Below, piece by piece: positions 1 through 64,000 of a stretch of 64,000 nt of DNA. The stretch covers positions 3,736-67,735 of the forward strand of contig CAYZNV010000001.1 in assembly GCA_964480125.1 (NCBI GenBank). Direction: 5' to 3'. How positions within the stretch are numbered: position 1 is the stretch's first letter; every line of letters starts with the position of its first letter. Source of the DNA: an uncultured archaeon. GTDB lineage: Archaea > Iainarchaeota > Iainarchaeia > Iainarchaeales > VGJJ01. The notes under the pieces were generated by a model. It had not been told where the DNA came from, made no database searches, and worked only from the letters and a program-made list of their open reading frames with translations. Made by a program: the position numbers and the translations under genes.

Positions 1-1453
1 ACAAGCGTATTGTCTCCGATCGAAACGTGAGTCAACTCTTCGTCGTTCTCGAATCCGTTAAAGGTCACGCTGAAGAAGTCTTCTCCCAACGCACCGGTTC
101 CGTCCAAGAAGCTGAAAGAGCTAGGACCGTCTTCTCCGGCTTCCGTCAAGGGATTCCACTTGGAATACAATGGCGTGTCGTCGTCAAAGACTGAAGCACC
201 CCAGGTGTCAACCAATTCGCCGGATGTGGACTCGTCTCCCACATCTTTCTGCTGATTGGCAATGACAATCGAGGTCAACTTGTTGGTGTCCGTGCTTTCG
301 ACCAACGTAACGTCGTAGGGCCCGTCCACATTATCTTCGTCCACCTGTTCGTTGTAAGGATAGTTTTCTCCATCCAACAAGCGCACAGAGGAGGTTCCGA
401 CCAAGAGATCAACGGTTCCTTCATTGGTTCCCGTGTTCAAGGATGCGGTGTCCACGTAAATGTCTCCCGAAACGACTTCGTCGCCTTCGGCGTCTTCAAA
501 GTCCACGAAGTTACCGGCTGAAACCGTCTGCGTGTCGATCAAGCTTCCGGAGGCATCGGTCAAGTTGAACTTTGCCTGGTAGCTGGAGGCAGCAGGTCCT
601 GTTGCAACAACCGAGACAACCGTAACGGTCAAAGTCTGACCGGTATACAATCCTTTTCCTTGCATGGTGAAGGTTTCACCGGCAACAAAGGTTTGCTTGG
701 CTTTGTCTTCGATCAAGCGGACTTCCGACACAGCGCGTGCGGAGGTGATGTCCACGGTCTGGACCAAATAGGTCTTTCCGAAGAAAGGAATGCGCACGTT
801 ATCGTCCGAACCATCTGAGAAGTCAGCGGTCGCGGCAGAGGTGCTTCCGATTGGAATTCCTGCTCCGAGGCTCAAGACATAGTTAACGTCCCCTGCGGAG
901 ATTTCGGCTGTCAAGTCGCGAACATCGTCGTCGGTGTTGAACTTGGCGTCCAAGCGTACTCCGATCGTTTCTTTGACGTCGATGGTTTCGCTGGATCCGT
1001 TAAACTTGTAAGAAACAGACTCGTCCTTCAAGAAAGCGAGTGGGTCCTGAGTAATAGACTGACCGTACTCATCCTGACCTGAAATCGAATTCAAGTTGGA
1101 GCTATCAAAGGTCTTTCCGCCGGAAACGGTAACGGTTCCGCCGATAGACAATTTAGCGGCCAAGTCGGTCACCGATGCGGTGCCCAAGCCGGATCCTGAT
1201 CCGGTTCCGTTCCAGGTTTTCTGGACAACGGCTTTCTCAACCACTTTACGGGCAATATTTCCTGCCCACACACCATCAGAGACGTGTGCGTTCTGTCCCA
1301 CCACAATGTTGGCGACAGGGCTCATGCTTGCGTCGTAGACTACGGACTTTACTTCGGTGCTGGTCAAGGCAGAAGCCATGGGGGCCACTGCGGCTCCGAA
1401 TAAAGCTGCTCCGGCTACAACGGCCGCGAGTTTGCGAATTTTCAAACCATTCA
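1..1453 (-). CDS. S-layer / major surface protein (N-terminal 484 aa; C-terminus lies beyond the window start)
   Basis: Reverse-strand ORF open to position 1. Not in the supplied track because it has no in-window stop. N-terminus MNGLKIRKLAAVVAGAALFGAAVAPMASA is a classic signal peptide. The remainder is T/S/G/D/V-rich with regular beta-strand-like periodicity and several N-x-T/S sequons. GGTGA sits 7 nt upstream of the ATG at 1453-1451. Confidence 0.6.
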
Positions 1454-1520
1454 TTTGTGTTTCACCTCACGATAACACACGAGCATAAACCAATACAACA
1501 CTAAAATCGACACTCGGTAT
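1454..1520 (-). promoter_or_regulatory. 5' region of the surface-protein gene: GGTGA ribosome-binding site and TTTATG TATA-like element
   Basis: Reverse complement reads ...GGTTTATGCTCGTGTGTTATCGTGAGGTGAAACACAAATG. Confidence 0.35.
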
Positions 1521-1708
1521 TGGTGTCTGGCTCTTGAACCAGAACATGCTTCAAGCCCTTTAAATATGTTTCGAGGATTGTCCGGCTCCTACATACCGAG
1601 TATATTAAGCCCCAGCCCAAAAGGGGGGAACAATCGCCGATGAATGGTTCGGCAATCGCCATAGAAATTATTCGCTGCTTGCCGTGCTATTGAACAAAAA
1701 AATGCGCT

Positions 1709-2458
1709 TTACCCATGGGTCGCATGGTCTTTTGAGTGGGTTTCCGCAGGGGGAGAAGCCTTGTTTTTTTGTATTTCCGCTTGGAGCGCAGCCGTATTCC
1801 CAAGCGACTGATAGAGGCGCTGATTGAATTCCTCGACTTGCTGGCGCGAGAGAATCCCCATAATATACTCAGCGTAGCCATGGACCATCTCACTCATGTC
1901 CACGAGCCCATTCTGGAAGTCATCCATGGTGAATTTGATTTCCTTGGGCTTGATGACCTCCACAGAAGTAGGACCATAGAAGAACATCAGTCGCACGAGG
2001 GCGCGGAAGTCGCGCACGGAAAGGTTTACCTCTAGGAATGTCGAATACCGCTCGCCCACTTTCTCAATGGGAGCAGACGAATGCGCGTAGATGCGGAAAT
2101 AAGGCTCTTTTTCCATCGTGGCAAGGACCTTTTCGAGTTGTTTTTTCAATAACTCTTCTTCCACGGCCTGGATCTCAATAATCACTTGGATGCGGAACGC
2201 ATTATCGTCTTCCTGCTCGATGGCTTTTCTACGACGCAACTCGGAAGCGATTTCCTCTTTCAATGAATATTCTTTCGTAGAGGGATTGTGCGTGATGAGT
2301 TTCAATTGTTGAAAGAATTGCACTTCCGTAAGCAATTCGGCTTTTGGAATGCTCGTGCGCTCGGCGAGCAACTCAATCGTCGCGGGAGCAGACAATAACG
2401 ACTGCGCGATCTTCTTTTGCAATTCCGTGAATTTCAGTGCCATACCCAAAAAAGGCAA
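1709..2458 (-). CDS. Hypothetical protein with N-terminal winged-helix-like region
   Basis: 249-aa ORF with dense coding periodicity. N-terminus LKFTELQKKIAQSLL...IELLAERTSIPKAELLTEVQ looks like a wHTH. No family recognised. Confidence 0.45.
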   Translation of the reverse strand: MPFLGMALKFTELQKKIAQSLLSAPATIELLAERTSIPKAELLTEVQFFQQLKLITHNPSTKEYSLKEEIASELRRRKAIEQEDDNAFRIQVIIEIQAVEEELLKKQLEKVLATMEKEPYFRIYAHSSAPIEKVGERYSTFLEVNLSVRDFRALVRLMFFYGPTSVEVIKPKEIKFTMDDFQNGLVDMSEMVHGYAEYIMGILSRQQVEEFNQRLYQSLGNTAALQAEIQKNKASPPAETHSKDHATHG

Positions 2459-2546
2459 AGAAAGGCTTAATTAGGGATACACCCACCCAAGAAAATCCAA
2501 AATAAAAGGGGCATTAAAATAGGACAAAAGACAGGCATATGGGCAT

Positions 2547-2885
2547 ATGACTCTGCTTTCCACTATCCTACTCCAACCCGCGAATGCCATTGCTGATACC
2601 GCTGCTGGCACTATCGGAGCCAGTGGCATCGTGCAGAATGCCATCTCAGGAAATATTTCCTGGTTGCTCGTGGGAATTGCATTCTTTGTGGTCGCGGCCA
2701 TGCTATTCTTTTATTTGAAAAATTTAGTTGTGAATACCATTTTGGGAATGATTGGGTGGGCCGTGCTCACGTATATCTTCCAATTGCAACTCCCATTCTG
2801 GGCGAGCCTCATCGTGTCGGCGATTTTTGGATTGGCAGGATTGGGAGTAATGGTTATTCTCGCATTCCTGGGAATTGTGCGCTAG
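2547..2885 (+). CDS. Small integral membrane protein (3 predicted TM helices)
   Basis: 112-aa ORF made of hydrophobic helices (LLVGIAFFVVAAMLFFYL, ILGMIGWAVLTYIF, SAIFGLAGLGVMVILAFLGIV). Confidence 0.4.
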   Translation: MTLLSTILLQPANAIADTAAGTIGASGIVQNAISGNISWLLVGIAFFVVAAMLFFYLKNLVVNTILGMIGWAVLTYIFQLQLPFWASLIVSAIFGLAGLGVMVILAFLGIVR

Positions 2886-3469
2886 GCCCGTTCGCTGAAT
2901 TGCTTCTGAAGTCGCTCTGCGCGACGCCGTACTTTCAATCCAGAGAAATATTTTGAGCGTAACCAAAATTGCCAGCGTGCACTGTGGGGGCCCATTGACT
3001 CATAGTCTACTAGCACCGGAATCCAATTTGTTGGAGAAACACGTTTCACTAAAATATTTTTTGAACTAAAATCATAGAATGGAATATGTGCACGGACAAG
3101 TTCGTCCACCATTCTCTGAAATGATTTCCAGAAATGGGCATTGGCGATTTTTCCGGTTGCTTCAATGGTGCGCGAAATGGAGCCGTTGAAGTCTTTCACA
3201 AGACGTATCTGATGCATCACGTGACCATCTTTTATTTTTCGACGCGAAATAGGCGCGATGTGTTGACGCAAAGATGCAGGTGCGTTTTGAAAGTAGCGCT
3301 GAAAATTTGCCCACTCTAACTCATTCGGGCTTTTCCCGTGCGCAGTTGGATTCATTTCCACTTTCAACGCGCGATTATGACCCACGAGAAGAACTGCGCG
3401 CCGCTTACCTCTTCCAAGGATTTGGCGTGAGCGAAGGTGGGCAGGAATTCCGTATTTCTCCGAGGGCAT
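2882..3469 (-). CDS. Small atypical protein-kinase-like protein (RIO/Bud32/Kdo-kinase-like fold)
   Basis: Glycine-rich loop ILGRGKRRAV followed by an ALKV lysine. Catalytic-loop-like YDFSSKNILV (D...N). VLVDYE resembles a DFG-equivalent. About 195 aa, similar in size to minimal kinases. Confidence 0.45.
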   Translation of the reverse strand: MPSEKYGIPAHLRSRQILGRGKRRAVLLVGHNRALKVEMNPTAHGKSPNELEWANFQRYFQNAPASLRQHIAPISRRKIKDGHVMHQIRLVKDFNGSISRTIEATGKIANAHFWKSFQRMVDELVRAHIPFYDFSSKNILVKRVSPTNWIPVLVDYESMGPHSARWQFWLRSKYFSGLKVRRRAERLQKQFSERA

Positions 3470-3510
3470 GGGATAGCAAGGCGTGAACGGGAATTTATTA
3501 CGTGCAGTAA

Positions 3511-4284
3511 TTATCGCACATAAGGCAAATCGCCTTTCTTTTCTTTGGCCTCTTCATTGTGCACCGTGTCCGCGAGCTTCTTGAATGCCGTTTCAATTTG
3601 CTTTGCTTCCGTGTCCATCTTTTCCATCTTAATCTTGAACTTGTATTTCTTGATGAGCAAATCAATGACTGCTTTCGAGGCGCCGGGATCCCCATACACG
3701 AGTTTTCCGGAAGTCTCTCCCATCAAGCACGCGCCGGGAATGCCTTGGGTCTTACCGATTCCCAATAGCATGCCCGCAACACCCCATACCATTCCTTCAG
3801 GCTGATCGGATTTCGCGCCGAGCTTCTTCCATTCCGCCAACGTCTTGTTGTCTGTAGCGGAAATGACCACTTGCGGCTGGTGCGTCATGCGCTGATCCGT
3901 GTGCAATCCTGCGAGCGTATAAATTTCTTGAATCTTCAATTCTTTGAATGCCGTAATCAGCGTGCGCGCAAAATCATACTGTGCATCCGTGCTCCCGCTT
4001 CCCTGATCCCAATTAGGTTGTACAGGCCCGGAAAGAATATAGAAATCCTTTCCCGCGTGCGTGAAGTGATGAATCTCGTCCTTGAACAAATCAATGAGGC
4101 CATTTTTCGTGAGGACTGCGGCGGGGAAGGCATCGCACGTGATCTCTGCAATCTTGGTGGGCTTCAATTCTTTCACCAAATAATCCACGACAATTTTTCC
4201 GACTAATCCAATTCCGGGCAAACCAACGAAGATAACTCCGGGTTTCTGTGAAGGTTTTTTGTGGATCCAGACTTGTGTGACCAT
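3511..4284 (-). CDS. PAC2-family (proteasome assembly chaperone-like) protein
   Basis: 257 aa. N-terminal VIFVGLPGIGLVGKIVVDYLVKEL and overall length match the archaeal PAC2 family. Call made from memory of that family. Confidence 0.45.
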   Translation of the reverse strand: MVTQVWIHKKPSQKPGVIFVGLPGIGLVGKIVVDYLVKELKPTKIAEITCDAFPAAVLTKNGLIDLFKDEIHHFTHAGKDFYILSGPVQPNWDQGSGSTDAQYDFARTLITAFKELKIQEIYTLAGLHTDQRMTHQPQVVISATDNKTLAEWKKLGAKSDQPEGMVWGVAGMLLGIGKTQGIPGACLMGETSGKLVYGDPGASKAVIDLLIKKYKFKIKMEKMDTEAKQIETAFKKLADTVHNEEAKEKKGDLPYVR

Positions 4285-4346
4285 GGGGAGTTCCTCGCGA
4301 TAATGAATGGAATAATGAATGAATCTCTAGTCGCTCGTTTATGAAG

Positions 4347-5252
4347 TTATTCCTCGACGCGCGCCAGGGAGTAAGTCCCCTGCGTGCCCAAGAGCTTCTT
4401 CATCTTCTCTTGCATCTCACTCAGTGCGCGCTCGGCGATCTTGAAATCAAACGAAGCAACTTTCAATTTGTATTTCCCCGCGCCCAAGTAGGAAATGGTA
4501 ATGACTGCATTCTTGGCAGACTTGGGAGACTCCAATAAGGCCTGCTTGATGATGTCCACGCCATTCGGAGCAGTAGAAGTAAGCGTGATCGTTCCGCGGA
4601 TGGCTTTCTCTTGCACCTTCACATTCTTCTGCACCACGTCCACGATAATGGGAATCCAACTCGGATTCAATCCCTCGATGTCATTCAGTGCAGCCTTTCC
4701 CTCAATGGAAATGGCCTCGAAAGCGCTTGAAACGGTTTCATATGCATTCGCCAGGGGATCGGCAATCTCCTTCCACCCTTGCTCCATCGTCTTCTCTTGC
4801 GTCTTGGCCATTTGTTCGATGAGCTTTTGGTTACGCTTCAATTGCTTATACTCTTCAATGCGCAAGCGCTGTTGTCTTTCTCCTACTTTTGTAAGAGAAA
4901 GATCAATCTGCAATTTTTCAAAATCAATTTTCTGCACCACTGCCGCGCGCATCTGGCCTTCTTTCACGTAATTGCGAATATTTTTGATCCACGAAGAAGC
5001 GACTTGGGAGATGTGCACGAACCCGGTTGCTCCAGAGTATTCGAGCAAGGAGCAAAAGACACCATAATCCAATACCTTGTCGACATTGACCACGACAATC
5101 TCCCCCACTTGGGGCCACTGCTTCACATTCTTGTTGCGAGAGTTAGCGGCAGGAGAAGGGTTTGCACCCGGAGCAGAACCCCCTGGACGAGGAGAAAAAT
5201 CTCTACGCGGTCCATGGAAAGCAGGACGCGGACGGGGATTTTCAAACGGCAT
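4347..5252 (-). CDS. eif2a: Translation initiation factor 2 alpha subunit (aIF2-alpha). The ATG-defined ORF is given; a GTG start at 5119 is more likely
   Basis: S1 domain VGEIVVVNVDKVLDYGVFCSLLEYSGATGFVHISQVASSWIKNIRNYVKEG matches aIF2-alpha. A 40-aa R/P-rich N-terminal extension with no internal Met is probably not translated. Confidence 0.8.
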   Translation of the reverse strand: MPFENPRPRPAFHGPRRDFSPRPGGSAPGANPSPAANSRNKNVKQWPQVGEIVVVNVDKVLDYGVFCSLLEYSGATGFVHISQVASSWIKNIRNYVKEGQMRAAVVQKIDFEKLQIDLSLTKVGERQQRLRIEEYKQLKRNQKLIEQMAKTQEKTMEQGWKEIADPLANAYETVSSAFEAISIEGKAALNDIEGLNPSWIPIIVDVVQKNVKVQEKAIRGTITLTSTAPNGVDIIKQALLESPKSAKNAVITISYLGAGKYKLKVASFDFKIAERALSEMQEKMKKLLGTQGTYSLARVEE

Positions 5253-5357
5253 ACAAGAGGAAAGACGGCTAAATCCTTATAAATGAAGGGCGGAACCCAG
5301 AAGGAAGGAAAGCCCCGCTTGCAGAGATTGTATGCGCGCTACTCTCAGAAAGGCACT

Positions 5358-6155
5358 TTAGCTATTCGCCTCACCGAGTTTGCGAGAAATAAATAATTGT
5401 GCGATCTTTTGGGGCAGCTCCACGACTTGTTCGGGCTTGTAGGGGCCATACTCCTTCATGTCCGTCCCCACAAACGAAGGAATCTCTGAAAGGATACGGA
5501 TGCGCTGCACCACGGCCTGCGCCGGAGCCGCGAGCGGAGTCGAAGTGGGGGAGCCACTCTCTGTGTGCGCAGAAGAAGAAATTGATTCCCCTCCTGCGGC
5601 AGCAACAGCCACGCGCGCACGCGGCATTTCTTCTTGCTTGTACGTCTCGCGCACGCGATCAATATTTTTTTGCGCATCGCTGTGCTCGCTCAAGAGACTC
5701 GCGTCCTGGCGCAACTCCTCTTTCTTCTCCACATGAATTTTTGGGGGAATGGAAATGGTTTTGCTCGAGGAAAAATCCCCATTCGCATCCAAGGCCTTCT
5801 GCGTGAGCGTGCGATGCGCAGAGAGAGAATTGAAAAGCAAGTGGAATAATTCCTTTTCCTCTTTAGCCATGTGCGCATCATCGGCTTCTTGCAAGCGCGT
5901 GGAAACCAGCACGGCATTGAGGAGTTTCTTTTCACGAATCGAAAAAAGTTCTTCCACGAGTTTTTTTAGATTAGAAAAGTCCCGCGCCTTGTTGGTGTTT
6001 AGATCTGCGAGAGAATCCAAGTAGTTTTTCCTCTCGACATCGATGAGATTATTCACTTGATAGAGAAAGTCGTCCGGCACGTCCACGAGACGCGAAGTCG
6101 CTTTCTCTAATCGGTAAATGCGGCGCATTTCCTCGTAATCGAATCCCATACCCAA
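5358..6155 (-). CDS. GINS subunit Gins51 (Gins15-type) with a low-complexity linker insertion
   Basis: Helical N-terminal A-domain. C-terminal B-domain VQRIRILSEIPSFVGTDMKEYGPYKPEQVVELPQKIAQLFISRKLGE matches the archaeal Gins51 B-domain signature (YGPF...LP...A..L). Immediately downstream of priS, as in many archaea. An A/S/P-rich spacer lies between the two domains. Confidence 0.65.
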   Translation of the reverse strand: MGMGFDYEEMRRIYRLEKATSRLVDVPDDFLYQVNNLIDVERKNYLDSLADLNTNKARDFSNLKKLVEELFSIREKKLLNAVLVSTRLQEADDAHMAKEEKELFHLLFNSLSAHRTLTQKALDANGDFSSSKTISIPPKIHVEKKEELRQDASLLSEHSDAQKNIDRVRETYKQEEMPRARVAVAAAGGESISSSAHTESGSPTSTPLAAPAQAVVQRIRILSEIPSFVGTDMKEYGPYKPEQVVELPQKIAQLFISRKLGEANS

Positions 6156-6211
6156 CCACTCATTATGTTGATTCCGAACCTATTTATTGCTAGGGGTTCC
6201 ATTCCCAAAGC

Positions 6212-7447
6212 TCAACGGATTTCCGCTGCCCCCCATCCTACAAGGAAAACAGCCACGGGAGCAGAGGCCACTAATTCTTTTTCCTGCATTGGTTCTAAGA
6301 TCTCACTCCCTATCCTAATACGCGGCGCCTGATGCACAAAAATCTTCCGTTCTTTTTCTCCCGAAAAAGCAATGGCATCCGAGAAGGGATCGAATTGCTC
6401 CCATGTCTCCAACGAAAGCGATTTGGCAACAAAACCAGTCGAACCATGAACCGTATCGGGAACGCGGAGCAGCTTGTAGATGTCCCCCGACGTAGAACGA
6501 TCGATCGGCAAGCGCAACCGTTCCGCAATAGAAGAAAGAATACCATTCCAGAACAGCTCTGTTTTCGTGCTTTTTCCAGGAACAGCAGGAAGCGTGCCGT
6601 GCTGCAGCTCATTGTACATGCGCTGCCGGTTCTCCAAGAATGACTTGAGCGCGCGCATGGGCATTCCCGTGAGAATGAACCATTCCTCTTCCGTCCCCAC
6701 TTCCACGAGGCGAAGGATTTCTTGCATCACTCGCTGCGCATTCCCCTTTGCTTGAGCAAAATGAGGACAACGGAATTGTTTTCCATCAAAAACAAATCCA
6801 AGCGAAGGCCAATCCAGTTCATGCAACGAAAGATAATCCATCAACTCGATGCGCGCATGCTTCTGCAATGAAAAAATTTCTTTTTGGCGAACGTGGACGT
6901 GAAAGCCCTTGCTGCCGGAAAAATTCACATGCAAACCATTCAACTGAAAATCATCCTGGAGAATCTTAATGAGTTGTTTTGTTTTTTCTTTTGTGGCATG
7001 CAAGCAAACATCACACGTCCACTCGTCCAAGTCCACTCCCTTTCCGCATGAGGTGCATTTGAGCAAGTGCCCTTTTCCTTGCGCACCGCAATGCGTGCAC
7101 TTCCACGAGTCATGGGTCTGCTTGCAATCGGTCTGCAGATCGTCCGCATCAAACTCATAAATCAAATCACTCCCTAACCATTGTTTTTTCTCCATGGGTT
7201 GCGCGGAAGGAAACGCATACTCCGAGATGCTCCCCGAAAAATACAATGGAAGGTTGTTGCGCAGGTATTGATTCATTTCCTGCACGCTCTCAAAGCCCAC
7301 GTGACGTGAATCTATTTTCTTGATGTTACCAAAACCAAATTCTCTCTTGGAGACATCATAAGGAGGAACGACGAGGTGCGCGGCATAATACTTGCGCAAT
7401 AGCCCCTTCAACCATAATGATTCATTTTGCCCAATGCCCATCCGCAT
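6212..7447 (-). CDS. priS: DNA primase small (catalytic) subunit PriS
   Basis: LIYEFDADD catalytic acidic motif. Zinc knuckle CKQTHDSWKCTHCG...CTSCGKG...CDVCLH. Conserved REFGF and YFSGS. Start taken at MRMGIG; the track ORF extends 15 codons further. Confidence 0.8.
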   Translation of the reverse strand: MRMGIGQNESLWLKGLLRKYYAAHLVVPPYDVSKREFGFGNIKKIDSRHVGFESVQEMNQYLRNNLPLYFSGSISEYAFPSAQPMEKKQWLGSDLIYEFDADDLQTDCKQTHDSWKCTHCGAQGKGHLLKCTSCGKGVDLDEWTCDVCLHATKEKTKQLIKILQDDFQLNGLHVNFSGSKGFHVHVRQKEIFSLQKHARIELMDYLSLHELDWPSLGFVFDGKQFRCPHFAQAKGNAQRVMQEILRLVEVGTEEEWFILTGMPMRALKSFLENRQRMYNELQHGTLPAVPGKSTKTELFWNGILSSIAERLRLPIDRSTSGDIYKLLRVPDTVHGSTGFVAKSLSLETWEQFDPFSDAIAFSGEKERKIFVHQAPRIRIGSEILEPMQEKELVASAPVAVFLVGWGAAEIR

Positions 7448-7578
7448 CCCCTTCCAATCCCAGTGCCCACATTTCGTGTAATGATTATGCATTACCCTCC
7501 CCGCGGCATTATAACCATACTTTTTCTTTCGCCAAGAATTGCCATGCTTTTAAAGCCAGGAATCTTTCTCCCCCTGTT

Positions 7579-10254
7579 ATGCCCGAGTTCTATCAGCAGC
7601 CCATCGACGAGGTGCTGCGCGGATTGAAAACCAGCACGAATGGGCTCAGCACCACCGAGGCCCAACGCCGACTCGGCATCTATGGCAAGAACAAAATCGC
7701 CGTGGAAAAAAAAATCAACGTCATAGGAATGCTCATCGGACAATTCACCGAGCTCCTGGTCCTCATACTCATCATCGCGGGAATACTCTCTGCGCTGTTC
7801 GGGGACATTACTGACACCATTGCTATTTTCGCCATTGTCATACTGAATGGAGTGCTAGGATTCCTGCAAGAATACAAAGCCGAAAAAGCCATCGAGGCAC
7901 TCAAAAAAATGGGCGCGCTAAAGGCGACGGTGCGACGCGATGGAAAATTGGTTGAAGTCGAAGCTGAGGACGTGGTGCCAGGAGACGTAGTGGTATTAGA
8001 AGAAGGAACCAAACTCCCCGCCGACGTGCGCTTTCTCGAAGTCGTGGATGCGGAAGTGGACGAAGCCATTCTGACGGGAGAATCCCACTCCGTGTCGAAG
8101 AACTTGGACGTGCTGACGGGAATGAAAGCCGTCGCGGACCGCAAGAACATGGGATTCGCCAACACCTCGATTGTGCGCGGGCGCGGCGTCGGAGTAGTCG
8201 TGGGGACGGGAATGCAGACCGAGTTCGGAAAAATCGCCAAGTCATTGGAAGAAATCCAAGATGAAGAATCTCCATTGAAGAAACAACTCGAAGTACTGGC
8301 GCGACAGCTCACCATTGGAGTGGTGGGAATCATTGCACTTCTTTTCATCATCGGATTCGTCATCGAACAACGACCGTTTGTGGAGATGTTCCTGCTCGCA
8401 ATCTCGCTAGGAGTCGCCGCCATCCCCGAAGGACTGCCGGCGATTACGACGATTACGCTTGCGCTCGGAATCCAACAAATGGCCAAAAAAAATGCCCTCG
8501 TGAAACACCTTCCATCGGTGGAGACGCTGGGAAGCACCACTGTCATTTGCTCCGACAAAACCGGAACGCTCACCAAGAACGAAATGACCGTTGAATACGT
8601 GTACGCGGACGAACGCCTCGTGCAAGTGACAGGAGTAGGATATTCTGCGCAAGGACAATTACAATGGAATAATCAACCCATTGCGTTGGACGAGGACACT
8701 ACTGAAGGAATGCAACGCACCATCGAGAATGGAATGTACTGCAACAACGCGGAATACAATCCCAAAACCGAAAGCATGATTGGGGACCCCACCGAAGGAT
8801 GTATGCTCGTGCTCGCACACAAAGCACGCGTGCAATCTCTTTCCAAGCGCGTGCGCGAAATACCATTTTCCTCCGAGAGAAAGCGCATGAGCGTGGTCGT
8901 GCAGCTATCCGAGAGAAATTATCGCGTGTACAGCAAAGGAGCCATTGAAAAAATAATGGAATCATGCACCTATGCATTAGAGCATGGGAAACGAATCCCA
9001 TTGACGCAAGTCAAGAAAAACCAATTCCTGCAGCAGGCCGAGACATTATCAAAAGCCGCTTATCGCGTGTTGGCATTCGCATACAAGGATGCCAGTAGCG
9101 CAGAAGGAGAAATGGAAAACAACCTCATCTTGACAGGACTCATGGCGCTACGCGATCCCCCACGCGAAGAAGTCAAGCAAGCCATTGCATTATGCCTGCA
9201 GGCAGGGATTACCGTAAAGATGGTCACGGGAGATAACCCCATTACTGCGCAAGCGATTGCCCAAAAGCTAGGAATGAATGGAAAGGTCATCACGGGAATG
9301 GAACTCAATTCCCTCTCTGAACAAGAATTCCAGCAAGCCGCGACAACTTATTCGGTCTTCGCGCGCGTGGACCCCGAACACAAATACAAAATCGTTCAAG
9401 CGCTGCAAAAAAAAGGTGAGATTGTCGCCGTCACAGGGGACGGAGTCAACGATGCCCCTGCTCTGAAGAAAGCCGACATCGGAATTGCCATGGGAATCAA
9501 GGGAACGGACGTCGCAAAAGAAGCATCCGATGTCGTGCTGAAAGATGATAACTTTGCCACGCTCGTGAATGCAGTCGAGCAGGGAAGAACCATCTATCAA
9601 AATCTCCAAGGGTTCGTGCGCTATTTGTTGGCAGCGAATCTGGGGGAGGTCATGATTGTTTCATTAGGATTCTTCTTGAAATCAGGAGAAATCCTTTCCC
9701 CCATCCAGTTGCTGTGGATCAACCTCGTCACGGATGCACTTCCCGCGCTCGCGCTAGGAGAAGACCCCCCATCCAAGGATGTGATGCAACGCAAGCCCCG
9801 TGATCCACGCGCAGGAATACTCAACCAAATGCCCTCATTCATCATCCTCGCAGGAATCGCGAGCACCATTGTGACGTTCGCGGCATATTTCTATGGACTG
9901 CAGACGAGCCAAGTGTATGCACAAACCATGGCATTCACCGCGCTCGTGGTATTCGAGCTCATGCTCGTGTTCAATTCACGCCAACAAGGAAAGAGCTGGC
10001 TGCAAGTATCTCCATTCAACAATATCTGGCTCGTCATCGCCGTCATCGTTTCTTTTTCCGTTCAGCTATTAGCGTTATACACCCCCTTGCTGCAGGGCAT
10101 CCTACAAACCGTCCCATTGAATGCAGAGGACTGGCTCGTCATCGCGGGAATGAGCTTCATCGCCGCCACGCTCATCCCCTACTTGAATGCCGTGTGGCTG
10201 CGATTCCATCACAACGAAAAACTCGACGCCACGCAGGGCATTCCACTCATGTGA
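7579..10254 (+). CDS. P-type ATPase, type II (SERCA-like cation-transporting, probably Ca2+)
   Basis: CSDKTGTLT phosphorylation motif, PEGLPA, TGDN and GDGVNDAPAL motifs, 10-TM topology. Start set at MPEFYQQ (7579); the track ORF has a 54-codon upstream extension overlapping priS. Confidence 0.9.
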   Translation: MPEFYQQPIDEVLRGLKTSTNGLSTTEAQRRLGIYGKNKIAVEKKINVIGMLIGQFTELLVLILIIAGILSALFGDITDTIAIFAIVILNGVLGFLQEYKAEKAIEALKKMGALKATVRRDGKLVEVEAEDVVPGDVVVLEEGTKLPADVRFLEVVDAEVDEAILTGESHSVSKNLDVLTGMKAVADRKNMGFANTSIVRGRGVGVVVGTGMQTEFGKIAKSLEEIQDEESPLKKQLEVLARQLTIGVVGIIALLFIIGFVIEQRPFVEMFLLAISLGVAAIPEGLPAITTITLALGIQQMAKKNALVKHLPSVETLGSTTVICSDKTGTLTKNEMTVEYVYADERLVQVTGVGYSAQGQLQWNNQPIALDEDTTEGMQRTIENGMYCNNAEYNPKTESMIGDPTEGCMLVLAHKARVQSLSKRVREIPFSSERKRMSVVVQLSERNYRVYSKGAIEKIMESCTYALEHGKRIPLTQVKKNQFLQQAETLSKAAYRVLAFAYKDASSAEGEMENNLILTGLMALRDPPREEVKQAIALCLQAGITVKMVTGDNPITAQAIAQKLGMNGKVITGMELNSLSEQEFQQAATTYSVFARVDPEHKYKIVQALQKKGEIVAVTGDGVNDAPALKKADIGIAMGIKGTDVAKEASDVVLKDDNFATLVNAVEQGRTIYQNLQGFVRYLLAANLGEVMIVSLGFFLKSGEILSPIQLLWINLVTDALPALALGEDPPSKDVMQRKPRDPRAGILNQMPSFIILAGIASTIVTFAAYFYGLQTSQVYAQTMAFTALVVFELMLVFNSRQQGKSWLQVSPFNNIWLVIAVIVSFSVQLLALYTPLLQGILQTVPLNAEDWLVIAGMSFIAATLIPYLNAVWLRFHHNEKLDATQGIPLM

Positions 10255-10258
10255 ATGA

Positions 10259-11350
10259 TTATTCTTTCGATTCAAGCGATTCTTTTTCTTCTGACGTTTT
10301 TTCTCGAGTAGAAGGATTACTTTCACGCGTGTAGAATTGAAGGGGATGCATCACATTGCACGTGCGCGAGATGCACAACCCGTGCTCGCGTACTTTCGCA
10401 CACGAAGGAGCAGAGTATTTCTTCCCGCTCGTTTTCCCAGAAAGATTATCCACATGATAGCGTGTGGTACGCTCGTCATAATTCGGTGCCTTGGAAAAAA
10501 GAGTAATGATATCGGGATGGGGCATCTCGATATTCACGAGGAAAGTGGCTAAATCAAATCGCGCCATGTGCGGGAGGTTAACTCCAGAAGAGAGATCGGA
10601 ATACAATTTATCCATGCACGGGGGAAAGGCCTGGATGTTCACCACTCCCAATGCAACTGCTTTCGCTTGGGTTGTTTGGATCTCGCGCAACTTCTGCTGC
10701 AACTGCGAGGCTTTTTCCTCAAACACGGAAGGAAGACCCTTGGTGTCCACGGGCAACGAAGCAAGGATTTGCGCATGCGCCACTTCCGCGAGCCAGCGAC
10801 AGGCGGCATTGATGTCGAGGATGATGAAACCCTTATCCACGCGCTGGTTCACCAAATGCAACTGCGCATCGCGCAGGGGAAATGCAATGTATTGCGTGAG
10901 GGGAATCGCGATCCACTGCAGATGTTCTTCCTGCCTCAAATCCACGCGCAACTTCAATCCCTGCGCGAGATCCAAGAAATTGGAGAGCTTTTCTTTTTCA
11001 TTCACCAAATACTCAAACGTCAAATCCCCCATCAGCCCAGCAAAGCGCTCGAATGCAGAGGGGTTGCGCTGGAACGAAAGAAGAATTTTTGCAATAGGAA
11101 ATGCAATCACATCCTGCACCAAAAACTCCTCATAAGAGAGTTCGCGCTGCTTGAGATGAGAAGAAATGAAGGCTTGTTGCTGCTTGCCATTGGAAGTCAA
11201 TGCCACAATGGCCAACTCAAACGCCCGGAGGAAAACCCCCTCATTGAGTTGCTCCATGTTGGGGGCCAACTGCTTCAGCACATTCTTCCCCTGCTGCGAG
11301 AAAGGATATCGACGCGCATACTGGAGCTGTACGATAGGAACCGAAGGCAT
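10259..11350 (-). CDS. priL: DNA primase large subunit PriL
   Basis: 363 aa, helical. C-terminal cysteine cluster PPCM...SAPSCAKVREHGLC...CNVMHPLQFY fits the Fe-S domain of PriL. Divergent from the GNAT/PCNA block and near priS/gins. Confidence 0.7.
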   Translation of the reverse strand: MPSVPIVQLQYARRYPFSQQGKNVLKQLAPNMEQLNEGVFLRAFELAIVALTSNGKQQQAFISSHLKQRELSYEEFLVQDVIAFPIAKILLSFQRNPSAFERFAGLMGDLTFEYLVNEKEKLSNFLDLAQGLKLRVDLRQEEHLQWIAIPLTQYIAFPLRDAQLHLVNQRVDKGFIILDINAACRWLAEVAHAQILASLPVDTKGLPSVFEEKASQLQQKLREIQTTQAKAVALGVVNIQAFPPCMDKLYSDLSSGVNLPHMARFDLATFLVNIEMPHPDIITLFSKAPNYDERTTRYHVDNLSGKTSGKKYSAPSCAKVREHGLCISRTCNVMHPLQFYTRESNPSTREKTSEEKESLESKE

Positions 11351-11395
11351 ACCTATTTTGCTACGGGAGAGAAACTTAAAGCCAGGGGGAAAAAG

Positions 11396-11980
11396 TCACT
11401 TCTCTGGAACGTGGTATTCCATCTCATACCCCACAATCGCGCCCGTGTTCTCATGTGCATAAATATTTTCCATTATTTTGAAGCCGAATTTTTTATAATA
11501 TTCCGCTAGCTTGGGATTGCACCTCAAGACGATACGATCCAACCCATTCTTCTTGGCGGACTCAATGGCAAAATCAAGGATTGCACGAAACATCTGAATT
11601 CCGCGCGTCCCACGAATGTGTGTGCGCTCTTCGGTTGTGCGAAGCAGGGATTGATCTTTCCGCACCTGGTGAATCTCAATGGCGTGCTTTTCTTTGGAAT
11701 AATGCAGAATCCCTTCACCCAGATAGTTTTCTTTTCCCGTGGCGGGGTTTATCTCATACACCAAAATGGGAGAAGCATGCCTCATTGAAAATGAAGGTTG
11801 CTTCGTAGCGAAAAGCTTCCCGGCACGATTGGAATAGAAACGATGATAGTAGTTCTGGATGGATGCTGGAAGAAAAGAAACGCCACGCAATGGATGCATC
11901 GCACGCTGCCGCCTGATGGCTTCCGCCTTCTCTCTCCAACGGCTAGGCTTGCGAGAGGAATGAGGAGGTGGAAAGGGCAT
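11396..11980 (-). CDS. GNAT-family N-acetyltransferase
   Basis: Motif A region RGTRGIQMFRAILDFAIESAKKNGLDRIVL and ...YYKKFGFKI. Confidence 0.6.
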   Translation of the reverse strand: MPFPPPHSSRKPSRWREKAEAIRRQRAMHPLRGVSFLPASIQNYYHRFYSNRAGKLFATKQPSFSMRHASPILVYEINPATGKENYLGEGILHYSKEKHAIEIHQVRKDQSLLRTTEERTHIRGTRGIQMFRAILDFAIESAKKNGLDRIVLRCNPKLAEYYKKFGFKIMENIYAHENTGAIVGYEMEYHVPEK

Positions 11981-12009
11981 ACGCTCACAACACCATCCAA
12001 AAACTTAAA

Positions 12010-12537
12010 TTATTTGGTTCGACGCTTAGGGACAGGATGAATAGAATGAACCAAGCGCTGCAATCCCTTCGAGTCAGGTTTTTTCTTGCGCTTGAATCCA
12101 TGCGAGATGTAATATTGCCGCAAGCGCAGAGGACCAGCCTGCAATGCAATGCGCTGCATCCCTTTCTTTTTCGCGATTACAATTGCCTCATTCATGAGCA
12201 CGCGAAAAAAACCAATCCCCTTAGAGGAAGGAGGTTTTGTCCGCGCGGGAAATTTTTCCCCATGATGCCCTTCGAACAAGAACAACTCGGACTCTCTCTC
12301 CAAAAATTGCAAGCGCGCCCCCGCCACCATTTCACGCTTTTTGTTTTTTGGGTCCAAGCGCAGCAAAACTAAGCGCTGTACCGCATCCCCTGCCGCGCGG
12401 AGTTGTACCCCATAGAGCTGCCCACTCCCATCCATGTAGAAGCGACGCAGAAGAGGAAAGAGTTGCTGATAGTGTTTCTGCGTTTCCGGCGATAACGGAC
12501 GCACCATCGGAGAAGCGGGAGAAGACATACCCCTCAC
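12010..12537 (-). CDS. GNAT-family N-acetyltransferase, tandem paralogue
   Basis: SSKGIGFFRVLMNEAIVIAKKKGMQRIAL...YYISHGFKR parallels the neighbouring GNAT. Confidence 0.5.
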   Translation of the reverse strand: MRGMSSPASPMVRPLSPETQKHYQQLFPLLRRFYMDGSGQLYGVQLRAAGDAVQRLVLLRLDPKNKKREMVAGARLQFLERESELFLFEGHHGEKFPARTKPPSSKGIGFFRVLMNEAIVIAKKKGMQRIALQAGPLRLRQYYISHGFKRKKKPDSKGLQRLVHSIHPVPKRRTK

Positions 12538-13265
12538 AAAATCATGTGGGCTAAATAATACTGCAGCTTGGTCTTGCCAATCTCATAGCTGATGCGCAAC
12601 GGAGCATCGGATTTGAGTTCTAGCGCAATGATTGAATCATTATCCGCTTCCTTAATGACATTCGAAAGATAGTTCAGAGAATATTTTGAGGTCACATCCA
12701 CCCCATGCTTCACGGAAATCAGCTTGCCTTCTTTTGAAACAGTACGCAACGTTCCCTGCGACCCCTTTGCTTCGATGTGGAACTGCTTGTTCTGCACGCG
12801 CAACGTCACGCTGCTCCCAAAGATGTGCGCATCCTTCAGGGCTTCCTTCAAGAGGCGGGCGTTGATCTCAATGCGGGCATCGAATTTATTCTCGGGGATC
12901 TTAATCTCTTTTTCTCCATCCGAGACATCAATTAATGGCAATGAAAAGTTGCGCGTGAAATCTCCTTCCAATTTCAATTCCAGCTCGGAATCCAGCACAT
13001 CCAAATAGAGCTTATCCGTGGGCATGCTTCTCGCCAGCATGCGAGCCAACTCCACAACATCCACTCCCACCATTGCCGGTTCGATTTGGTATTGCGAGAA
13101 AGCCGATTTGTCGATAAAGCAATCCACCAGCACAATCTGGGAAGGATCCACTGCCCGCAAGGAAATCCCTTTCTCCGAGAAGCGAAAGTTTCCCTCGGAG
13201 ATAAAGGAAGCAATCGCATCCACGGTTCGCTTTACCTGCGTCGCATCGGGAGATTCTATCATACA
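12534..13265 (-). CDS. pcn: DNA polymerase sliding clamp PCNA (paralogue 1)
   Basis: About 244 aa with the two-domain PCNA pattern, ending in YYLAHMIL. LPLIDVSDGE loop region. Start chosen at MIESPDAT; the track ORF begins 17 codons upstream. Confidence 0.85.
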   Translation of the reverse strand, partial: CMIESPDATQVKRTVDAIASFISEGNFRFSEKGISLRAVDPSQIVLVDCFIDKSAFSQYQIEPAMVGVDVVELARMLARSMPTDKLYLDVLDSELELKLEGDFTRNFSLPLIDVSDGEKEIKIPENKFDARIEINARLLKEALKDAHIFGSSVTLRVQNKQFHIEAKGSQGTLRTVSKEGKLISVKHGVDVTSKYSLNYLSNVIKEADNDSIIALELKSDAPLRISYEIGKTKLQYYLAHMIL

Positions 13266-13306
13266 CTTACTACGGCGGTGCAGATTTATATGGGAAATGC
13301 TTCCTC

Positions 13307-13888
13307 GTGCGTGCAATCACCCAAAAAAAGAGGAATCACATGAATGGCGGAAGGATTATCGCGCTCGGGTTGAGGGGAGTACTCTTACTCGGAATCATAT
13401 GGGCACTACTCCAAGGACGACTGGATTATGTGGGAATACTCGGCGTCAGCGTCATCGCCTCCGCCATCGTGGGATGGATCCAACGCCGATTCTTCGGGCC
13501 CATGGGGATCTACTTGGATGTATTGTTTGCGCTCCTGATTGTATTCAACAATCTCTTCGGGTTAGTGCTGGACTACTACCACACCGTCCCGGGATGGGAC
13601 ATTGCCACGCACTACACGACAAGCCTCTTTCTTGCCGTGAGCGCGTTGGTGGTGTTGGAGCGAGGATATTCCCAAATGCTCAAGCAAGTACCCAAGCTTG
13701 CCGTGGTGTTTGCCGTCACATTATTTGCGCTGGGATTAGGGGGATTATGGGAAATAGGAGAATTCGCATCCGATTACTTGCGCGGAACTGATTTCCAGCA
13801 GGGACTTACCAACACCATGCAAGATTTAATTGTTGACTTGGCAGCCGGAATCGTCGTTGGAAGCGCGTGGGCGTGGAAGAGAAAATAG
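13307..13888 (+). CDS. Integral membrane protein (5-6 TM), function unknown
   Basis: 193 aa with hydrophobic helices throughout. No recognisable motif. Confidence 0.45.
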   Translation: MRAITQKKRNHMNGGRIIALGLRGVLLLGIIWALLQGRLDYVGILGVSVIASAIVGWIQRRFFGPMGIYLDVLFALLIVFNNLFGLVLDYYHTVPGWDIATHYTTSLFLAVSALVVLERGYSQMLKQVPKLAVVFAVTLFALGLGGLWEIGEFASDYLRGTDFQQGLTNTMQDLIVDLAAGIVVGSAWAWKRK

Positions 13889-13992
13889 ATAATGGCAACC
13901 AGTCAATCCAACTCGGAGAAAATGGTGAAAGCCATATCGGGTGTCGCGCAAGCGATACCCGTTCTCGGCGCGCGCGGTCGAAACACGCGCAG

Positions 13993-14739
13993 CTATGCCG
14001 TTTCAATTCTTGGGGCCAAAAAGTAACGCAGTTTGGCTTCGCCGATGTGATAGTTTAATTCCACCGGGGCGTTTTCTTTCAGCTTCAATGTGAGGTCGGT
14101 TTCGGAGTTGGCTGCTTTGAGCATGTCCGAGAGATAGTCCAATGGAAACATAGACTTACAATCGCGCTTCAAGGAAAAATCAACCATCGAAGTAGCGTCT
14201 TTGGCGGTTTCGTTTGACAATTCTCCTTTCGAAGAAGTGGCACGCACATAAAATCCATCCGCTTTGGCTCCAAGCGTGAGATGTGTCGAGAGAAGAGAGG
14301 CATCCTTCAATGCATCCTGCAATACGGTTGCTTTCATCTTCACCGTTGCATCGAATTCAATCTTGGGATTGGGCAATTCCCCGGAGGAAATATCAATCAA
14401 AGGAACGGAAAAACTTCGCGTGGAAGAACCCTTGAACGTAATGGACATTTTCGTGTCATCGTTGTCTAGTTTGAGATGCACTTCATCGGTGGGCTTGGCA
14501 CGCGACATGACTTGATTGAGATAATCGAGATCCAACCCTAGTTTGAGAGTCCCATCCACGTGGAATTTCTTGAAGGCTTTCTTCTCGTACTCAAAATCCA
14601 CCATGGAAATCTGAGAGGGATCGGTGGCTTTCAACGAAAGGCCTTTTTCTGAAACCTCAAACTCGGCTTCATCAATCAGCACGGCAATCGCATCAATGCT
14701 GCGCTTCAATACATCGGCTTTTTCGATTATGAGTTCCAT
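13993..14739 (-). CDS. pcn: DNA polymerase sliding clamp PCNA (paralogue 2)
   Basis: MELIIEKADVLKRSIDAIAVLIDEAEFEVSEKGLSLKATDPSQISMVDF...VPLIDISSGE...LRYFLAPRIE is canonical PCNA. Start chosen at MELIIEK. Confidence 0.85.
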   Translation of the reverse strand: MELIIEKADVLKRSIDAIAVLIDEAEFEVSEKGLSLKATDPSQISMVDFEYEKKAFKKFHVDGTLKLGLDLDYLNQVMSRAKPTDEVHLKLDNDDTKMSITFKGSSTRSFSVPLIDISSGELPNPKIEFDATVKMKATVLQDALKDASLLSTHLTLGAKADGFYVRATSSKGELSNETAKDATSMVDFSLKRDCKSMFPLDYLSDMLKAANSETDLTLKLKENAPVELNYHIGEAKLRYFLAPRIETA

Positions 14740-14819
14740 CATATGCAATCCCAACCCTCAAACAATACACTATAATGCGCCCTCGGACAGCTTTAAAGGT
14801 TGCGGGGTTTCAGAGAGAA

Positions 14820-15587
14820 TCACACGAAAGGGAAGCCCATTACCTTCTTCCCACTCAAAAGAGAAGGCAAGTCATCAAACAAGAAGAGCTTCACATACCC
14901 CACATAGGGCAACCAACCCAACGCCTTTCCTTTTACCAATTCCATGGAAATGGGATAGGGAGAAGGGCATAGCTTTTGAGTAGAAATCAAACCCGGAATC
15001 GCCTCATCCACTTTACCACAGTCTTGGTCCAAGGAAAGATTATTGTCGCCTTTCGTGAGCAAGTAATACTTTCCATTCGAACGAATCTTAGCCACGGCGC
15101 GATGGATAATCTCAATTCCGCGCTGCTTGGAAACATACACCACAATGTCACTCGTGCCTTGTTTTGGAATTTGAATGGATTGATTCGTAGACTTGAATGT
15201 GAGTTGCCACACTCCATTGCCAAGTGGTTGAATTGTTGCTAAATCCTGCAATGAAGTCTTGGAGACATCCACGCCATCCAATACAACCTCTTGCACATTC
15301 AATTCTGCCCCACTCACGCCGTGCAATAACACCACATCCCCGCGCGCCATCGTTGGAAGCATGCTCCCGGAGACAACAATAACAAGAGGAGAAGCCGTCT
15401 GCAACAGAAAACCAATTCCACTATAGAGGGCAAACGCAAAAATGAACGAGAATGCCAAATAGATAATCCATGAAAGCGCGGCGTTATCCCAGGGATTCAA
15501 AATAGGCATCAAGTGCGCATCCACATAATAGAAAGGATCCAATTTTTCCCAGAAAGAAGGAGGAGAAGATTTCTTTTGCACCGGCAT
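14820..15587 (-). CDS. Signal peptidase I (archaeal/ER type, S26B)
   Basis: N-terminal TM anchor. VVSGSMLPTMARGDVVLL box B with catalytic Ser. KGDNN motif. Confidence 0.75.
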   Translation of the reverse strand: MPVQKKSSPPSFWEKLDPFYYVDAHLMPILNPWDNAALSWIIYLAFSFIFAFALYSGIGFLLQTASPLVIVVSGSMLPTMARGDVVLLHGVSGAELNVQEVVLDGVDVSKTSLQDLATIQPLGNGVWQLTFKSTNQSIQIPKQGTSDIVVYVSKQRGIEIIHRAVAKIRSNGKYYLLTKGDNNLSLDQDCGKVDEAIPGLISTQKLCPSPYPISMELVKGKALGWLPYVGYVKLFLFDDLPSLLSGKKVMGFPFV

Positions 15588-15675
15588 GATGAGAACACAG
15601 AAACGGTTTTGATGTTATAAATGAAATGGAAAACAGAGGAAAAAGGCATGCACCCGAAGGCGCATGTAATCGGAA

Positions 15676-15951
15676 TTATTTGAGTGCTTTAGAGAAAGCG
15701 CTCTTCAAATCCCCTAGTTCTTCGTGCAAGTGCTTGGCGGCTTCCACTAACACACTTTTTGCGGACTTGCCCTTTGTCTTCAACACGAACAACGCATCCT
15801 TATCCTGGGGGTGCTCTAATTTGTACGCGACAAACTCAACGGAAGGATCATTGGCCAATTGGGCTTTCAACAAATTCGCAAAGGTATGCGTTTCCCCAAC
15901 GAGTTTGAATTCCACGTGATTGGCTGCTTTCTTGATGAATTCGAGTTCCAT
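15676..15951 (-). CDS. rpoL: DNA-directed RNA polymerase subunit L (Rpo11)
   Basis: 91 aa. MELEFIKKAANHVEFKLVGETHTFANLLKAQLANDPSVEFVAYKLEHP matches RpoL. Confidence 0.75.
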   Translation of the reverse strand: MELEFIKKAANHVEFKLVGETHTFANLLKAQLANDPSVEFVAYKLEHPQDKDALFVLKTKGKSAKSVLVEAAKHLHEELGDLKSAFSKALK

Positions 15952-15969
15952 GTGATTTCCCCCAATAGG

Positions 15970-16509
15970 TTAGTGGCGCGATGGCTCCACGTTTTTCTTA
16001 ACGGCAAACTGTTCATTTCCCGCGACGAGTTTCTGGATGATGGTGTCGCCCGACGCGATACCACCTACTCCATCCTCATTCGTGGCGAGCTCCACGCCAT
16101 AGGAGTTAACATCTAGCACGCGCGCCTTCACATAATCCCCAATCTTGAAGAAATCCCCAAGCGAGCGAACGTACTGCGAAGAAACACGAGAAATATTGAT
16201 GGTCGCGGAAGAATCAAAGATACGCTTCTTCTTCCCATCTTTTTCTGCAAGCGCCATTCCTACGACGACGACAGAATCTTTTACCAAAATCACGCGACCA
16301 TACACAATGGCACCGGTCTCGAGACCATTCACTTGTCGCCCGACTTGCTGCACGTGAGCCTCGCGCGAATTCTCATCGAACTCGGCGCTGCCAATTACGT
16401 TCGCCACCACGTTGCCATTGTCATCCACGAAAACGTTCTTTCCAGCAGCGAATTCTTCTTCCACTGTCAATGGAGAACCGGGGAAAACAAGGGAGTCTTT
16501 CTTAGCCAT
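15970..16509 (-). CDS. csl4: Exosome subunit Csl4-like S1-domain protein (no zinc-ribbon cysteines)
   Basis: S1 fold GDYVKARVLDVN...VELA. csl4-rpoL adjacency is conserved in archaea. The usual C-terminal 4-Cys ribbon is absent. Confidence 0.55.
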   Translation of the reverse strand: MAKKDSLVFPGSPLTVEEEFAAGKNVFVDDNGNVVANVIGSAEFDENSREAHVQQVGRQVNGLETGAIVYGRVILVKDSVVVVGMALAEKDGKKKRIFDSSATINISRVSSQYVRSLGDFFKIGDYVKARVLDVNSYGVELATNEDGVGGIASGDTIIQKLVAGNEQFAVKKNVEPSRH

Positions 16510-16606
16510 ACGTTTTACACCAATAATTACGCCAATATAAGGGCAATATTACCCAAAAGTCCCAGAATGGGTTTATATACCCAAACGCCCGCCTCCTCGT
16601 GAGACC

Positions 16607-17590
16607 ATGGTTTTAGAGAATATTTTATCCCCTACGACAGCGAGGGAAAAACCCTATTACATGGGAATTATCGCCTTTCTTTTCACCATTGTAGGGCTGT
16701 GGTTGGCCTATTATTTATTTCCAAACTCCGCCTCCATCCTCACGCTGGCATTCATTGTGATCGCGGCCGAACCCATTATCCGCTCCACATTCCAGCAAAC
16801 CGAAGAAGAAGAAGCCGATCGCCCAGGAAAAGCATCCACTTTTTTGGAGAGACATTTTGATTTAGTGAAAATCTATTCCTGGTTCTTTTTGGGATTAGTA
16901 CTGGCATTTGCCACGTGGTATATCATTCTCCCAGAGACCGCGCAAGGAAATTGCGCACTCGGGGACATCTGCAAGCAACTCCCCTCGCGCGGGAGCATCT
17001 ACGAAGAGCAAGAGCATCAGCTGCGTGGAATCGGAGAGCTACGCGCACAATTGCAAAGTGAAAGCACCCCCATCACAGGAAACGCAACCGCAGGATACAA
17101 CATCGGAGGCAACGTGGAATCACCACCCACTTCAACAACGAAAGACCGAGACTTTTGGAGCGTGGTGGGATTCTTGTTCAGCAATAATGCAACCGTACTT
17201 CTTTTGGCCATCCTATTTTCATTCTTGTTTGGAGAAGGAGCGCTGTTTTTGATTTCATGGAACGCCAGCATCATCGGAACCGTCATCGGAAAAATCTCCG
17301 CACAGACACTTGCCACCATGCCCACGCACGATATCTTTTCCGTCATTTACTCACTAGGAATGGGCGTGTACCAAGGAATCGGATTCATCCCGCATGGCAT
17401 TCCCGAGATTGTGGCCTACTACATCGGCGCCATCGCCGGAGGAATCATCTCCGTGAGCATGGCCAAAGAAGTGTATAAGACAAACGAATTCGAAACCATC
17501 GCCAAAGATGCCGGTGCGCTCGTGATCACTGCAGTCATTGTGCTGTTCATTGCCGCACTCATCGAAGGATATCTGTGGTTGTACACCTGA
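16607..17590 (+). CDS. SpoIIM/DUF95-family membrane protein with a low-complexity insertion
   Basis: Signature IPHGIPEIVAYYIGAIAGG resembles LPHGIFELPA. Multi-pass membrane topology. A 60-aa Q/E/T-rich insert interrupts it. Confidence 0.55.
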   Translation: MVLENILSPTTAREKPYYMGIIAFLFTIVGLWLAYYLFPNSASILTLAFIVIAAEPIIRSTFQQTEEEEADRPGKASTFLERHFDLVKIYSWFFLGLVLAFATWYIILPETAQGNCALGDICKQLPSRGSIYEEQEHQLRGIGELRAQLQSESTPITGNATAGYNIGGNVESPPTSTTKDRDFWSVVGFLFSNNATVLLLAILFSFLFGEGALFLISWNASIIGTVIGKISAQTLATMPTHDIFSVIYSLGMGVYQGIGFIPHGIPEIVAYYIGAIAGGIISVSMAKEVYKTNEFETIAKDAGALVITAVIVLFIAALIEGYLWLYT

Positions 17591-17648
17591 ATTAAGGAAC
17601 AAATAATAACATTCATCTAAGTATTACCTACATCGGAGGCCATACTCT

Positions 17649-18377
17649 ATGAAATACAAAATCCAAGGAGACATCATGCAAACCGCCAGCGTAGCGCTGC
17701 AGTCGGAAGAAAAAATCTACGCCAGCGCCTCCGCCATGCAATGGATGACGGACAACGTTGAAATGAAATCAAAAATGCGCGGAGGACTCGGAGCAGGAAT
17801 CGGAAGAATGTTCACGGGAGAAAGCCTCTTCCTTAATGAGTTCCAAGTCAAAGAAGGAGAAAGTGGAATGATCACATTCTCCTCGGACTTCCCAGGAAAA
17901 ATACTCGCATTCGATTTGAAAAAAGGACAAACTATTATCGCCCAGAGCACGGCATTCCTCGCAGCAGACGATTCAGTCGAGATGCAGGTGCACTTCCAAA
18001 AGAAACTCGGCGCGGGATTCTTTGGAGGAGAAGGATTCATTCTCCAAAAGATAACCGGGCCAGGAAAAGTACTGTTGAGCTTGGATGGAGAAATCACCAA
18101 ACTCGAATTAGAAAAAGGACAACGCATCCTATGCGATCCCGGCAGCGTTGCCATTGTCGATCCCAGCGTTGGATTTGATATCCAGCGCGCCGGAGACATC
18201 AAGACCATGCTCTTTGGGGGAGAAGGATTATTTTTAGCGAGCCTAGAAGGACCAGGCGAAGTCCACTTGCAGAGCATGCAACTCGCTGACTTGGCACAAA
18301 AGATTGCCCCTATGGTCGCACAATATATCCCACGCGGTGGAAGCGGCGGCGGAATGAACATCAACTTGGGGAAGTGA
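17649..18377 (+). CDS. AIM24 / TIGR00266-family protein
   Basis: 242 aa with repeated G-x-G beta-strand pattern (GESGMITFS, GEGFILQKITGPGKVLL, GGEGLFLASLEGPGEV) typical of DUF124/AIM24. Confidence 0.65.
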   Translation: MKYKIQGDIMQTASVALQSEEKIYASASAMQWMTDNVEMKSKMRGGLGAGIGRMFTGESLFLNEFQVKEGESGMITFSSDFPGKILAFDLKKGQTIIAQSTAFLAADDSVEMQVHFQKKLGAGFFGGEGFILQKITGPGKVLLSLDGEITKLELEKGQRILCDPGSVAIVDPSVGFDIQRAGDIKTMLFGGEGLFLASLEGPGEVHLQSMQLADLAQKIAPMVAQYIPRGGSGGGMNINLGK

Positions 18378-18381
18378 GAAG

Positions 18382-18591
18382 ATGGAAGCAATGCTCGCCG
18401 GAATCGGAATCATCCTTGTGCTCGCAATAATTGCACTCATTATTTTTCCAATCCTATTGGGAGGAGTGCTATTGTTGGCCATGATTGGAATTATTGTTTT
18501 GGCGATTGGAGTAGCTGCGCACCACCTACTCAAACCCACTCCCAAAATATCCAATCGCAATCCAAAAATAAAAATCAAAGAAGCCAAGTGA
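18382..18591 (+). CDS. Small membrane protein
   Basis: 69 aa. Two hydrophobic helices, basic C-terminus. Starts 4 nt after the AIM24 stop. Confidence 0.35.
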   Translation: MEAMLAGIGIILVLAIIALIIFPILLGGVLLLAMIGIIVLAIGVAAHHLLKPTPKISNRNPKIKIKEAK

Positions 18592-18629
18592 GGCGCGCAC
18601 TCACTTCTTCTTGCATTATTTTTTATCCA

Positions 18630-19625
18630 CTATTTCTTCTTGGCTTTCTTCTTATTGTCTAAGTACTGCTCTAGCATCGGAGCGTATTTCTCAAACAAGC
18701 TATCTAATCCCTCATCCGAGGACGCGCGCTTGGTGGACTTGGCAAGCGAGTGAATCAAATTGGTCAGCTCCAAGGGCAAAATAAACTTCGAGCTCTGGCC
18801 TTCTCCCAATTTCTCGAGGGTGCGCATATAGAAATAACTCAAGGACTTGTCATCCAGCTTCTGCGCGGCCTCGCGAATGGCATCAATTTCTCCTTGAATT
18901 CCTAAAGCCGTTTGCACGCGCGCGAGACGATTCTGTTCCGCTGCTGTCCTGGCTGAAAAAGCCGTCTCGACTTCTTTGGGAACTTGCAAGTTTTGGATTT
19001 CAACGCTTTCCACGGCAACACCCCAATTGCGGGCAATGATCTCCAGTTCTTTTTTCAGGATAGAATTCAACTTACCCACATCCGAGATGAGCTCGGGCAG
19101 GGTAAGGGATCCAGAAACATCACGAATCTTTGCCTGCACAAATTGCGAAGCCGCGTTGCGAAAGTCATCCACTTCCACGACCGAATTAATCACACTCTGC
19201 GGGTCCTTGCGCACGAGGAGATAGATGACAGCATCAATGGACACAACAACGTTGTCTTTCGTAATCACGCTCTGGGGCTTGACATCTAATGTCTGCGTGC
19301 GCAAATCCACGAGCTTAAAACTTTCCACAACGGGAATCACAAACGTCCAGCCAGGACCGCCCACGCGATTGACTCTTCCCAAGCGAAAGACTACCGCGCG
19401 CTCATATTCTTTCAGCGTGATGAGGAAATCATACGTCGCAACTAAAAAGAAAAACACCGCCAGCGCGCCAATCGTAAAGAGACCCACTCCAATAATCGCG
19501 GAGTTGCTCAAAATCAAAAAAATAGTAATCGCAACCAATAGCACAACGAAGGCGAAAACGGCCTGTTTGACCTTATAGGATTCCACTTTTCCCAAGCGCT
19601 TGACCATAATTCCCTCAAATCCCAA
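18630..19625 (-). CDS. SPFH/band-7 (stomatin-like) membrane protein
   Basis: N-terminal TM helix, then AVVFRLGRVNRVGGPGWTFVIPVVESFKLVDLRTQTLDVKPQSVITKDNVVVSIDAVIY and a coiled-coil C-terminus. Confidence 0.8.
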   Translation of the reverse strand: MGFEGIMVKRLGKVESYKVKQAVFAFVVLLVAITIFLILSNSAIIGVGLFTIGALAVFFFLVATYDFLITLKEYERAVVFRLGRVNRVGGPGWTFVIPVVESFKLVDLRTQTLDVKPQSVITKDNVVVSIDAVIYLLVRKDPQSVINSVVEVDDFRNAASQFVQAKIRDVSGSLTLPELISDVGKLNSILKKELEIIARNWGVAVESVEIQNLQVPKEVETAFSARTAAEQNRLARVQTALGIQGEIDAIREAAQKLDDKSLSYFYMRTLEKLGEGQSSKFILPLELTNLIHSLAKSTKRASSDEGLDSLFEKYAPMLEQYLDNKKKAKKK

Positions 19626-19700
19626 AAAAAGCCCTTTCGGAGCCCATTACCCATTGGGAAGGCACATAAGTTAATATTATCCCCCCTTTATAAATAACCT

Positions 19701-20957
19701 ATGGCGCAGCGAGCCTTAGCCATCGTGTGCGTGGACCGAGACAATGATTTCGGCCGCAAAGCAGGAGTGGAAGGACCCATTATCGGAAGAAAAGAAAACC
19801 TTCGAGCAGCGGTCAAGCTCGCGCTCGCCGACCCCGAAGACAGCGATGCCAATTGTCTTTTTGCCGCACTAAAACGCTACGACGAGCTCAAAGACCAATA
19901 CGACAAACTCGAAATCATCACCCTCGTTGGAGCAAGTAAATTCGGATTCGAATCCGATAAACGCATTGCGGAACAACTCGAAGCGTTCATGGAAATATTT
20001 CCCGCAGAACAATTTGTTTTAGTGACTGACGGCGCGGAAGACGATCAAATCGCACCCCTTATCCAGAGCCATGGCCCCATTATTTCCAAGTACACGGTTA
20101 TCATCAAGCAAGCCAAGGAAGTGGAAAGCACATTCTACACCATCAAAGAAGCACTCAAAGACCCTTTTCTCGCACGATTGGTGTTTGGGATTCCTGGAAT
20201 TGTCATCTTATTGTATTTGCTGTTGCCCTCCATCGGATTACAACTCGTCGCAGGAGTCATGGGCGCTTACTTGATATTGAAGGGATTCGGACTGGAAGAA
20301 AAAATATTCGGAAGCATCGAAGTCATGGGCAGCTCCATCAATGCGCAGCGCGTGAGCTTCCCATTCTACATTGCTACTATCCTCTTAGGAGCATTCGGAA
20401 TCTTCTCCGCTGCACCCCAACTCTATAGCGCAGGATTGGCATTCCAGTTAGGGGATTTAACAAATGCATTCAACCAATCCAGCGTGGGAATTGATTTCAT
20501 CCTCATGTTCGGTGCTGCAGGAATGTTCTTGTTCTGGTTCGGCAAGAGCGCCGATGCGATACAGCTGAAAAAAGCATATCTCATCCGCACGTATGTGCTG
20601 AGCACGATTGCCGTACTGCTCGGAGCCATTCTCCTGGGAACGGCCAAAGGCGTCTTGATTGGAACCACTTCCCTGAATTGGTTCTTGGCGTTAATCCCTA
20701 TCTCATTCGCAGTATTCTACATCACCTACAAAGCAACGGCCATCCTGGACATCCGAAAGAAAGTGACCACGCTTCTGATTGGACTCCCCATCTATTCGCG
20801 CACGGGCAAATGGTTAGGTAAAGTAGAAGCCATTCACAAGGAAAAAGGACTCGTGGAGTTCTCGCTCAAAGCAAAGAAAGTAGAACTAGGAATGGAAGAC
20901 TTCTCCCTACAGAATGGAAAATTATTAGTCCGAAAGAGCTTAGGCAGCAAAGCATGA
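19701..20957 (+). CDS. DUF373-like archaeal membrane protein (soluble N-domain plus 6-7 TM)
   Basis: N-terminal soluble domain IVCVDRDNDFGRKAGVEGPIIGR...LVTDGAEDDQI, then a polytopic region and a small C-terminal beta domain. Confidence 0.5.
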   Translation: MAQRALAIVCVDRDNDFGRKAGVEGPIIGRKENLRAAVKLALADPEDSDANCLFAALKRYDELKDQYDKLEIITLVGASKFGFESDKRIAEQLEAFMEIFPAEQFVLVTDGAEDDQIAPLIQSHGPIISKYTVIIKQAKEVESTFYTIKEALKDPFLARLVFGIPGIVILLYLLLPSIGLQLVAGVMGAYLILKGFGLEEKIFGSIEVMGSSINAQRVSFPFYIATILLGAFGIFSAAPQLYSAGLAFQLGDLTNAFNQSSVGIDFILMFGAAGMFLFWFGKSADAIQLKKAYLIRTYVLSTIAVLLGAILLGTAKGVLIGTTSLNWFLALIPISFAVFYITYKATAILDIRKKVTTLLIGLPIYSRTGKWLGKVEAIHKEKGLVEFSLKAKKVELGMEDFSLQNGKLLVRKSLGSKA

Positions 20958-20965
20958 ATGAAAAC

Positions 20966-22081
20966 TCATCTGCTCACCGCTTCACGCTCCCCAAGCAAGA
21001 GAAGACGCAACCCCTCGGTCAAGTGGCCCTTCCTCAAGTAGTCACGGTACATGGACTTTCCCTGCTTCGTCAAGCGATAGACCACGATATTGTGCGGAAT
21101 TCCCCTACGATCGACTTTTTGTGAGACGACTGCTTTCGCAATACCTGCTCCCGCAAAATAATCCAAAATCTCGACGACTCTCTCACGGCCAAATACGGCC
21201 TTCGGATTACCGATCACGATGCCAACATTATTAGGGGTTGGCACGACCATGGGCTTATACAATTCCGCACGATCTTTGGGTCCTTCATGCAATTGTTGCA
21301 GCAAATACATCCCAATATTTGGATATTTTATTTTCGGGGAATGGTATTGCGCATGCGCCCACATGGAAAGAGGAACCTGCAATGACATCGGAGGCAGTTT
21401 TTTGACCAATTTGCACACTTCTAACAATTGCATCGCACAATTAATATTATTCATCACGCGCTCATTCCATTCCATCCCCAGGGAGGCAGCAATTTCTTTG
21501 CTGGACATTTCACGTGCAGACCCTTCCTGTTCGCGCCGACGCAACAATAGCTCAATCTCTGACGGGAGGTTGTGTGAAGAATTTCCAACCTTAAACCGTA
21601 GCATTGTAAGAATATTGCTAGCTGTCCCTTCCCATAATTTTTTTGCTTGTTGACGATCGACAGACCGCAGCGCGGCCACGAAAGAAAGAAGATTAGGAGA
21701 GTCCAAACCACTACGCAAAGCCCTTGCCGCCACCACCTGATAGATGGTTGGCTTTCGCCCCAGGTATCTCCCGTCGCGCAGCACGGATGCGACAACACGC
21801 GTTTTCGCCAGGAGTTTATTCAATTTCTTGGTCGATGTCTTTTTCCCCCTCAAAGACCTAATTTCATCCACGTAACGCCTGAGTAGATCCGCTTCCCCCG
21901 AACCACGGGGAATGCTTCCAGGCTGGTGCAGTTTGATATTGCGACCAAAACGTACTGTCCCCGCCACCAGGTGCAGCAACCGCTCATGCACTCTGCCACG
22001 CGAAAGATTTTTCTCCGGTCGCAATAAACGCTTTGAGGAGCCCATGAGAAGAGTAGAAAAACAGACGAATATAATAGGCAC
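20966..22081 (-). CDS. Hypothetical protein with C-terminal winged-helix (wHTH) domain
   Basis: 371 aa. C-terminal VEILDYFAGAGIAKAVVSQKVDRRGIPHNIVVYRLTKQGKSMYRDYL is wHTH-like. The rest is unrecognised. Confidence 0.4.
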   Translation of the reverse strand: MPIIFVCFSTLLMGSSKRLLRPEKNLSRGRVHERLLHLVAGTVRFGRNIKLHQPGSIPRGSGEADLLRRYVDEIRSLRGKKTSTKKLNKLLAKTRVVASVLRDGRYLGRKPTIYQVVAARALRSGLDSPNLLSFVAALRSVDRQQAKKLWEGTASNILTMLRFKVGNSSHNLPSEIELLLRRREQEGSAREMSSKEIAASLGMEWNERVMNNINCAMQLLEVCKLVKKLPPMSLQVPLSMWAHAQYHSPKIKYPNIGMYLLQQLHEGPKDRAELYKPMVVPTPNNVGIVIGNPKAVFGRERVVEILDYFAGAGIAKAVVSQKVDRRGIPHNIVVYRLTKQGKSMYRDYLRKGHLTEGLRLLLLGEREAVSR

Positions 22082-22084
22082 ACA

Positions 22085-24115
22085 TCACTGCACGCTTGGA
22101 GGGAGCGGAGGCAATGCTTTTTCCACTAATTCTTTCACGGGCTTGGCAATGTTGAATTCGATGAGCTTGTTGAGGCTGCGCAGCAATGAATCCGTCTTGC
22201 CGCCTTTCACTAATGCGATATTCAACACCTCTGCGAGCGTCGAGACCGGGATTACTTTCACGTTATTCAATTCCTTCTTGGACAACACTACATCCGCAAT
22301 ATTGGATTTGGGAATAATCACTTCCTTCAATCCTGCCTTCACTGCAGCCTGCACCTTATCCGTAATTCCTCCAACGGGCAACACCTCACCGCGCACCGAT
22401 AAGGAACCCGTCATAGCAATATCTTGGCGGATAGGAATTCCCTCCATGGCCGAAATGACTGCCGTTGCAACAGACACCGAAGCAGAATCCCCTTCCACTC
22501 CCTCGTGGGATTGCAAGAACTGAATGTGGATGTCGTGCGTGGCAATGTCTTTGCCCGAGAGCTTCTTGATCAGTGCCGAGACATTCTGCACGGCCTCGCG
22601 GGCAATCTCTCCCAGCTTCCCGGTCGCAATAATCTTTCCCTCACTACTGCTCTGCGCCGGAGCGACTTCGGCTTCGATGGGCATAATCATCCCCGCATTT
22701 CCTTCAGCGAAGACCGCGAGACCATTCACTCTTCCCACTTGCGCGCCGGAGAACTTGAAGATGTCATAGTCCTTCTTCATGTCCAATACTTTCGAGAGCA
22801 TCTGCTGTTCCAATGTGCGTGCGGTCATGCGCGCCTCGAAGACATCGTCTGCGGTAACGAGAGAATGATTTTTCGCGCGAGCCAAATCCCCGGAAGCGCG
22901 CACCAACCCACCTAAATCGCGCAGCTTGAGCGTGAGTTTATTCTTTCTTCCCGCGCGGCGCTTGGCCTCATACAGAATAGATTGAACGGCTTCCTTGGAG
23001 AAATGAGGAATCTTCGCATCCTTGCGCACTTCCTGCGCAACGAATTGGGCGATCTTGGTGCGATTCGCAGGGGTGTCTTCCATGTCCAAGTTCAGATAGA
23101 CCTCATACCCATAACCCCTAATGCGCGAGCGCAGTGCCGGGTGGACGTGCTGTAGATCCTCATAGTTTCCTGCAGCCACGAGAACGAAGTCGCACGGAAC
23201 GGGCTCGGTTCGCGTCATCGCGCCGCTGGACATCTCGCTCTGTCCCGTAATGGAATATCTCTTTTCTTGTAGCGCAGTCAAAAGCTCCTGCTGGGACTTC
23301 ATGTTGAGCGTGGAAATCTCATCCAAGAACAACACTCCACCATTGGCGCGGTGAATCATTCCAGGTTCCACGCGCAAGTGCGCCGGAGTCCCGAGACCGC
23401 CACTCTGAAGAGGATCGTGGCGCACATCCCCAAGTAGTGCACCCGCTCTTGCGCCAGTCGCTTCATTGAAAGGAGCCATGCGCTTGTTGGCGTTGTCGAT
23501 GAGGAGCTTGGGGGTGAGTTTCACCGTAGGACGATTCATTTGGGCGCCTAATGCAAAACCAAACACCAGCATCCCGCCGAGGATAAGTGTAGCGGCATAA
23601 ATGATATCCGAAATCCACTTGAAATTCCACGCCAGATACGCAAGCAAGAACCACCCAATGGGAAAAAGCATCCCCATGAGGCGCATGTTGTCCTCTGCCT
23701 TCTGCGCTTCAAGGCGTGTGTGATAGAGAATGTGCTTTCCTTCTCCTGCTCTCACAACGCGGATCTTGGGCTGATTGGCATCCTCATCGTTGGGATATAC
23801 CAAAATATCATGGAGCTTGGAGACAGGAAGAATCTCCGCCATGGCCTGCGCCAGCATCGACTTTCCAATCCCGGGAACGCCAATCAAGAGCACATTTCTC
23901 TTCTGCGCTGCCGCTTTACGCGTGATTTCAACGGCATTATCTTGCCCAATGACTTGCTCAATGAGCGTTTTGGGTACCTCAATCTCTTCGGTGGAATTGA
24001 AATCCAGGGGAATAGAAACGTCTTGTAGCTCATCCGTATCCAACACCTTTTCCAACGCATGCGCGGAAACGGGCTTTTGGGCGGAAGAAATAGGCTTTCG
24101 AGGCATAGAATACAA
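22085..24115 (-). CDS. lonB: Archaeal membrane-bound Lon protease (LonB)
   Basis: Walker A GVPGIGKS. Membrane insertion ([16 protein letters not shown]...) inside the AAA+ domain. Protease domain with GDSASV catalytic Ser and downstream Lys. Confidence 0.9.
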
Positions 24116-24134
24116 TACACATGGTGCGATTTGA

Positions 24135-24144
24135 TTTTATAAAT
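24135..24144 (-). promoter_or_regulatory. TATA-like box for lonB (leaderless geometry)
   Basis: TTTATAAA centred about 25 nt upstream of the lonB ATG on the minus strand. Confidence 0.4.
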
Positions 24145-24220
24145 GAGTGGCGATAGAACGGAGAAAAGCTCACACCCACCTAACTCTAGAACGCAACACG
24201 CTCAAAGAAGACACCCCTGA

Positions 24221-24229
24221 TTTATAAGG
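24221..24229 (+). promoter_or_regulatory. TATA-like box for rnz
   Basis: TTTATAAGG about 27 nt upstream of the ATG at 24251. Divergent from the lonB promoter. Confidence 0.4.
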
Positions 24230-24250
24230 GATTTTTCTCCGAATAAGGAT

Positions 24251-25234
24251 ATGAGCGTCCACCTTACCTTTCTCGGAACCAGCTGTTCCACTCCCACTAA
24301 AGAACGCAATTTGAGCAGCGTGGCGCTAGGATTCCGCGGCGAATGGTTTCTCTTCGACACGCCAGAAGGAATCCAACAACAATTGATGCGCACGCATTTG
24401 TCACACTTTACGCTCGAGCACATCTTTCTTTCCCATTACCACGCGGATCATACGCTGGGGTTGCCGGGAATTATTGCAACAATGACCATCCATGAAAGAA
24501 AACAACCCCTCTATGTGTGGGGGCCACGCGGAATTGAAACAAAACTAAAACAAGGAATTGGATACGCGGACTTCTTTCCCGGATTTGAAGTCATCCCAAA
24601 AGAAATCGAGGAAGGCGTTTTGGTGGACACGGAAACGTACACGATTTCCGCCGTCAAGCTGAATCACTCGTGCCTGTGCTATGGATTTGTATTCGAAACA
24701 AAAGGAAAAAAAGGAACATTTTTGCGCGAGAAAGCGCTGAAACTCAAAATCCCCGAAGGACCACTGTGGGGAAAACTCCAGAAAGGAGAAACCATTTCAC
24801 ACGCGGGAAAAAAATACACCCCCGAAATGGTCATGGATTATACCCAGAGCAAGCGCGGCACCAAGATAGGATTCGTCATGGACACTTTTCCGCATAACCA
24901 CTACGTGGAATTCATGCAAGGAAGCGATGTGCTGATCCACGAAGCCTCTTTCTTGGAATCGGAAAAAGAACGCGCGTGGGACGTCAAACACTCCACTGCA
25001 AAAATGGCCGCAGAGATTGCTAAAAAGTTGGGAGTGAAGCAATTATTCTTAACGCACTTTTCTCCACGCTACCCGGATGGAAAGGATATGCTCGCAGAAG
25101 CAAAACCCATATTCAAAAACACCATTGCAGCACATGATTTGATGAAAGTGGAGTTAGAAGAAAGTTATTCAAACGAAAAAGAAAAGAAAACGAAAAACAT
25201 CTCCAAAGCAAAACCAAAGAATAAAAAGAAATGA
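24251..25234 (+). CDS. rnz: Ribonuclease Z (tRNA 3' endonuclease)
   Basis: MBL fold with SHYHADH motif. About 300-aa core. Lys-rich C-terminal tail. Confidence 0.85.
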   Translation: MSVHLTFLGTSCSTPTKERNLSSVALGFRGEWFLFDTPEGIQQQLMRTHLSHFTLEHIFLSHYHADHTLGLPGIIATMTIHERKQPLYVWGPRGIETKLKQGIGYADFFPGFEVIPKEIEEGVLVDTETYTISAVKLNHSCLCYGFVFETKGKKGTFLREKALKLKIPEGPLWGKLQKGETISHAGKKYTPEMVMDYTQSKRGTKIGFVMDTFPHNHYVEFMQGSDVLIHEASFLESEKERAWDVKHSTAKMAAEIAKKLGVKQLFLTHFSPRYPDGKDMLAEAKPIFKNTIAAHDLMKVELEESYSNEKEKKTKNISKAKPKNKKK

Positions 25235-25255
25235 AAACCAAGATTGGAAAAAAAA

Positions 25256-25963
25256 TCAGCGTGCCAATTCTTTGGGGGCATTGAATTCGTGTTTCTCGTT
25301 GGGGGCCAACACAATGGCTTTGGTCTTGAGATTGCTTTTTTCAATTTTTCTCGCAAACTCCTCAGGAGAAGCCTGACAAATCTCGAATGTATTGTAGTGC
25401 ATGGGCACCACCATGTCGGGCTTCAACACCTTTGTTGCTTTTACGGCGTCCACGAGATCCATGGTAATATTTCCCCCAATGGGCAACAGCGCCACATCGG
25501 GTTTCAAATCGGAAGGATATTCCTCGAGCAAGTGTGAGGCACCCGCGTGATAGACCGAAACATTATCCCCGGTCACAACGTAGGACATCGGATAGAAGGA
25601 TTGAGGATGATGCGAGAGATGCACTTTCACATTCACCCCACGCACATTGATGTGGGCATTCGCCGTTACTCCGCGCTTGCAGCGCAACGGAATATTCAAC
25701 TCAGAAAGAACGGAGTCGTGCGCCACCACGCATGAATTATCACGCGCCACAATCTCCTCAATGGCCTTCTTATCAAAATGATCTTCGTGCTCTTGCGTGA
25801 TAAGAATTAAACCCACCGGGGGCAAATCGCTTGCCTTGATGGGAGCAGGTACCATGCGGCGATACCTCCCAAGAGAAACACAATTGAAATTGGGATCAAT
25901 CAACACGTTTCCGGAGGAAAACTCCAGGAGAAAAGAAGAATGCCCCAAAAAACGCACGTGCAT
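25256..25963 (-). CDS. Metallo-beta-lactamase-fold hydrolase (UPF0173-like)
   Basis: HVRFLGHSSFLLE...ILITQEHEDHFD...PMHYNTF pattern. Confidence 0.7.
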   Translation of the reverse strand: MHVRFLGHSSFLLEFSSGNVLIDPNFNCVSLGRYRRMVPAPIKASDLPPVGLILITQEHEDHFDKKAIEEIVARDNSCVVAHDSVLSELNIPLRCKRGVTANAHINVRGVNVKVHLSHHPQSFYPMSYVVTGDNVSVYHAGASHLLEEYPSDLKPDVALLPIGGNITMDLVDAVKATKVLKPDMVVPMHYNTFEICQASPEEFARKIEKSNLKTKAIVLAPNEKHEFNAPKELAR

Positions 25964-26068
25964 AAATCAGTACTAACGCACTTGGGGTATAAAAGCGCCC
26001 CTGCCACGTGGACTTTCCAACTAAAAAAACGGAATTCATTATAAGCAGGATAAGAAAAGTAATAGTAT

Positions 26069-26902
26069 ATGCGCATCGAATGGGTAATCGTCATCGGCAT
26101 GCTCCTCGTGATTCTCGCCGGCAGCGCGGCAGCACAAACCATCATCCCGCGCGTCACGGAAAATAGGGTCAGCTTCCATAATATCGACATCTATGTCAAC
26201 GAAGATGGCTCATCGCGCGTGATCGAACAATTCTTCTTCAGTTTTTTTGCGGACGAAGCCACGCAATTGGAAAAAGATTTTGAAGAAAATACGCCGAGCC
26301 TGTTCGAGTGGAAGAGAGACTATCCCTTCATCCACCCATATATTGGAATCGAAAGCCAAGCAGAGAACTTGGAATTTTTTTTACGCCAAACGGTTTCAGG
26401 ACAACCCACGCTCGAACTCTCATATAGTTATCCAACAGGACTCACGCAAAAAATAGCCACGGAAAACCAAGGAAGAACCGCACGATGGAAATTCTCGGAC
26501 TCAGCACTATTGAATTTCATCTCCGCAGGGAGCATCAGCATTGACGCAAAAACCCAAATCAAAATCCATTTGCCCAAAGGAGTAGTAGTCGATAAGCGAT
26601 TACTACAGCAAGGACTTTTGGATGGAAGCAACATCATTACTCTTACGAACTTCCAATCCAACGCACTAAATGTACAGTACACCATCCTCACTCCCATCGC
26701 CGACCCCATTGACACGAGTAAATTTATCTCAGATATTGTGGGAAGCCCATTATTCTTCTTCCTCGTCGTCGCGCTCGTGCTCGCAGGGATTTATGCATAC
26801 TTGAATCGCGAAGCACTATCCGAAAAAATAGAAAACTACATCATCGAGCACTCCGAGTTCAAAACGAATAAAGGACCGGAAGTCGACAATGACATCGAAT
26901 AG
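26069..26902 (+). CDS. Cell-surface protein: signal peptide plus C-terminal TM anchor
   Basis: MRIEWVIVIGMLLVILAGSAAAQ signal peptide. C-terminal LFFFLVVALVLAGIYAYLN anchor. TATA-like box near 25990. Confidence 0.5.
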   Translation: MRIEWVIVIGMLLVILAGSAAAQTIIPRVTENRVSFHNIDIYVNEDGSSRVIEQFFFSFFADEATQLEKDFEENTPSLFEWKRDYPFIHPYIGIESQAENLEFFLRQTVSGQPTLELSYSYPTGLTQKIATENQGRTARWKFSDSALLNFISAGSISIDAKTQIKIHLPKGVVVDKRLLQQGLLDGSNIITLTNFQSNALNVQYTILTPIADPIDTSKFISDIVGSPLFFFLVVALVLAGIYAYLNREALSEKIENYIIEHSEFKTNKGPEVDNDIE

Positions 26903-26956
26903 CTCTTTTGGAATCCGCTCCTAAACCATTAAATTCCCCATTGCGTTGCTGGAAGC

Positions 26957-27463
26957 ATGGCGCACCACCCCCCAACACCGCTGATCCTCACACTCATCGC
27001 GAGCATCGGAACAGCCATCTTTGCGGGATTCCAATCGGGAGGAGAACCAGTTATCATCCTCATTATCCCATTCACCGTGCTGGCCGCATTCCTCTTTGGA
27101 GTGGACGCGGGAATCATTGTGGGAGTGGGAAGTGGAATCATCACTGCACTTTTGTTGAATGAACTGCAGGGGTGGGAAGTCGTCGTATACACGCTTGGCG
27201 CAGGCGTAGTGGGATATGTGACCGGGACGTATGCGACAAAGAAACACGACACCCCGCAATTCCTCGTTTTTGTGTTTGTGGGAACGCTGATATTGGAGAT
27301 CATGCTCAACGTCTACGCGGGAAAACCATTCTTCTTGCGCAGTGAGGAATATTTAGGAACGAGCGCCACATCGGGACTGCGATTAATCATCAATTTGATT
27401 ATTGGAGGACTGCTCGCCGCATGGTGGCTGCCCGACATGGCTCCGGCGCCAGCGAAAAAATAA
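26957..27463 (+). CDS. Polytopic membrane protein (possibly an ECF-transporter S-component-like protein)
   Basis: 168 aa, about 5 TM helices, glycine-rich helix packing motifs. Confidence 0.4.
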   Translation: MAHHPPTPLILTLIASIGTAIFAGFQSGGEPVIILIIPFTVLAAFLFGVDAGIIVGVGSGIITALLLNELQGWEVVVYTLGAGVVGYVTGTYATKKHDTPQFLVFVFVGTLILEIMLNVYAGKPFFLRSEEYLGTSATSGLRLIINLIIGGLLAAWWLPDMAPAPAKK

Positions 27464-27478
27464 TATTAATAAAAAAAA

Positions 27479-27700
27479 CTAATTCAATCCAAACTCAAAG
27501 CGACCCAACAAGAGATTCGACCAATCTGCTGAGGTTAGGTGCATGAGGAAGTTGAGCGAGAGAACGATCAGCACAGCATACAACCACTTGTTGGGGACTT
27601 TCTCATAGGCTAATTGGATAATGAGATACGCAATGATGAGCTCAACAATCAAGCTACCGCCAAAAATACCCTCAATCATAGAAGAAATATCCAGCCACAA
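27479..27700 (-). CDS. Small membrane protein
   Basis: 73 aa, two hydrophobic helices. Confidence 0.3.
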   Translation of the reverse strand: MWLDISSMIEGIFGGSLIVELIIAYLIIQLAYEKVPNKWLYAVLIVLSLNFLMHLTSADWSNLLLGRFEFGLN

Positions 27701-27733
27701 AGCCTAAAAGACTCACTAAAAAAAGTGAAAGAA

Positions 27734-28162
27734 TTACTTCTTTTGACGAGTTTGAGGGAATTTAGTGAACGACTTCTTCTTCGTAATGCCCTTTTGGAGA
27801 ATCCCTTGGAATGGAATCTTTCGCCATTTCAAGAGGTTTTGGAGCGAATAATCATCCGTGCAAACGCATACTTTTTCCTTGCGATCCGCAATCTCAAGCG
27901 CTAAAGCCAACACACTCTCATCCGCATCCGAGAGGCGCGCATCCCCGTGCTTCTTTGCGAGCGCACGCGCGACTTGAATGGAAGCCGGGCAGGGATCGGT
28001 AATGGAAAGCCTCCCCTCATGGAATGCAGCTTCCAATCGCATCTTCGCAGTCAGCTCTTTCACTTCCGCCTCACAAAAAGAAGTCATTACGTAATGGTTT
28101 TTGCTGGAAAAAGGAAAAGAAGACGCGTTGATGAAAACCGCCGAGTCGAGGATGTAATGCAT
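27734..28162 (-). CDS. PIN-domain ribonuclease (VapC/Fcf1-like), with no partner gene
   Basis: ILDSAVFI at the N-terminus (first acidic residue), LSDADESVLALA, and CTDDYSLQNL (C-terminal acidic residues). Confidence 0.55.
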   Translation of the reverse strand: MHYILDSAVFINASSFPFSSKNHYVMTSFCEAEVKELTAKMRLEAAFHEGRLSITDPCPASIQVARALAKKHGDARLSDADESVLALALEIADRKEKVCVCTDDYSLQNLLKWRKIPFQGILQKGITKKKSFTKFPQTRQKK

Positions 28163-28242
28163 ATAACTCCAAAAGAAAGGTATCCTTCAAAAATAAGGAG
28201 GTTTAGAAAAAAACTTAATAGTCATGCATCCCTGTATCATGG

Positions 28243-28824
28243 ATGACTGAACAACAAAGGCTTGAGGGAATCGTACTCCATGTGACTACGACCAAAACAG
28301 GCAATGAAGAAACCCATTACAAAATTTCTCTGCGGATAGGCCATTTTATTCAAGGAAAACCATTCGTTACTTCTTCTGCCATTCGAAGAGCCATCCAAAA
28401 AACAAAACTACCTGAAAATAGGCCAATTGGGAGAATAGAATTCTACGCGGATCATGCCAGGAAAGTAATCGTATCCCATGAAGTTTTCCCCACCTCTTTA
28501 TTGTTCGGAAAAAAGAAAGAAGCATTCCAAGGAATAGGGCTCTCCACGCTGGTCGACCTCGCAGCAGAACGATTATTCAGAAATGTATTCCCTGATTATT
28601 TTATCCGTTCAACGGCAAACCCAAAAGAAGAACGAAGAAAGCAATTGCTCAAACGCCAACGTGAAATCGGAAAGCCCATCCCAATCCATGAAGCACACGC
28701 ACGCACAAAAGAACAAGTCGTTGCGCATTTCAGAAAAAACCTCGAAGCAATAAAGAAACTAAGATCCAGAGAAAAACGCAGAAACCGCTTGATGGCATCC
28801 ATGAACAGACGCAGACCCATTTAA
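28243..28824 (+). CDS. Hypothetical basic protein (weak GNAT-like QGIGLS motif)
   Basis: 193 aa. FQGIGLSTLVDLAAE resembles GNAT motif A. Arg/Lys-rich C-terminal tail. Confidence 0.35.
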   Translation: MTEQQRLEGIVLHVTTTKTGNEETHYKISLRIGHFIQGKPFVTSSAIRRAIQKTKLPENRPIGRIEFYADHARKVIVSHEVFPTSLLFGKKKEAFQGIGLSTLVDLAAERLFRNVFPDYFIRSTANPKEERRKQLLKRQREIGKPIPIHEAHARTKEQVVAHFRKNLEAIKKLRSREKRRNRLMASMNRRRPI

Positions 28825-28846
28825 ACTGTATGAGCAAGGATGAAGT

Positions 28847-29701
28847 ATGCCTTCATTCAAACAACAAATGCAAGCCAAACTCCATGCGGCGCTTTCTTCT
28901 GAGGAACGAGAAAAGATCCCAGCAGGATTTCAACGCTTAGGGCATATTGTGATATTGCGCTTGCATCCTTCCTTGGAAAGCAAAAAACAACTCATCGGAG
29001 AAGCCGCTCTTACGTGTGTTCCCGGAGCAAAAACCGCGTGCAATTATGCCGGAAAAATTTCCTCCGAATACCGAGAGCCCGTGATTGAATGGGTGGCGGG
29101 AGAACACAATACTATTGTCAACCACTTCGAACACGATTGTGTGTTTCGCTTTGATGTCACGAAATTGATGTGGTCGCAAGGCAACATGAATGAACGCAAA
29201 AGAATGTACTTGAATGTCAAAAAAGGAGAAGTCGTCGTGGATTTCTTCTGCGGATTAGGGTATTGGAGCATCCCCATTGCCAAGCACGCCTCTCCCGCGC
29301 ACGTGTATGCGATTGATGCGAATGAGAATGCAATCAATGCCATTCAAGAAAACAGAACCCTCAACAAAATACCAAAATCCGTCCTTACTATCATTCACGG
29401 GAATTGCGAAGTCGTGGCTCCCACGCTTGGAAAAATAGCCGATCGTGTAATCATGGGATATTTACCCGCGCCGCAATTTGCATTACCGGCCGCAATGCAT
29501 GTACTGAAGGATAGTGGAGGAATTGTGCACTACGAAGGAATGTGCCCGCAAGGAGAATATGAGACGCTCGTGGAAGAAGTAAGAAAAGTCGCCACCCAAT
29601 ATGGAAAACAAGTCGAATTGATTCACGCGCAAGAAGTCAAGAGCATGGCACCGAGAAAATATCACTATACTCTGGACTTGAAGATCAGCCCCATCAACTG
29701 A
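28847..29701 (+). CDS. Trm5/Taw2-family class I methyltransferase-fold tRNA-modification enzyme (wyosine pathway candidate)
   Basis: VVDFFCGLGYWSIPIAKHASPAHVYAIDANENAINAIQENRTLNKI...ADRVIMGYLP matches the Met-10+/Trm5/TYW2 fold. Confidence 0.65.
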   Translation: MPSFKQQMQAKLHAALSSEEREKIPAGFQRLGHIVILRLHPSLESKKQLIGEAALTCVPGAKTACNYAGKISSEYREPVIEWVAGEHNTIVNHFEHDCVFRFDVTKLMWSQGNMNERKRMYLNVKKGEVVVDFFCGLGYWSIPIAKHASPAHVYAIDANENAINAIQENRTLNKIPKSVLTIIHGNCEVVAPTLGKIADRVIMGYLPAPQFALPAAMHVLKDSGGIVHYEGMCPQGEYETLVEEVRKVATQYGKQVELIHAQEVKSMAPRKYHYTLDLKISPIN

Positions 29702-30382
29702 TCACCGAGGGACGAATCTCCAACCACGATAGGCAAAACCCGGCATGGGCGATGCATGCAACAACAACCCCATCTGACGCAGCTCACGCACGAGCCCAAA
29801 GAATTCGAGATATTCCTCTACCGCCTTATTACGGATAGAAGCCAATACCCGAATTCGATTGTAGATACGCATCAGCGATGAATCCTTTTTCCGCGCCAAT
29901 GCATATAATTTCCCACGCGCACGAATGCTGACATATCCCTTGACCCGTCCTCGCTCATCCAAAATCACCAAGTGACGGGTCTTGAGGGAAGGATTTTTCT
30001 CTGAGAACAAAAAATAATCAAAATAACGCCTCATATCCGAAGCCGAAAAAAAATCATGCGGCACCGGGTGCGGATGCGAATGGATTTCTGAACGAAACGA
30101 TGGAAGCGGTAGCCTACGCTCAACCGTATCAGCCGAACGATTCACCGAAGCAGGGATGAGCTCCCCCGGACGACCGCGCTCCTTGTACCATGACTCCTCA
30201 TGCGTCGCAATGCGTGGCGTCGACTCGATGACCGCTCGCGCCGAACGGCCGCGCGTGGGATGGCGATGAGCGAAATCACCAGGAGAAGGAGGAGCCATTG
30301 CGCACCCCTGCAAAAAAGAAGCCAATCCAGCTGAGCCAAGGATTTTCACGAATGCACGACGCGAGGGAAGGCGAGAGGGCAT
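29702..30382 (-). CDS. JAMM/MPN+-motif protein with a Tat-like and lipobox-like N-terminus
   Basis: EIHSHPHPVPHDFFSASD gives HxH-x7-S-x2-D. Upstream GELIPAS is paralogous to the JAMM gene at 62866-63246. N-terminus SRRAFVKILGSAGLASFLQGCA has twin-arginine and LQGC features. Start assumed at MPSRL; the ATG ORF extends to 30463. Confidence 0.4.
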   Translation of the reverse strand: MPSRLPSRRAFVKILGSAGLASFLQGCAMAPPSPGDFAHRHPTRGRSARAVIESTPRIATHEESWYKERGRPGELIPASVNRSADTVERRLPLPSFRSEIHSHPHPVPHDFFSASDMRRYFDYFLFSEKNPSLKTRHLVILDERGRVKGYVSIRARGKLYALARKKDSSLMRIYNRIRVLASIRNKAVEEYLEFFGLVRELRQMGLLLHASPMPGFAYRGWRFVPR

Positions 30383-30410
30383 GCCACTACCAGCGTTCGA
30401 AATAATATAA

Positions 30411-31214
30411 TCATTCTTCTTCCGCGCGCAACGTGAAAAGAAGCAATTCCTGTTCAATGACACACTTATTCCCTTTCACGTGCGCATAGAGGAAGGCCTT
30501 CACTTCATTCAATTGCACTGGATTCATTTTCTTGGACAAAAACGTATTAAGGAAAACTTCTGCCGCCCATTCAGGGGAACGGAACTCAAACTGCAAGGGA
30601 ATACGCTTCAGCTCGACTTTCCACCCTTGCTCCTGACACCACTTATGGAATTGAATGGCGAATTCTTTCGATTTAGAAGCAAAATCCAGCTTACCGATCT
30701 CCTCAAGCTTAGGAAGATCCTTTTCCCCGGAAGCAAAACCAATTACTACTGGCGCACCCGGATGCGTCACGCGAATAAGCTCTTTTACTATCTTTTCCCA
30801 ACGCGATTTTTCATGAGAGATGGCACCCATGCAATACGTGGACTCGGAAACCCCATCATCCACGGGAATGGAAACCAAAGGGCATTGGATGGTTTGGACT
30901 TTATCCTTCAAGCGCTTTTCCTTAATCAAATCCTGTACCACGCCAATGCACCAATTATTCTCATCCACTGCCGTAATCGTTTCTACGAGACGCACTAGGG
31001 GCAAAATCAATCTCCCGGGACCACAACCCACATCCATGACATGCTTTCCCTTCACTTGCGCAGCCTCAATCAATGCAGGAATCTCGCGCGTATCGCGATA
31101 GACTGAGGCTTTCACCAGCTCATCCCAGTAATCCCAATACTTCTCTTTCTTCTCCTGCTTCCGCTGCTCAGGGGACTTATTGACGCGGGGAGTGGAATAG
31201 TGATCACGAGCCAT
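30411..31214 (-). CDS. Class I SAM-dependent methyltransferase
   Basis: Motif I HVMDVGCGPGRLILPLV. Confidence 0.7.
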   Translation of the reverse strand: MARDHYSTPRVNKSPEQRKQEKKEKYWDYWDELVKASVYRDTREIPALIEAAQVKGKHVMDVGCGPGRLILPLVRLVETITAVDENNWCIGVVQDLIKEKRLKDKVQTIQCPLVSIPVDDGVSESTYCMGAISHEKSRWEKIVKELIRVTHPGAPVVIGFASGEKDLPKLEEIGKLDFASKSKEFAIQFHKWCQEQGWKVELKRIPLQFEFRSPEWAAEVFLNTFLSKKMNPVQLNEVKAFLYAHVKGNKCVIEQELLLFTLRAEEE

Positions 31215-31217
31215 CTA

Positions 31218-32189
31218 CTATGACCTCGCCACCATTTTGACCATCAAGCCATGCTGCATACGACCATTATGGGCGTCGATGGCCTCTTTAACCGCCGGGT
31301 TTAGAATTGAAATAGGAACGGGCCCATAATGCATTAACACTAATGGATCCACCCACTTTACTTTCCAACTCAGCCGAAAATCAAAATCATCGCTTCGAAT
31401 GGCATCAAAATTCCCATTCAATAATGCGAGTTTGGACTGTATCAATGGATTTTGAGCCAACCGCAATTTTTCCAACACCTCCTCATCACTCGTATGCAAA
31501 TCCGCGCGCGAAATAATCCCTAGCGCAACCGCTTCCTTTAGAGCATCCGCAAACACACGATAGCCCGTCGCAAAACGAGGGCTGCTCCAAATGAGATCAT
31601 CCATATGCAAATACTGCAACGCAAATTCGGCCGCGAGTTGAGGCGATGCAAAGACGAATTCCCCATCATGCACGCGCAAGTCTTCCCACCAACGTCTGAT
31701 AGTGGAGGCATCCAATGAGTAAAGAGAATCCCTGAACGTATAATCAATCCGATCCGCACAAAGCCTTGGAGAAGGACGCTCGAGCAAACCAAAGGATTTC
31801 TTTTCAACTACTTTCTTCCAATCAAAACCATATTTCTCATAAATGGAGGGAATTTCAGAATTGGCAATTAATTCACCCAAATGCGCATCATCAAAATTAT
31901 GATCATATTGAGGAAATACCAAATCCAACACATGCGAAAACGCTCCATGCCCCACATCATGCAACAAGCCCGCAGCCTGCTCCTCTAGGCTTGCCCCTGC
32001 GCCACGCAGCAAAAGCATCACGCCCACGCAATGAGTATAGCGCGTACCCGTTTGTTTTGGATCAATTAAATAATTAGCCCCCGCTTGGTGAATACCCTTC
32101 ATTCGCTGAAGAGGAGCGCTAACCAACAACTCTTCAATGAAAGGCTCATCCAGCTCAACCACTCCATAAATAGGATCTGCCAAGCGCAT
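31218..32189 (-). CDS. HD-domain phosphohydrolase
   Basis: THCVGVMLL...LLHDVGHGAFSH...D. Start chosen at MRLADPIYG; the track ORF extends 156 codons upstream without conserved features. Confidence 0.6.
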   Translation of the reverse strand: MRLADPIYGVVELDEPFIEELLVSAPLQRMKGIHQAGANYLIDPKQTGTRYTHCVGVMLLLRGAGASLEEQAAGLLHDVGHGAFSHVLDLVFPQYDHNFDDAHLGELIANSEIPSIYEKYGFDWKKVVEKKSFGLLERPSPRLCADRIDYTFRDSLYSLDASTIRRWWEDLRVHDGEFVFASPQLAAEFALQYLHMDDLIWSSPRFATGYRVFADALKEAVALGIISRADLHTSDEEVLEKLRLAQNPLIQSKLALLNGNFDAIRSDDFDFRLSWKVKWVDPLVLMHYGPVPISILNPAVKEAIDAHNGRMQHGLMVKMVARS

Positions 32190-32241
32190 AACCAGTATCC
32201 ACGCCCACGGATTATAAGGAAAATGGTGCCTTGCTTCCAGT

Positions 32242-32853
32242 ATGACACCCTTTGAGCAGCGCGCCGCTGCTGCGCGATTCCGCATGGTAAAAGAACGCCA
32301 CCAAAAGAGCCTCGAGACTGCTATCGCCGAGAAGAAAATAGACCCCCTCATGGTGCCCATTTCCAAATTCATCGCGGGAACAAAAGAATACTTCACCACT
32401 TCCACGTGTTCGGGGCGCATTACCCTAATGGACTTGGATTCAACCGAAATGAAACGCGAAGGCGCCTTTTTTAGAAAATGGCATCGAACCGTCACGGCAA
32501 AAGAAGTGTGGGAAGGAATTGAAGATGAAAGCAATACCGGGAATCTCTGGTTCAAGCAAGACGGATTAGTCATGCTGCTGGGAACCCATTCCATGGAGAA
32601 TGCCAAGCACGTATTGGATGTGGTACACAACTTGGGAATGAAACGCATCGGAATCAATCATTTTGAACCCGGAAAAATCCACATCGAAATATTTGGAACG
32701 CACCATATGAGCGTTCCCGTGAAGAGTGGGAAAAAAATACTCGTGGAAAAAGAATACGTCAAAGAACTCGTGAAATTAGCCAACAAGAAATGGAAAATGA
32801 ACCACCAAACACTCAAAAAACTCTGCGCAGCGTTGAAAAAAGAACTCAAATAG
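32242..32853 (+). CDS. taw3: tRNA wyosine-derivative methyltransferase Taw3 (TYW3 family)
   Basis: TSTCSGRI matches the TYW3 S[ST]CSGR signature. About 200 aa. Confidence 0.65.
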   Translation: MTPFEQRAAAARFRMVKERHQKSLETAIAEKKIDPLMVPISKFIAGTKEYFTTSTCSGRITLMDLDSTEMKREGAFFRKWHRTVTAKEVWEGIEDESNTGNLWFKQDGLVMLLGTHSMENAKHVLDVVHNLGMKRIGINHFEPGKIHIEIFGTHHMSVPVKSGKKILVEKEYVKELVKLANKKWKMNHQTLKKLCAALKKELK

Positions 32854-32885
32854 AAATAAAACAAAAAAACGATGCTTTTGCAATA

Positions 32886-33983
32886 CTATTTCTCCGCAAC
32901 ATAGATTGGCGGAACATCCCGCGAGAGATTCCACGCGAGCTCGGTGCAATAAGCGCCCACATTCTCCACTGCAATCAAATCCCCACGCGCCAACTTAGCA
33001 AAAATACGCGCAAACTCATCACTCCCAAACATCGAGGGACCGCACAAAAAGAAGTTGTGCTTTTTTTCTCCACTTTCTTGCAAGGGAATGAAACGCAGCG
33101 GGGACATGGTGAGCTTGGAAAGCACATTCATGCCAGAATCCATCAACGCATAATGCGCATCATTGCCTTCTTTGACATGCTGCACTTGCAGGATTAGATT
33201 CATGGAATCCTCCACCAAATTCCTACCTACTTCAAAGACTACCTCTACTTTGGGAAGAAATTCCCCTAGTGTTTCATGGACCAATTCCATATAGGCATTA
33301 ATGCTGGTCTTGCGCATGCGGAGATTCTCATTCCCGGGGAATCCACCGCCCAAATCCAAGATGCGAATGGGAGGAAAGTCCAATAACAACCCATGCACGC
33401 GATTCAAGAAATTATGATAATCCTGCAGGGTTTGATTTGTTCCCGCGTGCGCGTGCAACGCGACTATATTCAAACCCAATTCCCCTAGTTCGCTGATGGC
33501 CTCTTTAATTTCTTGAGGAGAAAAACCAAAACGATGCGAGTCCATGCGCACACGAATGCCTACTTCCAATTTCTTGCCTTTCAGCAGGGAATGCAATAGC
33601 TGCGCTTGCGAGAGATTATCAATGATGATCAAACATTTCTGCTCGAGCGCCTCGCGCAATTCCGCTTCGGTTGCCGCAGGGGAATTGAGGATTTTCTTCC
33701 CGGAAAAAGGCTTTACTGCATGCAATTCGCGCAAGGACACTAACTCCATCCCTATTCCAGACTTATCGAGTGCTTGCAGAATGCGCGGATGCGGATTGGT
33801 CTTCACGGAATAGTACACCTGACTTTTTTTGAACTGCTTTTTGGTCGCGGAAAGAAATGCAGAGGCATTATCCTTTGCCGTTTCTGGAAACAAAACAAAA
33901 AAAGGACTCGCGTGTTTGGAGATAAAAGCATTTAATGCTTGCTGTCGCGCGGGGAGCATACGCATAAACGAAGGGGAACCCAT
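32886..33983 (-). CDS. PLP-dependent group IV (Orn/DAP/Arg-type) decarboxylase
   Basis: YYSVKTN carries the PLP-lysine. LDLGGGFPG glycine motif. C-terminal beta domain with CGPS...D. Confidence 0.75.
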   Translation of the reverse strand: MGSPSFMRMLPARQQALNAFISKHASPFFVLFPETAKDNASAFLSATKKQFKKSQVYYSVKTNPHPRILQALDKSGIGMELVSLRELHAVKPFSGKKILNSPAATEAELREALEQKCLIIIDNLSQAQLLHSLLKGKKLEVGIRVRMDSHRFGFSPQEIKEAISELGELGLNIVALHAHAGTNQTLQDYHNFLNRVHGLLLDFPPIRILDLGGGFPGNENLRMRKTSINAYMELVHETLGEFLPKVEVVFEVGRNLVEDSMNLILQVQHVKEGNDAHYALMDSGMNVLSKLTMSPLRFIPLQESGEKKHNFFLCGPSMFGSDEFARIFAKLARGDLIAVENVGAYCTELAWNLSRDVPPIYVAEK

Positions 33984-34014
33984 TTAAGGGCATTTCCTTG
34001 GATGCATCTAGTGT

Positions 34015-34503
34015 ATGGCCTTTACTTTCCGTCGCACCACGCGCGTTTCATCCAGCGTCGTTACTGCTAATCAGCCGGACGCCTGCCACGTGTTCATGAA
34101 TCACTTGCGCAGAGAATCCAGCGCCACGGGAAACCGACAGGGAATGGGAAAAGCATTGCGGGAAATCTATCGCATCGCGGGAAGACAGTCATTCTTCGAG
34201 CGCTTGCTGAATCGCAATCCCACTATTCGCGTGGGAAACGGAACTATTACCAAATCCCAACTCAAAAAAATAGAACATTTACTTGCGCGCGAGGGATTTG
34301 AAACCACCCTCATGCATATTTCAACGCCACACCCCATGCTCGCGGACTTATTCCAAGACAAAGAACAATACGCCGAGTTCGTTGCCCAAATACCCGAAAA
34401 GAAATGGCAACAAGTATTGGCGCCATTCGTTGCACATCCTAACCAGCAGCTGCGCGCGATGGCATTATTGGTATTCTTGCAGAATGCGCGCGGGACGAAA
34501 TAA
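34015..34503 (+). CDS. Hypothetical protein
   Basis: 162-aa ORF. Only weak evidence. Confidence 0.3.
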   Translation: MAFTFRRTTRVSSSVVTANQPDACHVFMNHLRRESSATGNRQGMGKALREIYRIAGRQSFFERLLNRNPTIRVGNGTITKSQLKKIEHLLAREGFETTLMHISTPHPMLADLFQDKEQYAEFVAQIPEKKWQQVLAPFVAHPNQQLRAMALLVFLQNARGTK

Positions 34504-34535
34504 TTTCAGTATTTACAATACAATCCAAAAAAGCT

Positions 34536-34955
34536 TTATGCTGCGGATTGACCAGTACAATGAAAAATAATTTCTGAATTTTCGACTACTACTGCAGTAT
34601 AACCAACTGTGCCCAACTCTTTATCTTTGAATTTACCTGCAAATAAAACTTGATTAATTTCCCCAAGATACGCACACCCACTTCCGCCACACTCATTACT
34701 GTAATGCTGAAATTTTTTATCATCATGGGATATAACTGACAAGAATGTTTCACTTCCATCTGCTAATATTTTGAACTCATCTGAATTAACTGAACTCAAA
34801 CTTGCCCCAACCCATTCTGTGCACATAAAATCAGTAGTACTAATGTTACTAGCAGGGGATGGCCCAATAGTCACTCCAAAAAACCAAAATAAAAATAATC
34901 CAATACTAAGAAACAAAACTATGATTGACCAGTTTAGTTTAGTTTTTTTAGTCAT
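34536..34955 (-). CDS. Small secreted/anchored Cys-containing protein
   Basis: N-terminal signal anchor IIVLFLSIGLFLFWFFGV. First gene of the secreted island. Confidence 0.45.
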   Translation of the reverse strand: MTKKTKLNWSIIVLFLSIGLFLFWFFGVTIGPSPASNISTTDFMCTEWVGASLSSVNSDEFKILADGSETFLSVISHDDKKFQHYSNECGGSGCAYLGEINQVLFAGKFKDKELGTVGYTAVVVENSEIIFHCTGQSAA

Positions 34956-35008
34956 GCCAATTCACTCCCAACTTGCAAGTGTATGAACTACTGTTAATAA
35001 ACGCAAAA

Positions 35009-35359
35009 TTATCGTAGTATTCCTTGCATTACACCAATAGGTTGAAGTGTGGCCAAATAAAATCCTAGAACAATTAACAAAAAAATGACGACCGGTTTAG
35101 CTTGGCTTTTTCCAAAAATCTTGCTAGAGATCTCAAATAAATTTAAGCCAAGTATCGAACCTAAGCCAATCATTAATCCGCCAATCATATTTACTACAAA
35201 ACTGTCCGCAGAAAAGAAAATTGTGGAATTAGGATTTTGAGCATCACTAATCGTTTGAGAGTACCACCCATAACTAGAATAAATGTAATATATACCAAGA
35301 AGTAAAAGAATGCCAAAAATTATTTTGTATGCAGTGCTATTCGCCATGTAAAACCCCAC
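35009..35359 (-). CDS. Small membrane protein
   Basis: 116 aa, 3 TM helices. The stop overlaps the start region of the metalloprotease gene. Confidence 0.4.
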   Translation of the reverse strand: MGFYMANSTAYKIIFGILLLLGIYYIYSSYGWYSQTISDAQNPNSTIFFSADSFVVNMIGGLMIGLGSILGLNLFEISSKIFGKSQAKPVVIFLLIVLGFYLATLQPIGVMQGILR

Positions 35360-38066
35360 CTAATTGACATATATAATTATTACTCATAATCCGACCAACT
35401 GGTTGCGGTAAAAGAGCATAGCTGGTTGAATAGTTTGAACTTGATACCTCCCCACCAGCATAACCCAAACTATATTGAATAGTAACTAAAAGATGGCTGA
35501 TATCATAAGATAGCACATTATTCTGATTTCTATCAACGATATTAACAACATCTACGTCTTGGAAATATGGAATTGCAAGAGCAAAGTTCCTGTCACTTGT
35601 AACAAGCGAATTGGCTTCAGGTAAAATGGAGCCATTACTATCATGAAGTGGCGCCCCTAAAATTCCAATTGGCGGGCTGTAGTTATAATCATACAAGAGG
35701 TTGCCATCACTTGATTTAAGTTGAATTGAATAATTTGCATCATCCGATTGAGGAATCTCTCCAGCAATACCAGGAACAAGCGATGCAGCCAACACAGTCA
35801 TTTGACCATCCTTTTGCATAATGGAAAGAACGAATGTGTAAAAATCCTTAATGAGTGGAGATGTAGGTGGATAAAAAGTAATGTCGGCTAGTAGCTCATT
35901 TTCATTTACTTGGCCAAATTCATGACGCGGATTGAAATGACTACCCATTAATGTATTGGTATCATACGCTCGATACCAAGAATCGAAATAACAGGGTGAA
36001 AAACAACCTGTGCCTGGAATTGAAGACCATTTTGAACAAACAGGCGATTCAGTACAATTCGCCAATGTACCTGCCGATACGTTCGTAGTGTTACCCGTCC
36101 AATATTCATCCCACAATCCGCCAAAACTATGACCAAACTCGTGACTAAAAACGCGTTGTAACTCATCTATATTATCTGCTATACCAAAACATCCAGCTGT
36201 TCCGCTTCCATTACAGTCTGGATTTGAAAGATTAACATCTACTGGAAAATTACATGTTCCTGCAAATTCACATCCTAATAGTACATAATTCATATGCGTT
36301 CCATTACTTGTAATATTTCGTAAAAAGTCAACTTCTGGGGGCAAACTATACGATCCAAAGCGCGGAGTTAATGAAAGAAGTGAAAATTCATTTCCAAAGG
36401 GACAAACTTCTTTGGCACGGCCATTTACTATTGCATTGTTAAAATGGCCAGAACCGTCTAATTGATAGGCATTGTATTCATCTACCATCCAGACGTTGAA
36501 TTTTGTTTTATTTGATTTAAATGGTTCAAAGGAAAATAGACCATTTTGATCGCTACTGTAATTAATAACATAATTTATTGCGTATTCGAATTGGTTTTTA
36601 TCTTCAAATCCACTTCCAATGAAAACCAAATCAATTTTTTGAGACGGTTCACCGTTATTGATTACTTGTCGACACAGAGTATTATCAGAAAATCTGGGAC
36701 TGTAATATCTGAAATTATCTAATGCGACAACGGAGTAAGTGGAAGTCACATAGATACTGCCGCTCTGGTTTGGAATGATAAAATTAATATCATTCTGGAC
36801 AGGCAAACTCGAGAGCAACCCCCCATAGATTTGAGTATCAGGCGACCCATCGCTGGGATCAAAATAAATCCTGAACGTACAATTAGCTGGATTAAAGTGA
36901 TTACAGCTCTTGTGAATAACGTCAAAGAACATTCTCCCACCATTCATTGTGTAACTTGAACGCAATGAATCGGAAGTCGTAGTACTATCCCCCATTGCCA
37001 CAAAAAAACGACCATCATCCACATACATATGATTGGGGATTTTTTCACGAACAAACTTAACAACGCCACTAGCCACCGTCCAACCACTAGGAGGAGTCTG
37101 AGTATACCCCAGCGTACCACCCATCGTGTAAACTCCGCCATACGTGTCCGGAATAACTCCCTCAAATGAACCGCTTAGAATTGCAGTATGACGATTCACA
37201 TGAACAGTATTTTGACCATACAAATCACGATTGGAAACTCCATCACACGAAACATAATAACTCACATCCCGAGAATCACCGCTAGTAATGTCCAACGAGA
37301 TATTGCCTGTACGATAGATTTCATTCCCAACATAAGAAGTAGAATGCGATAAATTATCTGTTTCATTGAACACCGTGCAAGTAGCCCCAGAGGGATAATT
37401 TACATCAATCGTAAAAGACTCTCCTGCTTCAATATGGTCTACAAAAGGACTAGAATCATTATCAACTAACAAGGGATAACGCTGAAAGCGAAAATTATCC
37501 AACGCGAAATTAACTAACGTAAATGTTCCTCCAGAACGAAATGCCGCAAGCGAGAATCGACCATCAACATTGGGAAAATTGACGTCGTATGTTTGTTTTG
37601 GGCTCGCATTGGTCAACACCAAGACAGTGAATGAATCTGCTTTATTCGCATCTACTGGATTGTAGTTGAGTCTCAGTTGAGAAGTACTATTCCAAAAGCT
37701 GCTATTTCCGATTCCATTCAAATCAAATAATATTCTTCCAGCCCTAAAGATATCGGGGTGAGATAATACGGTGAAGTTATTGCTGGTGGTACTCGTAGTC
37801 CCACACACAAAAATATTTCCGTCAGTTGGATAGCTCCCTGCATTGCGATCAAAATAACGAATGTGTGTGCCACCAACACTTTCACCATCAACCCAAGTCG
37901 AAACCGTTTCACAAAAAGGCTTATTGGAAACCAAACTCCCGCAGCTTTCAGCGCTAGCCGTTGAACATGACTCAAATGAACCATTTGTGATTAATGGATA
38001 TGGCTGGGCAAAAGCACTGGAAGAAAAAATAAAGATGAATAAGAAAAATAACCAATAACCCTTCAT
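35337..38066 (-). CDS. Large secreted zinc metalloprotease (HExxHxxGxxD type; M64/snapalysin-like motif)
   Basis: Signal peptide MKGYWLFFLFIFIFSSSAFAQ. VFSHEFGHSFGGLWDEY zinc-binding motif. 909 aa, rich in N-x-S/T sequons, with predicted beta-rich repeats. Confidence 0.7.
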   Translation of the reverse strand: MKGYWLFFLFIFIFSSSAFAQPYPLITNGSFESCSTASAESCGSLVSNKPFCETVSTWVDGESVGGTHIRYFDRNAGSYPTDGNIFVCGTTSTTSNNFTVLSHPDIFRAGRILFDLNGIGNSSFWNSTSQLRLNYNPVDANKADSFTVLVLTNASPKQTYDVNFPNVDGRFSLAAFRSGGTFTLVNFALDNFRFQRYPLLVDNDSSPFVDHIEAGESFTIDVNYPSGATCTVFNETDNLSHSTSYVGNEIYRTGNISLDITSGDSRDVSYYVSCDGVSNRDLYGQNTVHVNRHTAILSGSFEGVIPDTYGGVYTMGGTLGYTQTPPSGWTVASGVVKFVREKIPNHMYVDDGRFFVAMGDSTTTSDSLRSSYTMNGGRMFFDVIHKSCNHFNPANCTFRIYFDPSDGSPDTQIYGGLLSSLPVQNDINFIIPNQSGSIYVTSTYSVVALDNFRYYSPRFSDNTLCRQVINNGEPSQKIDLVFIGSGFEDKNQFEYAINYVINYSSDQNGLFSFEPFKSNKTKFNVWMVDEYNAYQLDGSGHFNNAIVNGRAKEVCPFGNEFSLLSLTPRFGSYSLPPEVDFLRNITSNGTHMNYVLLGCEFAGTCNFPVDVNLSNPDCNGSGTAGCFGIADNIDELQRVFSHEFGHSFGGLWDEYWTGNTTNVSAGTLANCTESPVCSKWSSIPGTGCFSPCYFDSWYRAYDTNTLMGSHFNPRHEFGQVNENELLADITFYPPTSPLIKDFYTFVLSIMQKDGQMTVLAASLVPGIAGEIPQSDDANYSIQLKSSDGNLLYDYNYSPPIGILGAPLHDSNGSILPEANSLVTSDRNFALAIPYFQDVDVVNIVDRNQNNVLSYDISHLLVTIQYSLGYAGGEVSSSNYSTSYALLPQPVGRIMSNNYICQLGGVLHGE

Positions 38067-38884
38067 GCAACCACCTTCTCAATAGAGGGTCTTGCGACAT
38101 AGCACGCAAGCAATAGCAACCCCATTAGTCCAAACAATAGCATTCCCTCGTTTTTTTCGAGAGTGATTCCGGGAATGATTTGAGAAGAGCCATTGTAATC
38201 CAAATTCCCGCGCACGCTGATGATATGCGGAGAAGCAGAGGAATTATAGAAACGCACATTCGTGTCCACTAACGAATGATGCGTGCCGGCTTGGATAACA
38301 TAATTATCATTAACCATTACTTCATTGTCATGAAACAAGCAATCGGCATCAAAACCAAAATCACCCATAGGATTAGGAAAGCACAAATCACTCGAATAGG
38401 TGTGCAACTTGACCTGCTTCGAAATCTGATTTAAACCAGGATTCTGCCCCTCACGAAAACCACACGCAATCGAATGAGTCACATCCGCAACACTCGTAAG
38501 AGACTGAGAAAAAGACTTATCCTCGTTCGGGCGACCAGGAGTGGCGCACCAAGCACCGCTACAATCAATATCCACCCCACTCGTTTGAGGAACTTGACTC
38601 AAAACGTTAAAATCGCCATTCTGAAAAACATTTGTCATCCAAACCCCATAACAATTCAAGTCCCCCTGCGAACAAGAACAACTCGTACTGGGCGCAGGAT
38701 CAAACGACCATTTACACGTCACAGTAACAGTATCCCCCGCAAGCACGCCATAATCCACATCCGTATATTGGACTAGGCCACCACCGCTAAGGCTGATATT
38801 GATATCAGGCACACTACACGTACCCGCAAAAACTCCCATTGAAAAAAACAAGAGGAAAATAGCAATCAAGAAAAAACGAATCAT
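38063..38884 (-). CDS. Secreted cysteine-rich protein with C-terminal TM anchor
   Basis: Signal peptide MIRFFLIAIFLLFFSMGVFAG. About 14 Cys. C-terminal LLFGLMGLLLLACYV anchor. Overlaps neighbouring genes by 4 nt. Confidence 0.5.
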   Translation of the reverse strand: MIRFFLIAIFLLFFSMGVFAGTCSVPDINISLSGGGLVQYTDVDYGVLAGDTVTVTCKWSFDPAPSTSCSCSQGDLNCYGVWMTNVFQNGDFNVLSQVPQTSGVDIDCSGAWCATPGRPNEDKSFSQSLTSVADVTHSIACGFREGQNPGLNQISKQVKLHTYSSDLCFPNPMGDFGFDADCLFHDNEVMVNDNYVIQAGTHHSLVDTNVRFYNSSASPHIISVRGNLDYNGSSQIIPGITLEKNEGMLLFGLMGLLLLACYVARPSIEKVVA

Positions 38885-39660
38885 GGGAGAAGACCCCCAT
38901 TCTGCTGATCGGAAATCAGGGCACACAAAGCTAGGGCAGTTGCATGCGACGACGTAACATTACGCGAGACATCAAAATCACTCGACCAACCCCCATCCAA
39001 CTGCTGATACGAATAAATTTCATCACGCTGCGCAGAAGTCAAAGGAACCCCATACAAGCCCAACACACAAAAACGCTCTAATTTTTCATCAAGCGTCGGG
39101 GCAGCAGGTTGCGCAGATAATTCCTGGACTTTTGATTGAGTCAGCGCAGCCAATTCAGGAGCAGTTGCGTTCGCGTTCGGACATTGCGCATATAGGTGCA
39201 ATAACAGCAAGGCATGCTCATCATTGTAATTACCAAACTCCTCTGCAGGGTTATCCGAGTAACCACCAAGTGAAGCAATCACCTCATTCGTCAAAGGCTC
39301 GCATGAAAACGCACGAGCATAACCCAGATTGTATTTGAGATTTGTTTCAAATTCGCTAAGCTCACTCACCAAAATAGGCTCGCCAAGCACCCATTTCCTC
39401 CACATTGCGTGCTTGGAATCCAATAACTCCACACGCTGAACGGCTTTCTGCTTGAATTGATAGTTGGGTGCGATAGAGTCAAGTATTGCAATGACCGAAA
39501 TGTCAGTGGCGTCATAGTTTTCCTGCGAATCAAGAAAAGCAACTCCATTGTTAACGGCCGTTTGGAGCTGCTCATTCGCAACGAGCTGCGCATGCACCCC
39601 AAAGCCTGCGAATAAAAGGATTGCAAGCCCTATGCCGATGGCTATGAATTCCCGATTCAT
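38881..39660 (-). CDS. Secreted protein with prenyltransferase/terpene-cyclase-like (QxxDGGW) repeat
   Basis: Signal peptide MNREFIAIGIGLAILLFAGFGVHA. YQQLDGGWSS resembles the squalene-cyclase/prenyltransferase alpha-toroid repeat. Confidence 0.45.
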   Translation of the reverse strand: MNREFIAIGIGLAILLFAGFGVHAQLVANEQLQTAVNNGVAFLDSQENYDATDISVIAILDSIAPNYQFKQKAVQRVELLDSKHAMWRKWVLGEPILVSELSEFETNLKYNLGYARAFSCEPLTNEVIASLGGYSDNPAEEFGNYNDEHALLLLHLYAQCPNANATAPELAALTQSKVQELSAQPAAPTLDEKLERFCVLGLYGVPLTSAQRDEIYSYQQLDGGWSSDFDVSRNVTSSHATALALCALISDQQNGGLLP

Positions 39661-39661
39661 A

Positions 39662-40321
39662 CTAGCAGTTCACCTGGATGTTGATTGCGTTATTGACATC
39701 ATCCCAATAGATGCGACCACAACCTAGCTGAATATCTCCCCCCACATTCAAATCATTGCGGACTTGAAGATAGTTCACGTCTAAGGGGGTTGACACATTC
39801 CCATCGAATAGTTGCTCTGAATGCACTTCTCCTTGGCCGCCGCGGAAGGTTTGAGGACCCGAAAGCTGCTCCCCATTCACATAGAGGCACATAAAATAGT
39901 CCTGATTGAAATTGAGCTTCAGCAAATCATTCTGATCCCCTAACAATAAATTGAACGCCCCGTCTTGGATGACATTAAAATAATTATAATCGAAGAAAAT
40001 TTTTTGAGTGCAAGAACTGATATCGCTAATCTTCACGCCCAAATTACCATCATCAATGGGGGTGTTATTGAAATCAGTAACTTTCCCTTGGAGACTCATC
40101 TTGGTGGGAATGGAATTGTGCGCGATATCCGTATAGCCGGAACTCACTGCAGAATCAAATCGCTCGAATTGCGAAGGAGAAGAGGAGGAAAGAGAGCGCG
40201 AAGAAGAGGAAATATCAAACAGCGACGGGATTGGACTTACCCACGCATGCAAAAGAAAACCTACACCAAAAGCCACAATGGCTAAACCAATAATAAATAC
40301 TTTTTCCATCCCAACCCACAC
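39662..40321 (-). CDS. Secreted hypothetical protein
   Basis: Signal peptide MEKVFIIGLAIVAFGVGFLL followed by a Ser-rich linker. Confidence 0.45.
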   Translation of the reverse strand: MWVGMEKVFIIGLAIVAFGVGFLLHAWVSPIPSLFDISSSSRSLSSSSPSQFERFDSAVSSGYTDIAHNSIPTKMSLQGKVTDFNNTPIDDGNLGVKISDISSCTQKIFFDYNYFNVIQDGAFNLLLGDQNDLLKLNFNQDYFMCLYVNGEQLSGPQTFRGGQGEVHSEQLFDGNVSTPLDVNYLQVRNDLNVGGDIQLGCGRIYWDDVNNAINIQVNC

Positions 40322-40414
40322 TCCTCGCGGGTATTATGCGCAACTTCATTAAAAAGCTATGTAGAATTTTCAGTGAAATAGAACAGGAGAGAATAACGAG
40401 AAGGAAAAAAAGCT

Positions 40415-41899
40415 TCACCCACCAAAGAAACTATTCAAGGACGTCTGCTTCTTTTTTTGAGTGGATTCTTCTTTTTCTTCCATTGCTGCGGCGATTGACT
40501 CTTTTGCGCCTGCTTTTATGCGCTTGGATTTTGTTTTGGATTCAGATTCTGTTTCCACTGCAAGCGGAATAGAAGAAGTAACGTCTTCGCTTGCCGTGTG
40601 AGCGCGGATTTCCCCTCCGCGATGCGCACGCGGAGCAAGACGTTCTTTTAATTCTGCAACCTTGAGCATGAATTTTTTTATTCTAACAGAATCCGCGCTC
40701 GTGTCGAACAAATACGCCATATCATCTTCGTCCAACTCATAATACGCTGCAACGGATTCAGCGAATGCAGGATTTTCCACTAACATCTCCCAATACCCCA
40801 TTTCTTTTCCCCAGCGAGACTTGGAAGAATGAGACTTTTCAGCAATCTTTGTAACGATTACCTTTTTCTGCGAATCCCGCTTCATCGCGAGCTGCTTTAG
40901 AATAGTGGGAAACTGATAGGGAATGAAACCATGCGCACGCTCGCTTGTTTTGAGGCCAACGGTTGAGACTAACTCCCCGGAATAGCGCAAAAAACCATAA
41001 TGCTGTCTTCTAAAAATACGCCCATCAAAGATATCCCCACGCGAAAGCTGATCGAATGCAATGGCTTGCGATTCGAGCTGTGGAAACTGACGCGGAATAT
41101 TTTCTTCTACCCATTTTTTCATCAAATCATGATCCATATCCAACGTAAAGCGCGCGCGACGGATTTCGGAAAGCGAAGTAGAGGTGTAAAGGGTTCGAAT
41201 GACGTTGAAGATATTATCTACACGCTCGCGATAGCCGCTGCGCTCCACATCTTCCAACGTGAGCTTCTTTCCCTTGTTGGAGAGCGTCTCCAAATCCATC
41301 AGGGCCGCACGACAATCCCCTCCGGAGTTTTTAGCAAGTAATTGGATGGAACGCGCATCATAATCAATGCCTTCCTTATCCGCAATATCTCCTAACCACT
41401 TTCCAATGCTGGGAAAAGGAACTTTTTTGAATTGCACAATCTTAGCAAAACTTCTTACGCTTGCGAGCTTCTTGTCCGCATAAATGTCGTTCGCCGTGAG
41501 GATGAGTGGGTTCTGCGCGTGGCGCATGATTTCGAGCAACGCGGAAAGGCCTCCCTTGTCTTCTCTTCCATGAATGGCGTCAATCTCATCAATCAACACC
41601 AATCGACGCTTGCCATCAAAGCCACTATTGTATGCTGCGCCTGCGATTGATTTCTCCATAGACTCTTTATCGCGCACGTCCGAGGCATTGAACTCTACGA
41701 GGGTCCAACCGAATTCTTTCGCACACGCATACGCAGTAGCGGTTTTTCCCACTCCGGGAGCGCCCGCGAGAAGAAGGGGCTTCTGGTTCTTTCCCTGCTG
41801 CCAGGCCTGCGCCCACATGCGCACTTCCGCGATGCAGTCGGAATTCCCAATGACTTCCTGCAGGGAAGAAGGAACATACTTGTCGATGAACATAGGCAT
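40415..41899 (-). CDS. rfcL: Replication factor C large subunit (RfcL) with C-terminal PIP box
   Basis: AAA+ Walker A GAPGVGKT. LVLIDEID Walker B. C-terminal Q-T-S-L-N-S-F-F fits the PCNA-interacting-peptide consensus. Confidence 0.85.
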   Translation of the reverse strand: MPMFIDKYVPSSLQEVIGNSDCIAEVRMWAQAWQQGKNQKPLLLAGAPGVGKTATAYACAKEFGWTLVEFNASDVRDKESMEKSIAGAAYNSGFDGKRRLVLIDEIDAIHGREDKGGLSALLEIMRHAQNPLILTANDIYADKKLASVRSFAKIVQFKKVPFPSIGKWLGDIADKEGIDYDARSIQLLAKNSGGDCRAALMDLETLSNKGKKLTLEDVERSGYRERVDNIFNVIRTLYTSTSLSEIRRARFTLDMDHDLMKKWVEENIPRQFPQLESQAIAFDQLSRGDIFDGRIFRRQHYGFLRYSGELVSTVGLKTSERAHGFIPYQFPTILKQLAMKRDSQKKVIVTKIAEKSHSSKSRWGKEMGYWEMLVENPAFAESVAAYYELDEDDMAYLFDTSADSVRIKKFMLKVAELKERLAPRAHRGGEIRAHTASEDVTSSIPLAVETESESKTKSKRIKAGAKESIAAAMEEKEESTQKKKQTSLNSFFGG

Positions 41900-41928
41900 T
41901 TTATAGCCCCGAACGCATTAAAGCAAGT

Positions 41929-42312
41929 ATGGCCGAGCCACGAAGAAAACAACGCGCGCGACAAACAGCGCCTTTGCGCCTCAATCGATTGCCCGTGCGG
42001 AGACCGCCCCTGCGCATCGTGCAGCGACCCATTACTAGCAGTCCCAAAGCCGTGGCAGGGCATCGTGTCACGAATATCGTGCAATTCAAGAGCAAGAGCA
42101 CGGGAAGATATCTCGTCGCGGTTTATACCCAAAATCCACGCACCAAAAAAGAAGAACGCGTGATTGTGGATCCCAAAACACTTTCAACGGAAAAATTAAA
42201 CCAACTCAAAGCATGGCATGCCCACCACAAATCAAAAGGAAGCTGGGTCCACGCCATCGCCACGGACCCACACACCTGGGCGACGATTGGAAAAATATTA
42301 TTAGCGGGATAA
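41929..42312 (+). CDS. Hypothetical basic protein (doubtful)
   Basis: 127-aa ORF in an otherwise empty 490-bp gap. Composite element C begins 13 nt after its stop. Confidence 0.25.
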   Translation: MAEPRRKQRARQTAPLRLNRLPVRRPPLRIVQRPITSSPKAVAGHRVTNIVQFKSKSTGRYLVAVYTQNPRTKKEERVIVDPKTLSTEKLNQLKAWHAHHKSKGSWVHAIATDPHTWATIGKILLAG

Positions 42313-42320
42313 AAAAACAT

Positions 42321-42384
42321 CAACTGAAGATGTGAAACATCTTCCAAGTTGTTCTCGGGGCGCCGGACGAAAACGGCCCGAAAC
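42321..42384 (+). repeat. Composite intergenic element, copy C: hairpin plus TTCTCGG-N5-CGGACGAAAAC motif
   Basis: GAAGATG-TGAAA-CATCTTC hairpin (42327-42345), then TTGTTCTCGGGGCGCCGGACGAAAACGGCCCGAAAC. Related to copies A and B. Confidence 0.4.
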
Positions 42385-42387
42385 TGG

Positions 42388-42759
42388 CTAGAGGAATTCC
42401 ACATCCCCAGTGGACTTTCCCTTTAATGATTTCAAGCGCTCCGCCAGCTGTTGCGCGCCGGCATTGCTGGGAACTAATTTGGGAGTAGAAGGCGCGCCAC
42501 TATTACTAGGAAGCAACCCACTCAACCCCCCTGCAGAGGCTGCTGAAGCAGAAGTGGAAGGAGACGGATTTGCAGAAGGCAAACCCATTGCAGGAGCAGC
42601 ACCCCCACGATAGCGCTTTCGCACTTCATTGATGCGATCCATGCTCCCATGGTCCATGGGACCCAAATAGTTGCAGCGGCGACACTTATCCCCGGCTTGC
42701 GCGGGAGAGATTTCCATCCCTCCACATTGTGGGCAGAATTTCAGTTGCATGGCATCCAC
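42388..42759 (-). CDS. Zinc-ribbon protein with long A/S/P-rich linker
   Basis: CPQCG...CRRC ribbon at the N-terminus. 16 nt downstream of the Lys-rich repeat gene. Confidence 0.5.
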   Translation of the reverse strand: MDAMQLKFCPQCGGMEISPAQAGDKCRRCNYLGPMDHGSMDRINEVRKRYRGGAAPAMGLPSANPSPSTSASAASAGGLSGLLPSNSGAPSTPKLVPSNAGAQQLAERLKSLKGKSTGDVEFL

Positions 42760-42775
42760 ATCCTCAGCATTACAC

Positions 42776-43975
42776 TTATTCTCTCATCGAAGGAAAGAGC
42801 TGGGCTTTGCTTTCTCCACCGAGCTTACTCTCTTCTTTCTCCACGATACGGCGCATGACTTCCAATTCCTTCTCGCGATGCTTCAAGCGCTGCAAGCAAT
42901 AGAAGTAGGCGTTGATGATGGAATCAAAGTCCAAGCTGCGTTTGAAACCCAAGCGCGCAATTTCCTCAAAATAGAGTTTAACGAGTTGTGCTGCCACTTG
43001 CTCGTCTGGCATACCACGATCTGCAACCATTTCCATCACCTTCTGCGTGTGCGATGACACTTTCTCTGAAACTAAACGCGAATCCGACTTGGAATCGGAA
43101 CGAACACTACTCGACTGCACGTGCGAGGAAGCGGACTTACTCATGTCCTTCTCCATCGCATGCATCTCATCCTTAATCGCAGAGAGTTCGCGACGAACCG
43201 CATTCATTTGCGTATTGCTGTTCACGCTGCCCAAAATCTCTTTTTTGAGAGACTCTAGCTGCTGCGCGGTCTTGGTGTCTGTTGCGGGAATGCGCTTGAT
43301 GATGGTGCGCGTCTTCACGACGGGAACATTCTTCACAATCGTGCGCGTTTTTGTCACGGGAACACGCTTGATGATGGTTTTCGTTTTGGTAATGGTGCGC
43401 GTCTTCACATTAGAGCGCGCCGCATCGGGATTCTCCAAAATCTTCTTGGATTTCTTCCATTGCGAAACGGCTTCCTCAAATGTCTTACCGCTTCGGATCT
43501 GCTGGCGCACGAAGAGATTGTACATGGATAACTCTCTCTTCTCCACGGGCTTCTTGCGATTGGTCTTCAAACCCGTAATGGCTTCCTTCAATTTCTCCAA
43601 TTCGGATTTGATTTCGGTATTTTGGGTTGAAAGTTTTTTCGTGGAAGACTGCAAGGACTTCGAGAGACGCTTATTTCCCTTAGAAACATTTTCCTTGACA
43701 TCCTGCACGTCCGATTTCACGGATTTCACTTGCTTCGAGACACCCTTGTTCACGGCCTTTGCGGCTTTCGTCGCGGACTTTACCGCTTTCGTCTGTTCAG
43801 CTACATTTGTCTTGACCGCTTGCACGTCCGATTTCACGGACTTCACTTGACGCGTGACACCCGATTTCACTTCTTGAACATCGGACTTCACACCCTTCAA
43901 TTGCTTTCGGATGACCTTTCCCGCAACTTTACCGGGTTTCTTATCCGCTTTTTTAGCCATAATGAGACACTCCAC
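42776..43975 (-). CDS. Lysine-rich tandem-repeat protein with HMG-box-like motif (candidate nucleic-acid/chromatin-binding protein)
   Basis: 11-aa VKSVKSDVQxVK repeats and 12-aa KTRTI[IV]K[RN][VI]P repeats, both visible as DNA repeats. Central KRELSMYNLFVRQQIRSGKTFEEAVSQWKKS resembles HMG-box helix 1/2. Coiled-coil segments. Confidence 0.55.
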   Translation of the reverse strand: MECLIMAKKADKKPGKVAGKVIRKQLKGVKSDVQEVKSGVTRQVKSVKSDVQAVKTNVAEQTKAVKSATKAAKAVNKGVSKQVKSVKSDVQDVKENVSKGNKRLSKSLQSSTKKLSTQNTEIKSELEKLKEAITGLKTNRKKPVEKRELSMYNLFVRQQIRSGKTFEEAVSQWKKSKKILENPDAARSNVKTRTITKTKTIIKRVPVTKTRTIVKNVPVVKTRTIIKRIPATDTKTAQQLESLKKEILGSVNSNTQMNAVRRELSAIKDEMHAMEKDMSKSASSHVQSSSVRSDSKSDSRLVSEKVSSHTQKVMEMVADRGMPDEQVAAQLVKLYFEEIARLGFKRSLDFDSIINAYFYCLQRLKHREKELEVMRRIVEKEESKLGGESKAQLFPSMRE

Positions 43976-44048
43976 CTAATGCAGGAATAAGCGCCTCGCA
44001 GGTTTAAAAGAAATAGCTTAAAATGCCCCAGAATACCCAATCAGAGAT

Positions 44049-44669
44049 ATGCCATCCCCCCGAGGAAGACCGAATCCAAAGGTGCACCTGGAACATCAAG
44101 TTGGGACAATAGAACGCAAAAGAGTCAAAAGTTATGGTAATTTGGGAATTGAATCGGTAGTGATTCCGCGCACGCGCATCAGTGAGCTCATAGCCGAATG
44201 GATAGAAAGCCAACCAAAAAAAGCAGTTCTTGTCCCACTTCCTGGAAGCAAGCATAAACGATTGGTGCTCACACCCGCAGGGAGATATGATTTAGCTACA
44301 TTCCACCCCATCTCCAAAAAAATAGGAGAACTAACCGAATCCCAAAAACAACGCTATGCCAAACGATTTATCCTCCGAGCGCGGCAAGAAAGCCGACGCG
44401 ACAGCGTCCTGCGGAGATCGCATGTCAGGCAAGGGCAGCTTGGACCCAAAAGCTACTCGTGGAAAAAAATATTGGAGGATAAAATGAAATTCGCCCAATC
44501 TATGCAACGCGTCGTCGAAATGAATGCACGCACATTCGAACGAAGAATGCCGGATGGAAAAATGGGAGAGGTATTGGAAGCCGAAGTGCGACGCACTATC
44601 CAAGGATGGAAAAACCTCGCAGACATGCTCAAATATACAATTGAACAGTACGGAAATAAGGTGGAGTAA
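44049..44669 (+). CDS. Hypothetical basic protein
   Basis: 206 aa, Arg/Lys-rich. The stop overlaps the start of a zinc-ribbon miniprotein. Confidence 0.45.
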   Translation: MPSPRGRPNPKVHLEHQVGTIERKRVKSYGNLGIESVVIPRTRISELIAEWIESQPKKAVLVPLPGSKHKRLVLTPAGRYDLATFHPISKKIGELTESQKQRYAKRFILRARQESRRDSVLRRSHVRQGQLGPKSYSWKKILEDKMKFAQSMQRVVEMNARTFERRMPDGKMGEVLEAEVRRTIQGWKNLADMLKYTIEQYGNKVE

Positions 44670-44777
44670 ATGCAATCCTTCGCGTGCGCGCAGTGCAATA
44701 CAGCGATGTACGAGGCCAAGTGCAAGACCATCTGCCCTAATTGTGGAAACAAAATGGACTGCTCGGACCTATTCTAG
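44670..44777 (+). CDS. 35-aa zinc-ribbon miniprotein (CxxC-x11-CxxC), translationally coupled
   Basis: MQSFACAQCNTAMYEAKCKTICPNCGNKMDCSDLF. The ATG abuts the upstream TAA (TAAATG). GGTGGAG sits 8 nt upstream. Absent from the supplied track because it is under 60 aa. Confidence 0.45.
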   Translation: MQSFACAQCNTAMYEAKCKTICPNCGNKMDCSDLF

Positions 44778-44825
44778 TAAAAAAAAAGGAATTCCATTAT
44801 TAAAGCCAAGAAGAATGCTCCAACT

Positions 44826-45467
44826 ATGGTTTCCACACAAGCGCTTGCGATTATTTTCTTAGGAGTATTATTCGCAGGGGCATTTTTTGTGTATCCATTA
44901 CTCCCTCCAACCATTGCCGTACACTGGAATGCTTTAGGGGAAGCGGATGGGTTCGCGAGCAAAGAAGCCGGAGTCGCATTACTTCCACTCATCACTTTTT
45001 TCGTGGGAATTATTCTGTTTTTCGTCCCAAAACTCAAGGGAATGCAACGCATCATGCAATCATTCCAGCGCGAATATGATTTGTTCGCGCTCACATTCAT
45101 TTTGTTTTTGGGATACCTATTCATGCTCACCACGCTATGGAATCTAGGCTATCGATTCGAATTTGTTTCCGCGCTCGTGCCGGGAGTCGCGGTGTTGTTC
45201 TTGGTATTGAGCCACTTGCTCGAGAAAAGCAAACCCAATCCATTTGTGGGAATACGCTTGCCTTCCACGCTGAAGAACCCAAAAATATGGAAGCAAGTCC
45301 ACGTGCGCGCTGGAAAAAGACTGCGGGGTGGAACGATCATCATGCTCATCGGAATTTTCATTCCCGATTATGCAGTGGCATTCATTCTATTACCCTTGCT
45401 GTATTTCGTGGCCGATAGCATTTGGTATGCACAGAAACTGCAAGCCAACGAAAAGAAAACAGCCTAA
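44826..45467 (+). CDS. SdpI/YhfL-family membrane protein (DUF1648)
   Basis: P..HWN..G..D N-terminal motif. PNPFVGIRLPSTL resembles the NxxxGxRxPWT SdpI motif. 4 TM helices. Confidence 0.5.
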   Translation: MVSTQALAIIFLGVLFAGAFFVYPLLPPTIAVHWNALGEADGFASKEAGVALLPLITFFVGIILFFVPKLKGMQRIMQSFQREYDLFALTFILFLGYLFMLTTLWNLGYRFEFVSALVPGVAVLFLVLSHLLEKSKPNPFVGIRLPSTLKNPKIWKQVHVRAGKRLRGGTIIMLIGIFIPDYAVAFILLPLLYFVADSIWYAQKLQANEKKTA

Positions 45468-45538
45468 TTTTTTGGACACAGCATCCTTCCAGCGATGCAC
45501 CAAAACACTTAATCAATCCCCTGCACAAGCATAGGAGC

Positions 45539-46165
45539 ATGGATGCCATTATCCTCGCAGGAGGAAAAGGACAACGCATGTCCCAAGAGGTACCAAAACC
45601 CCTCGTTCTCGCGAGAGGAAAAACCATCATTGAAAGGCAAATCGAATACCTCTTACCACATGCAGAAAAAATCATTATTTCTTTGGGACATCGCGCTGGA
45701 GAAATAGAAGCGTTTGTTCATGAACGATTTCCGAATGAAAATATTACATTCGCAGTGGAAAAAGAACCGCGAGGAACTGGAGGAGGATTACGCCTCGCAA
45801 TGCAACAATCACACGCGGGAAAAGTAGTCGTAGTGAACTGCGATGACATCACGGATATTTCTTTACAAGAATTACAAGCAAAAAATAAGCACACCATTTG
45901 CGTGGCACACCCGCGACTGCCATTTGGGTTAGTGAAAGAAAAAAATGGATTCGCCATTTTTGAGGAAAAACCACTATTGAAAGAATGGGTGTCGTGCGGA
46001 TGGTATGTGTTCATGCGCGAGGAATTGATGCCGCTGCTGCCCGAAAAAGGAAGTTTAGAGTATGAAGTGTTCCCGCGCATCCAGCTACGATTACACCACC
46101 ATGAAGGATTCTGGAAACCACTCAACACGCCAAAGGATTTAGAAGAATATGAGAAGATGGAATAG
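45539..46165 (+). CDS. Sugar-phosphate nucleotidyltransferase (NTP-transferase family)
   Basis: MDAIILAGGKGQRM...KPL glycine-rich loop. EKEPRGTGGG. AGGAG immediately upstream. Start set at 45539. Confidence 0.7.
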   Translation: MDAIILAGGKGQRMSQEVPKPLVLARGKTIIERQIEYLLPHAEKIIISLGHRAGEIEAFVHERFPNENITFAVEKEPRGTGGGLRLAMQQSHAGKVVVVNCDDITDISLQELQAKNKHTICVAHPRLPFGLVKEKNGFAIFEEKPLLKEWVSCGWYVFMREELMPLLPEKGSLEYEVFPRIQLRLHHHEGFWKPLNTPKDLEEYEKME

Positions 46166-46183
46166 GGTGATAAGATAAATAAT

Positions 46184-47302
46184 TTACTTCAACGCATCCT
46201 CGGGAAGCAAAACAGTAATATTTTTGGTGCGGCCCCTTCCTGAAGTGTCGGTTTCGGTGCGGAGCAATTTCTTTACTTCTAATTCAACGACAATCTCTCT
46301 CACTCTTCTATCGCTCAACTCAAAACCCATTCGAGCCATTTGCCCATACAACGCGTTCGAGGGAATGTTTTTCCCACCGAGCTTGAAGAGAGCCTGCAAG
46401 ACTTGCTTCTGGGGAATCTGCAAGAAAGGAACGGCACGCATCACCGCAATCACTTCACGGTCCTCAAATGCCTCTTTCGCGTGCTCCACTTCAATTTTAT
46501 TCGCGTTCTTGCGCTCGGCAATCTTACCGGCTTTCAGCAGGGCATCCAATCCCTTCCGACAATCTCCCCCATGCTTGGCCGCGTGGCCGGCAATAAGAGA
46601 AATAATATCCTCCGAAATCGCATCCGGGTGCATCGCCATCTTCGCACGTTCGCGAAGGATATCCTTCAATTGTGGCGGCGCATATTGTGGAAATTCCACC
46701 GCCTCATGAGAAAAAGAACTACGAACGCGATCATCGAGCTTGCTAGGGATGCTAGTGTCATTGGAAATGAGAATAATAGGAATGGCCTTCCTCCCATGCT
46801 CGGGCAAGCGAAGCAAATCATACAATAACTCATTCCCATCATTCGCGAGCAGCTGATCGAACTCATCAAACACTAAAACAGGAACAAACGAAGCAAACTT
46901 CATCCCTTCCAATACTTTCGCATACAACTCATTCGTGCTCATTCCCCGCGCAGGAACGGGGCGCTCAACGACACGCGTTAACTCCGCAAGAACGGCTTGG
47001 CGAGAATTCAGGGCAAAACAATTAATGTAAACCGGCTTCACGCGCGCAGAAAAATCCTTCAACTGCTGCATCACAAACTTCAGCGTGACCGTCTTTCCCG
47101 TGCCAGGGGGACCAAACACAAAAACGTGCGAGGCATTCCCTCCCTCTGCAAGGGGCTTCAGCGCATATACGAGGGTTTGGATCTGCGTATCGCGGTGGGG
47201 AAGCACCTCGGGGAGATATTCGGGAGAGAGGGCCCGCTCATCCTTGAAAATAGCATGCTCCTTGGAAGCGCGCGCAAACACATTATCCTTCATCATGCAC
47301 AT
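46184..47302 (-). CDS. orc1: Orc1/Cdc6 replication initiator
   Basis: Walker [16 protein letters not shown] Walker B. C-terminal winged helix ...GRGRTKNITV. Confidence 0.9.
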   Translation of the reverse strand: MCMMKDNVFARASKEHAIFKDERALSPEYLPEVLPHRDTQIQTLVYALKPLAEGGNASHVFVFGPPGTGKTVTLKFVMQQLKDFSARVKPVYINCFALNSRQAVLAELTRVVERPVPARGMSTNELYAKVLEGMKFASFVPVLVFDEFDQLLANDGNELLYDLLRLPEHGRKAIPIILISNDTSIPSKLDDRVRSSFSHEAVEFPQYAPPQLKDILRERAKMAMHPDAISEDIISLIAGHAAKHGGDCRKGLDALLKAGKIAERKNANKIEVEHAKEAFEDREVIAVMRAVPFLQIPQKQVLQALFKLGGKNIPSNALYGQMARMGFELSDRRVREIVVELEVKKLLRTETDTSGRGRTKNITVLLPEDALK

Positions 47303-47430
47303 AAAACGCCGCCATTGGTTATAAGGAAAGCGTTTTTCACGGCGGAGCCGCGGGGGCCTGCAAAAGGATATAGCACTGGGAAAGCACGAACATAGTTACC
47401 TCAAACTGAGGGAAGGACGGTGAAACGCAC

Positions 47431-47643
47431 ATGACGGCCACACTCAAAAGCCTGCTTGAATCCCAAAAAATGGAGATTCTCCACGCACGCAAGAACGCAT
47501 TATTCAACCTATTGCCGGATGCCCCGGACTTCCGCCTCGCACGGATTGAATTGTTTGATTTGCTTACCCAAATCGAGCGCAGCAAACATTTTACCATGCC
47601 AGAAGTACCCCACTTCAATTTGGGAATTCCCAGCATGGCATAG
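47431..47643 (+). CDS. Small hypothetical protein (70 aa)
   Basis: GGTGA 7 nt upstream of the ATG, the same RBS geometry as the surface-protein gene. Helical sequence. Confidence 0.3.
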   Translation: MTATLKSLLESQKMEILHARKNALFNLLPDAPDFRLARIELFDLLTQIERSKHFTMPEVPHFNLGIPSMA

Positions 47644-47697
47644 ACACTTACAAGAGAAAATGAACAAAAAAAGGCTCACAATCCAGAAATAACATCA

Positions 47698-47742
47698 GGT
47701 ATTGCTTGCAATACCTGTTCTCGGTCCGCACGGACGAAACCG
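47698..47742 (+). repeat. Composite intergenic element, copy A: palindrome GGTATTGC-TT-GCAATACC plus ORB-like CTCGGTCCGCACGGACGAAACCG, in the orc1/cdc6 upstream region
   Basis: 23-nt motif matches copy B at 22 of 23 positions in reverse complement. Dyad GTCCG-CA-CGGAC followed by GAAAC recalls the archaeal origin-recognition-box architecture. Confidence 0.45.
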
Positions 47743-47813
47743 TGCTCTAACACTAACCCATTCCTCCATTTGGGTTAATTCAGCATTGCGGCTTCGCCCG
47801 CATGCTATCCCCC

Positions 47814-48002
47814 TTATTTTTTGCGCTTATTCTGCAATAACTCTCTTTCCCCAAACATCAAAATAAAGAAAATAGTAATCACGCTCAAACCCGTTGAGAA
47901 ATAGTGCAAGGGCAAGCGAAACGTCGTGAAAATAACCGCCCACCCAAAAAGAATAGCAATCGTAATGAGTGCGGCCCGCATCGCGGCATGGAGTTTCTGC
48001 AT
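47814..48002 (-). CDS. Small 2-TM membrane protein (doubtful)
   Basis: MQKLHAAMRAALITIAILFGWAVIF... inner start of a longer track ORF that otherwise overlaps the neighbouring gene. Confidence 0.25.
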   Translation of the reverse strand: MQKLHAAMRAALITIAILFGWAVIFTTFRLPLHYFSTGLSVITIFFILMFGERELLQNKRKK

Positions 48003-48087
48003 AGGTGGAAAGAACAAAAGGGGGAATAAAAGCTTTCTCAAAAAATTCTCCCTAGGTTTAAAGCCGTTCTGGGAAAAACAAAGAAGC

Positions 48088-48666
48088 ATGCGCGGGTTCG
48101 TTTCATTCGTGTTGCTCGTGTTAATCGCAAGCGTGGGAATCAGCCAATACGCCCTACAATCCACGCATCACGCCCCTCTAACAAAGGGAATAGAAATACA
48201 ATCTCTCGCAGCCCAGCGAAGCCAACTTGAACAAGGAATGGATCGCATCATCACCGAAGAACTACGCACAGGGATGCAACAACAATTACCCTCCGAGCAA
48301 ATCAAAACCCACATCAATAGCGCGCTCGCACTTTACCTCTACGAGCAGCAGCAACACATCTCACTTCCTATGCGCATGCAAGCAGGATTTGCAACGATGC
48401 AAACCACCCATTATCTTTCACTTGCACAAGCGCCATTACAACCCCTTTCAACCCAAACCCTCAACGCGTACTCGCATGTGTTTGTTCTTCCATTGAATCA
48501 AACCCAGCAGTATGGAGAATATACCTACACCGGAGGCGCGTTTGGCACAAACATTTTGCTGGCAAAACTCACCACAGCCGAAAGCGCAACCATTGCGGCA
48601 TTACCGAGCGGGTATCGCATTTGCGTGCTTGATGCAATCGGAGAAGTCCCCTGCGTTGCAGGATAA
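48088..48666 (+). CDS. Class III signal peptide (type IV pilin-like) protein
   Basis: MRG-FVSFVLLVLIASVGI: charged N-terminus, Gly, then a hydrophobic stretch. Start chosen at 48088 inside the longer track ORF. Confidence 0.4.
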   Translation: MRGFVSFVLLVLIASVGISQYALQSTHHAPLTKGIEIQSLAAQRSQLEQGMDRIITEELRTGMQQQLPSEQIKTHINSALALYLYEQQQHISLPMRMQAGFATMQTTHYLSLAQAPLQPLSTQTLNAYSHVFVLPLNQTQQYGEYTYTGGAFGTNILLAKLTTAESATIAALPSGYRICVLDAIGEVPCVAG

Positions 48667-48677
48667 GAGGAAAAAAA

Positions 48678-48956
48678 ATGCACACGCTCGAAACCATCCT
48701 CTGCGCATTGGCACTCATGGCTTGTTTAGGATTACTCGCAGAACCCATTCTTTCCCACCAAGCAAAACTCACTCAAGCGAAAAATGCAATGGAATCACGC
48801 TATGAAGCACTCCAGTGCAGCGCGGAATGGGATTATGCACTCGCGTCATTTGTGCAAACAACAACAGGAGGATGTAGCGATTATTCCTATGCCCTGCACG
48901 CGAATGGAAACCCATTCACCACCCTAATGGGAGGAGACTCCAACCACTATGAATAG
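48678..48956 (+). CDS. Small hydrophobic-N-terminus protein, possibly pilin-like
   Basis: MHTLETILCALALMACLGLLA. Confidence 0.3.
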   Translation: MHTLETILCALALMACLGLLAEPILSHQAKLTQAKNAMESRYEALQCSAEWDYALASFVQTTTGGCSDYSYALHANGNPFTTLMGGDSNHYE

Positions 48957-49434
48957 TCACATTCACAAAAACGAACAACGAGGACAATTCCACGCGCTTG
49001 AAATTATCCTCGTATTCTTGGGATGGATGATATTACTTGCTGGAGTATGGAGTAGTAGCACCACCATCCTTCACCAGCAAGAAAATCAATTCCTCCAAGA
49101 AAAAGCATTCGCACGCGCCCAAGCCCAAGCACACACGCTTATCGAGCAGCATCATACGAATCCCTGGAACGGGTGTGCATTATTTGATCATGCAAAGAAA
49201 CGCACGCGCGGACATATTATCGAAAAAACATGCATGCAAGAACTTACCCCCACTACTCCCACGCAAGGCGTACGCGAAGTATATGTGCGAACGCAAACGG
49301 GAAAAGAAATATTCTTCGCCGTGTCCACCATATCGCCCACACAAGAAGAAAATTGCGCCGCAATTGAACGAATTATACGCATCCACGAAACGAATGAGAT
49401 TGCATTGCTGGGAGTGATCAGCTGTGCCGAATGA
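48949..49434 (+). CDS. Class III signal peptide (pilin-like) protein
   Basis: ...EQRGQFHALEIILVFLGWMILLAGV. Confidence 0.4.
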   Translation: MNSHIHKNEQRGQFHALEIILVFLGWMILLAGVWSSSTTILHQQENQFLQEKAFARAQAQAHTLIEQHHTNPWNGCALFDHAKKRTRGHIIEKTCMQELTPTTPTQGVREVYVRTQTGKEIFFAVSTISPTQEENCAAIERIIRIHETNEIALLGVISCAE

Positions 49435-49741
49435 AAAAGGAATATTCTGGGCATTCGAATTAGGAATAGGACTACTCATCCTGAGCACGCTCTTCATTGC
49501 ACAACCCACCCAAACGCCATCGCACGCAGCAGAGCTCGCAGGCCAATTATGCCTTGATTTGCAGGAAATGTGGATGCAAGGAGAAGAGCTTGAAGCTGTC
49601 ATCCAATCCTATTTCCCTGAAAAAAACATCACCATCTCACCAGGGGCAATTTCGAGCATGGAGAACAATGCCGCTATGTGCGAGGCCACGCGCGTGCGCA
49701 ATGGGATTGTGGAAAAACAATTCATTGCGATTGAATGGTAA
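49424..49741 (+). CDS. Class III signal peptide (pilin-like) protein
   Basis: MPNEKGIFWAFELGIGLLILSTLFIA. Confidence 0.4.
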   Translation: MPNEKGIFWAFELGIGLLILSTLFIAQPTQTPSHAAELAGQLCLDLQEMWMQGEELEAVIQSYFPEKNITISPGAISSMENNAAMCEATRVRNGIVEKQFIAIEW

Positions 49742-50129
49742 TCCCATTTTCTGCGCGGGTGATGATGAGAGAAGAAAATGAGGGATTCAGCGAAGTGGAA
49801 ATAGGAATAGGGCTTTTGGCGATGAATATTTTTGGAGCAAGAAATGAAGCGTGTGTCAATTGCAATTCCAAGTCATTCCCACTAACGGAAAACTCATTGC
49901 TTGCGCTGCTGCTCCATTTGTAGATTATTTTACTCCCAGGGGCTTGGAAGGAAAGAGAATGAAAAATTGATTCGAGCTGCTGCGCATGAGATTTCAATTC
50001 CAACACTTGCTCTTGCAACGCATACGCTTGCATGAGATTGGAAAACGCAGGCGTGAATAAGGCCAGCGCCCCCGCGAGCGCAGCCCAAATCAACAAACTC
50101 TCCAATGACACTTGGCCTTGATTATTCAT
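49722..50129 (-). CDS. Archaeal type IV pilin (DUF361/Pilin_N-like)
   Basis: MNNQGQVSLESLLIWAALAGALALF matches the archetypal [KQ]GQ[VI]S[LI]E class III signal peptide. Confidence 0.6.
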   Translation of the reverse strand: MNNQGQVSLESLLIWAALAGALALFTPAFSNLMQAYALQEQVLELKSHAQQLESIFHSLSFQAPGSKIIYKWSSSASNEFSVSGNDLELQLTHASFLAPKIFIAKSPIPISTSLNPSFSSLIITRAENGITIQSQ

Positions 50130-50131
50130 GG

Positions 50132-50308
50132 TTACTCGATCTGATCAATCTTCGCAAAAACATCCTGTGTTTTCTGCTCGAGCTTCTGCACGCCGCTCGC
50201 GGAAGAAGACTGGAGTTGCGTGACCAACAACAATACCACTGCCACTACTGCCGCCATCACAATAATCAACTCAATCGAAATCTGAGCCTTTGAGTCCAAT
50301 CTACGCAT
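50132..50308 (-). CDS. Small archaeal type IV pilin (58 aa)
   Basis: MRRLDSKAQISIELIIVMAAVVAVVLLLV. Start chosen at MRRLD. Confidence 0.55.
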   Translation of the reverse strand: MRRLDSKAQISIELIIVMAAVVAVVLLLVTQLQSSSASGVQKLEQKTQDVFAKIDQIE

Positions 50309-50433
50309 GCAACACCACTCCTTCCCACAAAGGAAATAATGGCGAAGTGCGCCCAAAAATGCTTTAAAGCTAGGGAAAATTTTTCAAAAAAGAAGCCATT
50401 TGGCGTTCCACTCAAGGGGGATTTATAGGGATT

Positions 50434-51024
50434 TTGGCATTCTCTCATGAGATGAACAACCGCGAATTAACCGACCTATTGACGAGCTGGATCACCCTCT
50501 CAGCCGCATTTGCATTTGTATTCTCGGGAAGCGGATTCAACCTCACAGGGTTCCTCCCCGCGCTCGCGATTGCAGCTATTGCCGTGGGAACGGGCTTTTT
50601 ACTCCACGAATTGGCACACAAATATGTTGCGATTCATTTTGGAGCCAAAGCCGAATTCCGAGCATGGAATATGGGACTGCTTTTCGCACTCGCGGTTGCA
50701 ATATTTGCACGATTTATTTTCGCCGCACCCGGAGCCGTTTACATTTATGGAAAGCATGTGACGCAAAAAGAAAATGGGATTATCTCCGTTGCCGGGCCTG
50801 CCATGAATATCATTATTGGAATTATCGGAATCATCATTGGAGGCATTTATGCCACGAGCCAAATAGGACTCGTAGCGCAAATCGTGGGAAGCATCAACCT
50901 CTACTTAGCGTTCTTCAATTTACTCCCATTCTTCATCCTCGACGGAGCAAAAGTATTCGCGTGGAACAAAGTAGTGTGGGCCGTGCTATTCATCCCCTTG
51001 CTGGGATACTTGTTCTTTTTCTGA
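50434..51024 (+). CDS. Site-2-protease-like M50-family intramembrane metalloprotease
   Basis: HELAH inside a TM helix (LLHELAHKYVA). Polytopic. A second motif region GPAMN..IG. Confidence 0.55.
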   Translation: MAFSHEMNNRELTDLLTSWITLSAAFAFVFSGSGFNLTGFLPALAIAAIAVGTGFLLHELAHKYVAIHFGAKAEFRAWNMGLLFALAVAIFARFIFAAPGAVYIYGKHVTQKENGIISVAGPAMNIIIGIIGIIIGGIYATSQIGLVAQIVGSINLYLAFFNLLPFFILDGAKVFAWNKVVWAVLFIPLLGYLFFF

Positions 51025-51039
51025 ATCGAAAAACAAGCA

Positions 51040-53292
51040 TTAACCCACATAGTTGGGCTTGAATCCTTGTGGAGACTTTACTTGGCGATATTCCGCGTAC
51101 GCTTCCTGCGCATCCGCGGAGACAGAAGAAACCGTCTTCGCGAGGAGCGTGTCGAAGTGCTTCTTGGTGATGGGAGAGGGCTTGAGATCGTTTTCTTGTA
51201 ATGCCGCTAACGCAGCTTCGCGAATCAATCCAGCAAGATCGGCTCCAGAAAAGCCAGTGGTGCGCTTGGCAATGTCCTGCAAGGAAATACCTTTTGCGAG
51301 TGGAACGCCACGCGTGTGGACTTTGAGGATTTCTTCTCGCGCTTTTTCATCCGGCAATTTCACTTCAATAATTTTGTCAATTCTACCCGGGCGCATCAAA
51401 CCCGCATCAATCAAATCAGGGCGATTCGTGGCCGCGACAAACACCACATCTTTCATGGACTCAATTCCATCCAATTCAGTAAGTAACTGATTGACCATGC
51501 GCTCATTTACCCCAGAGTCATTGCCATACCCGCGCGCGGAAGCAATCGAATCCAGTTCGTCGAAGAACACCACTACAGGCGCAACCTGTCGAGCTTTCTT
51601 GAAAACTTGGCGAATACCCTTTTCACTTTCACCGACCCATTTTGAAACAAGCTCCGGACCCTTAATGGAAATGAAATTAGCCTGTGATTCGGTCGCAATG
51701 GCTTTAGCCAGCAATGTTTTTCCTGTGCCCGGAGGACCATACAACAACACGCCGCGTGGAGGACGAATACCCATTTCCTTGAACGCAGAAGGATTCTTGA
51801 GTGGCCACTCTACGGCTTGCTTCAACTGCGCTTTCACATCCTCCAATGAACCCACATCTTCCCATTTCACGTTTGGAACTTCCACCATGACTTCGCGTAA
51901 TGCTGAAGGCTGAATTTCTTTCAACGCGTCTTCGAAGTCTAATTTGGTGACTTTCATTTTCTCCAATACTTCTTCGGGAATCTTTTCTTCTTCTAAATTA
52001 ATCTCAGGCAAGTAGCGGCGAAGGGCTTTCATCGCGGATTCTTTCGCGAGTGCAGTGAGGTCAGCACCCACAAATCCATACGTAATATCCGCAAAGTGTT
52101 CCAAATCCACCTCGTGCAAGGGCATTCCGCGCGTGTGGATCTGCATAATTTCTAATCGCCCTTCTTTATCCGGAACCCCAATCTCAATCTCGCGATCGAA
52201 TCTTCCCGGTCGGCGGAGGGCTTCATCAATGGAGTTCACGCGGTTCGTTGCCGCAATCACAATCACATTCCCGCGGGCTTCCATTCCATCCATCAAGGAA
52301 AGCAGTTGTGCAACCACGCGGCGTTCCACCTCTCCAATGACTTCTTCGCGCTTGGGGGCAATCGCATCAATTTCATCAATAAAAATAATCGAAGGCGCGT
52401 GCTCATCGGCTTCTTTGAAGATTTGTCTTACTCTTTCTTCCGCCTCTCCAACAAACTTACTCATAATTGAAGGGGCATTTACCGAAATGAAATGCGCTTG
52501 GGTTTCATTCGCAACCGCTTTCGCGAGCAATGTCTTTCCCGTGCCGGGAGGACCATGCAACAACACGCCTTTGGGGGGTTCAATTCCTAAGCGACGGAAT
52601 AGTTCCGGATGACGCATGGGGAGTTCAATCATCTCGCGGACTTTCTGGACTTGGTTGCCTAATCCGCCCACATCTTCATATGCAATATGCGACGTGCCTT
52701 CCACTTCTCCTTTCACGGGCTCATCTTTGAGAACGAATTGGGTTGCATCGGTTACTTTCACAATGCCGCGCGGCGTGGTTTCGATCACGCGATAAATGAA
52801 ACCACTACCAAAAACGGTAATCCACACATTATCCCCGCGGGTTAAAGGACGGCCAATGAATGTTTTTTTGAGAATGCGTTCATAACCCGACGCAATAATA
52901 CGCACGTCCTGCGTGGGAGCAAGAACGACTTTCTGGGCTTCTTTGACTTGCGAAGGTCTTACAACGACCTTTTCTCCAAGCCCCACTCCCGCGTTATGGC
53001 GAATCAGGTTGTCCATGCGAATCATGTCCTTGCCCTCATCCTCTGTGCGGGCAGGCCATACAATCGCGGCTGTTTTCTTTGTCCCTTCAATTTCAACGAT
53101 GTCCCCTGAGGTAATATTGAGGGCTTGCTTGGCTTTGCGGTCTAAGGTGACAATGTTCCTCCCCACATGCGTGGGAGAAGGCTCCTGGACCTTCAGGGAG
53201 ACCTGCTTATTGCTTGCCGGGCCATTCGAGGCATTCGGGGCAGAAGGAGGGCCCAATGGATTTGGAGACGAAGGAGTCGGATTTCCAGCCAT
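51040..53292 (-). CDS. cdc48: Cdc48/VCP-type AAA+ ATPase (two AAA domains)
   Basis: N-domain, then D1 GPPGTGKT and IIFIDEID, then D2 GPPGTGKT and [11 protein letters not shown] regions. Confidence 0.9.
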
Positions 53293-53329
53293 ACTATTGC
53301 AATACTGCAGCCTAAGAGCTTTTTAACCT

Positions 53330-53433
53330 CATTTTTATGGCGAGGCTACATGCGTACCGTTCCGGCGGTACGGTGCGGAGTCGAGGTGCACCGTTGTGCA
53401 CCTCTCAAACTCTTTATGGCGAGGCTACATGCA
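53330..53433. repeat. 20-bp direct repeat TTTATGGCGAGGCTACATGC (two copies) bracketing two perfect hairpins
   Basis: Copies at 53330-53349 and 53414-53433; the second overlaps the stop of the NFACT gene. Between them: GTACCG-TTCCGG-CGGTAC and GAGGTGCAC-CGTT-GTGCACCTC. Confidence 0.45.
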
Positions 53434-54235
53434 GGGAAAGCAGCCCATTAGGAAGCGCAGCCACAATCTCATCCAACGACAACTCTTCCGCGCGCGGGAG
53501 CTTTTTCTGCAACCAGCGCAAGTAGGATTTTCCCACTTCGGTTTTGGTTTTTTCTCCAGGGATGATCTCCGCAATAATAGAGCAGTGCTTTCGAACCGCA
53601 TCAAAGGGACCGGACATAATGCGATTTCCTTCCCCAAATTTTTGCACGCCAATCCCCATGCGCATGGAGGGATCGAACCACTTTCTTTCCCCATAAATCA
53701 TGAACGCACCTTTGCCTAAACTTTCTCCTGCAGGGGCTTTCTTGGAAACCTGTTCATGCGAAACCGAATAGACACGAACGGAAAATAATCCCTTCTTCCA
53801 ACCCGAAGCAAACAGCGCCGCAAACGCAGCCGCATCCTCAAGGTCTTCTTTTTTGCCTTTTACTTTGCCTTCTTTCAACACACAATGCGGCGCCCCATGG
53901 ATGTCCGCGTGAAAATACCAGTCCTTTTCCTCTAAGTGCTTTTTTACCAAAGCCTCATTGGAATGCGTATCCCTTCCCCCAACCACGAGAAGGCCATTCC
54001 GTGTATAGCACCAGTGGAATTTCTCAAACCACTCTTTTTTGCGCACGAGCAGTGGAGATTTCTTTTGAGGCACTTCACCTTTTTTCTTCTCCAATTCCAA
54101 AATCTTTGACTGCACTTTCTGCATTCCTTCTTCGGCACCCTTCATTTTTTGTTTGAGTTTTTTAGCTTGCTCAAAATAATGCAAGGCATTCTGTTGGGCA
54201 GTTTTTGAAAAATCAATAGCGAGTTTCATCATCAA
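53414..54235 (-). CDS. NFACT-R (DUF814) domain protein (short Rqc2/NEMF-like protein lacking NFACT-N)
   Basis: GRDTHSNEALVKKHLEEKDWYFHADIHGAPHCVLKEG is the NFACT-R signature. Coiled-coil N-terminus. Only 273 aa. Confidence 0.55.
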   Translation of the reverse strand: MMMKLAIDFSKTAQQNALHYFEQAKKLKQKMKGAEEGMQKVQSKILELEKKKGEVPQKKSPLLVRKKEWFEKFHWCYTRNGLLVVGGRDTHSNEALVKKHLEEKDWYFHADIHGAPHCVLKEGKVKGKKEDLEDAAAFAALFASGWKKGLFSVRVYSVSHEQVSKKAPAGESLGKGAFMIYGERKWFDPSMRMGIGVQKFGEGNRIMSGPFDAVRKHCSIIAEIIPGEKTKTEVGKSYLRWLQKKLPRAEELSLDEIVAALPNGLLSLHVASP

Positions 54236-56433
54236 ACCTTTTTCACAGGAGTCTTTCGCACACGGGGTTTTGGTGCGGCAGCGAAAGTGGATTTTGGAGT
54301 TGAAGCGCTTGAAGTGCTAGGGGTTGCACTTGCAGTAGCGGCCTTTTCGGCCTGCTTCTTCTTCCACTCATCTTTCGAGGCGCAATCCATATTCAAGCAA
54401 ATCTCGAGGTTAAATTTCTTCCCGCGAAGCTTGATCATGGGCGCTTTACAAGTAGGACAATTCTTATTCAAGCGCAATAACGAGCCCTTTTGGGGAAGCG
54501 AATACGTTTGAGTACAATTAGGATAATTCCCACACCCCAAAAAACGCTTCCCACTCGCCGCGGCCTTGCGCATGAGCATATTCCCTCCATCGCGAGGGCA
54601 TATGGCCAGCACATCCTGGTGGGTAAAGGCCTTGCGCAAGTCGCTAGCAACTTCCATCTTGTGCACGAGGAGTTGCTCGAGGACTTCCAACAACAACTTG
54701 CGCGAGTCATCCACGACTTTGATTTTTTTCTGCTTCCCTTCTGCCACTAAATCCATTTCCTTTTCCAATTCTGCCGTCATCTTGGGTTCGGTCACAATAT
54801 GGCAGTGCTTTTCCAGGGAATCAATCACCGCAAATGCAATCTGATTCGGCTCAATGCTCTTCAAACCCGAAATGTAGCCGCGCGCATACAGCTTGTTGAT
54901 GATTTCCGCACGCGTGGCTTTTGTTCCCAAATTAAGCTCTTCCATCAACTTCAACAAAGCCGATTGCGAGTAGCGCACAGGCGGTTGGGTTTCTTTCGCC
55001 AGCAAATCCACTTTCTTAACCGGCACAAGCTCGCCTTCCTTCAATAGGGGAAGAATGACCTCATTGAGTTGCGAATACGGATAAACGGCTTTCCATCCAG
55101 GAGAAATAATAGTCTGCCCCGTTGCAACAAAGGGCTCGCGATGAATATCCAATTCCACCGAAACATTTTCCGTGAGCGCATCATCCATGAAAGTAGCCAA
55201 GAAACGGCGCGCAATCAACTCAAACACTTTCCATTCTTTCTCCCCAATACTGCGTGGCGGGACGCGCGTGGGATGAATGGGAGGATGATCTTTTGTCTCG
55301 GTCCCACGCGAAGGATTCAGGGGCTTTGAGAGAATCTGCTTCACAAATGGAACGTAATCCGGATTCGCATTCATCGCTTCCAATAGCTCACGCAGATCCA
55401 ACGTAGAAGGATACGCCGAACAATCCGTACGAGGATAGGAAATAAACCCCTGCATGTAGAGGGTTTCCGCCACATGCATGGCTTGGCCGGCCGTAAGACC
55501 TAATCCTGTGGCGGAGCGCAGGTATTGCGTGGTGTTGAAGGGAATGGGCCTTGCAAGGGAACGCGTTTTCTTTGAAACGCTTTTCACTAAAGCTTCTTTT
55601 GCGCCCTTTACTTTTTCAAAAATAGCTTTTGCTTTGGGCTCTTCCCAAAACTTTCCTTCTTTATGAGAAGCTTCAAATGAAACTTTTTCTTTCTCCAATT
55701 GCGCAACAATTTCCCAATAGGGCTTTTTCTCAAAAGCAATACGCTCTTTTTCACGATTCACGATGAGCGCGAGCACAGGGGTTTGCACGCGTCCTACGGA
55801 AATGAAATCCTTCCCCATGCGATTGCCCATAATGGAAACATAGCGTGTAAGAACCGCGCCCCAGACCAAATCAATTTCTCTCCTCGAATCCGCGGAATCC
55901 GAGAGATTGTAATCCACCCCCACTAATTCCGAAAAACTCTTCTGTAATTCTTTGGGAGTCATTGCGGAAAAGTACGCACGATCTACTTTAGCAGTAGGAT
56001 TCGTTTCTTGCATGATGCGCAGGGCTTCCACGCCAATACTCTCTCCTTCGCGATCGGCATCCGTTGCAATGGTAACGGTTTGGGCATCCTTTCCTAAGTT
56101 TCGCAATAAATGCGCAATTTCAGGTTCAGAGGGATTGTAGTCAATGGGGGCATTCACGAGTTCTTTCAAATCCGTGCCCTTCCAATAACTATACTTCTTT
56201 GGAAAATCCACTTCAACGACGTGCCCTTTCAATGGCAAGACAATCGTGGGTTTTTTCTTGAATTCTAATTCAAAATAACGCGCTCTACCATGGGATTTGG
56301 TAATCACCTTTGAATCCGCAAGAATCTGAGCAATTCTCTCTCCGGCAATGGACTTTTCCGCGATAATGATGTGCATACTACTCCTATGGCAAAAACCATT
56401 ATAATAAGAGAAACTATTTCTTAGGAATGCCAA
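54232..56433 (-). CDS. topA: DNA topoisomerase IA (TopA/Topo III-like) with C-terminal zinc ribbons
   Basis: TOPRIM N-terminus MHIIIAEKSIAGERIAQILA. Type IA core. C-terminal C4 ribbons (CPRDGGNM...CGNYPNC, CPTCKAP...C). Confidence 0.85.
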   Translation of the reverse strand: MAFLRNSFSYYNGFCHRSSMHIIIAEKSIAGERIAQILADSKVITKSHGRARYFELEFKKKPTIVLPLKGHVVEVDFPKKYSYWKGTDLKELVNAPIDYNPSEPEIAHLLRNLGKDAQTVTIATDADREGESIGVEALRIMQETNPTAKVDRAYFSAMTPKELQKSFSELVGVDYNLSDSADSRREIDLVWGAVLTRYVSIMGNRMGKDFISVGRVQTPVLALIVNREKERIAFEKKPYWEIVAQLEKEKVSFEASHKEGKFWEEPKAKAIFEKVKGAKEALVKSVSKKTRSLARPIPFNTTQYLRSATGLGLTAGQAMHVAETLYMQGFISYPRTDCSAYPSTLDLRELLEAMNANPDYVPFVKQILSKPLNPSRGTETKDHPPIHPTRVPPRSIGEKEWKVFELIARRFLATFMDDALTENVSVELDIHREPFVATGQTIISPGWKAVYPYSQLNEVILPLLKEGELVPVKKVDLLAKETQPPVRYSQSALLKLMEELNLGTKATRAEIINKLYARGYISGLKSIEPNQIAFAVIDSLEKHCHIVTEPKMTAELEKEMDLVAEGKQKKIKVVDDSRKLLLEVLEQLLVHKMEVASDLRKAFTHQDVLAICPRDGGNMLMRKAAASGKRFLGCGNYPNCTQTYSLPQKGSLLRLNKNCPTCKAPMIKLRGKKFNLEICLNMDCASKDEWKKKQAEKAATASATPSTSSASTPKSTFAAAPKPRVRKTPVKKV

Positions 56434-57209
56434 CCCCGCCGCGCCGAATACGCAATATGAACGCTCGTCGACTCGAAGAGAGAAGACGAAAACAATGGAA
56501 TGCAGAACCGTATCAAAGAGATGACGGAATGAGCTATTCCAAACCCATTGATGAACACCATGGAATCAGAAAAAAACTCAATGTATTACCCCCATTATTC
56601 AAACAGCTCGAAGAAAGAGGTTTTATCGGAAAAGTCATCCTAGATGTGGGCAGCGCAAAACGAAGCGTGTCTGATGAATACTTTCAACGACAGAGCCGAT
56701 TATTCTATCCCACTACTGGAAAAAAAATTATTCGTGTCGACGTTGGATTTGAAAAATTAGCGAGTGAAAAAGAAGGAATATTGGATTTGCAAGCCGATAT
56801 CGAAGACAATTCAACTGATTCCACCATACAAAAGAAACGATTACTTCATGCAGCACGTTATCTTGGAGTTGACCCAAGGAAAAAAATCCCCCAAGTAGAT
56901 ACGCTCGTTTTCTCGGATGTACTCAACTATGTCGATTACCGCCGCTCCATTTTACGAATGAGTCGATTTTTGAAAATTGGAGGGAGAATTGTTATCTTTA
57001 ACCAACCAGGACATGGAATGGGAGATAAATTTCATCCCAAAAGAGGATTAACAGACAACCATCGACTCCTGCAATTATTGGAGCGAATGGGATTTTCAGT
57101 CGAGCACCAGGAGCCAGTCAGTTACAGCCCAAGTACCCCATTATACCCAACTGTCAAACCAGTCACCCCTAATGACCGCGTGTTGATTGTCGCACGACGA
57201 ATTAAATAA
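56427..57209 (+). CDS. Class I methyltransferase-like protein
   Basis: VILDVGSAKRS...DTLVFSDVLNYVD...LKIGGRIVIFN pattern. Start uncertain. Confidence 0.45.
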   Translation: MPTPPRRIRNMNARRLEERRRKQWNAEPYQRDDGMSYSKPIDEHHGIRKKLNVLPPLFKQLEERGFIGKVILDVGSAKRSVSDEYFQRQSRLFYPTTGKKIIRVDVGFEKLASEKEGILDLQADIEDNSTDSTIQKKRLLHAARYLGVDPRKKIPQVDTLVFSDVLNYVDYRRSILRMSRFLKIGGRIVIFNQPGHGMGDKFHPKRGLTDNHRLLQLLERMGFSVEHQEPVSYSPSTPLYPTVKPVTPNDRVLIVARRIK

Positions 57210-57215
57210 AGTAAA

Positions 57216-57698
57216 TTATTCCGCAAACAACTTCTTCTGCAGGGGGATTGCGGGCAAAGAATTGGTCTTGCGCGTTTCAGAAAGAACGGCCATGGAATTG
57301 ATCTCCAACACCCCATCCAATTTACCCAAATCCTCCACCATCTTCTTGGCTTTAGGAAAATCAGGCACTAACAACTTCAACACAAAATTATGATTCCCCA
57401 GCACGTGCGCATACTCAAGAACAAAATCCATATCCGCGAACTTTCTCTCCAACGAAGTAATCTTCGCAGGGTCGGCTTTCAGCAGCGCATAAATGGGTTT
57501 AGAATAACCCAACGAATCATAATTCAACTCGGCACGAACCCCATGAATGAGATTCTGGCGCTTCAAGCGCTCAAAGCGTTTCTTGATTGCCACATCCGTG
57601 AGCTTTGTTTCTCTAGCAATCTGAGAAAAAGAAGCACGACCATCTTCCATGAGACGCTGCAAAATCAACTTATCAATGCGATCAAAGGAAACCATAGC
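57216..57698 (-). CDS. lrp: Lrp/AsnC-family transcriptional regulator
   Basis: HTH ...ASFSQIARETKLTDVAIKKRFERL and a RAM domain. Start set at MVSFDRIDK; TTATATT box about 28 nt upstream. Confidence 0.8.
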   Translation of the reverse strand, partial: AMVSFDRIDKLILQRLMEDGRASFSQIARETKLTDVAIKKRFERLKRQNLIHGVRAELNYDSLGYSKPIYALLKADPAKITSLERKFADMDFVLEYAHVLGNHNFVLKLLVPDFPKAKKMVEDLGKLDGVLEINSMAVLSETRKTNSLPAIPLQKKLFAE

Positions 57699-57760
57699 AG
57701 GATAGAAGCAGCACAGAAATATAAGTGGAGCGGATGCATGGTTCGGATTCCAAACCTGCC

Positions 57761-57810
57761 CGGTTTCGTCCGGGCGGACCGAGGAAGGGTTATTGCAACT
57801 GCAATAACCC
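57761..57810 (-). repeat. Composite intergenic element, copy B: ORB-like motif plus palindrome GGTTATTGCA-ACTG-CAATAACC, upstream of lrp
   Basis: Reverse complement reads GGTTATTGCAGTTGCAATAACC-CTTC-CTCGGTCCGCCCGGACGAAACCG, collinear with copy A. The palindrome arms are lengthened but remain symmetric. Confidence 0.45.
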
Positions 57811-57840
57811 AACAATTTTTCTTTTTTGAATGGGCGACTA

Positions 57841-57868
57841 CTTTTTTCTTTTTTAAAAAGAAAAAAGG
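57841..57868 (-). terminator. T-rich palindromic terminator downstream of the 57876-59399 gene
   Basis: CTTTTTTCTTTTT/AAAAAGAAAAAAG perfect 13-nt inverted repeat beginning 8 nt after the stop. Confidence 0.45.
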
Positions 57869-57875
57869 AGTGCGA

Positions 57876-59399
57876 TTAGTTATAGATTGGGTAGCAGCTG
57901 TTGGCGCTGAAATTCAAGGTCTGGCTTCCATTCGCTGGAACGGAAATCACAAACTCAAATGTCTGCGCATCCTTCACCGTGTAGGGGAAGTTATTGTTGC
58001 TAATCGTAGTATCCCCATACGTGTGTTCTACTACCTTCACGCTTTCCGCCTTGGATTTGGCATTAGTCAATTTGACTTCTACGCGATTCAAGGTACAATT
58101 CTTGGAAGGATAACTCGTGTCCAAGACCTTTCTTTCTCCACGAACATCGAACACTTCACCGATGTCCAATTTTACTTCTTTGTCTGCGGGAGTGTTATCA
58201 ACGCTATCTTCTCCCACAAAGGTCTGGCCGAAATTAGCAACGGAGGCATACACACGAGCTGTTCCCGCGGGCAATGCAACGCCTAATCCCTTGGACTTTT
58301 CATTCTTGAAAGTCAGTGTTGCTTGAACGGCCCCAGCGGAATAGGAATCAAAGACCAATTCACGCGTCACGGGAATATTCTCTGCCTCCAAGAGGTTCAA
58401 CTGCTGAGAAGAATGACTCTTGATGGTAGTGGGAAAAGCCAAGTCATAGCGATGATACTCACTCACGCCAGCGGAATCAAATGCCGGTGCAGGAGCCGAA
58501 GCCTCAGCCGTTGCTCCGCCATATCCATCCGAGTACAGGGCTTTCTCGCGATAATAGTAAGGAGAGACCGAGAGCGCACGATTAATCGTCCCCGCTACGA
58601 GGCTCAACTTAGCGTTATCGAAGGCAAAGTCCGTATTATTAGAGACATCCGCCCACGCGCGCAAATCAATCGAGGAAGTGTCCTCATCATAGTCAATGGC
58701 ATAATTGGTCTGCCAATCCACGCCATTCGTGAGATATGAAAGATTCAGGGACTGGGTTCCAGGAGACGTAGAACGAATATCCCACACCAACGAAGGCTGC
58801 GTGCTCAAATTAGAAGAATCCGAGAAGCGCGTGCTCACAATACTACTGCGCGCAATGCTCTGAATCCCATTCGAAGTCTCGAGGATGATGTCCCCTTGAT
58901 AGGAGCGCAGGATGCCCGTAACTTCTTGCACGGTGCTGCCATTATCAATGGAGAGCGTAATGCTCTTACCCAAGTGGCGTTGGAGTAATGCCTCGGAGGA
59001 AAAAGTGTCAAAGAGATATTCTTGCTTCAGAATTTGGGTTCCGGGATTGGAAGCCAACACAAACACGCTCGCAGGAATAATCTGGGAAGGAATCTGTGTG
59101 AACGAAATAGAATTTTCTCCCGAAGTCAGTTGCGCATCAAAGGACTGCGAGACGCTGGCGAGATTGCCATTATAGATCGTCAGATAGGGAGAAGCAGAAG
59201 CCGACTGGAAATTCGCCTGCTGCGAGGAATCAGCGAAATTGGAATAGACGAGGCGCGGTTGCGCTGCGGGAAGGATGGGGTTATCCAGCGTGAACTCATT
59301 CTGGAAAACAAAAATAACCGCTGCGATAACGGCCAATCCCACGATGGCAGCAGCGAGCATGGGGATTGGTTTTTTGGAGGAAGAAGGTTTAGTAGTCAT
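57876..59399 (-). CDS. Membrane-anchored extracellular protein (possibly DUF4139-like)
   Basis: MTTKPSSSKKPIPMLAAAIVGLAVIAAVIFVF signal anchor. About 500 aa, beta-rich, S/T/N-rich. Confidence 0.45.
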   Translation of the reverse strand: MTTKPSSSKKPIPMLAAAIVGLAVIAAVIFVFQNEFTLDNPILPAAQPRLVYSNFADSSQQANFQSASASPYLTIYNGNLASVSQSFDAQLTSGENSISFTQIPSQIIPASVFVLASNPGTQILKQEYLFDTFSSEALLQRHLGKSITLSIDNGSTVQEVTGILRSYQGDIILETSNGIQSIARSSIVSTRFSDSSNLSTQPSLVWDIRSTSPGTQSLNLSYLTNGVDWQTNYAIDYDEDTSSIDLRAWADVSNNTDFAFDNAKLSLVAGTINRALSVSPYYYREKALYSDGYGGATAEASAPAPAFDSAGVSEYHRYDLAFPTTIKSHSSQQLNLLEAENIPVTRELVFDSYSAGAVQATLTFKNEKSKGLGVALPAGTARVYASVANFGQTFVGEDSVDNTPADKEVKLDIGEVFDVRGERKVLDTSYPSKNCTLNRVEVKLTNAKSKAESVKVVEHTYGDTTISNNNFPYTVKDAQTFEFVISVPANGSQTLNFSANSCYPIYN

Positions 59400-59467
59400 A
59401 CTCTCCACTAAGAATGGGGCTTTTAATATGCATATCGGCATGCATAGGCAATAGCCTGGGAAATACT

Positions 59468-60880
59468 ATGTGTTCCATCATCGCAATCCATTCAACAAAA
59501 CCCATTCCAAGCAGCGAAATCATTCATTACGCCCAACGCCTGCGCCACCGCGGACCGGATGGGATTGGATTCGCAGGGGAAACACTCCAATGCTTTTCAC
59601 GCACCTATGAAAGCACAGCGCTAAAAAATCTCAGCACCACCTCGCCATGGTGGATCGCCAATGGGCTGCTGTCCCTCACGGGAAAAGGAAGCCCCCCCTA
59701 CACTCGCGCAACGCACAAAGGAAATATCACGCTAGCACACAATGGAGAAATATACAATTACCACGAGCTCGCCAAGAAATACTCCATCCCCATTTCAAAG
59801 GACAGCTCGGACGCGGAATTGCTATGCGCGCTCATCGCAAAATGGAGCGAAAAACAACCCATTGCTCAAATTGCCACACGACTCCAGCAGGAAGTACGTG
59901 GGAGTTATGCGCTGGCGATTCAATTCCAAGAAAAAACATATGCATTCCGCGATGCACTGGGAAAAAAACCCATTTGGGTAGCGGAAGAAAAAAATAAAAT
60001 CATATTTTCCTCAGAACCCATTCATCCACGTGCGTTTTTGCTTCCTCCCACTCAACTCGCAACCGCGCAAAAGGGAAAATTACACCTCACTCCAATTATT
60101 CCCCATAAAAAAATCACCTCACACTCACTCGCACAGGAATGGAAGGAAAGCATGGCGCTTCGCACGAATGGGAAGCAGCGCATCGCCGTCAGCTTTTCAG
60201 GAGGAATCGATTCCGCGCTTGTCGCTTATACTGCCAAGCAACTCGGAAAAAAAGTCATTGGAATCGGCGTCGGAATCAAGGGAAGCCATGATGAAATCCA
60301 AGCCCGAAAAGCCGCAAAAGAAATTGGAATCACACTCAAGTGGAAAACACTCACAACAAAAACAATCCACCAACTAGCCAAAGAAGTGACGCACATCCTG
60401 CAGACGCAAGACCAGCTCCAGCAGCGCATTGGCATTGTCAATGCGGCAACCGCCCACTATGCGCACCAACTGGGATTCCGCTTCTTGCTCTCTGGAACGG
60501 GAGCCGATGAACTCTTTTGTGGGTATGGGGAGTTTGAACGCATGCGAGGAGAAAAAAAAGAAATCAACAAATTACGAGAAAAACGCATGCACGAAATGTG
60601 GAAACAAAATCTTTGGAGAGAAGACGCATGCACTATGCGATTTGGCGTAGAGCTACGCACCCCCTACTTGGACCAATCATTCGTAGCTGCTGCGCTTGCA
60701 ATCCCTGCGTGGGAGAATTTAGAAGGAGAAAATGGAACGCTACGCAAGAACGCACTCCGCCGCCTCGCAATCACAGAGGGATTACCCAGAGAAATAGCGA
60801 TGCAACCCAAGAAAGCCATGCAATATGGAAGTGGTGTCGCAAAGGTAATGGAAAAAAACATTACGTCAAAACATGACTGA
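59468..60880 (+). CDS. asnB: Asparagine synthetase (glutamine-hydrolysing), AsnB family
   Basis: N-terminal Met-Cys (MCSIIAIHS) Ntn amidotransferase domain. SFSGGIDSALVA PP-loop. Confidence 0.8.
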   Translation: MCSIIAIHSTKPIPSSEIIHYAQRLRHRGPDGIGFAGETLQCFSRTYESTALKNLSTTSPWWIANGLLSLTGKGSPPYTRATHKGNITLAHNGEIYNYHELAKKYSIPISKDSSDAELLCALIAKWSEKQPIAQIATRLQQEVRGSYALAIQFQEKTYAFRDALGKKPIWVAEEKNKIIFSSEPIHPRAFLLPPTQLATAQKGKLHLTPIIPHKKITSHSLAQEWKESMALRTNGKQRIAVSFSGGIDSALVAYTAKQLGKKVIGIGVGIKGSHDEIQARKAAKEIGITLKWKTLTTKTIHQLAKEVTHILQTQDQLQQRIGIVNAATAHYAHQLGFRFLLSGTGADELFCGYGEFERMRGEKKEINKLREKRMHEMWKQNLWREDACTMRFGVELRTPYLDQSFVAAALAIPAWENLEGENGTLRKNALRRLAITEGLPREIAMQPKKAMQYGSGVAKVMEKNITSKHD

Positions 60881-61466
60881 CTTCCACAATAGAAGGGGAA
60901 GGAATATTATCACTCACCATCACACGGCATGAAGAAGAAGGCGCATCCCAACTCAGCACAATCAGCTTATTCAGTGTAAAAGGAAAAGCCAATTGATGCA
61001 ACCTTCCATTACTCGCTTGCTTGGAACACGTGAGCGAGACCAATACATCCTGCCCTGAGATGACATCCCCATACGGCGCACAAGCAGAACCACACGCACT
61101 ACTTTCAAGGGAAGGAGAAATAATGGCTTGGCAATTCACATCCAACTGCTGCTGGAGAAAGAGATTCACATCATTCCAGCGCAACCCCACTGCCGCGGAG
61201 AAATCCGCGCCCACAGGACCATTCGGACACGTTGCAGCGGAAAAAGGACCACTCATCTGCACATCCATCGCTTCCGCAATCGCATCCGAGGCAAATTGAG
61301 AATACGCCTGCCGTGCGAGTGACCACTCCTTGGAAAGAGACTGCTGCACAATCAACGAGCGCATCGACTCCTGCTCTGAAATCACTTGGCTCTGCTGCGC
61401 ATAGAAGATGGCAATCAACAGAATGACCGCCATCCCCACTACAACGGTAGAAAAAAAGCCCCTCAT
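60861..61466 (-). CDS. Class III signal peptide (pilin-like) protein
   Basis: MRGFFSTVVVGMAVILLIAIF. Cys-rich C-terminal domain. Confidence 0.4.
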   Translation of the reverse strand: MRGFFSTVVVGMAVILLIAIFYAQQSQVISEQESMRSLIVQQSLSKEWSLARQAYSQFASDAIAEAMDVQMSGPFSAATCPNGPVGADFSAAVGLRWNDVNLFLQQQLDVNCQAIISPSLESSACGSACAPYGDVISGQDVLVSLTCSKQASNGRLHQLAFPFTLNKLIVLSWDAPSSSCRVMVSDNIPSPSIVEVSHVLT

Positions 61467-61771
61467 GGCATCGCCTCGCAGGATTGTAATATAGACCAAC
61501 TACTTGGAAGAGAAGGAAGTTGGAGTGAAGTAGAAGAAACACGCTCGAATACAGAGGCACACGCAAACGCGCCCGCCGTGGAAGGAATCGGAGGAGTTGC
61601 TCCTCCCCCAAAGACACGCATCAACGCAGCATCCCGCGCATGCATCGAAAGCACGGCATCCGCGGAAGAAGGGCTCGAAGACTGCTGCAGGGCGAAACCA
61701 ATCAACACCAGCGCAGCCATAATCGCCGTGGCGGCAAACACCATGTCCAACGAAAAAATAAAACCCCGCAT
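61463..61771 (-). CDS. Class III signal peptide (pilin-like) protein
   Basis: MRGFIFSLDMVFAATAIMAALVLIG. Confidence 0.4.
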   Translation of the reverse strand: MRGFIFSLDMVFAATAIMAALVLIGFALQQSSSPSSADAVLSMHARDAALMRVFGGGATPPIPSTAGAFACASVFERVSSTSLQLPSLPSSWSILQSCEAMP

Positions 61772-62325
61772 TAGGAATCCCTCCACACGGAAATGCGAAC
61801 GGACTGGATATTGTTGGGACACCCATTCACAAAGCAACTCGAAATCATCCCCGCGCTCGGATTCGAAGCAAAAATGAGCATATTGCGATCCACCGAAGCA
61901 AACGCCTTATTCGCAGGAACCTGTTGCCCTGAAGGAAGCACGAATGGGGGATTAGAGAATGCAATGAGAAAACCATACCCAGCAGGAATGCCCAATCCAG
62001 AAGAAGAAATGGAATAATTTTTGGAGGAATCAAACCACGCGCAGTTTTCCACCCAGGAAATATCATTATGCGCCGCCCATTCAGCAGGAGCGCAGCGCAG
62101 GTTCACTACTCCAACGCCATCGCTCGCGGAAAGAATGGGGTTACTCACCAGCGCATTCGAGGCCAGCAAGCTCATCGCATGCAACTCCGCGGTCTCACGC
62201 GATTGATGCTGTGAGGAAATCCATAACTCGGATTGACCCAAAAGAAGGCCGAGCACCAATGTGAAAAGAACCGCCCCTAGGATAATGTCAAGAGAAAATA
62301 ATTGCCCGCGCTGCGAAGCCATCAT
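61771..62325 (-). CDS. Class III signal peptide (pilin-like) protein
   Basis: MMASQRGQLFSLDIILGAVLFTLVLG. Confidence 0.45.
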   Translation of the reverse strand: MMASQRGQLFSLDIILGAVLFTLVLGLLLGQSELWISSQHQSRETAELHAMSLLASNALVSNPILSASDGVGVVNLRCAPAEWAAHNDISWVENCAWFDSSKNYSISSSGLGIPAGYGFLIAFSNPPFVLPSGQQVPANKAFASVDRNMLIFASNPSAGMISSCFVNGCPNNIQSVRISVWRDS

Positions 62326-62828
62326 GGAACCACGCTCACGGGGAGATCACACGAATCCAATACCACTCGCGACGGAGACGCAGGAATGGTTTGAGGGACA
62401 AATGCGGGAAAGGAAAGAGGAAGAAAAACAGGAAATGAAACCACTACATCACGAGAAAAAGAGGTCTCGGCAGAAGAAAGAGACAACACCACATTCGCAT
62501 CCGCACTCGCGAGCGAACGCTCAAGCGAGGGAATACACGACAAGGATTGTTCTTGTCCAAAGCTACGCGGGGAAAATAACTCCTCTTGACTCGCAAAAAA
62601 AGCAAATGGACGATAGGCTGCTTGAGCAGGAGCCGGGGGAAAATACCACCCTGCCTGCGTGAGCAAAAAAGAAACACTACGCGCGTTCGCATGCAATTGG
62701 GATTGTGTTGTGAGCAATCCCTGCGATGACATGAAACGCGATTGCACGGAAGAAAAGACCGCCAGCACCGTGAGAAGAAAAACAATGGCCAGCACCATAT
62801 CCATCCCACTCTGTCCACGCGCGCGCAT
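62322..62828 (-). CDS. Class III signal peptide (pilin-like) protein
   Basis: MRARGQSGMDMVLAIVFLLTVLAVF. Confidence 0.4.
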   Translation of the reverse strand: MRARGQSGMDMVLAIVFLLTVLAVFSSVQSRFMSSQGLLTTQSQLHANARSVSFLLTQAGWYFPPAPAQAAYRPFAFFASQEELFSPRSFGQEQSLSCIPSLERSLASADANVVLSLSSAETSFSRDVVVSFPVFLPLSFPAFVPQTIPASPSRVVLDSCDLPVSVVP

Positions 62829-62865
62829 GCATAGGTGCAAGGAAGAGCCGTATTTAATGCTGATT

Positions 62866-63246
62866 TCAGACGAGGCGCAAGGGAATACGCTTCCCCTTTG
62901 CGTTGAACGCGCGCACGCTAGATGGAGTATAAGGATACGCCAGGATGAGATGGAACTCCCCCATCCGAGAAAAAGTCATCAAATCCTGGGAAGAAGGATA
63001 GGGAGAAGGAGTGGGATGCGAGTGCACCGTACCCACAATCAATGGATCAAAGGGAATCAACTCCGAGTGGAGCGCAGCATAGTCTCTTCCTGAAATCGCG
63101 GGAATCACCACTACCTCTCCCACCACCAAACTATCCCTTTCGAGCGTGGAAAGAAGCGCAATAAATTCATTCGGGTGCGCACGCTTCGAGGCGTGCAACA
63201 AATCCTTCAACAGGATGGAGGAAATCATCCATTCTTTTTGGGGCAT
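62866..63246 (-). CDS. Minimal JAMM/MPN+ zinc metalloprotease (desampylase/deubiquitinase-like)
   Basis: GEVVVIPA... then VHSHPTPSPYPSSQD gives an exact HxH-x7-S-x2-D. About 126 aa, as in stand-alone archaeal JAMMs. Start set at MPQKEW to avoid a 165-nt overlap. Confidence 0.6.
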   Translation of the reverse strand: MPQKEWMISSILLKDLLHASKRAHPNEFIALLSTLERDSLVVGEVVVIPAISGRDYAALHSELIPFDPLIVGTVHSHPTPSPYPSSQDLMTFSRMGEFHLILAYPYTPSSVRAFNAKGKRIPLRLV

Positions 63247-63263
63247 ACCACACGCTACACCGC

Positions 63264-63995
63264 TCAAGAATAAAACCACACAATAGGGGGAATCAACACC
63301 AACAACCCCAGCGAGGGAAAAACACCCCATTCGTGCGCGGCACGCGACCACGCCAGGGCCGCAACCACCAGCAATAGCGTGGAAGCACTCCCCAAAAAAA
63401 TGAGCGCCACCACATGCAAGAAAGACCAAAAAGAAAGAGGAAGAGAAAAAGAAAACAACGGAAGCAATTGCTCAAATCCCCACGCCATAAACACCCCACT
63501 TACGATGACCAAAAAAATTTCATTCCAACCCAGCGCAGTACTCGATAACAATTCTGCCGGAACGCTCCGGATTTTACCCGAGAGAGCCACATAGCCCAAA
63601 CTAAAAATAAGATTAGCAATCCCCATGAAAGGAGAAAAGTGCGGCGAACCCCACCATACTCCCATTAATCCCGGACCCAACCCCGGAAGAATCCCAAGAA
63701 TCACCCCCACCACACTTTCACGCAGTGGATGCAATTCCTCTGCGGCGTGGGGTTGTCTTTGCTCCACGCTTGAAAAGCCAAATAATCCCAACAGCAACGC
63801 CGGAAGCGCAAGAGGGATCGCCCACACATGCAAGGAAAACCACCCCAACACTAGTGCTAACACCCCACACCCAATCACTAGGATGCGCGCCCTACCCCCG
63901 TGTGAAGAAAAGAACAACACCCATAGCACAGCCACCACCAACAGCGGGGCAATGATTCCTTCTACCAAAAACAAAAACGGTAAAGCCCATTCCAC
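63264..63995 (-). CDS. Polytopic membrane protein (7-8 TM) containing no Asp residues
   Basis: 243 aa, hydrophobic throughout. Immediately upstream of the JAMM gene and the four-pilin run. Confidence 0.45.
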   Translation of the reverse strand: MEWALPFLFLVEGIIAPLLVVAVLWVLFFSSHGGRARILVIGCGVLALVLGWFSLHVWAIPLALPALLLGLFGFSSVEQRQPHAAEELHPLRESVVGVILGILPGLGPGLMGVWWGSPHFSPFMGIANLIFSLGYVALSGKIRSVPAELLSSTALGWNEIFLVIVSGVFMAWGFEQLLPLFSFSLPLSFWSFLHVVALIFLGSASTLLLVVAALAWSRAAHEWGVFPSLGLLVLIPPIVWFYS

Positions 63996-64000
63996 TAAAC

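Follow-up and report, generated by a model that had tools for sequence, protein, structure and literature searches.

A JAMM protease gene as a probable passenger in a putative DNA-uptake pilus operon of Iainarchaeota

The minus strand at the end of the window, the whole 64-kb stretch of archaeal DNA analysed here, carries six co-directional ORFs, which encode a polytopic membrane protein, a JAMM/MPN+ metalloprotease and four pilin-like proteins (Table 1). All six were found where the earlier note had placed them. The locus raises the question of what a JAMM protease does among pilin genes. The earlier note proposed that it might process or regulate the filament subunits. We suggest instead that the JAMM is probably a passenger in an operon that most likely encodes a pilus for DNA uptake.

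Table 1. Features at the end of the window; a slash marks the predicted prepilin cleavage site.
Feature	Position	Strand	Remarks
pD, 201 aa, last operon gene	60861..61466	-	MRG/FFSTVVV; 4-nt overlap with pC
pC, 102 aa	61463..61771	-	MRG/FIFSLD, Phe +1, Asp +6; 1-nt overlap with pB
pB, 184 aa	61771..62325	-	MMASQRG/QLFSLD, Gln +1, Asp +6; 4-nt overlap with pA
pA, 168 aa	62322..62828	-	MRARG/QSGMDMV, Gln +1, Asp +5
TATA-like box TTAAATA	62851..62857	-	22 nt upstream of pA ATG
JAMM/MPN+ metalloprotease, 126 aa, predicted cytosolic	62866..63246	-	close AfJAMM (AF2198) homologue
TM327, C-terminal 243 codons, polytopic membrane protein	63264..64000 (ORF 63264-63995)	-	Asp-free, putatively divergent TctA/DUF112-like

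The window cuts the locus, and we read the rest of the operon on the near-identical contig L001 (2 mismatches in 3,200 nt). The genes form one operon both there and in the complete Iainarchaeum genome CP064981.1. In brief, the 5' part encodes a T2SSE-type ATPase, two TadC/T2SSF proteins, three mini-pilins of approximately 57 aa with Gln at +1, an EppA-type prepilin peptidase and two larger pilins. The 3' part encodes an OB-fold protein with a single TM segment, a TctA-like protein (TM327 here), the JAMM and the four pilin-like proteins. Pfam matches to pilus machinery in the operon are A24 with Arc_PepC, T2SSF and Class_IIIsignal. The earlier note reported no pilus ATPase or platform gene. This holds for the 64-kb window, which encodes no ATPase, TadC or A24 peptidase, but only because its edge cuts the operon; all three are encoded 1.6-4 kb past the window end. 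The same gene order recurs in L009, L011/12, L017, L018 and L021, with ATPases that are 63-78% identical, and a version of the operon containing TctA is found in L022, L024, L026, L033, L049-51 and L064. Gene content, gene order, homologies and conservation were established directly, and the region is the distal third of an operon of approximately 16 genes that is conserved in Iainarchaeota and related DPANN archaea.

The membrane protein was first described as an Asp-free protein of 243 aa. The lack of Asp applies to the window part and to the full-length protein alike, but the length does not stand. The full-length protein has 327 aa, its true start lies approximately 247 nt beyond position 64000, and the complete gene is found at 3893-4876 on L001. 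A 243-aa gene with a GTG start was rejected, since this GTG is an internal Val codon and the window edge truncates the 327-aa protein. TM327 gave no sequence match in Pfam, NCBIfam or PDB, and 1.84 billion proteins contain no more than 20 representatives of its family. Using hhalign, a 19-sequence TM327 profile matched the TctA proteins found at the same operon position with a probability of 96.5% (E 1e-9, 261 columns), and in sister operons the TM327 slot is occupied by Pfam TctA proteins (E 4e-46 and 1e-38). Because of the profile match and the positional equivalence, we regard TM327, on its sequence, as a divergent TctA-like protein. It is, as the earlier note had it, no PibD/FlaK-type peptidase, and the CPBP, rhomboid and archaeosortase families that the note named as candidates were rejected in favor of a TctA-like protein paired with an OB-fold protein. 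The TctA-like motifs GxxPGxHxNT (N-terminal) and HTFxDFxPS are absent from TM327. Lacking these motifs as well as any Asp, it may no longer have the ancestral activity, or may have it only in altered form.

The OB-fold partner is recognized by PF01336 in related operons (E 2.5e-8), whereas that of the window organism has a sub-threshold Pfam match only. The best PDB matches of the OB profile are all nucleic-acid-binding OB folds, with marginal scores, and the OB protein shows weak matches to DUF4131, the N-terminal OB domain of ComEC (E 0.002-0.16).

Archaeal type IV pili of clade 1 are characterized by two TadC proteins, EppA and major pilins of approximately 70 aa (PMC4858521). Like the Epd pilus of M. 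maripaludis (EpdJ ATPase, EpdK/L TadC), the operon combines a single secretion ATPase with a pair of TadC-like proteins. Also shared are an A24 peptidase of EppA type, which carries the archaeal C-terminal domain, short pilins with a Gln +1 class III signal, and five or more additional pilin-like proteins. It differs in being a single operon, where the genes of M. maripaludis are spread over several loci, and in its DPANN host, which falls outside the clade 1 lineages listed in 2016. The DUF2341 adhesin and the FleN/MinD gene are not seen in the operon, which instead adds the OB/TctA-like pair and the JAMM, with or without a mutase, and four distal pilin families that match no curated model.

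Natural transformation of M. maripaludis requires an OB/TctA-like pair as well as the Epd pilus genes; the DNA-transport role of TctA-like proteins is a hypothesis only in the same paper (PMC10133366). The pair of strain JJ, MMJJ_13020/MMJJ_13030, resembles the present one in Pfam family, architecture and gene order. In both, the OB gene comes first and encodes one N-terminal TM helix plus the OB domain, followed by a protein with approximately 10-11 TM helices (11 in JJ), and in both there is a functional link to an Epd-type pilus. The JJ genes form a separate two-gene operon, whereas the pair lies inside the pilus operon here, and the window copy is shortened, Asp-free and unrecognized by Pfam, with a sub-threshold OB partner. 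Since the pair and the Epd pilus are essential in M. maripaludis, we suggest, by homology to its genetics, that the operon most likely encodes a self-contained, competence-type DNA-uptake pilus. The combination of a type IV filament, a nucleic-acid-binding domain tethered to the extracytoplasmic face of the membrane and a channel candidate with several TM segments recalls bacterial competence (pilus or pseudopilus with ComEA and ComEC). This is an analogy and not membership, as the operon lacks Competence (PF03772), a metallo-beta-lactamase domain and an HhH ComEA, and its channel candidate comes from the unrelated TctA family.

A doubtful but serious alternative is that the pilus serves attachment to a host or surface, which would suit a DPANN symbiont, with the OB and TctA-like pair acting as a co-located solute transporter and having no part in DNA uptake. 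Type IV pili are generally reported from DPANN genomes (PMC8561730), and bacterial TctA transports carboxylates (discussed in PMC10133366), solute transport being the classical TTT-type role. The pair is also found outside pilus operons, and TM327 has lost the conserved TctA motifs. Against a solute transporter, TctB and TctC are missing from archaea, and the partner has an OB fold of nucleic-acid type. Even in deeply diverged pilus operons, among them one that has no JAMM (L065), the pair sits mid-operon, which argues for a shared function, and transformation of M. maripaludis genetically requires the OB, TctA-like and Epd pilus genes alike (PMC10133366). It should be noted that DNA uptake and adhesion are compatible with each other.

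The JAMM gene starts 17 nt past the TM327 stop codon. Its product is a genuine MPN+ protein, as the earlier note had recognized: it matches Pfam Prok-JAB (E 2.6e-13), and the motif E27 with H75-S-H77-x7-S85-x2-D88 is intact, with residues invariant across 11 homologues. It is similar in size to AfJAMM (AF2198, PDB 1oi0/1r5x), the prototype minimal archaeal JAMM, aligns with it over the full length (E 2e-29) and has all the Zn-ligand and catalytic residues. The NCBIfam model for haloarchaeal desampylase gave 16.9 bits against a cut-off of 130. The orthologous JAMMs encoded at related loci are predicted to have no TM segment. The JAMM appears to be a cytosolic Zn isopeptidase orthologous to AfJAMM, the physiological substrate of which is not established (PMC300881).

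The genomic context is what sets the two apart. Archaeoglobaceae copies adjoin SAMP2 or metabolic genes, and in two Archaeoglobaceae the SAMP2 next to the JAMM family member ends in GG, whereas the JAMM here lies in a pilus operon. The family also occurs in unrelated contexts in Methanobacteria and other archaea. When the adjacency of JAMM and pilin genes was followed in related genomes, as the earlier note had recommended, it proved to be conserved: in approximately 16 distinct loci the JAMM lies directly after the TctA-like gene. Gaps between the two genes measure 0-40 nt. The JAMM is a conserved insertion, and we suggest that it is probably a housekeeping passenger rather than a component of the pilus. 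This rests on its likeness to AfJAMM, on the SAMP2 and unrelated contexts elsewhere, on L065, where the OB and TctA genes are directly followed by four pilin genes, and on the GpmI- or ApgM-type phosphoglycerate mutases that also occupy the JAMM slot in many relatives. In addition, the JAMM is better conserved than its neighbors (81% identity to the CP064981.1 orthologue, against 65% for TM327 and 69% for pB), its tree follows taxonomy, with non-embedded DPANN copies nested within the embedded clade, and no JAMM is among the 25 transformation genes of M. maripaludis (PMC10133366).

We consider a dedicated accessory role of the JAMM in the pilus and DNA-uptake machine unlikely. In such a role it might take a ubiquitin-like modification off a cytosolic part (of the ATPase, platform or TctA-like complex) or process that part, or it might act on incoming material, by analogy with the JAB-domain protein RadC, which belongs to bacterial competence regulons. 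The conserved slot and the short gap favor such a role, as do five of the six pilus-embedded TctA loci, which carry a JAMM although they were found without reference to it (ATPase identity down to 58%). In a second Iainarchaeal clade (L013-16, L019) no more than 0.7-1.5 kb separate the JAMM from a different pilus operon, and the scan patterns used detected one AfJAMM-type locus in the Iainarchaeum genome. The retention, the spacing and the second pilus-adjacent clade exceed what is expected for a random passenger. However, one ancestral insertion can explain all embedded cases, the family is not specific to pili, the L065 operon has no JAMM, and the glycolytic mutases are equally "conserved" in the same slot. 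Neither a beta-grasp domain nor a C-terminal GG is present in any protein of the operon, the JAMM has no Pfam similarity to the RadC family, and its absence from the M. maripaludis screen again counts against such a role.

Processing or regulation of the filament subunits by the JAMM has found no positive support: the JAMM is cytosolic and close to AfJAMM, its family has other contexts, L065 has no JAMM, mutases share the slot, and the pilin genes seem to be transcribed from a promoter of their own downstream of it. The window and L007, L009, L011, L017, L018 and L021 share the sequence CATTAAA(A/T)(A/G)C, placed 19-22 nt from the start codon; the flanking intergenic sequence differs among these loci, whereas the box itself is conserved. 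Three other long ORFs in the window show the identical spacing between box and start. Because the box is kept at a fixed distance from the pA start, it appears to be the promoter of a leaderless transcript of the four pilin genes, just downstream of the JAMM.

The N-termini of pA to pD read MRARGQSGMDMV, MMASQRGQLFSLD, MRGFIFSLD and MRGFFSTV, each followed by approximately 20 hydrophobic residues. The junctions are ATGA, TAATG and ATGA overlaps, indicating translational coupling. The 3' end of pD overlaps the convergent asnB (59414-60880, plus strand) by 20 nt. Orthologues of all four families keep K/R at -2, G/A at -1 and very short leaders down to approximately 25-35% identity. Only pA, pB and pC conserve Gln or Phe at +1 together with Asp at +5/+6: pA orthologues read [KR]G-Q-x-x-x-D, G7-QLFSLD is invariant across six pB homologues, and pC orthologues read [KR]G-[FYI]-x-F-[ST]-x-D. 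In pD there is no acidic residue near the N-terminus, and none at +5/+6 throughout its orthologues.

The curated class III signal and pilin models of Pfam and NCBIfam match neither the four ORFs nor their orthologues; pA has a weak sub-threshold match to DUF7287 (E 0.018). An hhalign chain nevertheless leads from the Class_IIIsignal mini-pilins to pD with probabilities of 96, 92, 89, 95, 91 and 74%, including the pairs pA and the pil190 family (89%), pA and pB (95%), pC and pB (91%) and pD and pC (74%). The AlphaFold model of pB (pLDDT 80) predicts an N-terminal helix of 50 residues and, after it, a beta domain, with no significant fold match in PDB. When all 637 open frames of 50 codons or more in the window were scanned for [KR][GA] plus a hydrophobic N-terminus, eight distinct sites emerged: the four consecutive ORFs, two plausible pilin genes at 49-50 kb and two sites inside large genes. 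One further match was an out-of-frame shadow. Four such N-termini in a row are therefore far beyond chance. Motif, conservation, profile links, predicted architecture and operon context together support the earlier description of the four ORFs as pilin-like.

That they are instead ordinary N-terminally anchored membrane or pseudo-periplasmic proteins, with a signal anchor after Arg-Gly by coincidence, is hardly credible: the missing matches to curated models would fit, as would Phe or Gly at +2/+3, which we presume would fail the FlaFind pattern, but the -2 and -1 residues and short leaders are invariant in four families to approximately 25% identity, profile-profile links lead to Class_IIIsignal pilins of the same operon, a dedicated A24 peptidase is encoded with them, the motif is rare elsewhere in the window, and a set of four with the acidic residue absent in the last resembles bacterial minor-pilin sets.

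This resemblance is to the minor pilins that form priming or tip complexes in bacterial T2SS and T4P (GspH-I-J-K and FimU-PilV-W-X). Shared are the run of four minor pilin genes with translational coupling and the missing acidic residue in the last of them; GspK-type bacterial subunits lack a conserved acidic residue near the mature N-terminus. The sets differ in showing no detectable sequence or fold similarity, and in having Asp at +5/+6 here where the bacterial pilins have Glu at +5. By this analogy, the four distal pilins probably form a priming or tip complex.

Based on these observations, we give a probability of roughly 0.55 to the explanation as a whole, a one-operon DNA-uptake pilus with the distal ORFs as minor pilins and the JAMM as a housekeeping passenger. 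The machinery would be a type IV pilus resembling Epd (Makarova "clade 1"). The four minor pilins would be transcribed from their own leaderless promoter and cleaved after [KR]G by the EppA-like peptidase encoded upstream. The JAMM would most likely be a Ubl/SAMP-type protease trapped between two pilus sub-operons, often together with a phosphoglycerate mutase. The pilus would capture DNA, the OB domain would bind it outside the membrane, and the TctA-like protein would pass it through.

The locus at the end of the window is a type IV pilus operon of Epd-like make-up with two additions, an AfJAMM-type protease and an OB/TctA-like pair; the pair consists of a single-TM OB-fold protein and a TctA-like protein, the latter degenerate and Asp-free here. 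Relatives add a phosphoglycerate mutase. The earlier note described six co-directional ORFs on the minus strand in the last 3.2 kb of the window, and these are present as described. An exact-protein look-up of the 184-aa ORF retrieved a near-identical 9.2 kb contig, L001, which differs from the window end by 2 mismatches in 3,200 nt and runs 4.1 kb further. Upstream on L001 are platform, prepilin peptidase, pilin-like and OB genes (see table). The entire unit is found in the complete genome of a Candidatus Iainarchaeum archaeon (L007, CP064981.1). Its first genes there are those of the T2SSE ATPase and two T2SSF proteins, and its far end meets a convergent asnB, just as in the window. Peptidase_A24 + Arc_PepC, T2SSE and two T2SSF are encoded in one operon with pilin-like genes (L001 and L007). 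The 16-gene order recurs in L009, L011/12, L017, L018 and L021, with ATPases 63-78% identical to that of L007 and membrane proteins down to 37% identical to that of the window lineage. The pilus ATPase gene of L009 encodes an intein with a LAGLIDADG domain, as does its topoisomerase I gene; an intein may likewise account for the length of the T2SSE-matching ORFs of L018 and L021.

Comparison with L001 explains one point of the earlier note and corrects another. The note is right that the window contains no pilus ATPase or platform gene, and neither does it contain an A24 gene, but this is an edge effect: the window cuts the operon, and the genes adjoin upstream. The membrane protein indeed lacks Asp, but the 243 aa of its ORF are only the C-terminal portion of a protein of 327 aa, and the GTG start assumed for it is an internal Val codon on L001. 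The observation is thus confirmed save for this truncated ORF, and its interpretation is partly supported. Rfam and tRNA scans of the window gave no matches.

Positions of the features discussed, on the window and on related loci (L-numbers)
Feature	Sequence	Position	Strand	Remark
Asp-free membrane protein, C-terminal part	window	63264-63995	-	
TTTTATTC	window	63246-63290	-	tentative JAMM promoter
JAMM, 126 aa	window	62866-63246	-	
CATTAAA(A/T)(A/G)C box	window	62851-62857		
pA, pilin-like	window	62322-62828	-	
pB, pilin-like	window	61771-62325	-	
pC, pilin-like	window	61463-61771	-	
pD, pilin-like	window	60861-61466	-	
Second pilin-like cluster	window	47926-50356	both	
Region of the second pilin-like cluster, further segment	window	50434-51024	+	
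Pilin-like	window	47926-48666	+	internal MRGFVSFVLLV
Pilin-like cluster gene	window	48678-48956	+	
Pilin-like	window	48949-49434	+	QRGQFHALEIIL
Pilin-like	window	49424-49741	+	EKGIFWAFELG
Pilin-like	window	49722-50129	-	NQGQVSLESLL
Pilin-like	window	50132-50356	-	SKAQISIELII, Class_IIIsignal E 4e-4
Cdc6/Orc1	window	46184-47302	-	
RFC-like AAA+	window	40415-41899	-	
Low-GC region	window	34000-38066		GC 0.39 vs about 0.48
909-aa ORF	window	35337-38066	-	weak Peptidase_M64 match
T2SSF platform gene, 3' end	L001	upstream, 1st	same	
Three 56-58 aa genes	L001	upstream, 2nd		class III signals of the form RGQ/RAQ/KAQ; best Pfam Class_IIIsignal match E 9e-8
Peptidase_A24 + Arc_PepC prepilin peptidase, 376 aa	L001	upstream, 3rd		both Asp motifs (DFKSRIIPD, GGDVKL)
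Two larger pilin-like genes	L001	upstream, 4th		
103-119-aa protein	L001	upstream, 5th		one N-terminal TM helix, weak OB-fold matches
Pilus ATPase with intein	L009	1340-4675		
Topoisomerase I with intein	L009	15854-19747		
OB + TctA	L053	176-493 + 526-1683		
OB + TctA	L056	7679-8005 + 8001-9182		
PMT_2-like glycosyltransferase	L022	8265-9995		
GpmI (iPGM_N) type mutase	L022	10360-11865		
GpmI (iPGM_N) type mutase	L024	7957-9474		
GpmI (iPGM_N) type mutase	L026	10345-11871		
GpmI (iPGM_N) type mutase	L033	10363-end		
GpmI (iPGM_N) type mutase	L049	9582-end		
GpmI (iPGM_N) type mutase	L064	2208-3722		
ApgM (PF10143) type mutase	L050	1895-2989		
ApgM (PF10143) type mutase	L051	9569-10846		
SAMP2	L020	9670-9882		
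SAMP2	L023	9679-9882		

The four ORFs below the JAMM gene, pA to pD, are joined by start/stop overlaps (ATGA, TAATG and ATGA). Their N-termini, MRARGQSGMDMV, MMASQRGQLFSLD, MRGFIFSLD and MRGFFSTV, all consist of a short basic leader ending in [KR]-[GA] directly before a hydrophobic helix of about 20 residues. When all 637 open frames of the window with 50 or more codons were scanned for such N-termini, these four came out consecutively, so that chance does not explain the run. The remaining matches were a small number of false positives and, near 49-50 kb, two further genes that plausibly encode pilins; outside the run the motif is thus rare. K/R at -2, G/A at -1 and a leader of a few residues are common to all lineages in each of the four families. 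The mature N-termini follow Q-x-x-x-D in pA, Q-x-x-S-x-D in pB and [FYI]-x-F-[ST]-x-D in pC, and are acid-free in pD. We found no match at or above the curated cut-offs of Pfam (PF04021 Class_IIIsignal, PF07790) or NCBIfam for the window ORFs and ten orthologues from three other lineages, and the sole pilin-related model match is a sub-threshold DUF7287 on pA. Starting from the Class_IIIsignal-positive mini-pilins of the operon, hhalign gives a chain of links (mini-p133 96%, p133-p190 92%, p190-pA 89%, pA-pB 95%, pB-pC 91%, pC-pD 74%), in which hydrophobic helices can inflate the scores. Because of the conserved -2/-1 motif, this chain and the dedicated A24 peptidase of the operon, we conclude that the four ORFs, already regarded as pilin-like in the earlier note, are a putative minor-pilin set. 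The minor-pilin complex of bacteria, GspH-I-J-K, serves as comparison, and by analogy the acid-free pD may cap a priming or tip complex.

A further group of pilin-like genes, about six in number, is encoded in the window next to a Peptidase_M50 gene. An M50 peptidase was likewise among the hits of the Methanococcus maripaludis transformation screen, as was a class III signal gene that stands alone (PMC10133366).

Between the JAMM stop and the pA start a CATTAAA(A/T)(A/G)C box is located 19-22 nt upstream of the ATG. The box is kept in the window, L007, L009, L011, L017, L018 and L021, the remaining spacer differs among these loci, and three other long-ORF starts in the window show equal box-to-ATG spacing. 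It looks like an archaeal TATA box for a leaderless transcript of the four pilin genes. The codons of the invariant C-terminus of the TctA-like gene, W-F-Y-S, form TTTTATTC, which in the window and L007 precedes the ATG of JAMM by 20-21 nt; in more distant loci this distance varies. This could be a TATA-like box inside coding sequence and a candidate JAMM promoter, a reading kept tentative because the placement is inconsistent across the other loci.

The membrane protein contains zero Asp and has no A24 match, in agreement with the earlier view that it is not a PibD/FlaK-type peptidase; the real peptidase is encoded by a separate upstream gene. Searches of the protein and its family against Pfam, NCBIfam and PDB sequences gave no match, and PF01970 (TctA) was not matched by the window protein, its full-length form or ten family members. 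Among 1.84 billion proteins the family has 20 representatives at 50% clustering, none with a Pfam domain, and AlphaFold modelling of the family (6 sequences) reached a pLDDT of 55, too poor for a fold search. Sister operons (L022, L024, L026, L033 and, from metagenomes, L049-51 and L064) have another protein in this slot between OB and JAMM, approximately 395 aa long and with 10 TM helices, for which the Pfam TctA model gave E 4e-46 and 1e-38. A profile built from 19 sequences of the window family aligned to the pilus-operon TctA proteins with hhalign at 96.5% (E 1e-9, 261/334 columns, the first approximately 70 residues unaligned). Both have the central P-G-x-G and G-K-x-R-[ST] motifs. The N-terminal G-x-x-P-G-x-H-x-N-T and H-T-F-x-D-F-x-P-S motifs are missing from the window family, and only a degenerate 'RLGLPHLIP' is left. 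Based on the hhalign homology and the PF01970-matching proteins in its slot, the Asp-free polytopic protein is a shortened, divergent TctA-like protein. A PMT_2-like glycosyltransferase of 576-586 aa and 9 TM helices is encoded between TctA and JAMM in L022, and such a gene also adjoins TctA, convergently, in the metagenome contigs L060 and L061.

In all versions of the operon the TctA-like gene is preceded by that of the OB protein, which has 100-130 aa and a single TM helix at its N-terminus. That of L022 matches PF01336 at E 2.5e-8, and matches to DUF4131 are sub-threshold (E 0.0018-0.16). A profile of 17 OB proteins gave only marginal matches in the PDB (E 0.002-0.05), all of them to nucleic-acid-binding OB folds (ExoVII XseA, AspRS, RPA32 and AIM2 HIN). 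We dropped a split ComEC, consisting of OB and the membrane protein, since DUF4131 was sub-threshold only, no Competence (PF03772) or Lactamase_B match was found and the membrane protein showed TctA homology instead. An OB + TctA pair is also conserved away from pilus genes on the low-GC metagenome contigs L053-L059, probably from other DPANN lineages.

The JAMM gene encodes a protein with the textbook motif, as claimed earlier, and matches Pfam Prok-JAB (PF14464) at E 2.6e-13 and 50.3 bits vs a 25-bit cut-off. The motif comprises E27 and H75-S-H77-PTPSPYP-S85-SQ-D88, of which E27, H75, H77, S85 and D88 are invariant in 11 homologues. The protein aligns over its full length to AfJAMM/AF2198 (PDB 1oi0, 1r5x; E 2e-29) and scores 16.9 bits vs a 130-bit cut-off with the haloarchaeal desampylase model of NCBIfam (NF041370, HvJAMM1-type).

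A census with one genome per species, in which the neighbours were mapped, gave 36 loci encoding the AfJAMM-type family. The adjacency of JAMM and pilin genes recurs in relatives: in Iainarchaeota, a Micrarchaeota-labelled MAG and unclassified archaeal MAGs, JAMM directly follows the TctA-like gene within the pilus operon. In five related MAGs (L013-16, L019) JAMM is located after ispG, with a different pilus operon facing it 0.7-1.5 kb away. JAMM contexts are unrelated in other Archaeoglobaceae, Methanobacteria, Methanomassiliicoccaceae and others; a linkage in Methanobacterium (L031/L032), with T2SSF and a mini-pilin about 5 kb away, was rejected because six unrelated genes lie between. Directly upstream of JAMM in two Archaeoglobaceae MAGs is a SAMP2 gene with a product ending in ISGG (PF21965 E 2.7e-18), which may hint at what AfJAMM-type proteases cleave naturally. 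A search for SAMP2-like ORFs and E1 in the window and the collected loci, with an approximate E. coli MoeB sequence as E1 probe, gave only these two SAMP2 genes.

Loci were also picked through TctA in a metagenome scan, without reference to JAMM. JAMM is present in 5/6 pilus-embedded TctA loci with downstream sequence and in 0 of approximately 10 non-pilus OB-TctA loci. The sixth, L065, is the most divergent (ATPase 53% identical to L007), and there TctA is directly followed by the four pilin genes. JAMM is better conserved than its operon neighbours, the window and CP064981.1 proteins being 81% identical for JAMM and 65% and 69% for the neighbours. In an indicative neighbour-joining tree, made with no bootstrap, JAMMs group by taxon, and the non-embedded ispG-linked copies fall inside the embedded DPANN clade. 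In most TctA-type operons a phosphoglycerate mutase gene follows JAMM with a 4-nt overlap with the JAMM stop. It is of the GpmI type in six loci and of the ApgM type in two, so that one operon slot is taken by two different mutase families; the window lineage has no mutase there.

The analysis gives no positive support to the earlier suggestion that JAMM may process or regulate filament subunits. JAMM is absent from the 25 M. maripaludis transformation genes (PMC10133366) and from L065. It is unlikely that JAMM is a genuine, unrecognised component of a DNA-uptake pilus, acting with the OB/TctA-like translocon by, for example, freeing a cytosolic part of the machine from a blocking peptide or a Ubl-type modification. 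We give this some weight because of the long retention in the operon, the tight spacing and the second pilus-adjacent arrangement; if true, the place of JAMM in the DPANN operon would disclose the physiological role of the AfJAMM family and give it its first function. A single ancestral insertion of a housekeeping JAMM explains all the data. JAMM, with the mutase, would have been inserted once at the junction of the machinery and minor-pilin sub-operons, and retained since rearrangement at this junction would break the operon. We therefore regard JAMM as probably not a part of the pilus.

Elsewhere in the window, the low-GC region contains the 909-aa ORF followed by three ORFs without a family match, and may be an acquired surface-protein island. 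The window also encodes Cdc6/Orc1 and an RFC-like AAA+ protein, and the stretch around 47.3-47.9 kb, where long ORFs are lacking, may hold a replication origin.

The clade 1 archaeal type IV pilus (Makarova et al. 2016) is the Epd pilus of M. maripaludis (PMC4858521). The operon resembles it in having one ATPase, two TadC, an EppA-type peptidase (A24 with an archaeal C-terminal domain), very short major-pilin candidates with Gln at +1 and at least six further pilin-like genes. By gene content the clade 1 set is complete in L007, L009 and others. Clade 1 has been given only for class I methanogens and Thermococci (PMC4858521), and the text of that study and its available supplements do not mention JAB, JAMM, MPN or TctA.

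Transformation in M. maripaludis requires, among others, the OB/TctA-like pair and, from the Epd pilus, epdJKL, eppA and several of the pilin genes (Fonseca et al., PMC10133366). The same study proposed a TctA-like protein (MMJJ_13030, with the OB partner MMJJ_13020) as the missing archaeal DNA transporter, a homologue of which is also essential for transformation in Methanoculleus thermophilus. This protein and its OB partner, found by transposon genetics in M. maripaludis (PMC10133366), are the only DNA-transporter candidate for naturally competent archaea. The three functional blocks of the M. maripaludis system co-occur in the DPANN operon, here as one co-directional unit, and we therefore read the operon as a putative self-contained DNA-uptake pilus. 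The reading draws on agreement in protein family, in architecture and in the order of the genes, while DNA transport by the TctA-like protein is still a hypothesis. Literature searches (DPANN, TctA and pili; TctA-like and transformation) gave nothing beyond the M. maripaludis study and no paper on such a fusion in DPANN.

The operon provides a compact gene list, with four uncharacterised minor-pilin families, a degenerate TctA variant and a JAMM. That an OB/TctA-like pair, or its derived Asp-free form, is embedded centrally in Epd-type pilus operons throughout a deep clade of DPANN is independent genomic evidence for cooperation of pilus and translocon, and suggests a one-operon DNA-uptake machine in the genome-reduced Iainarchaeota and Micrarchaeota.
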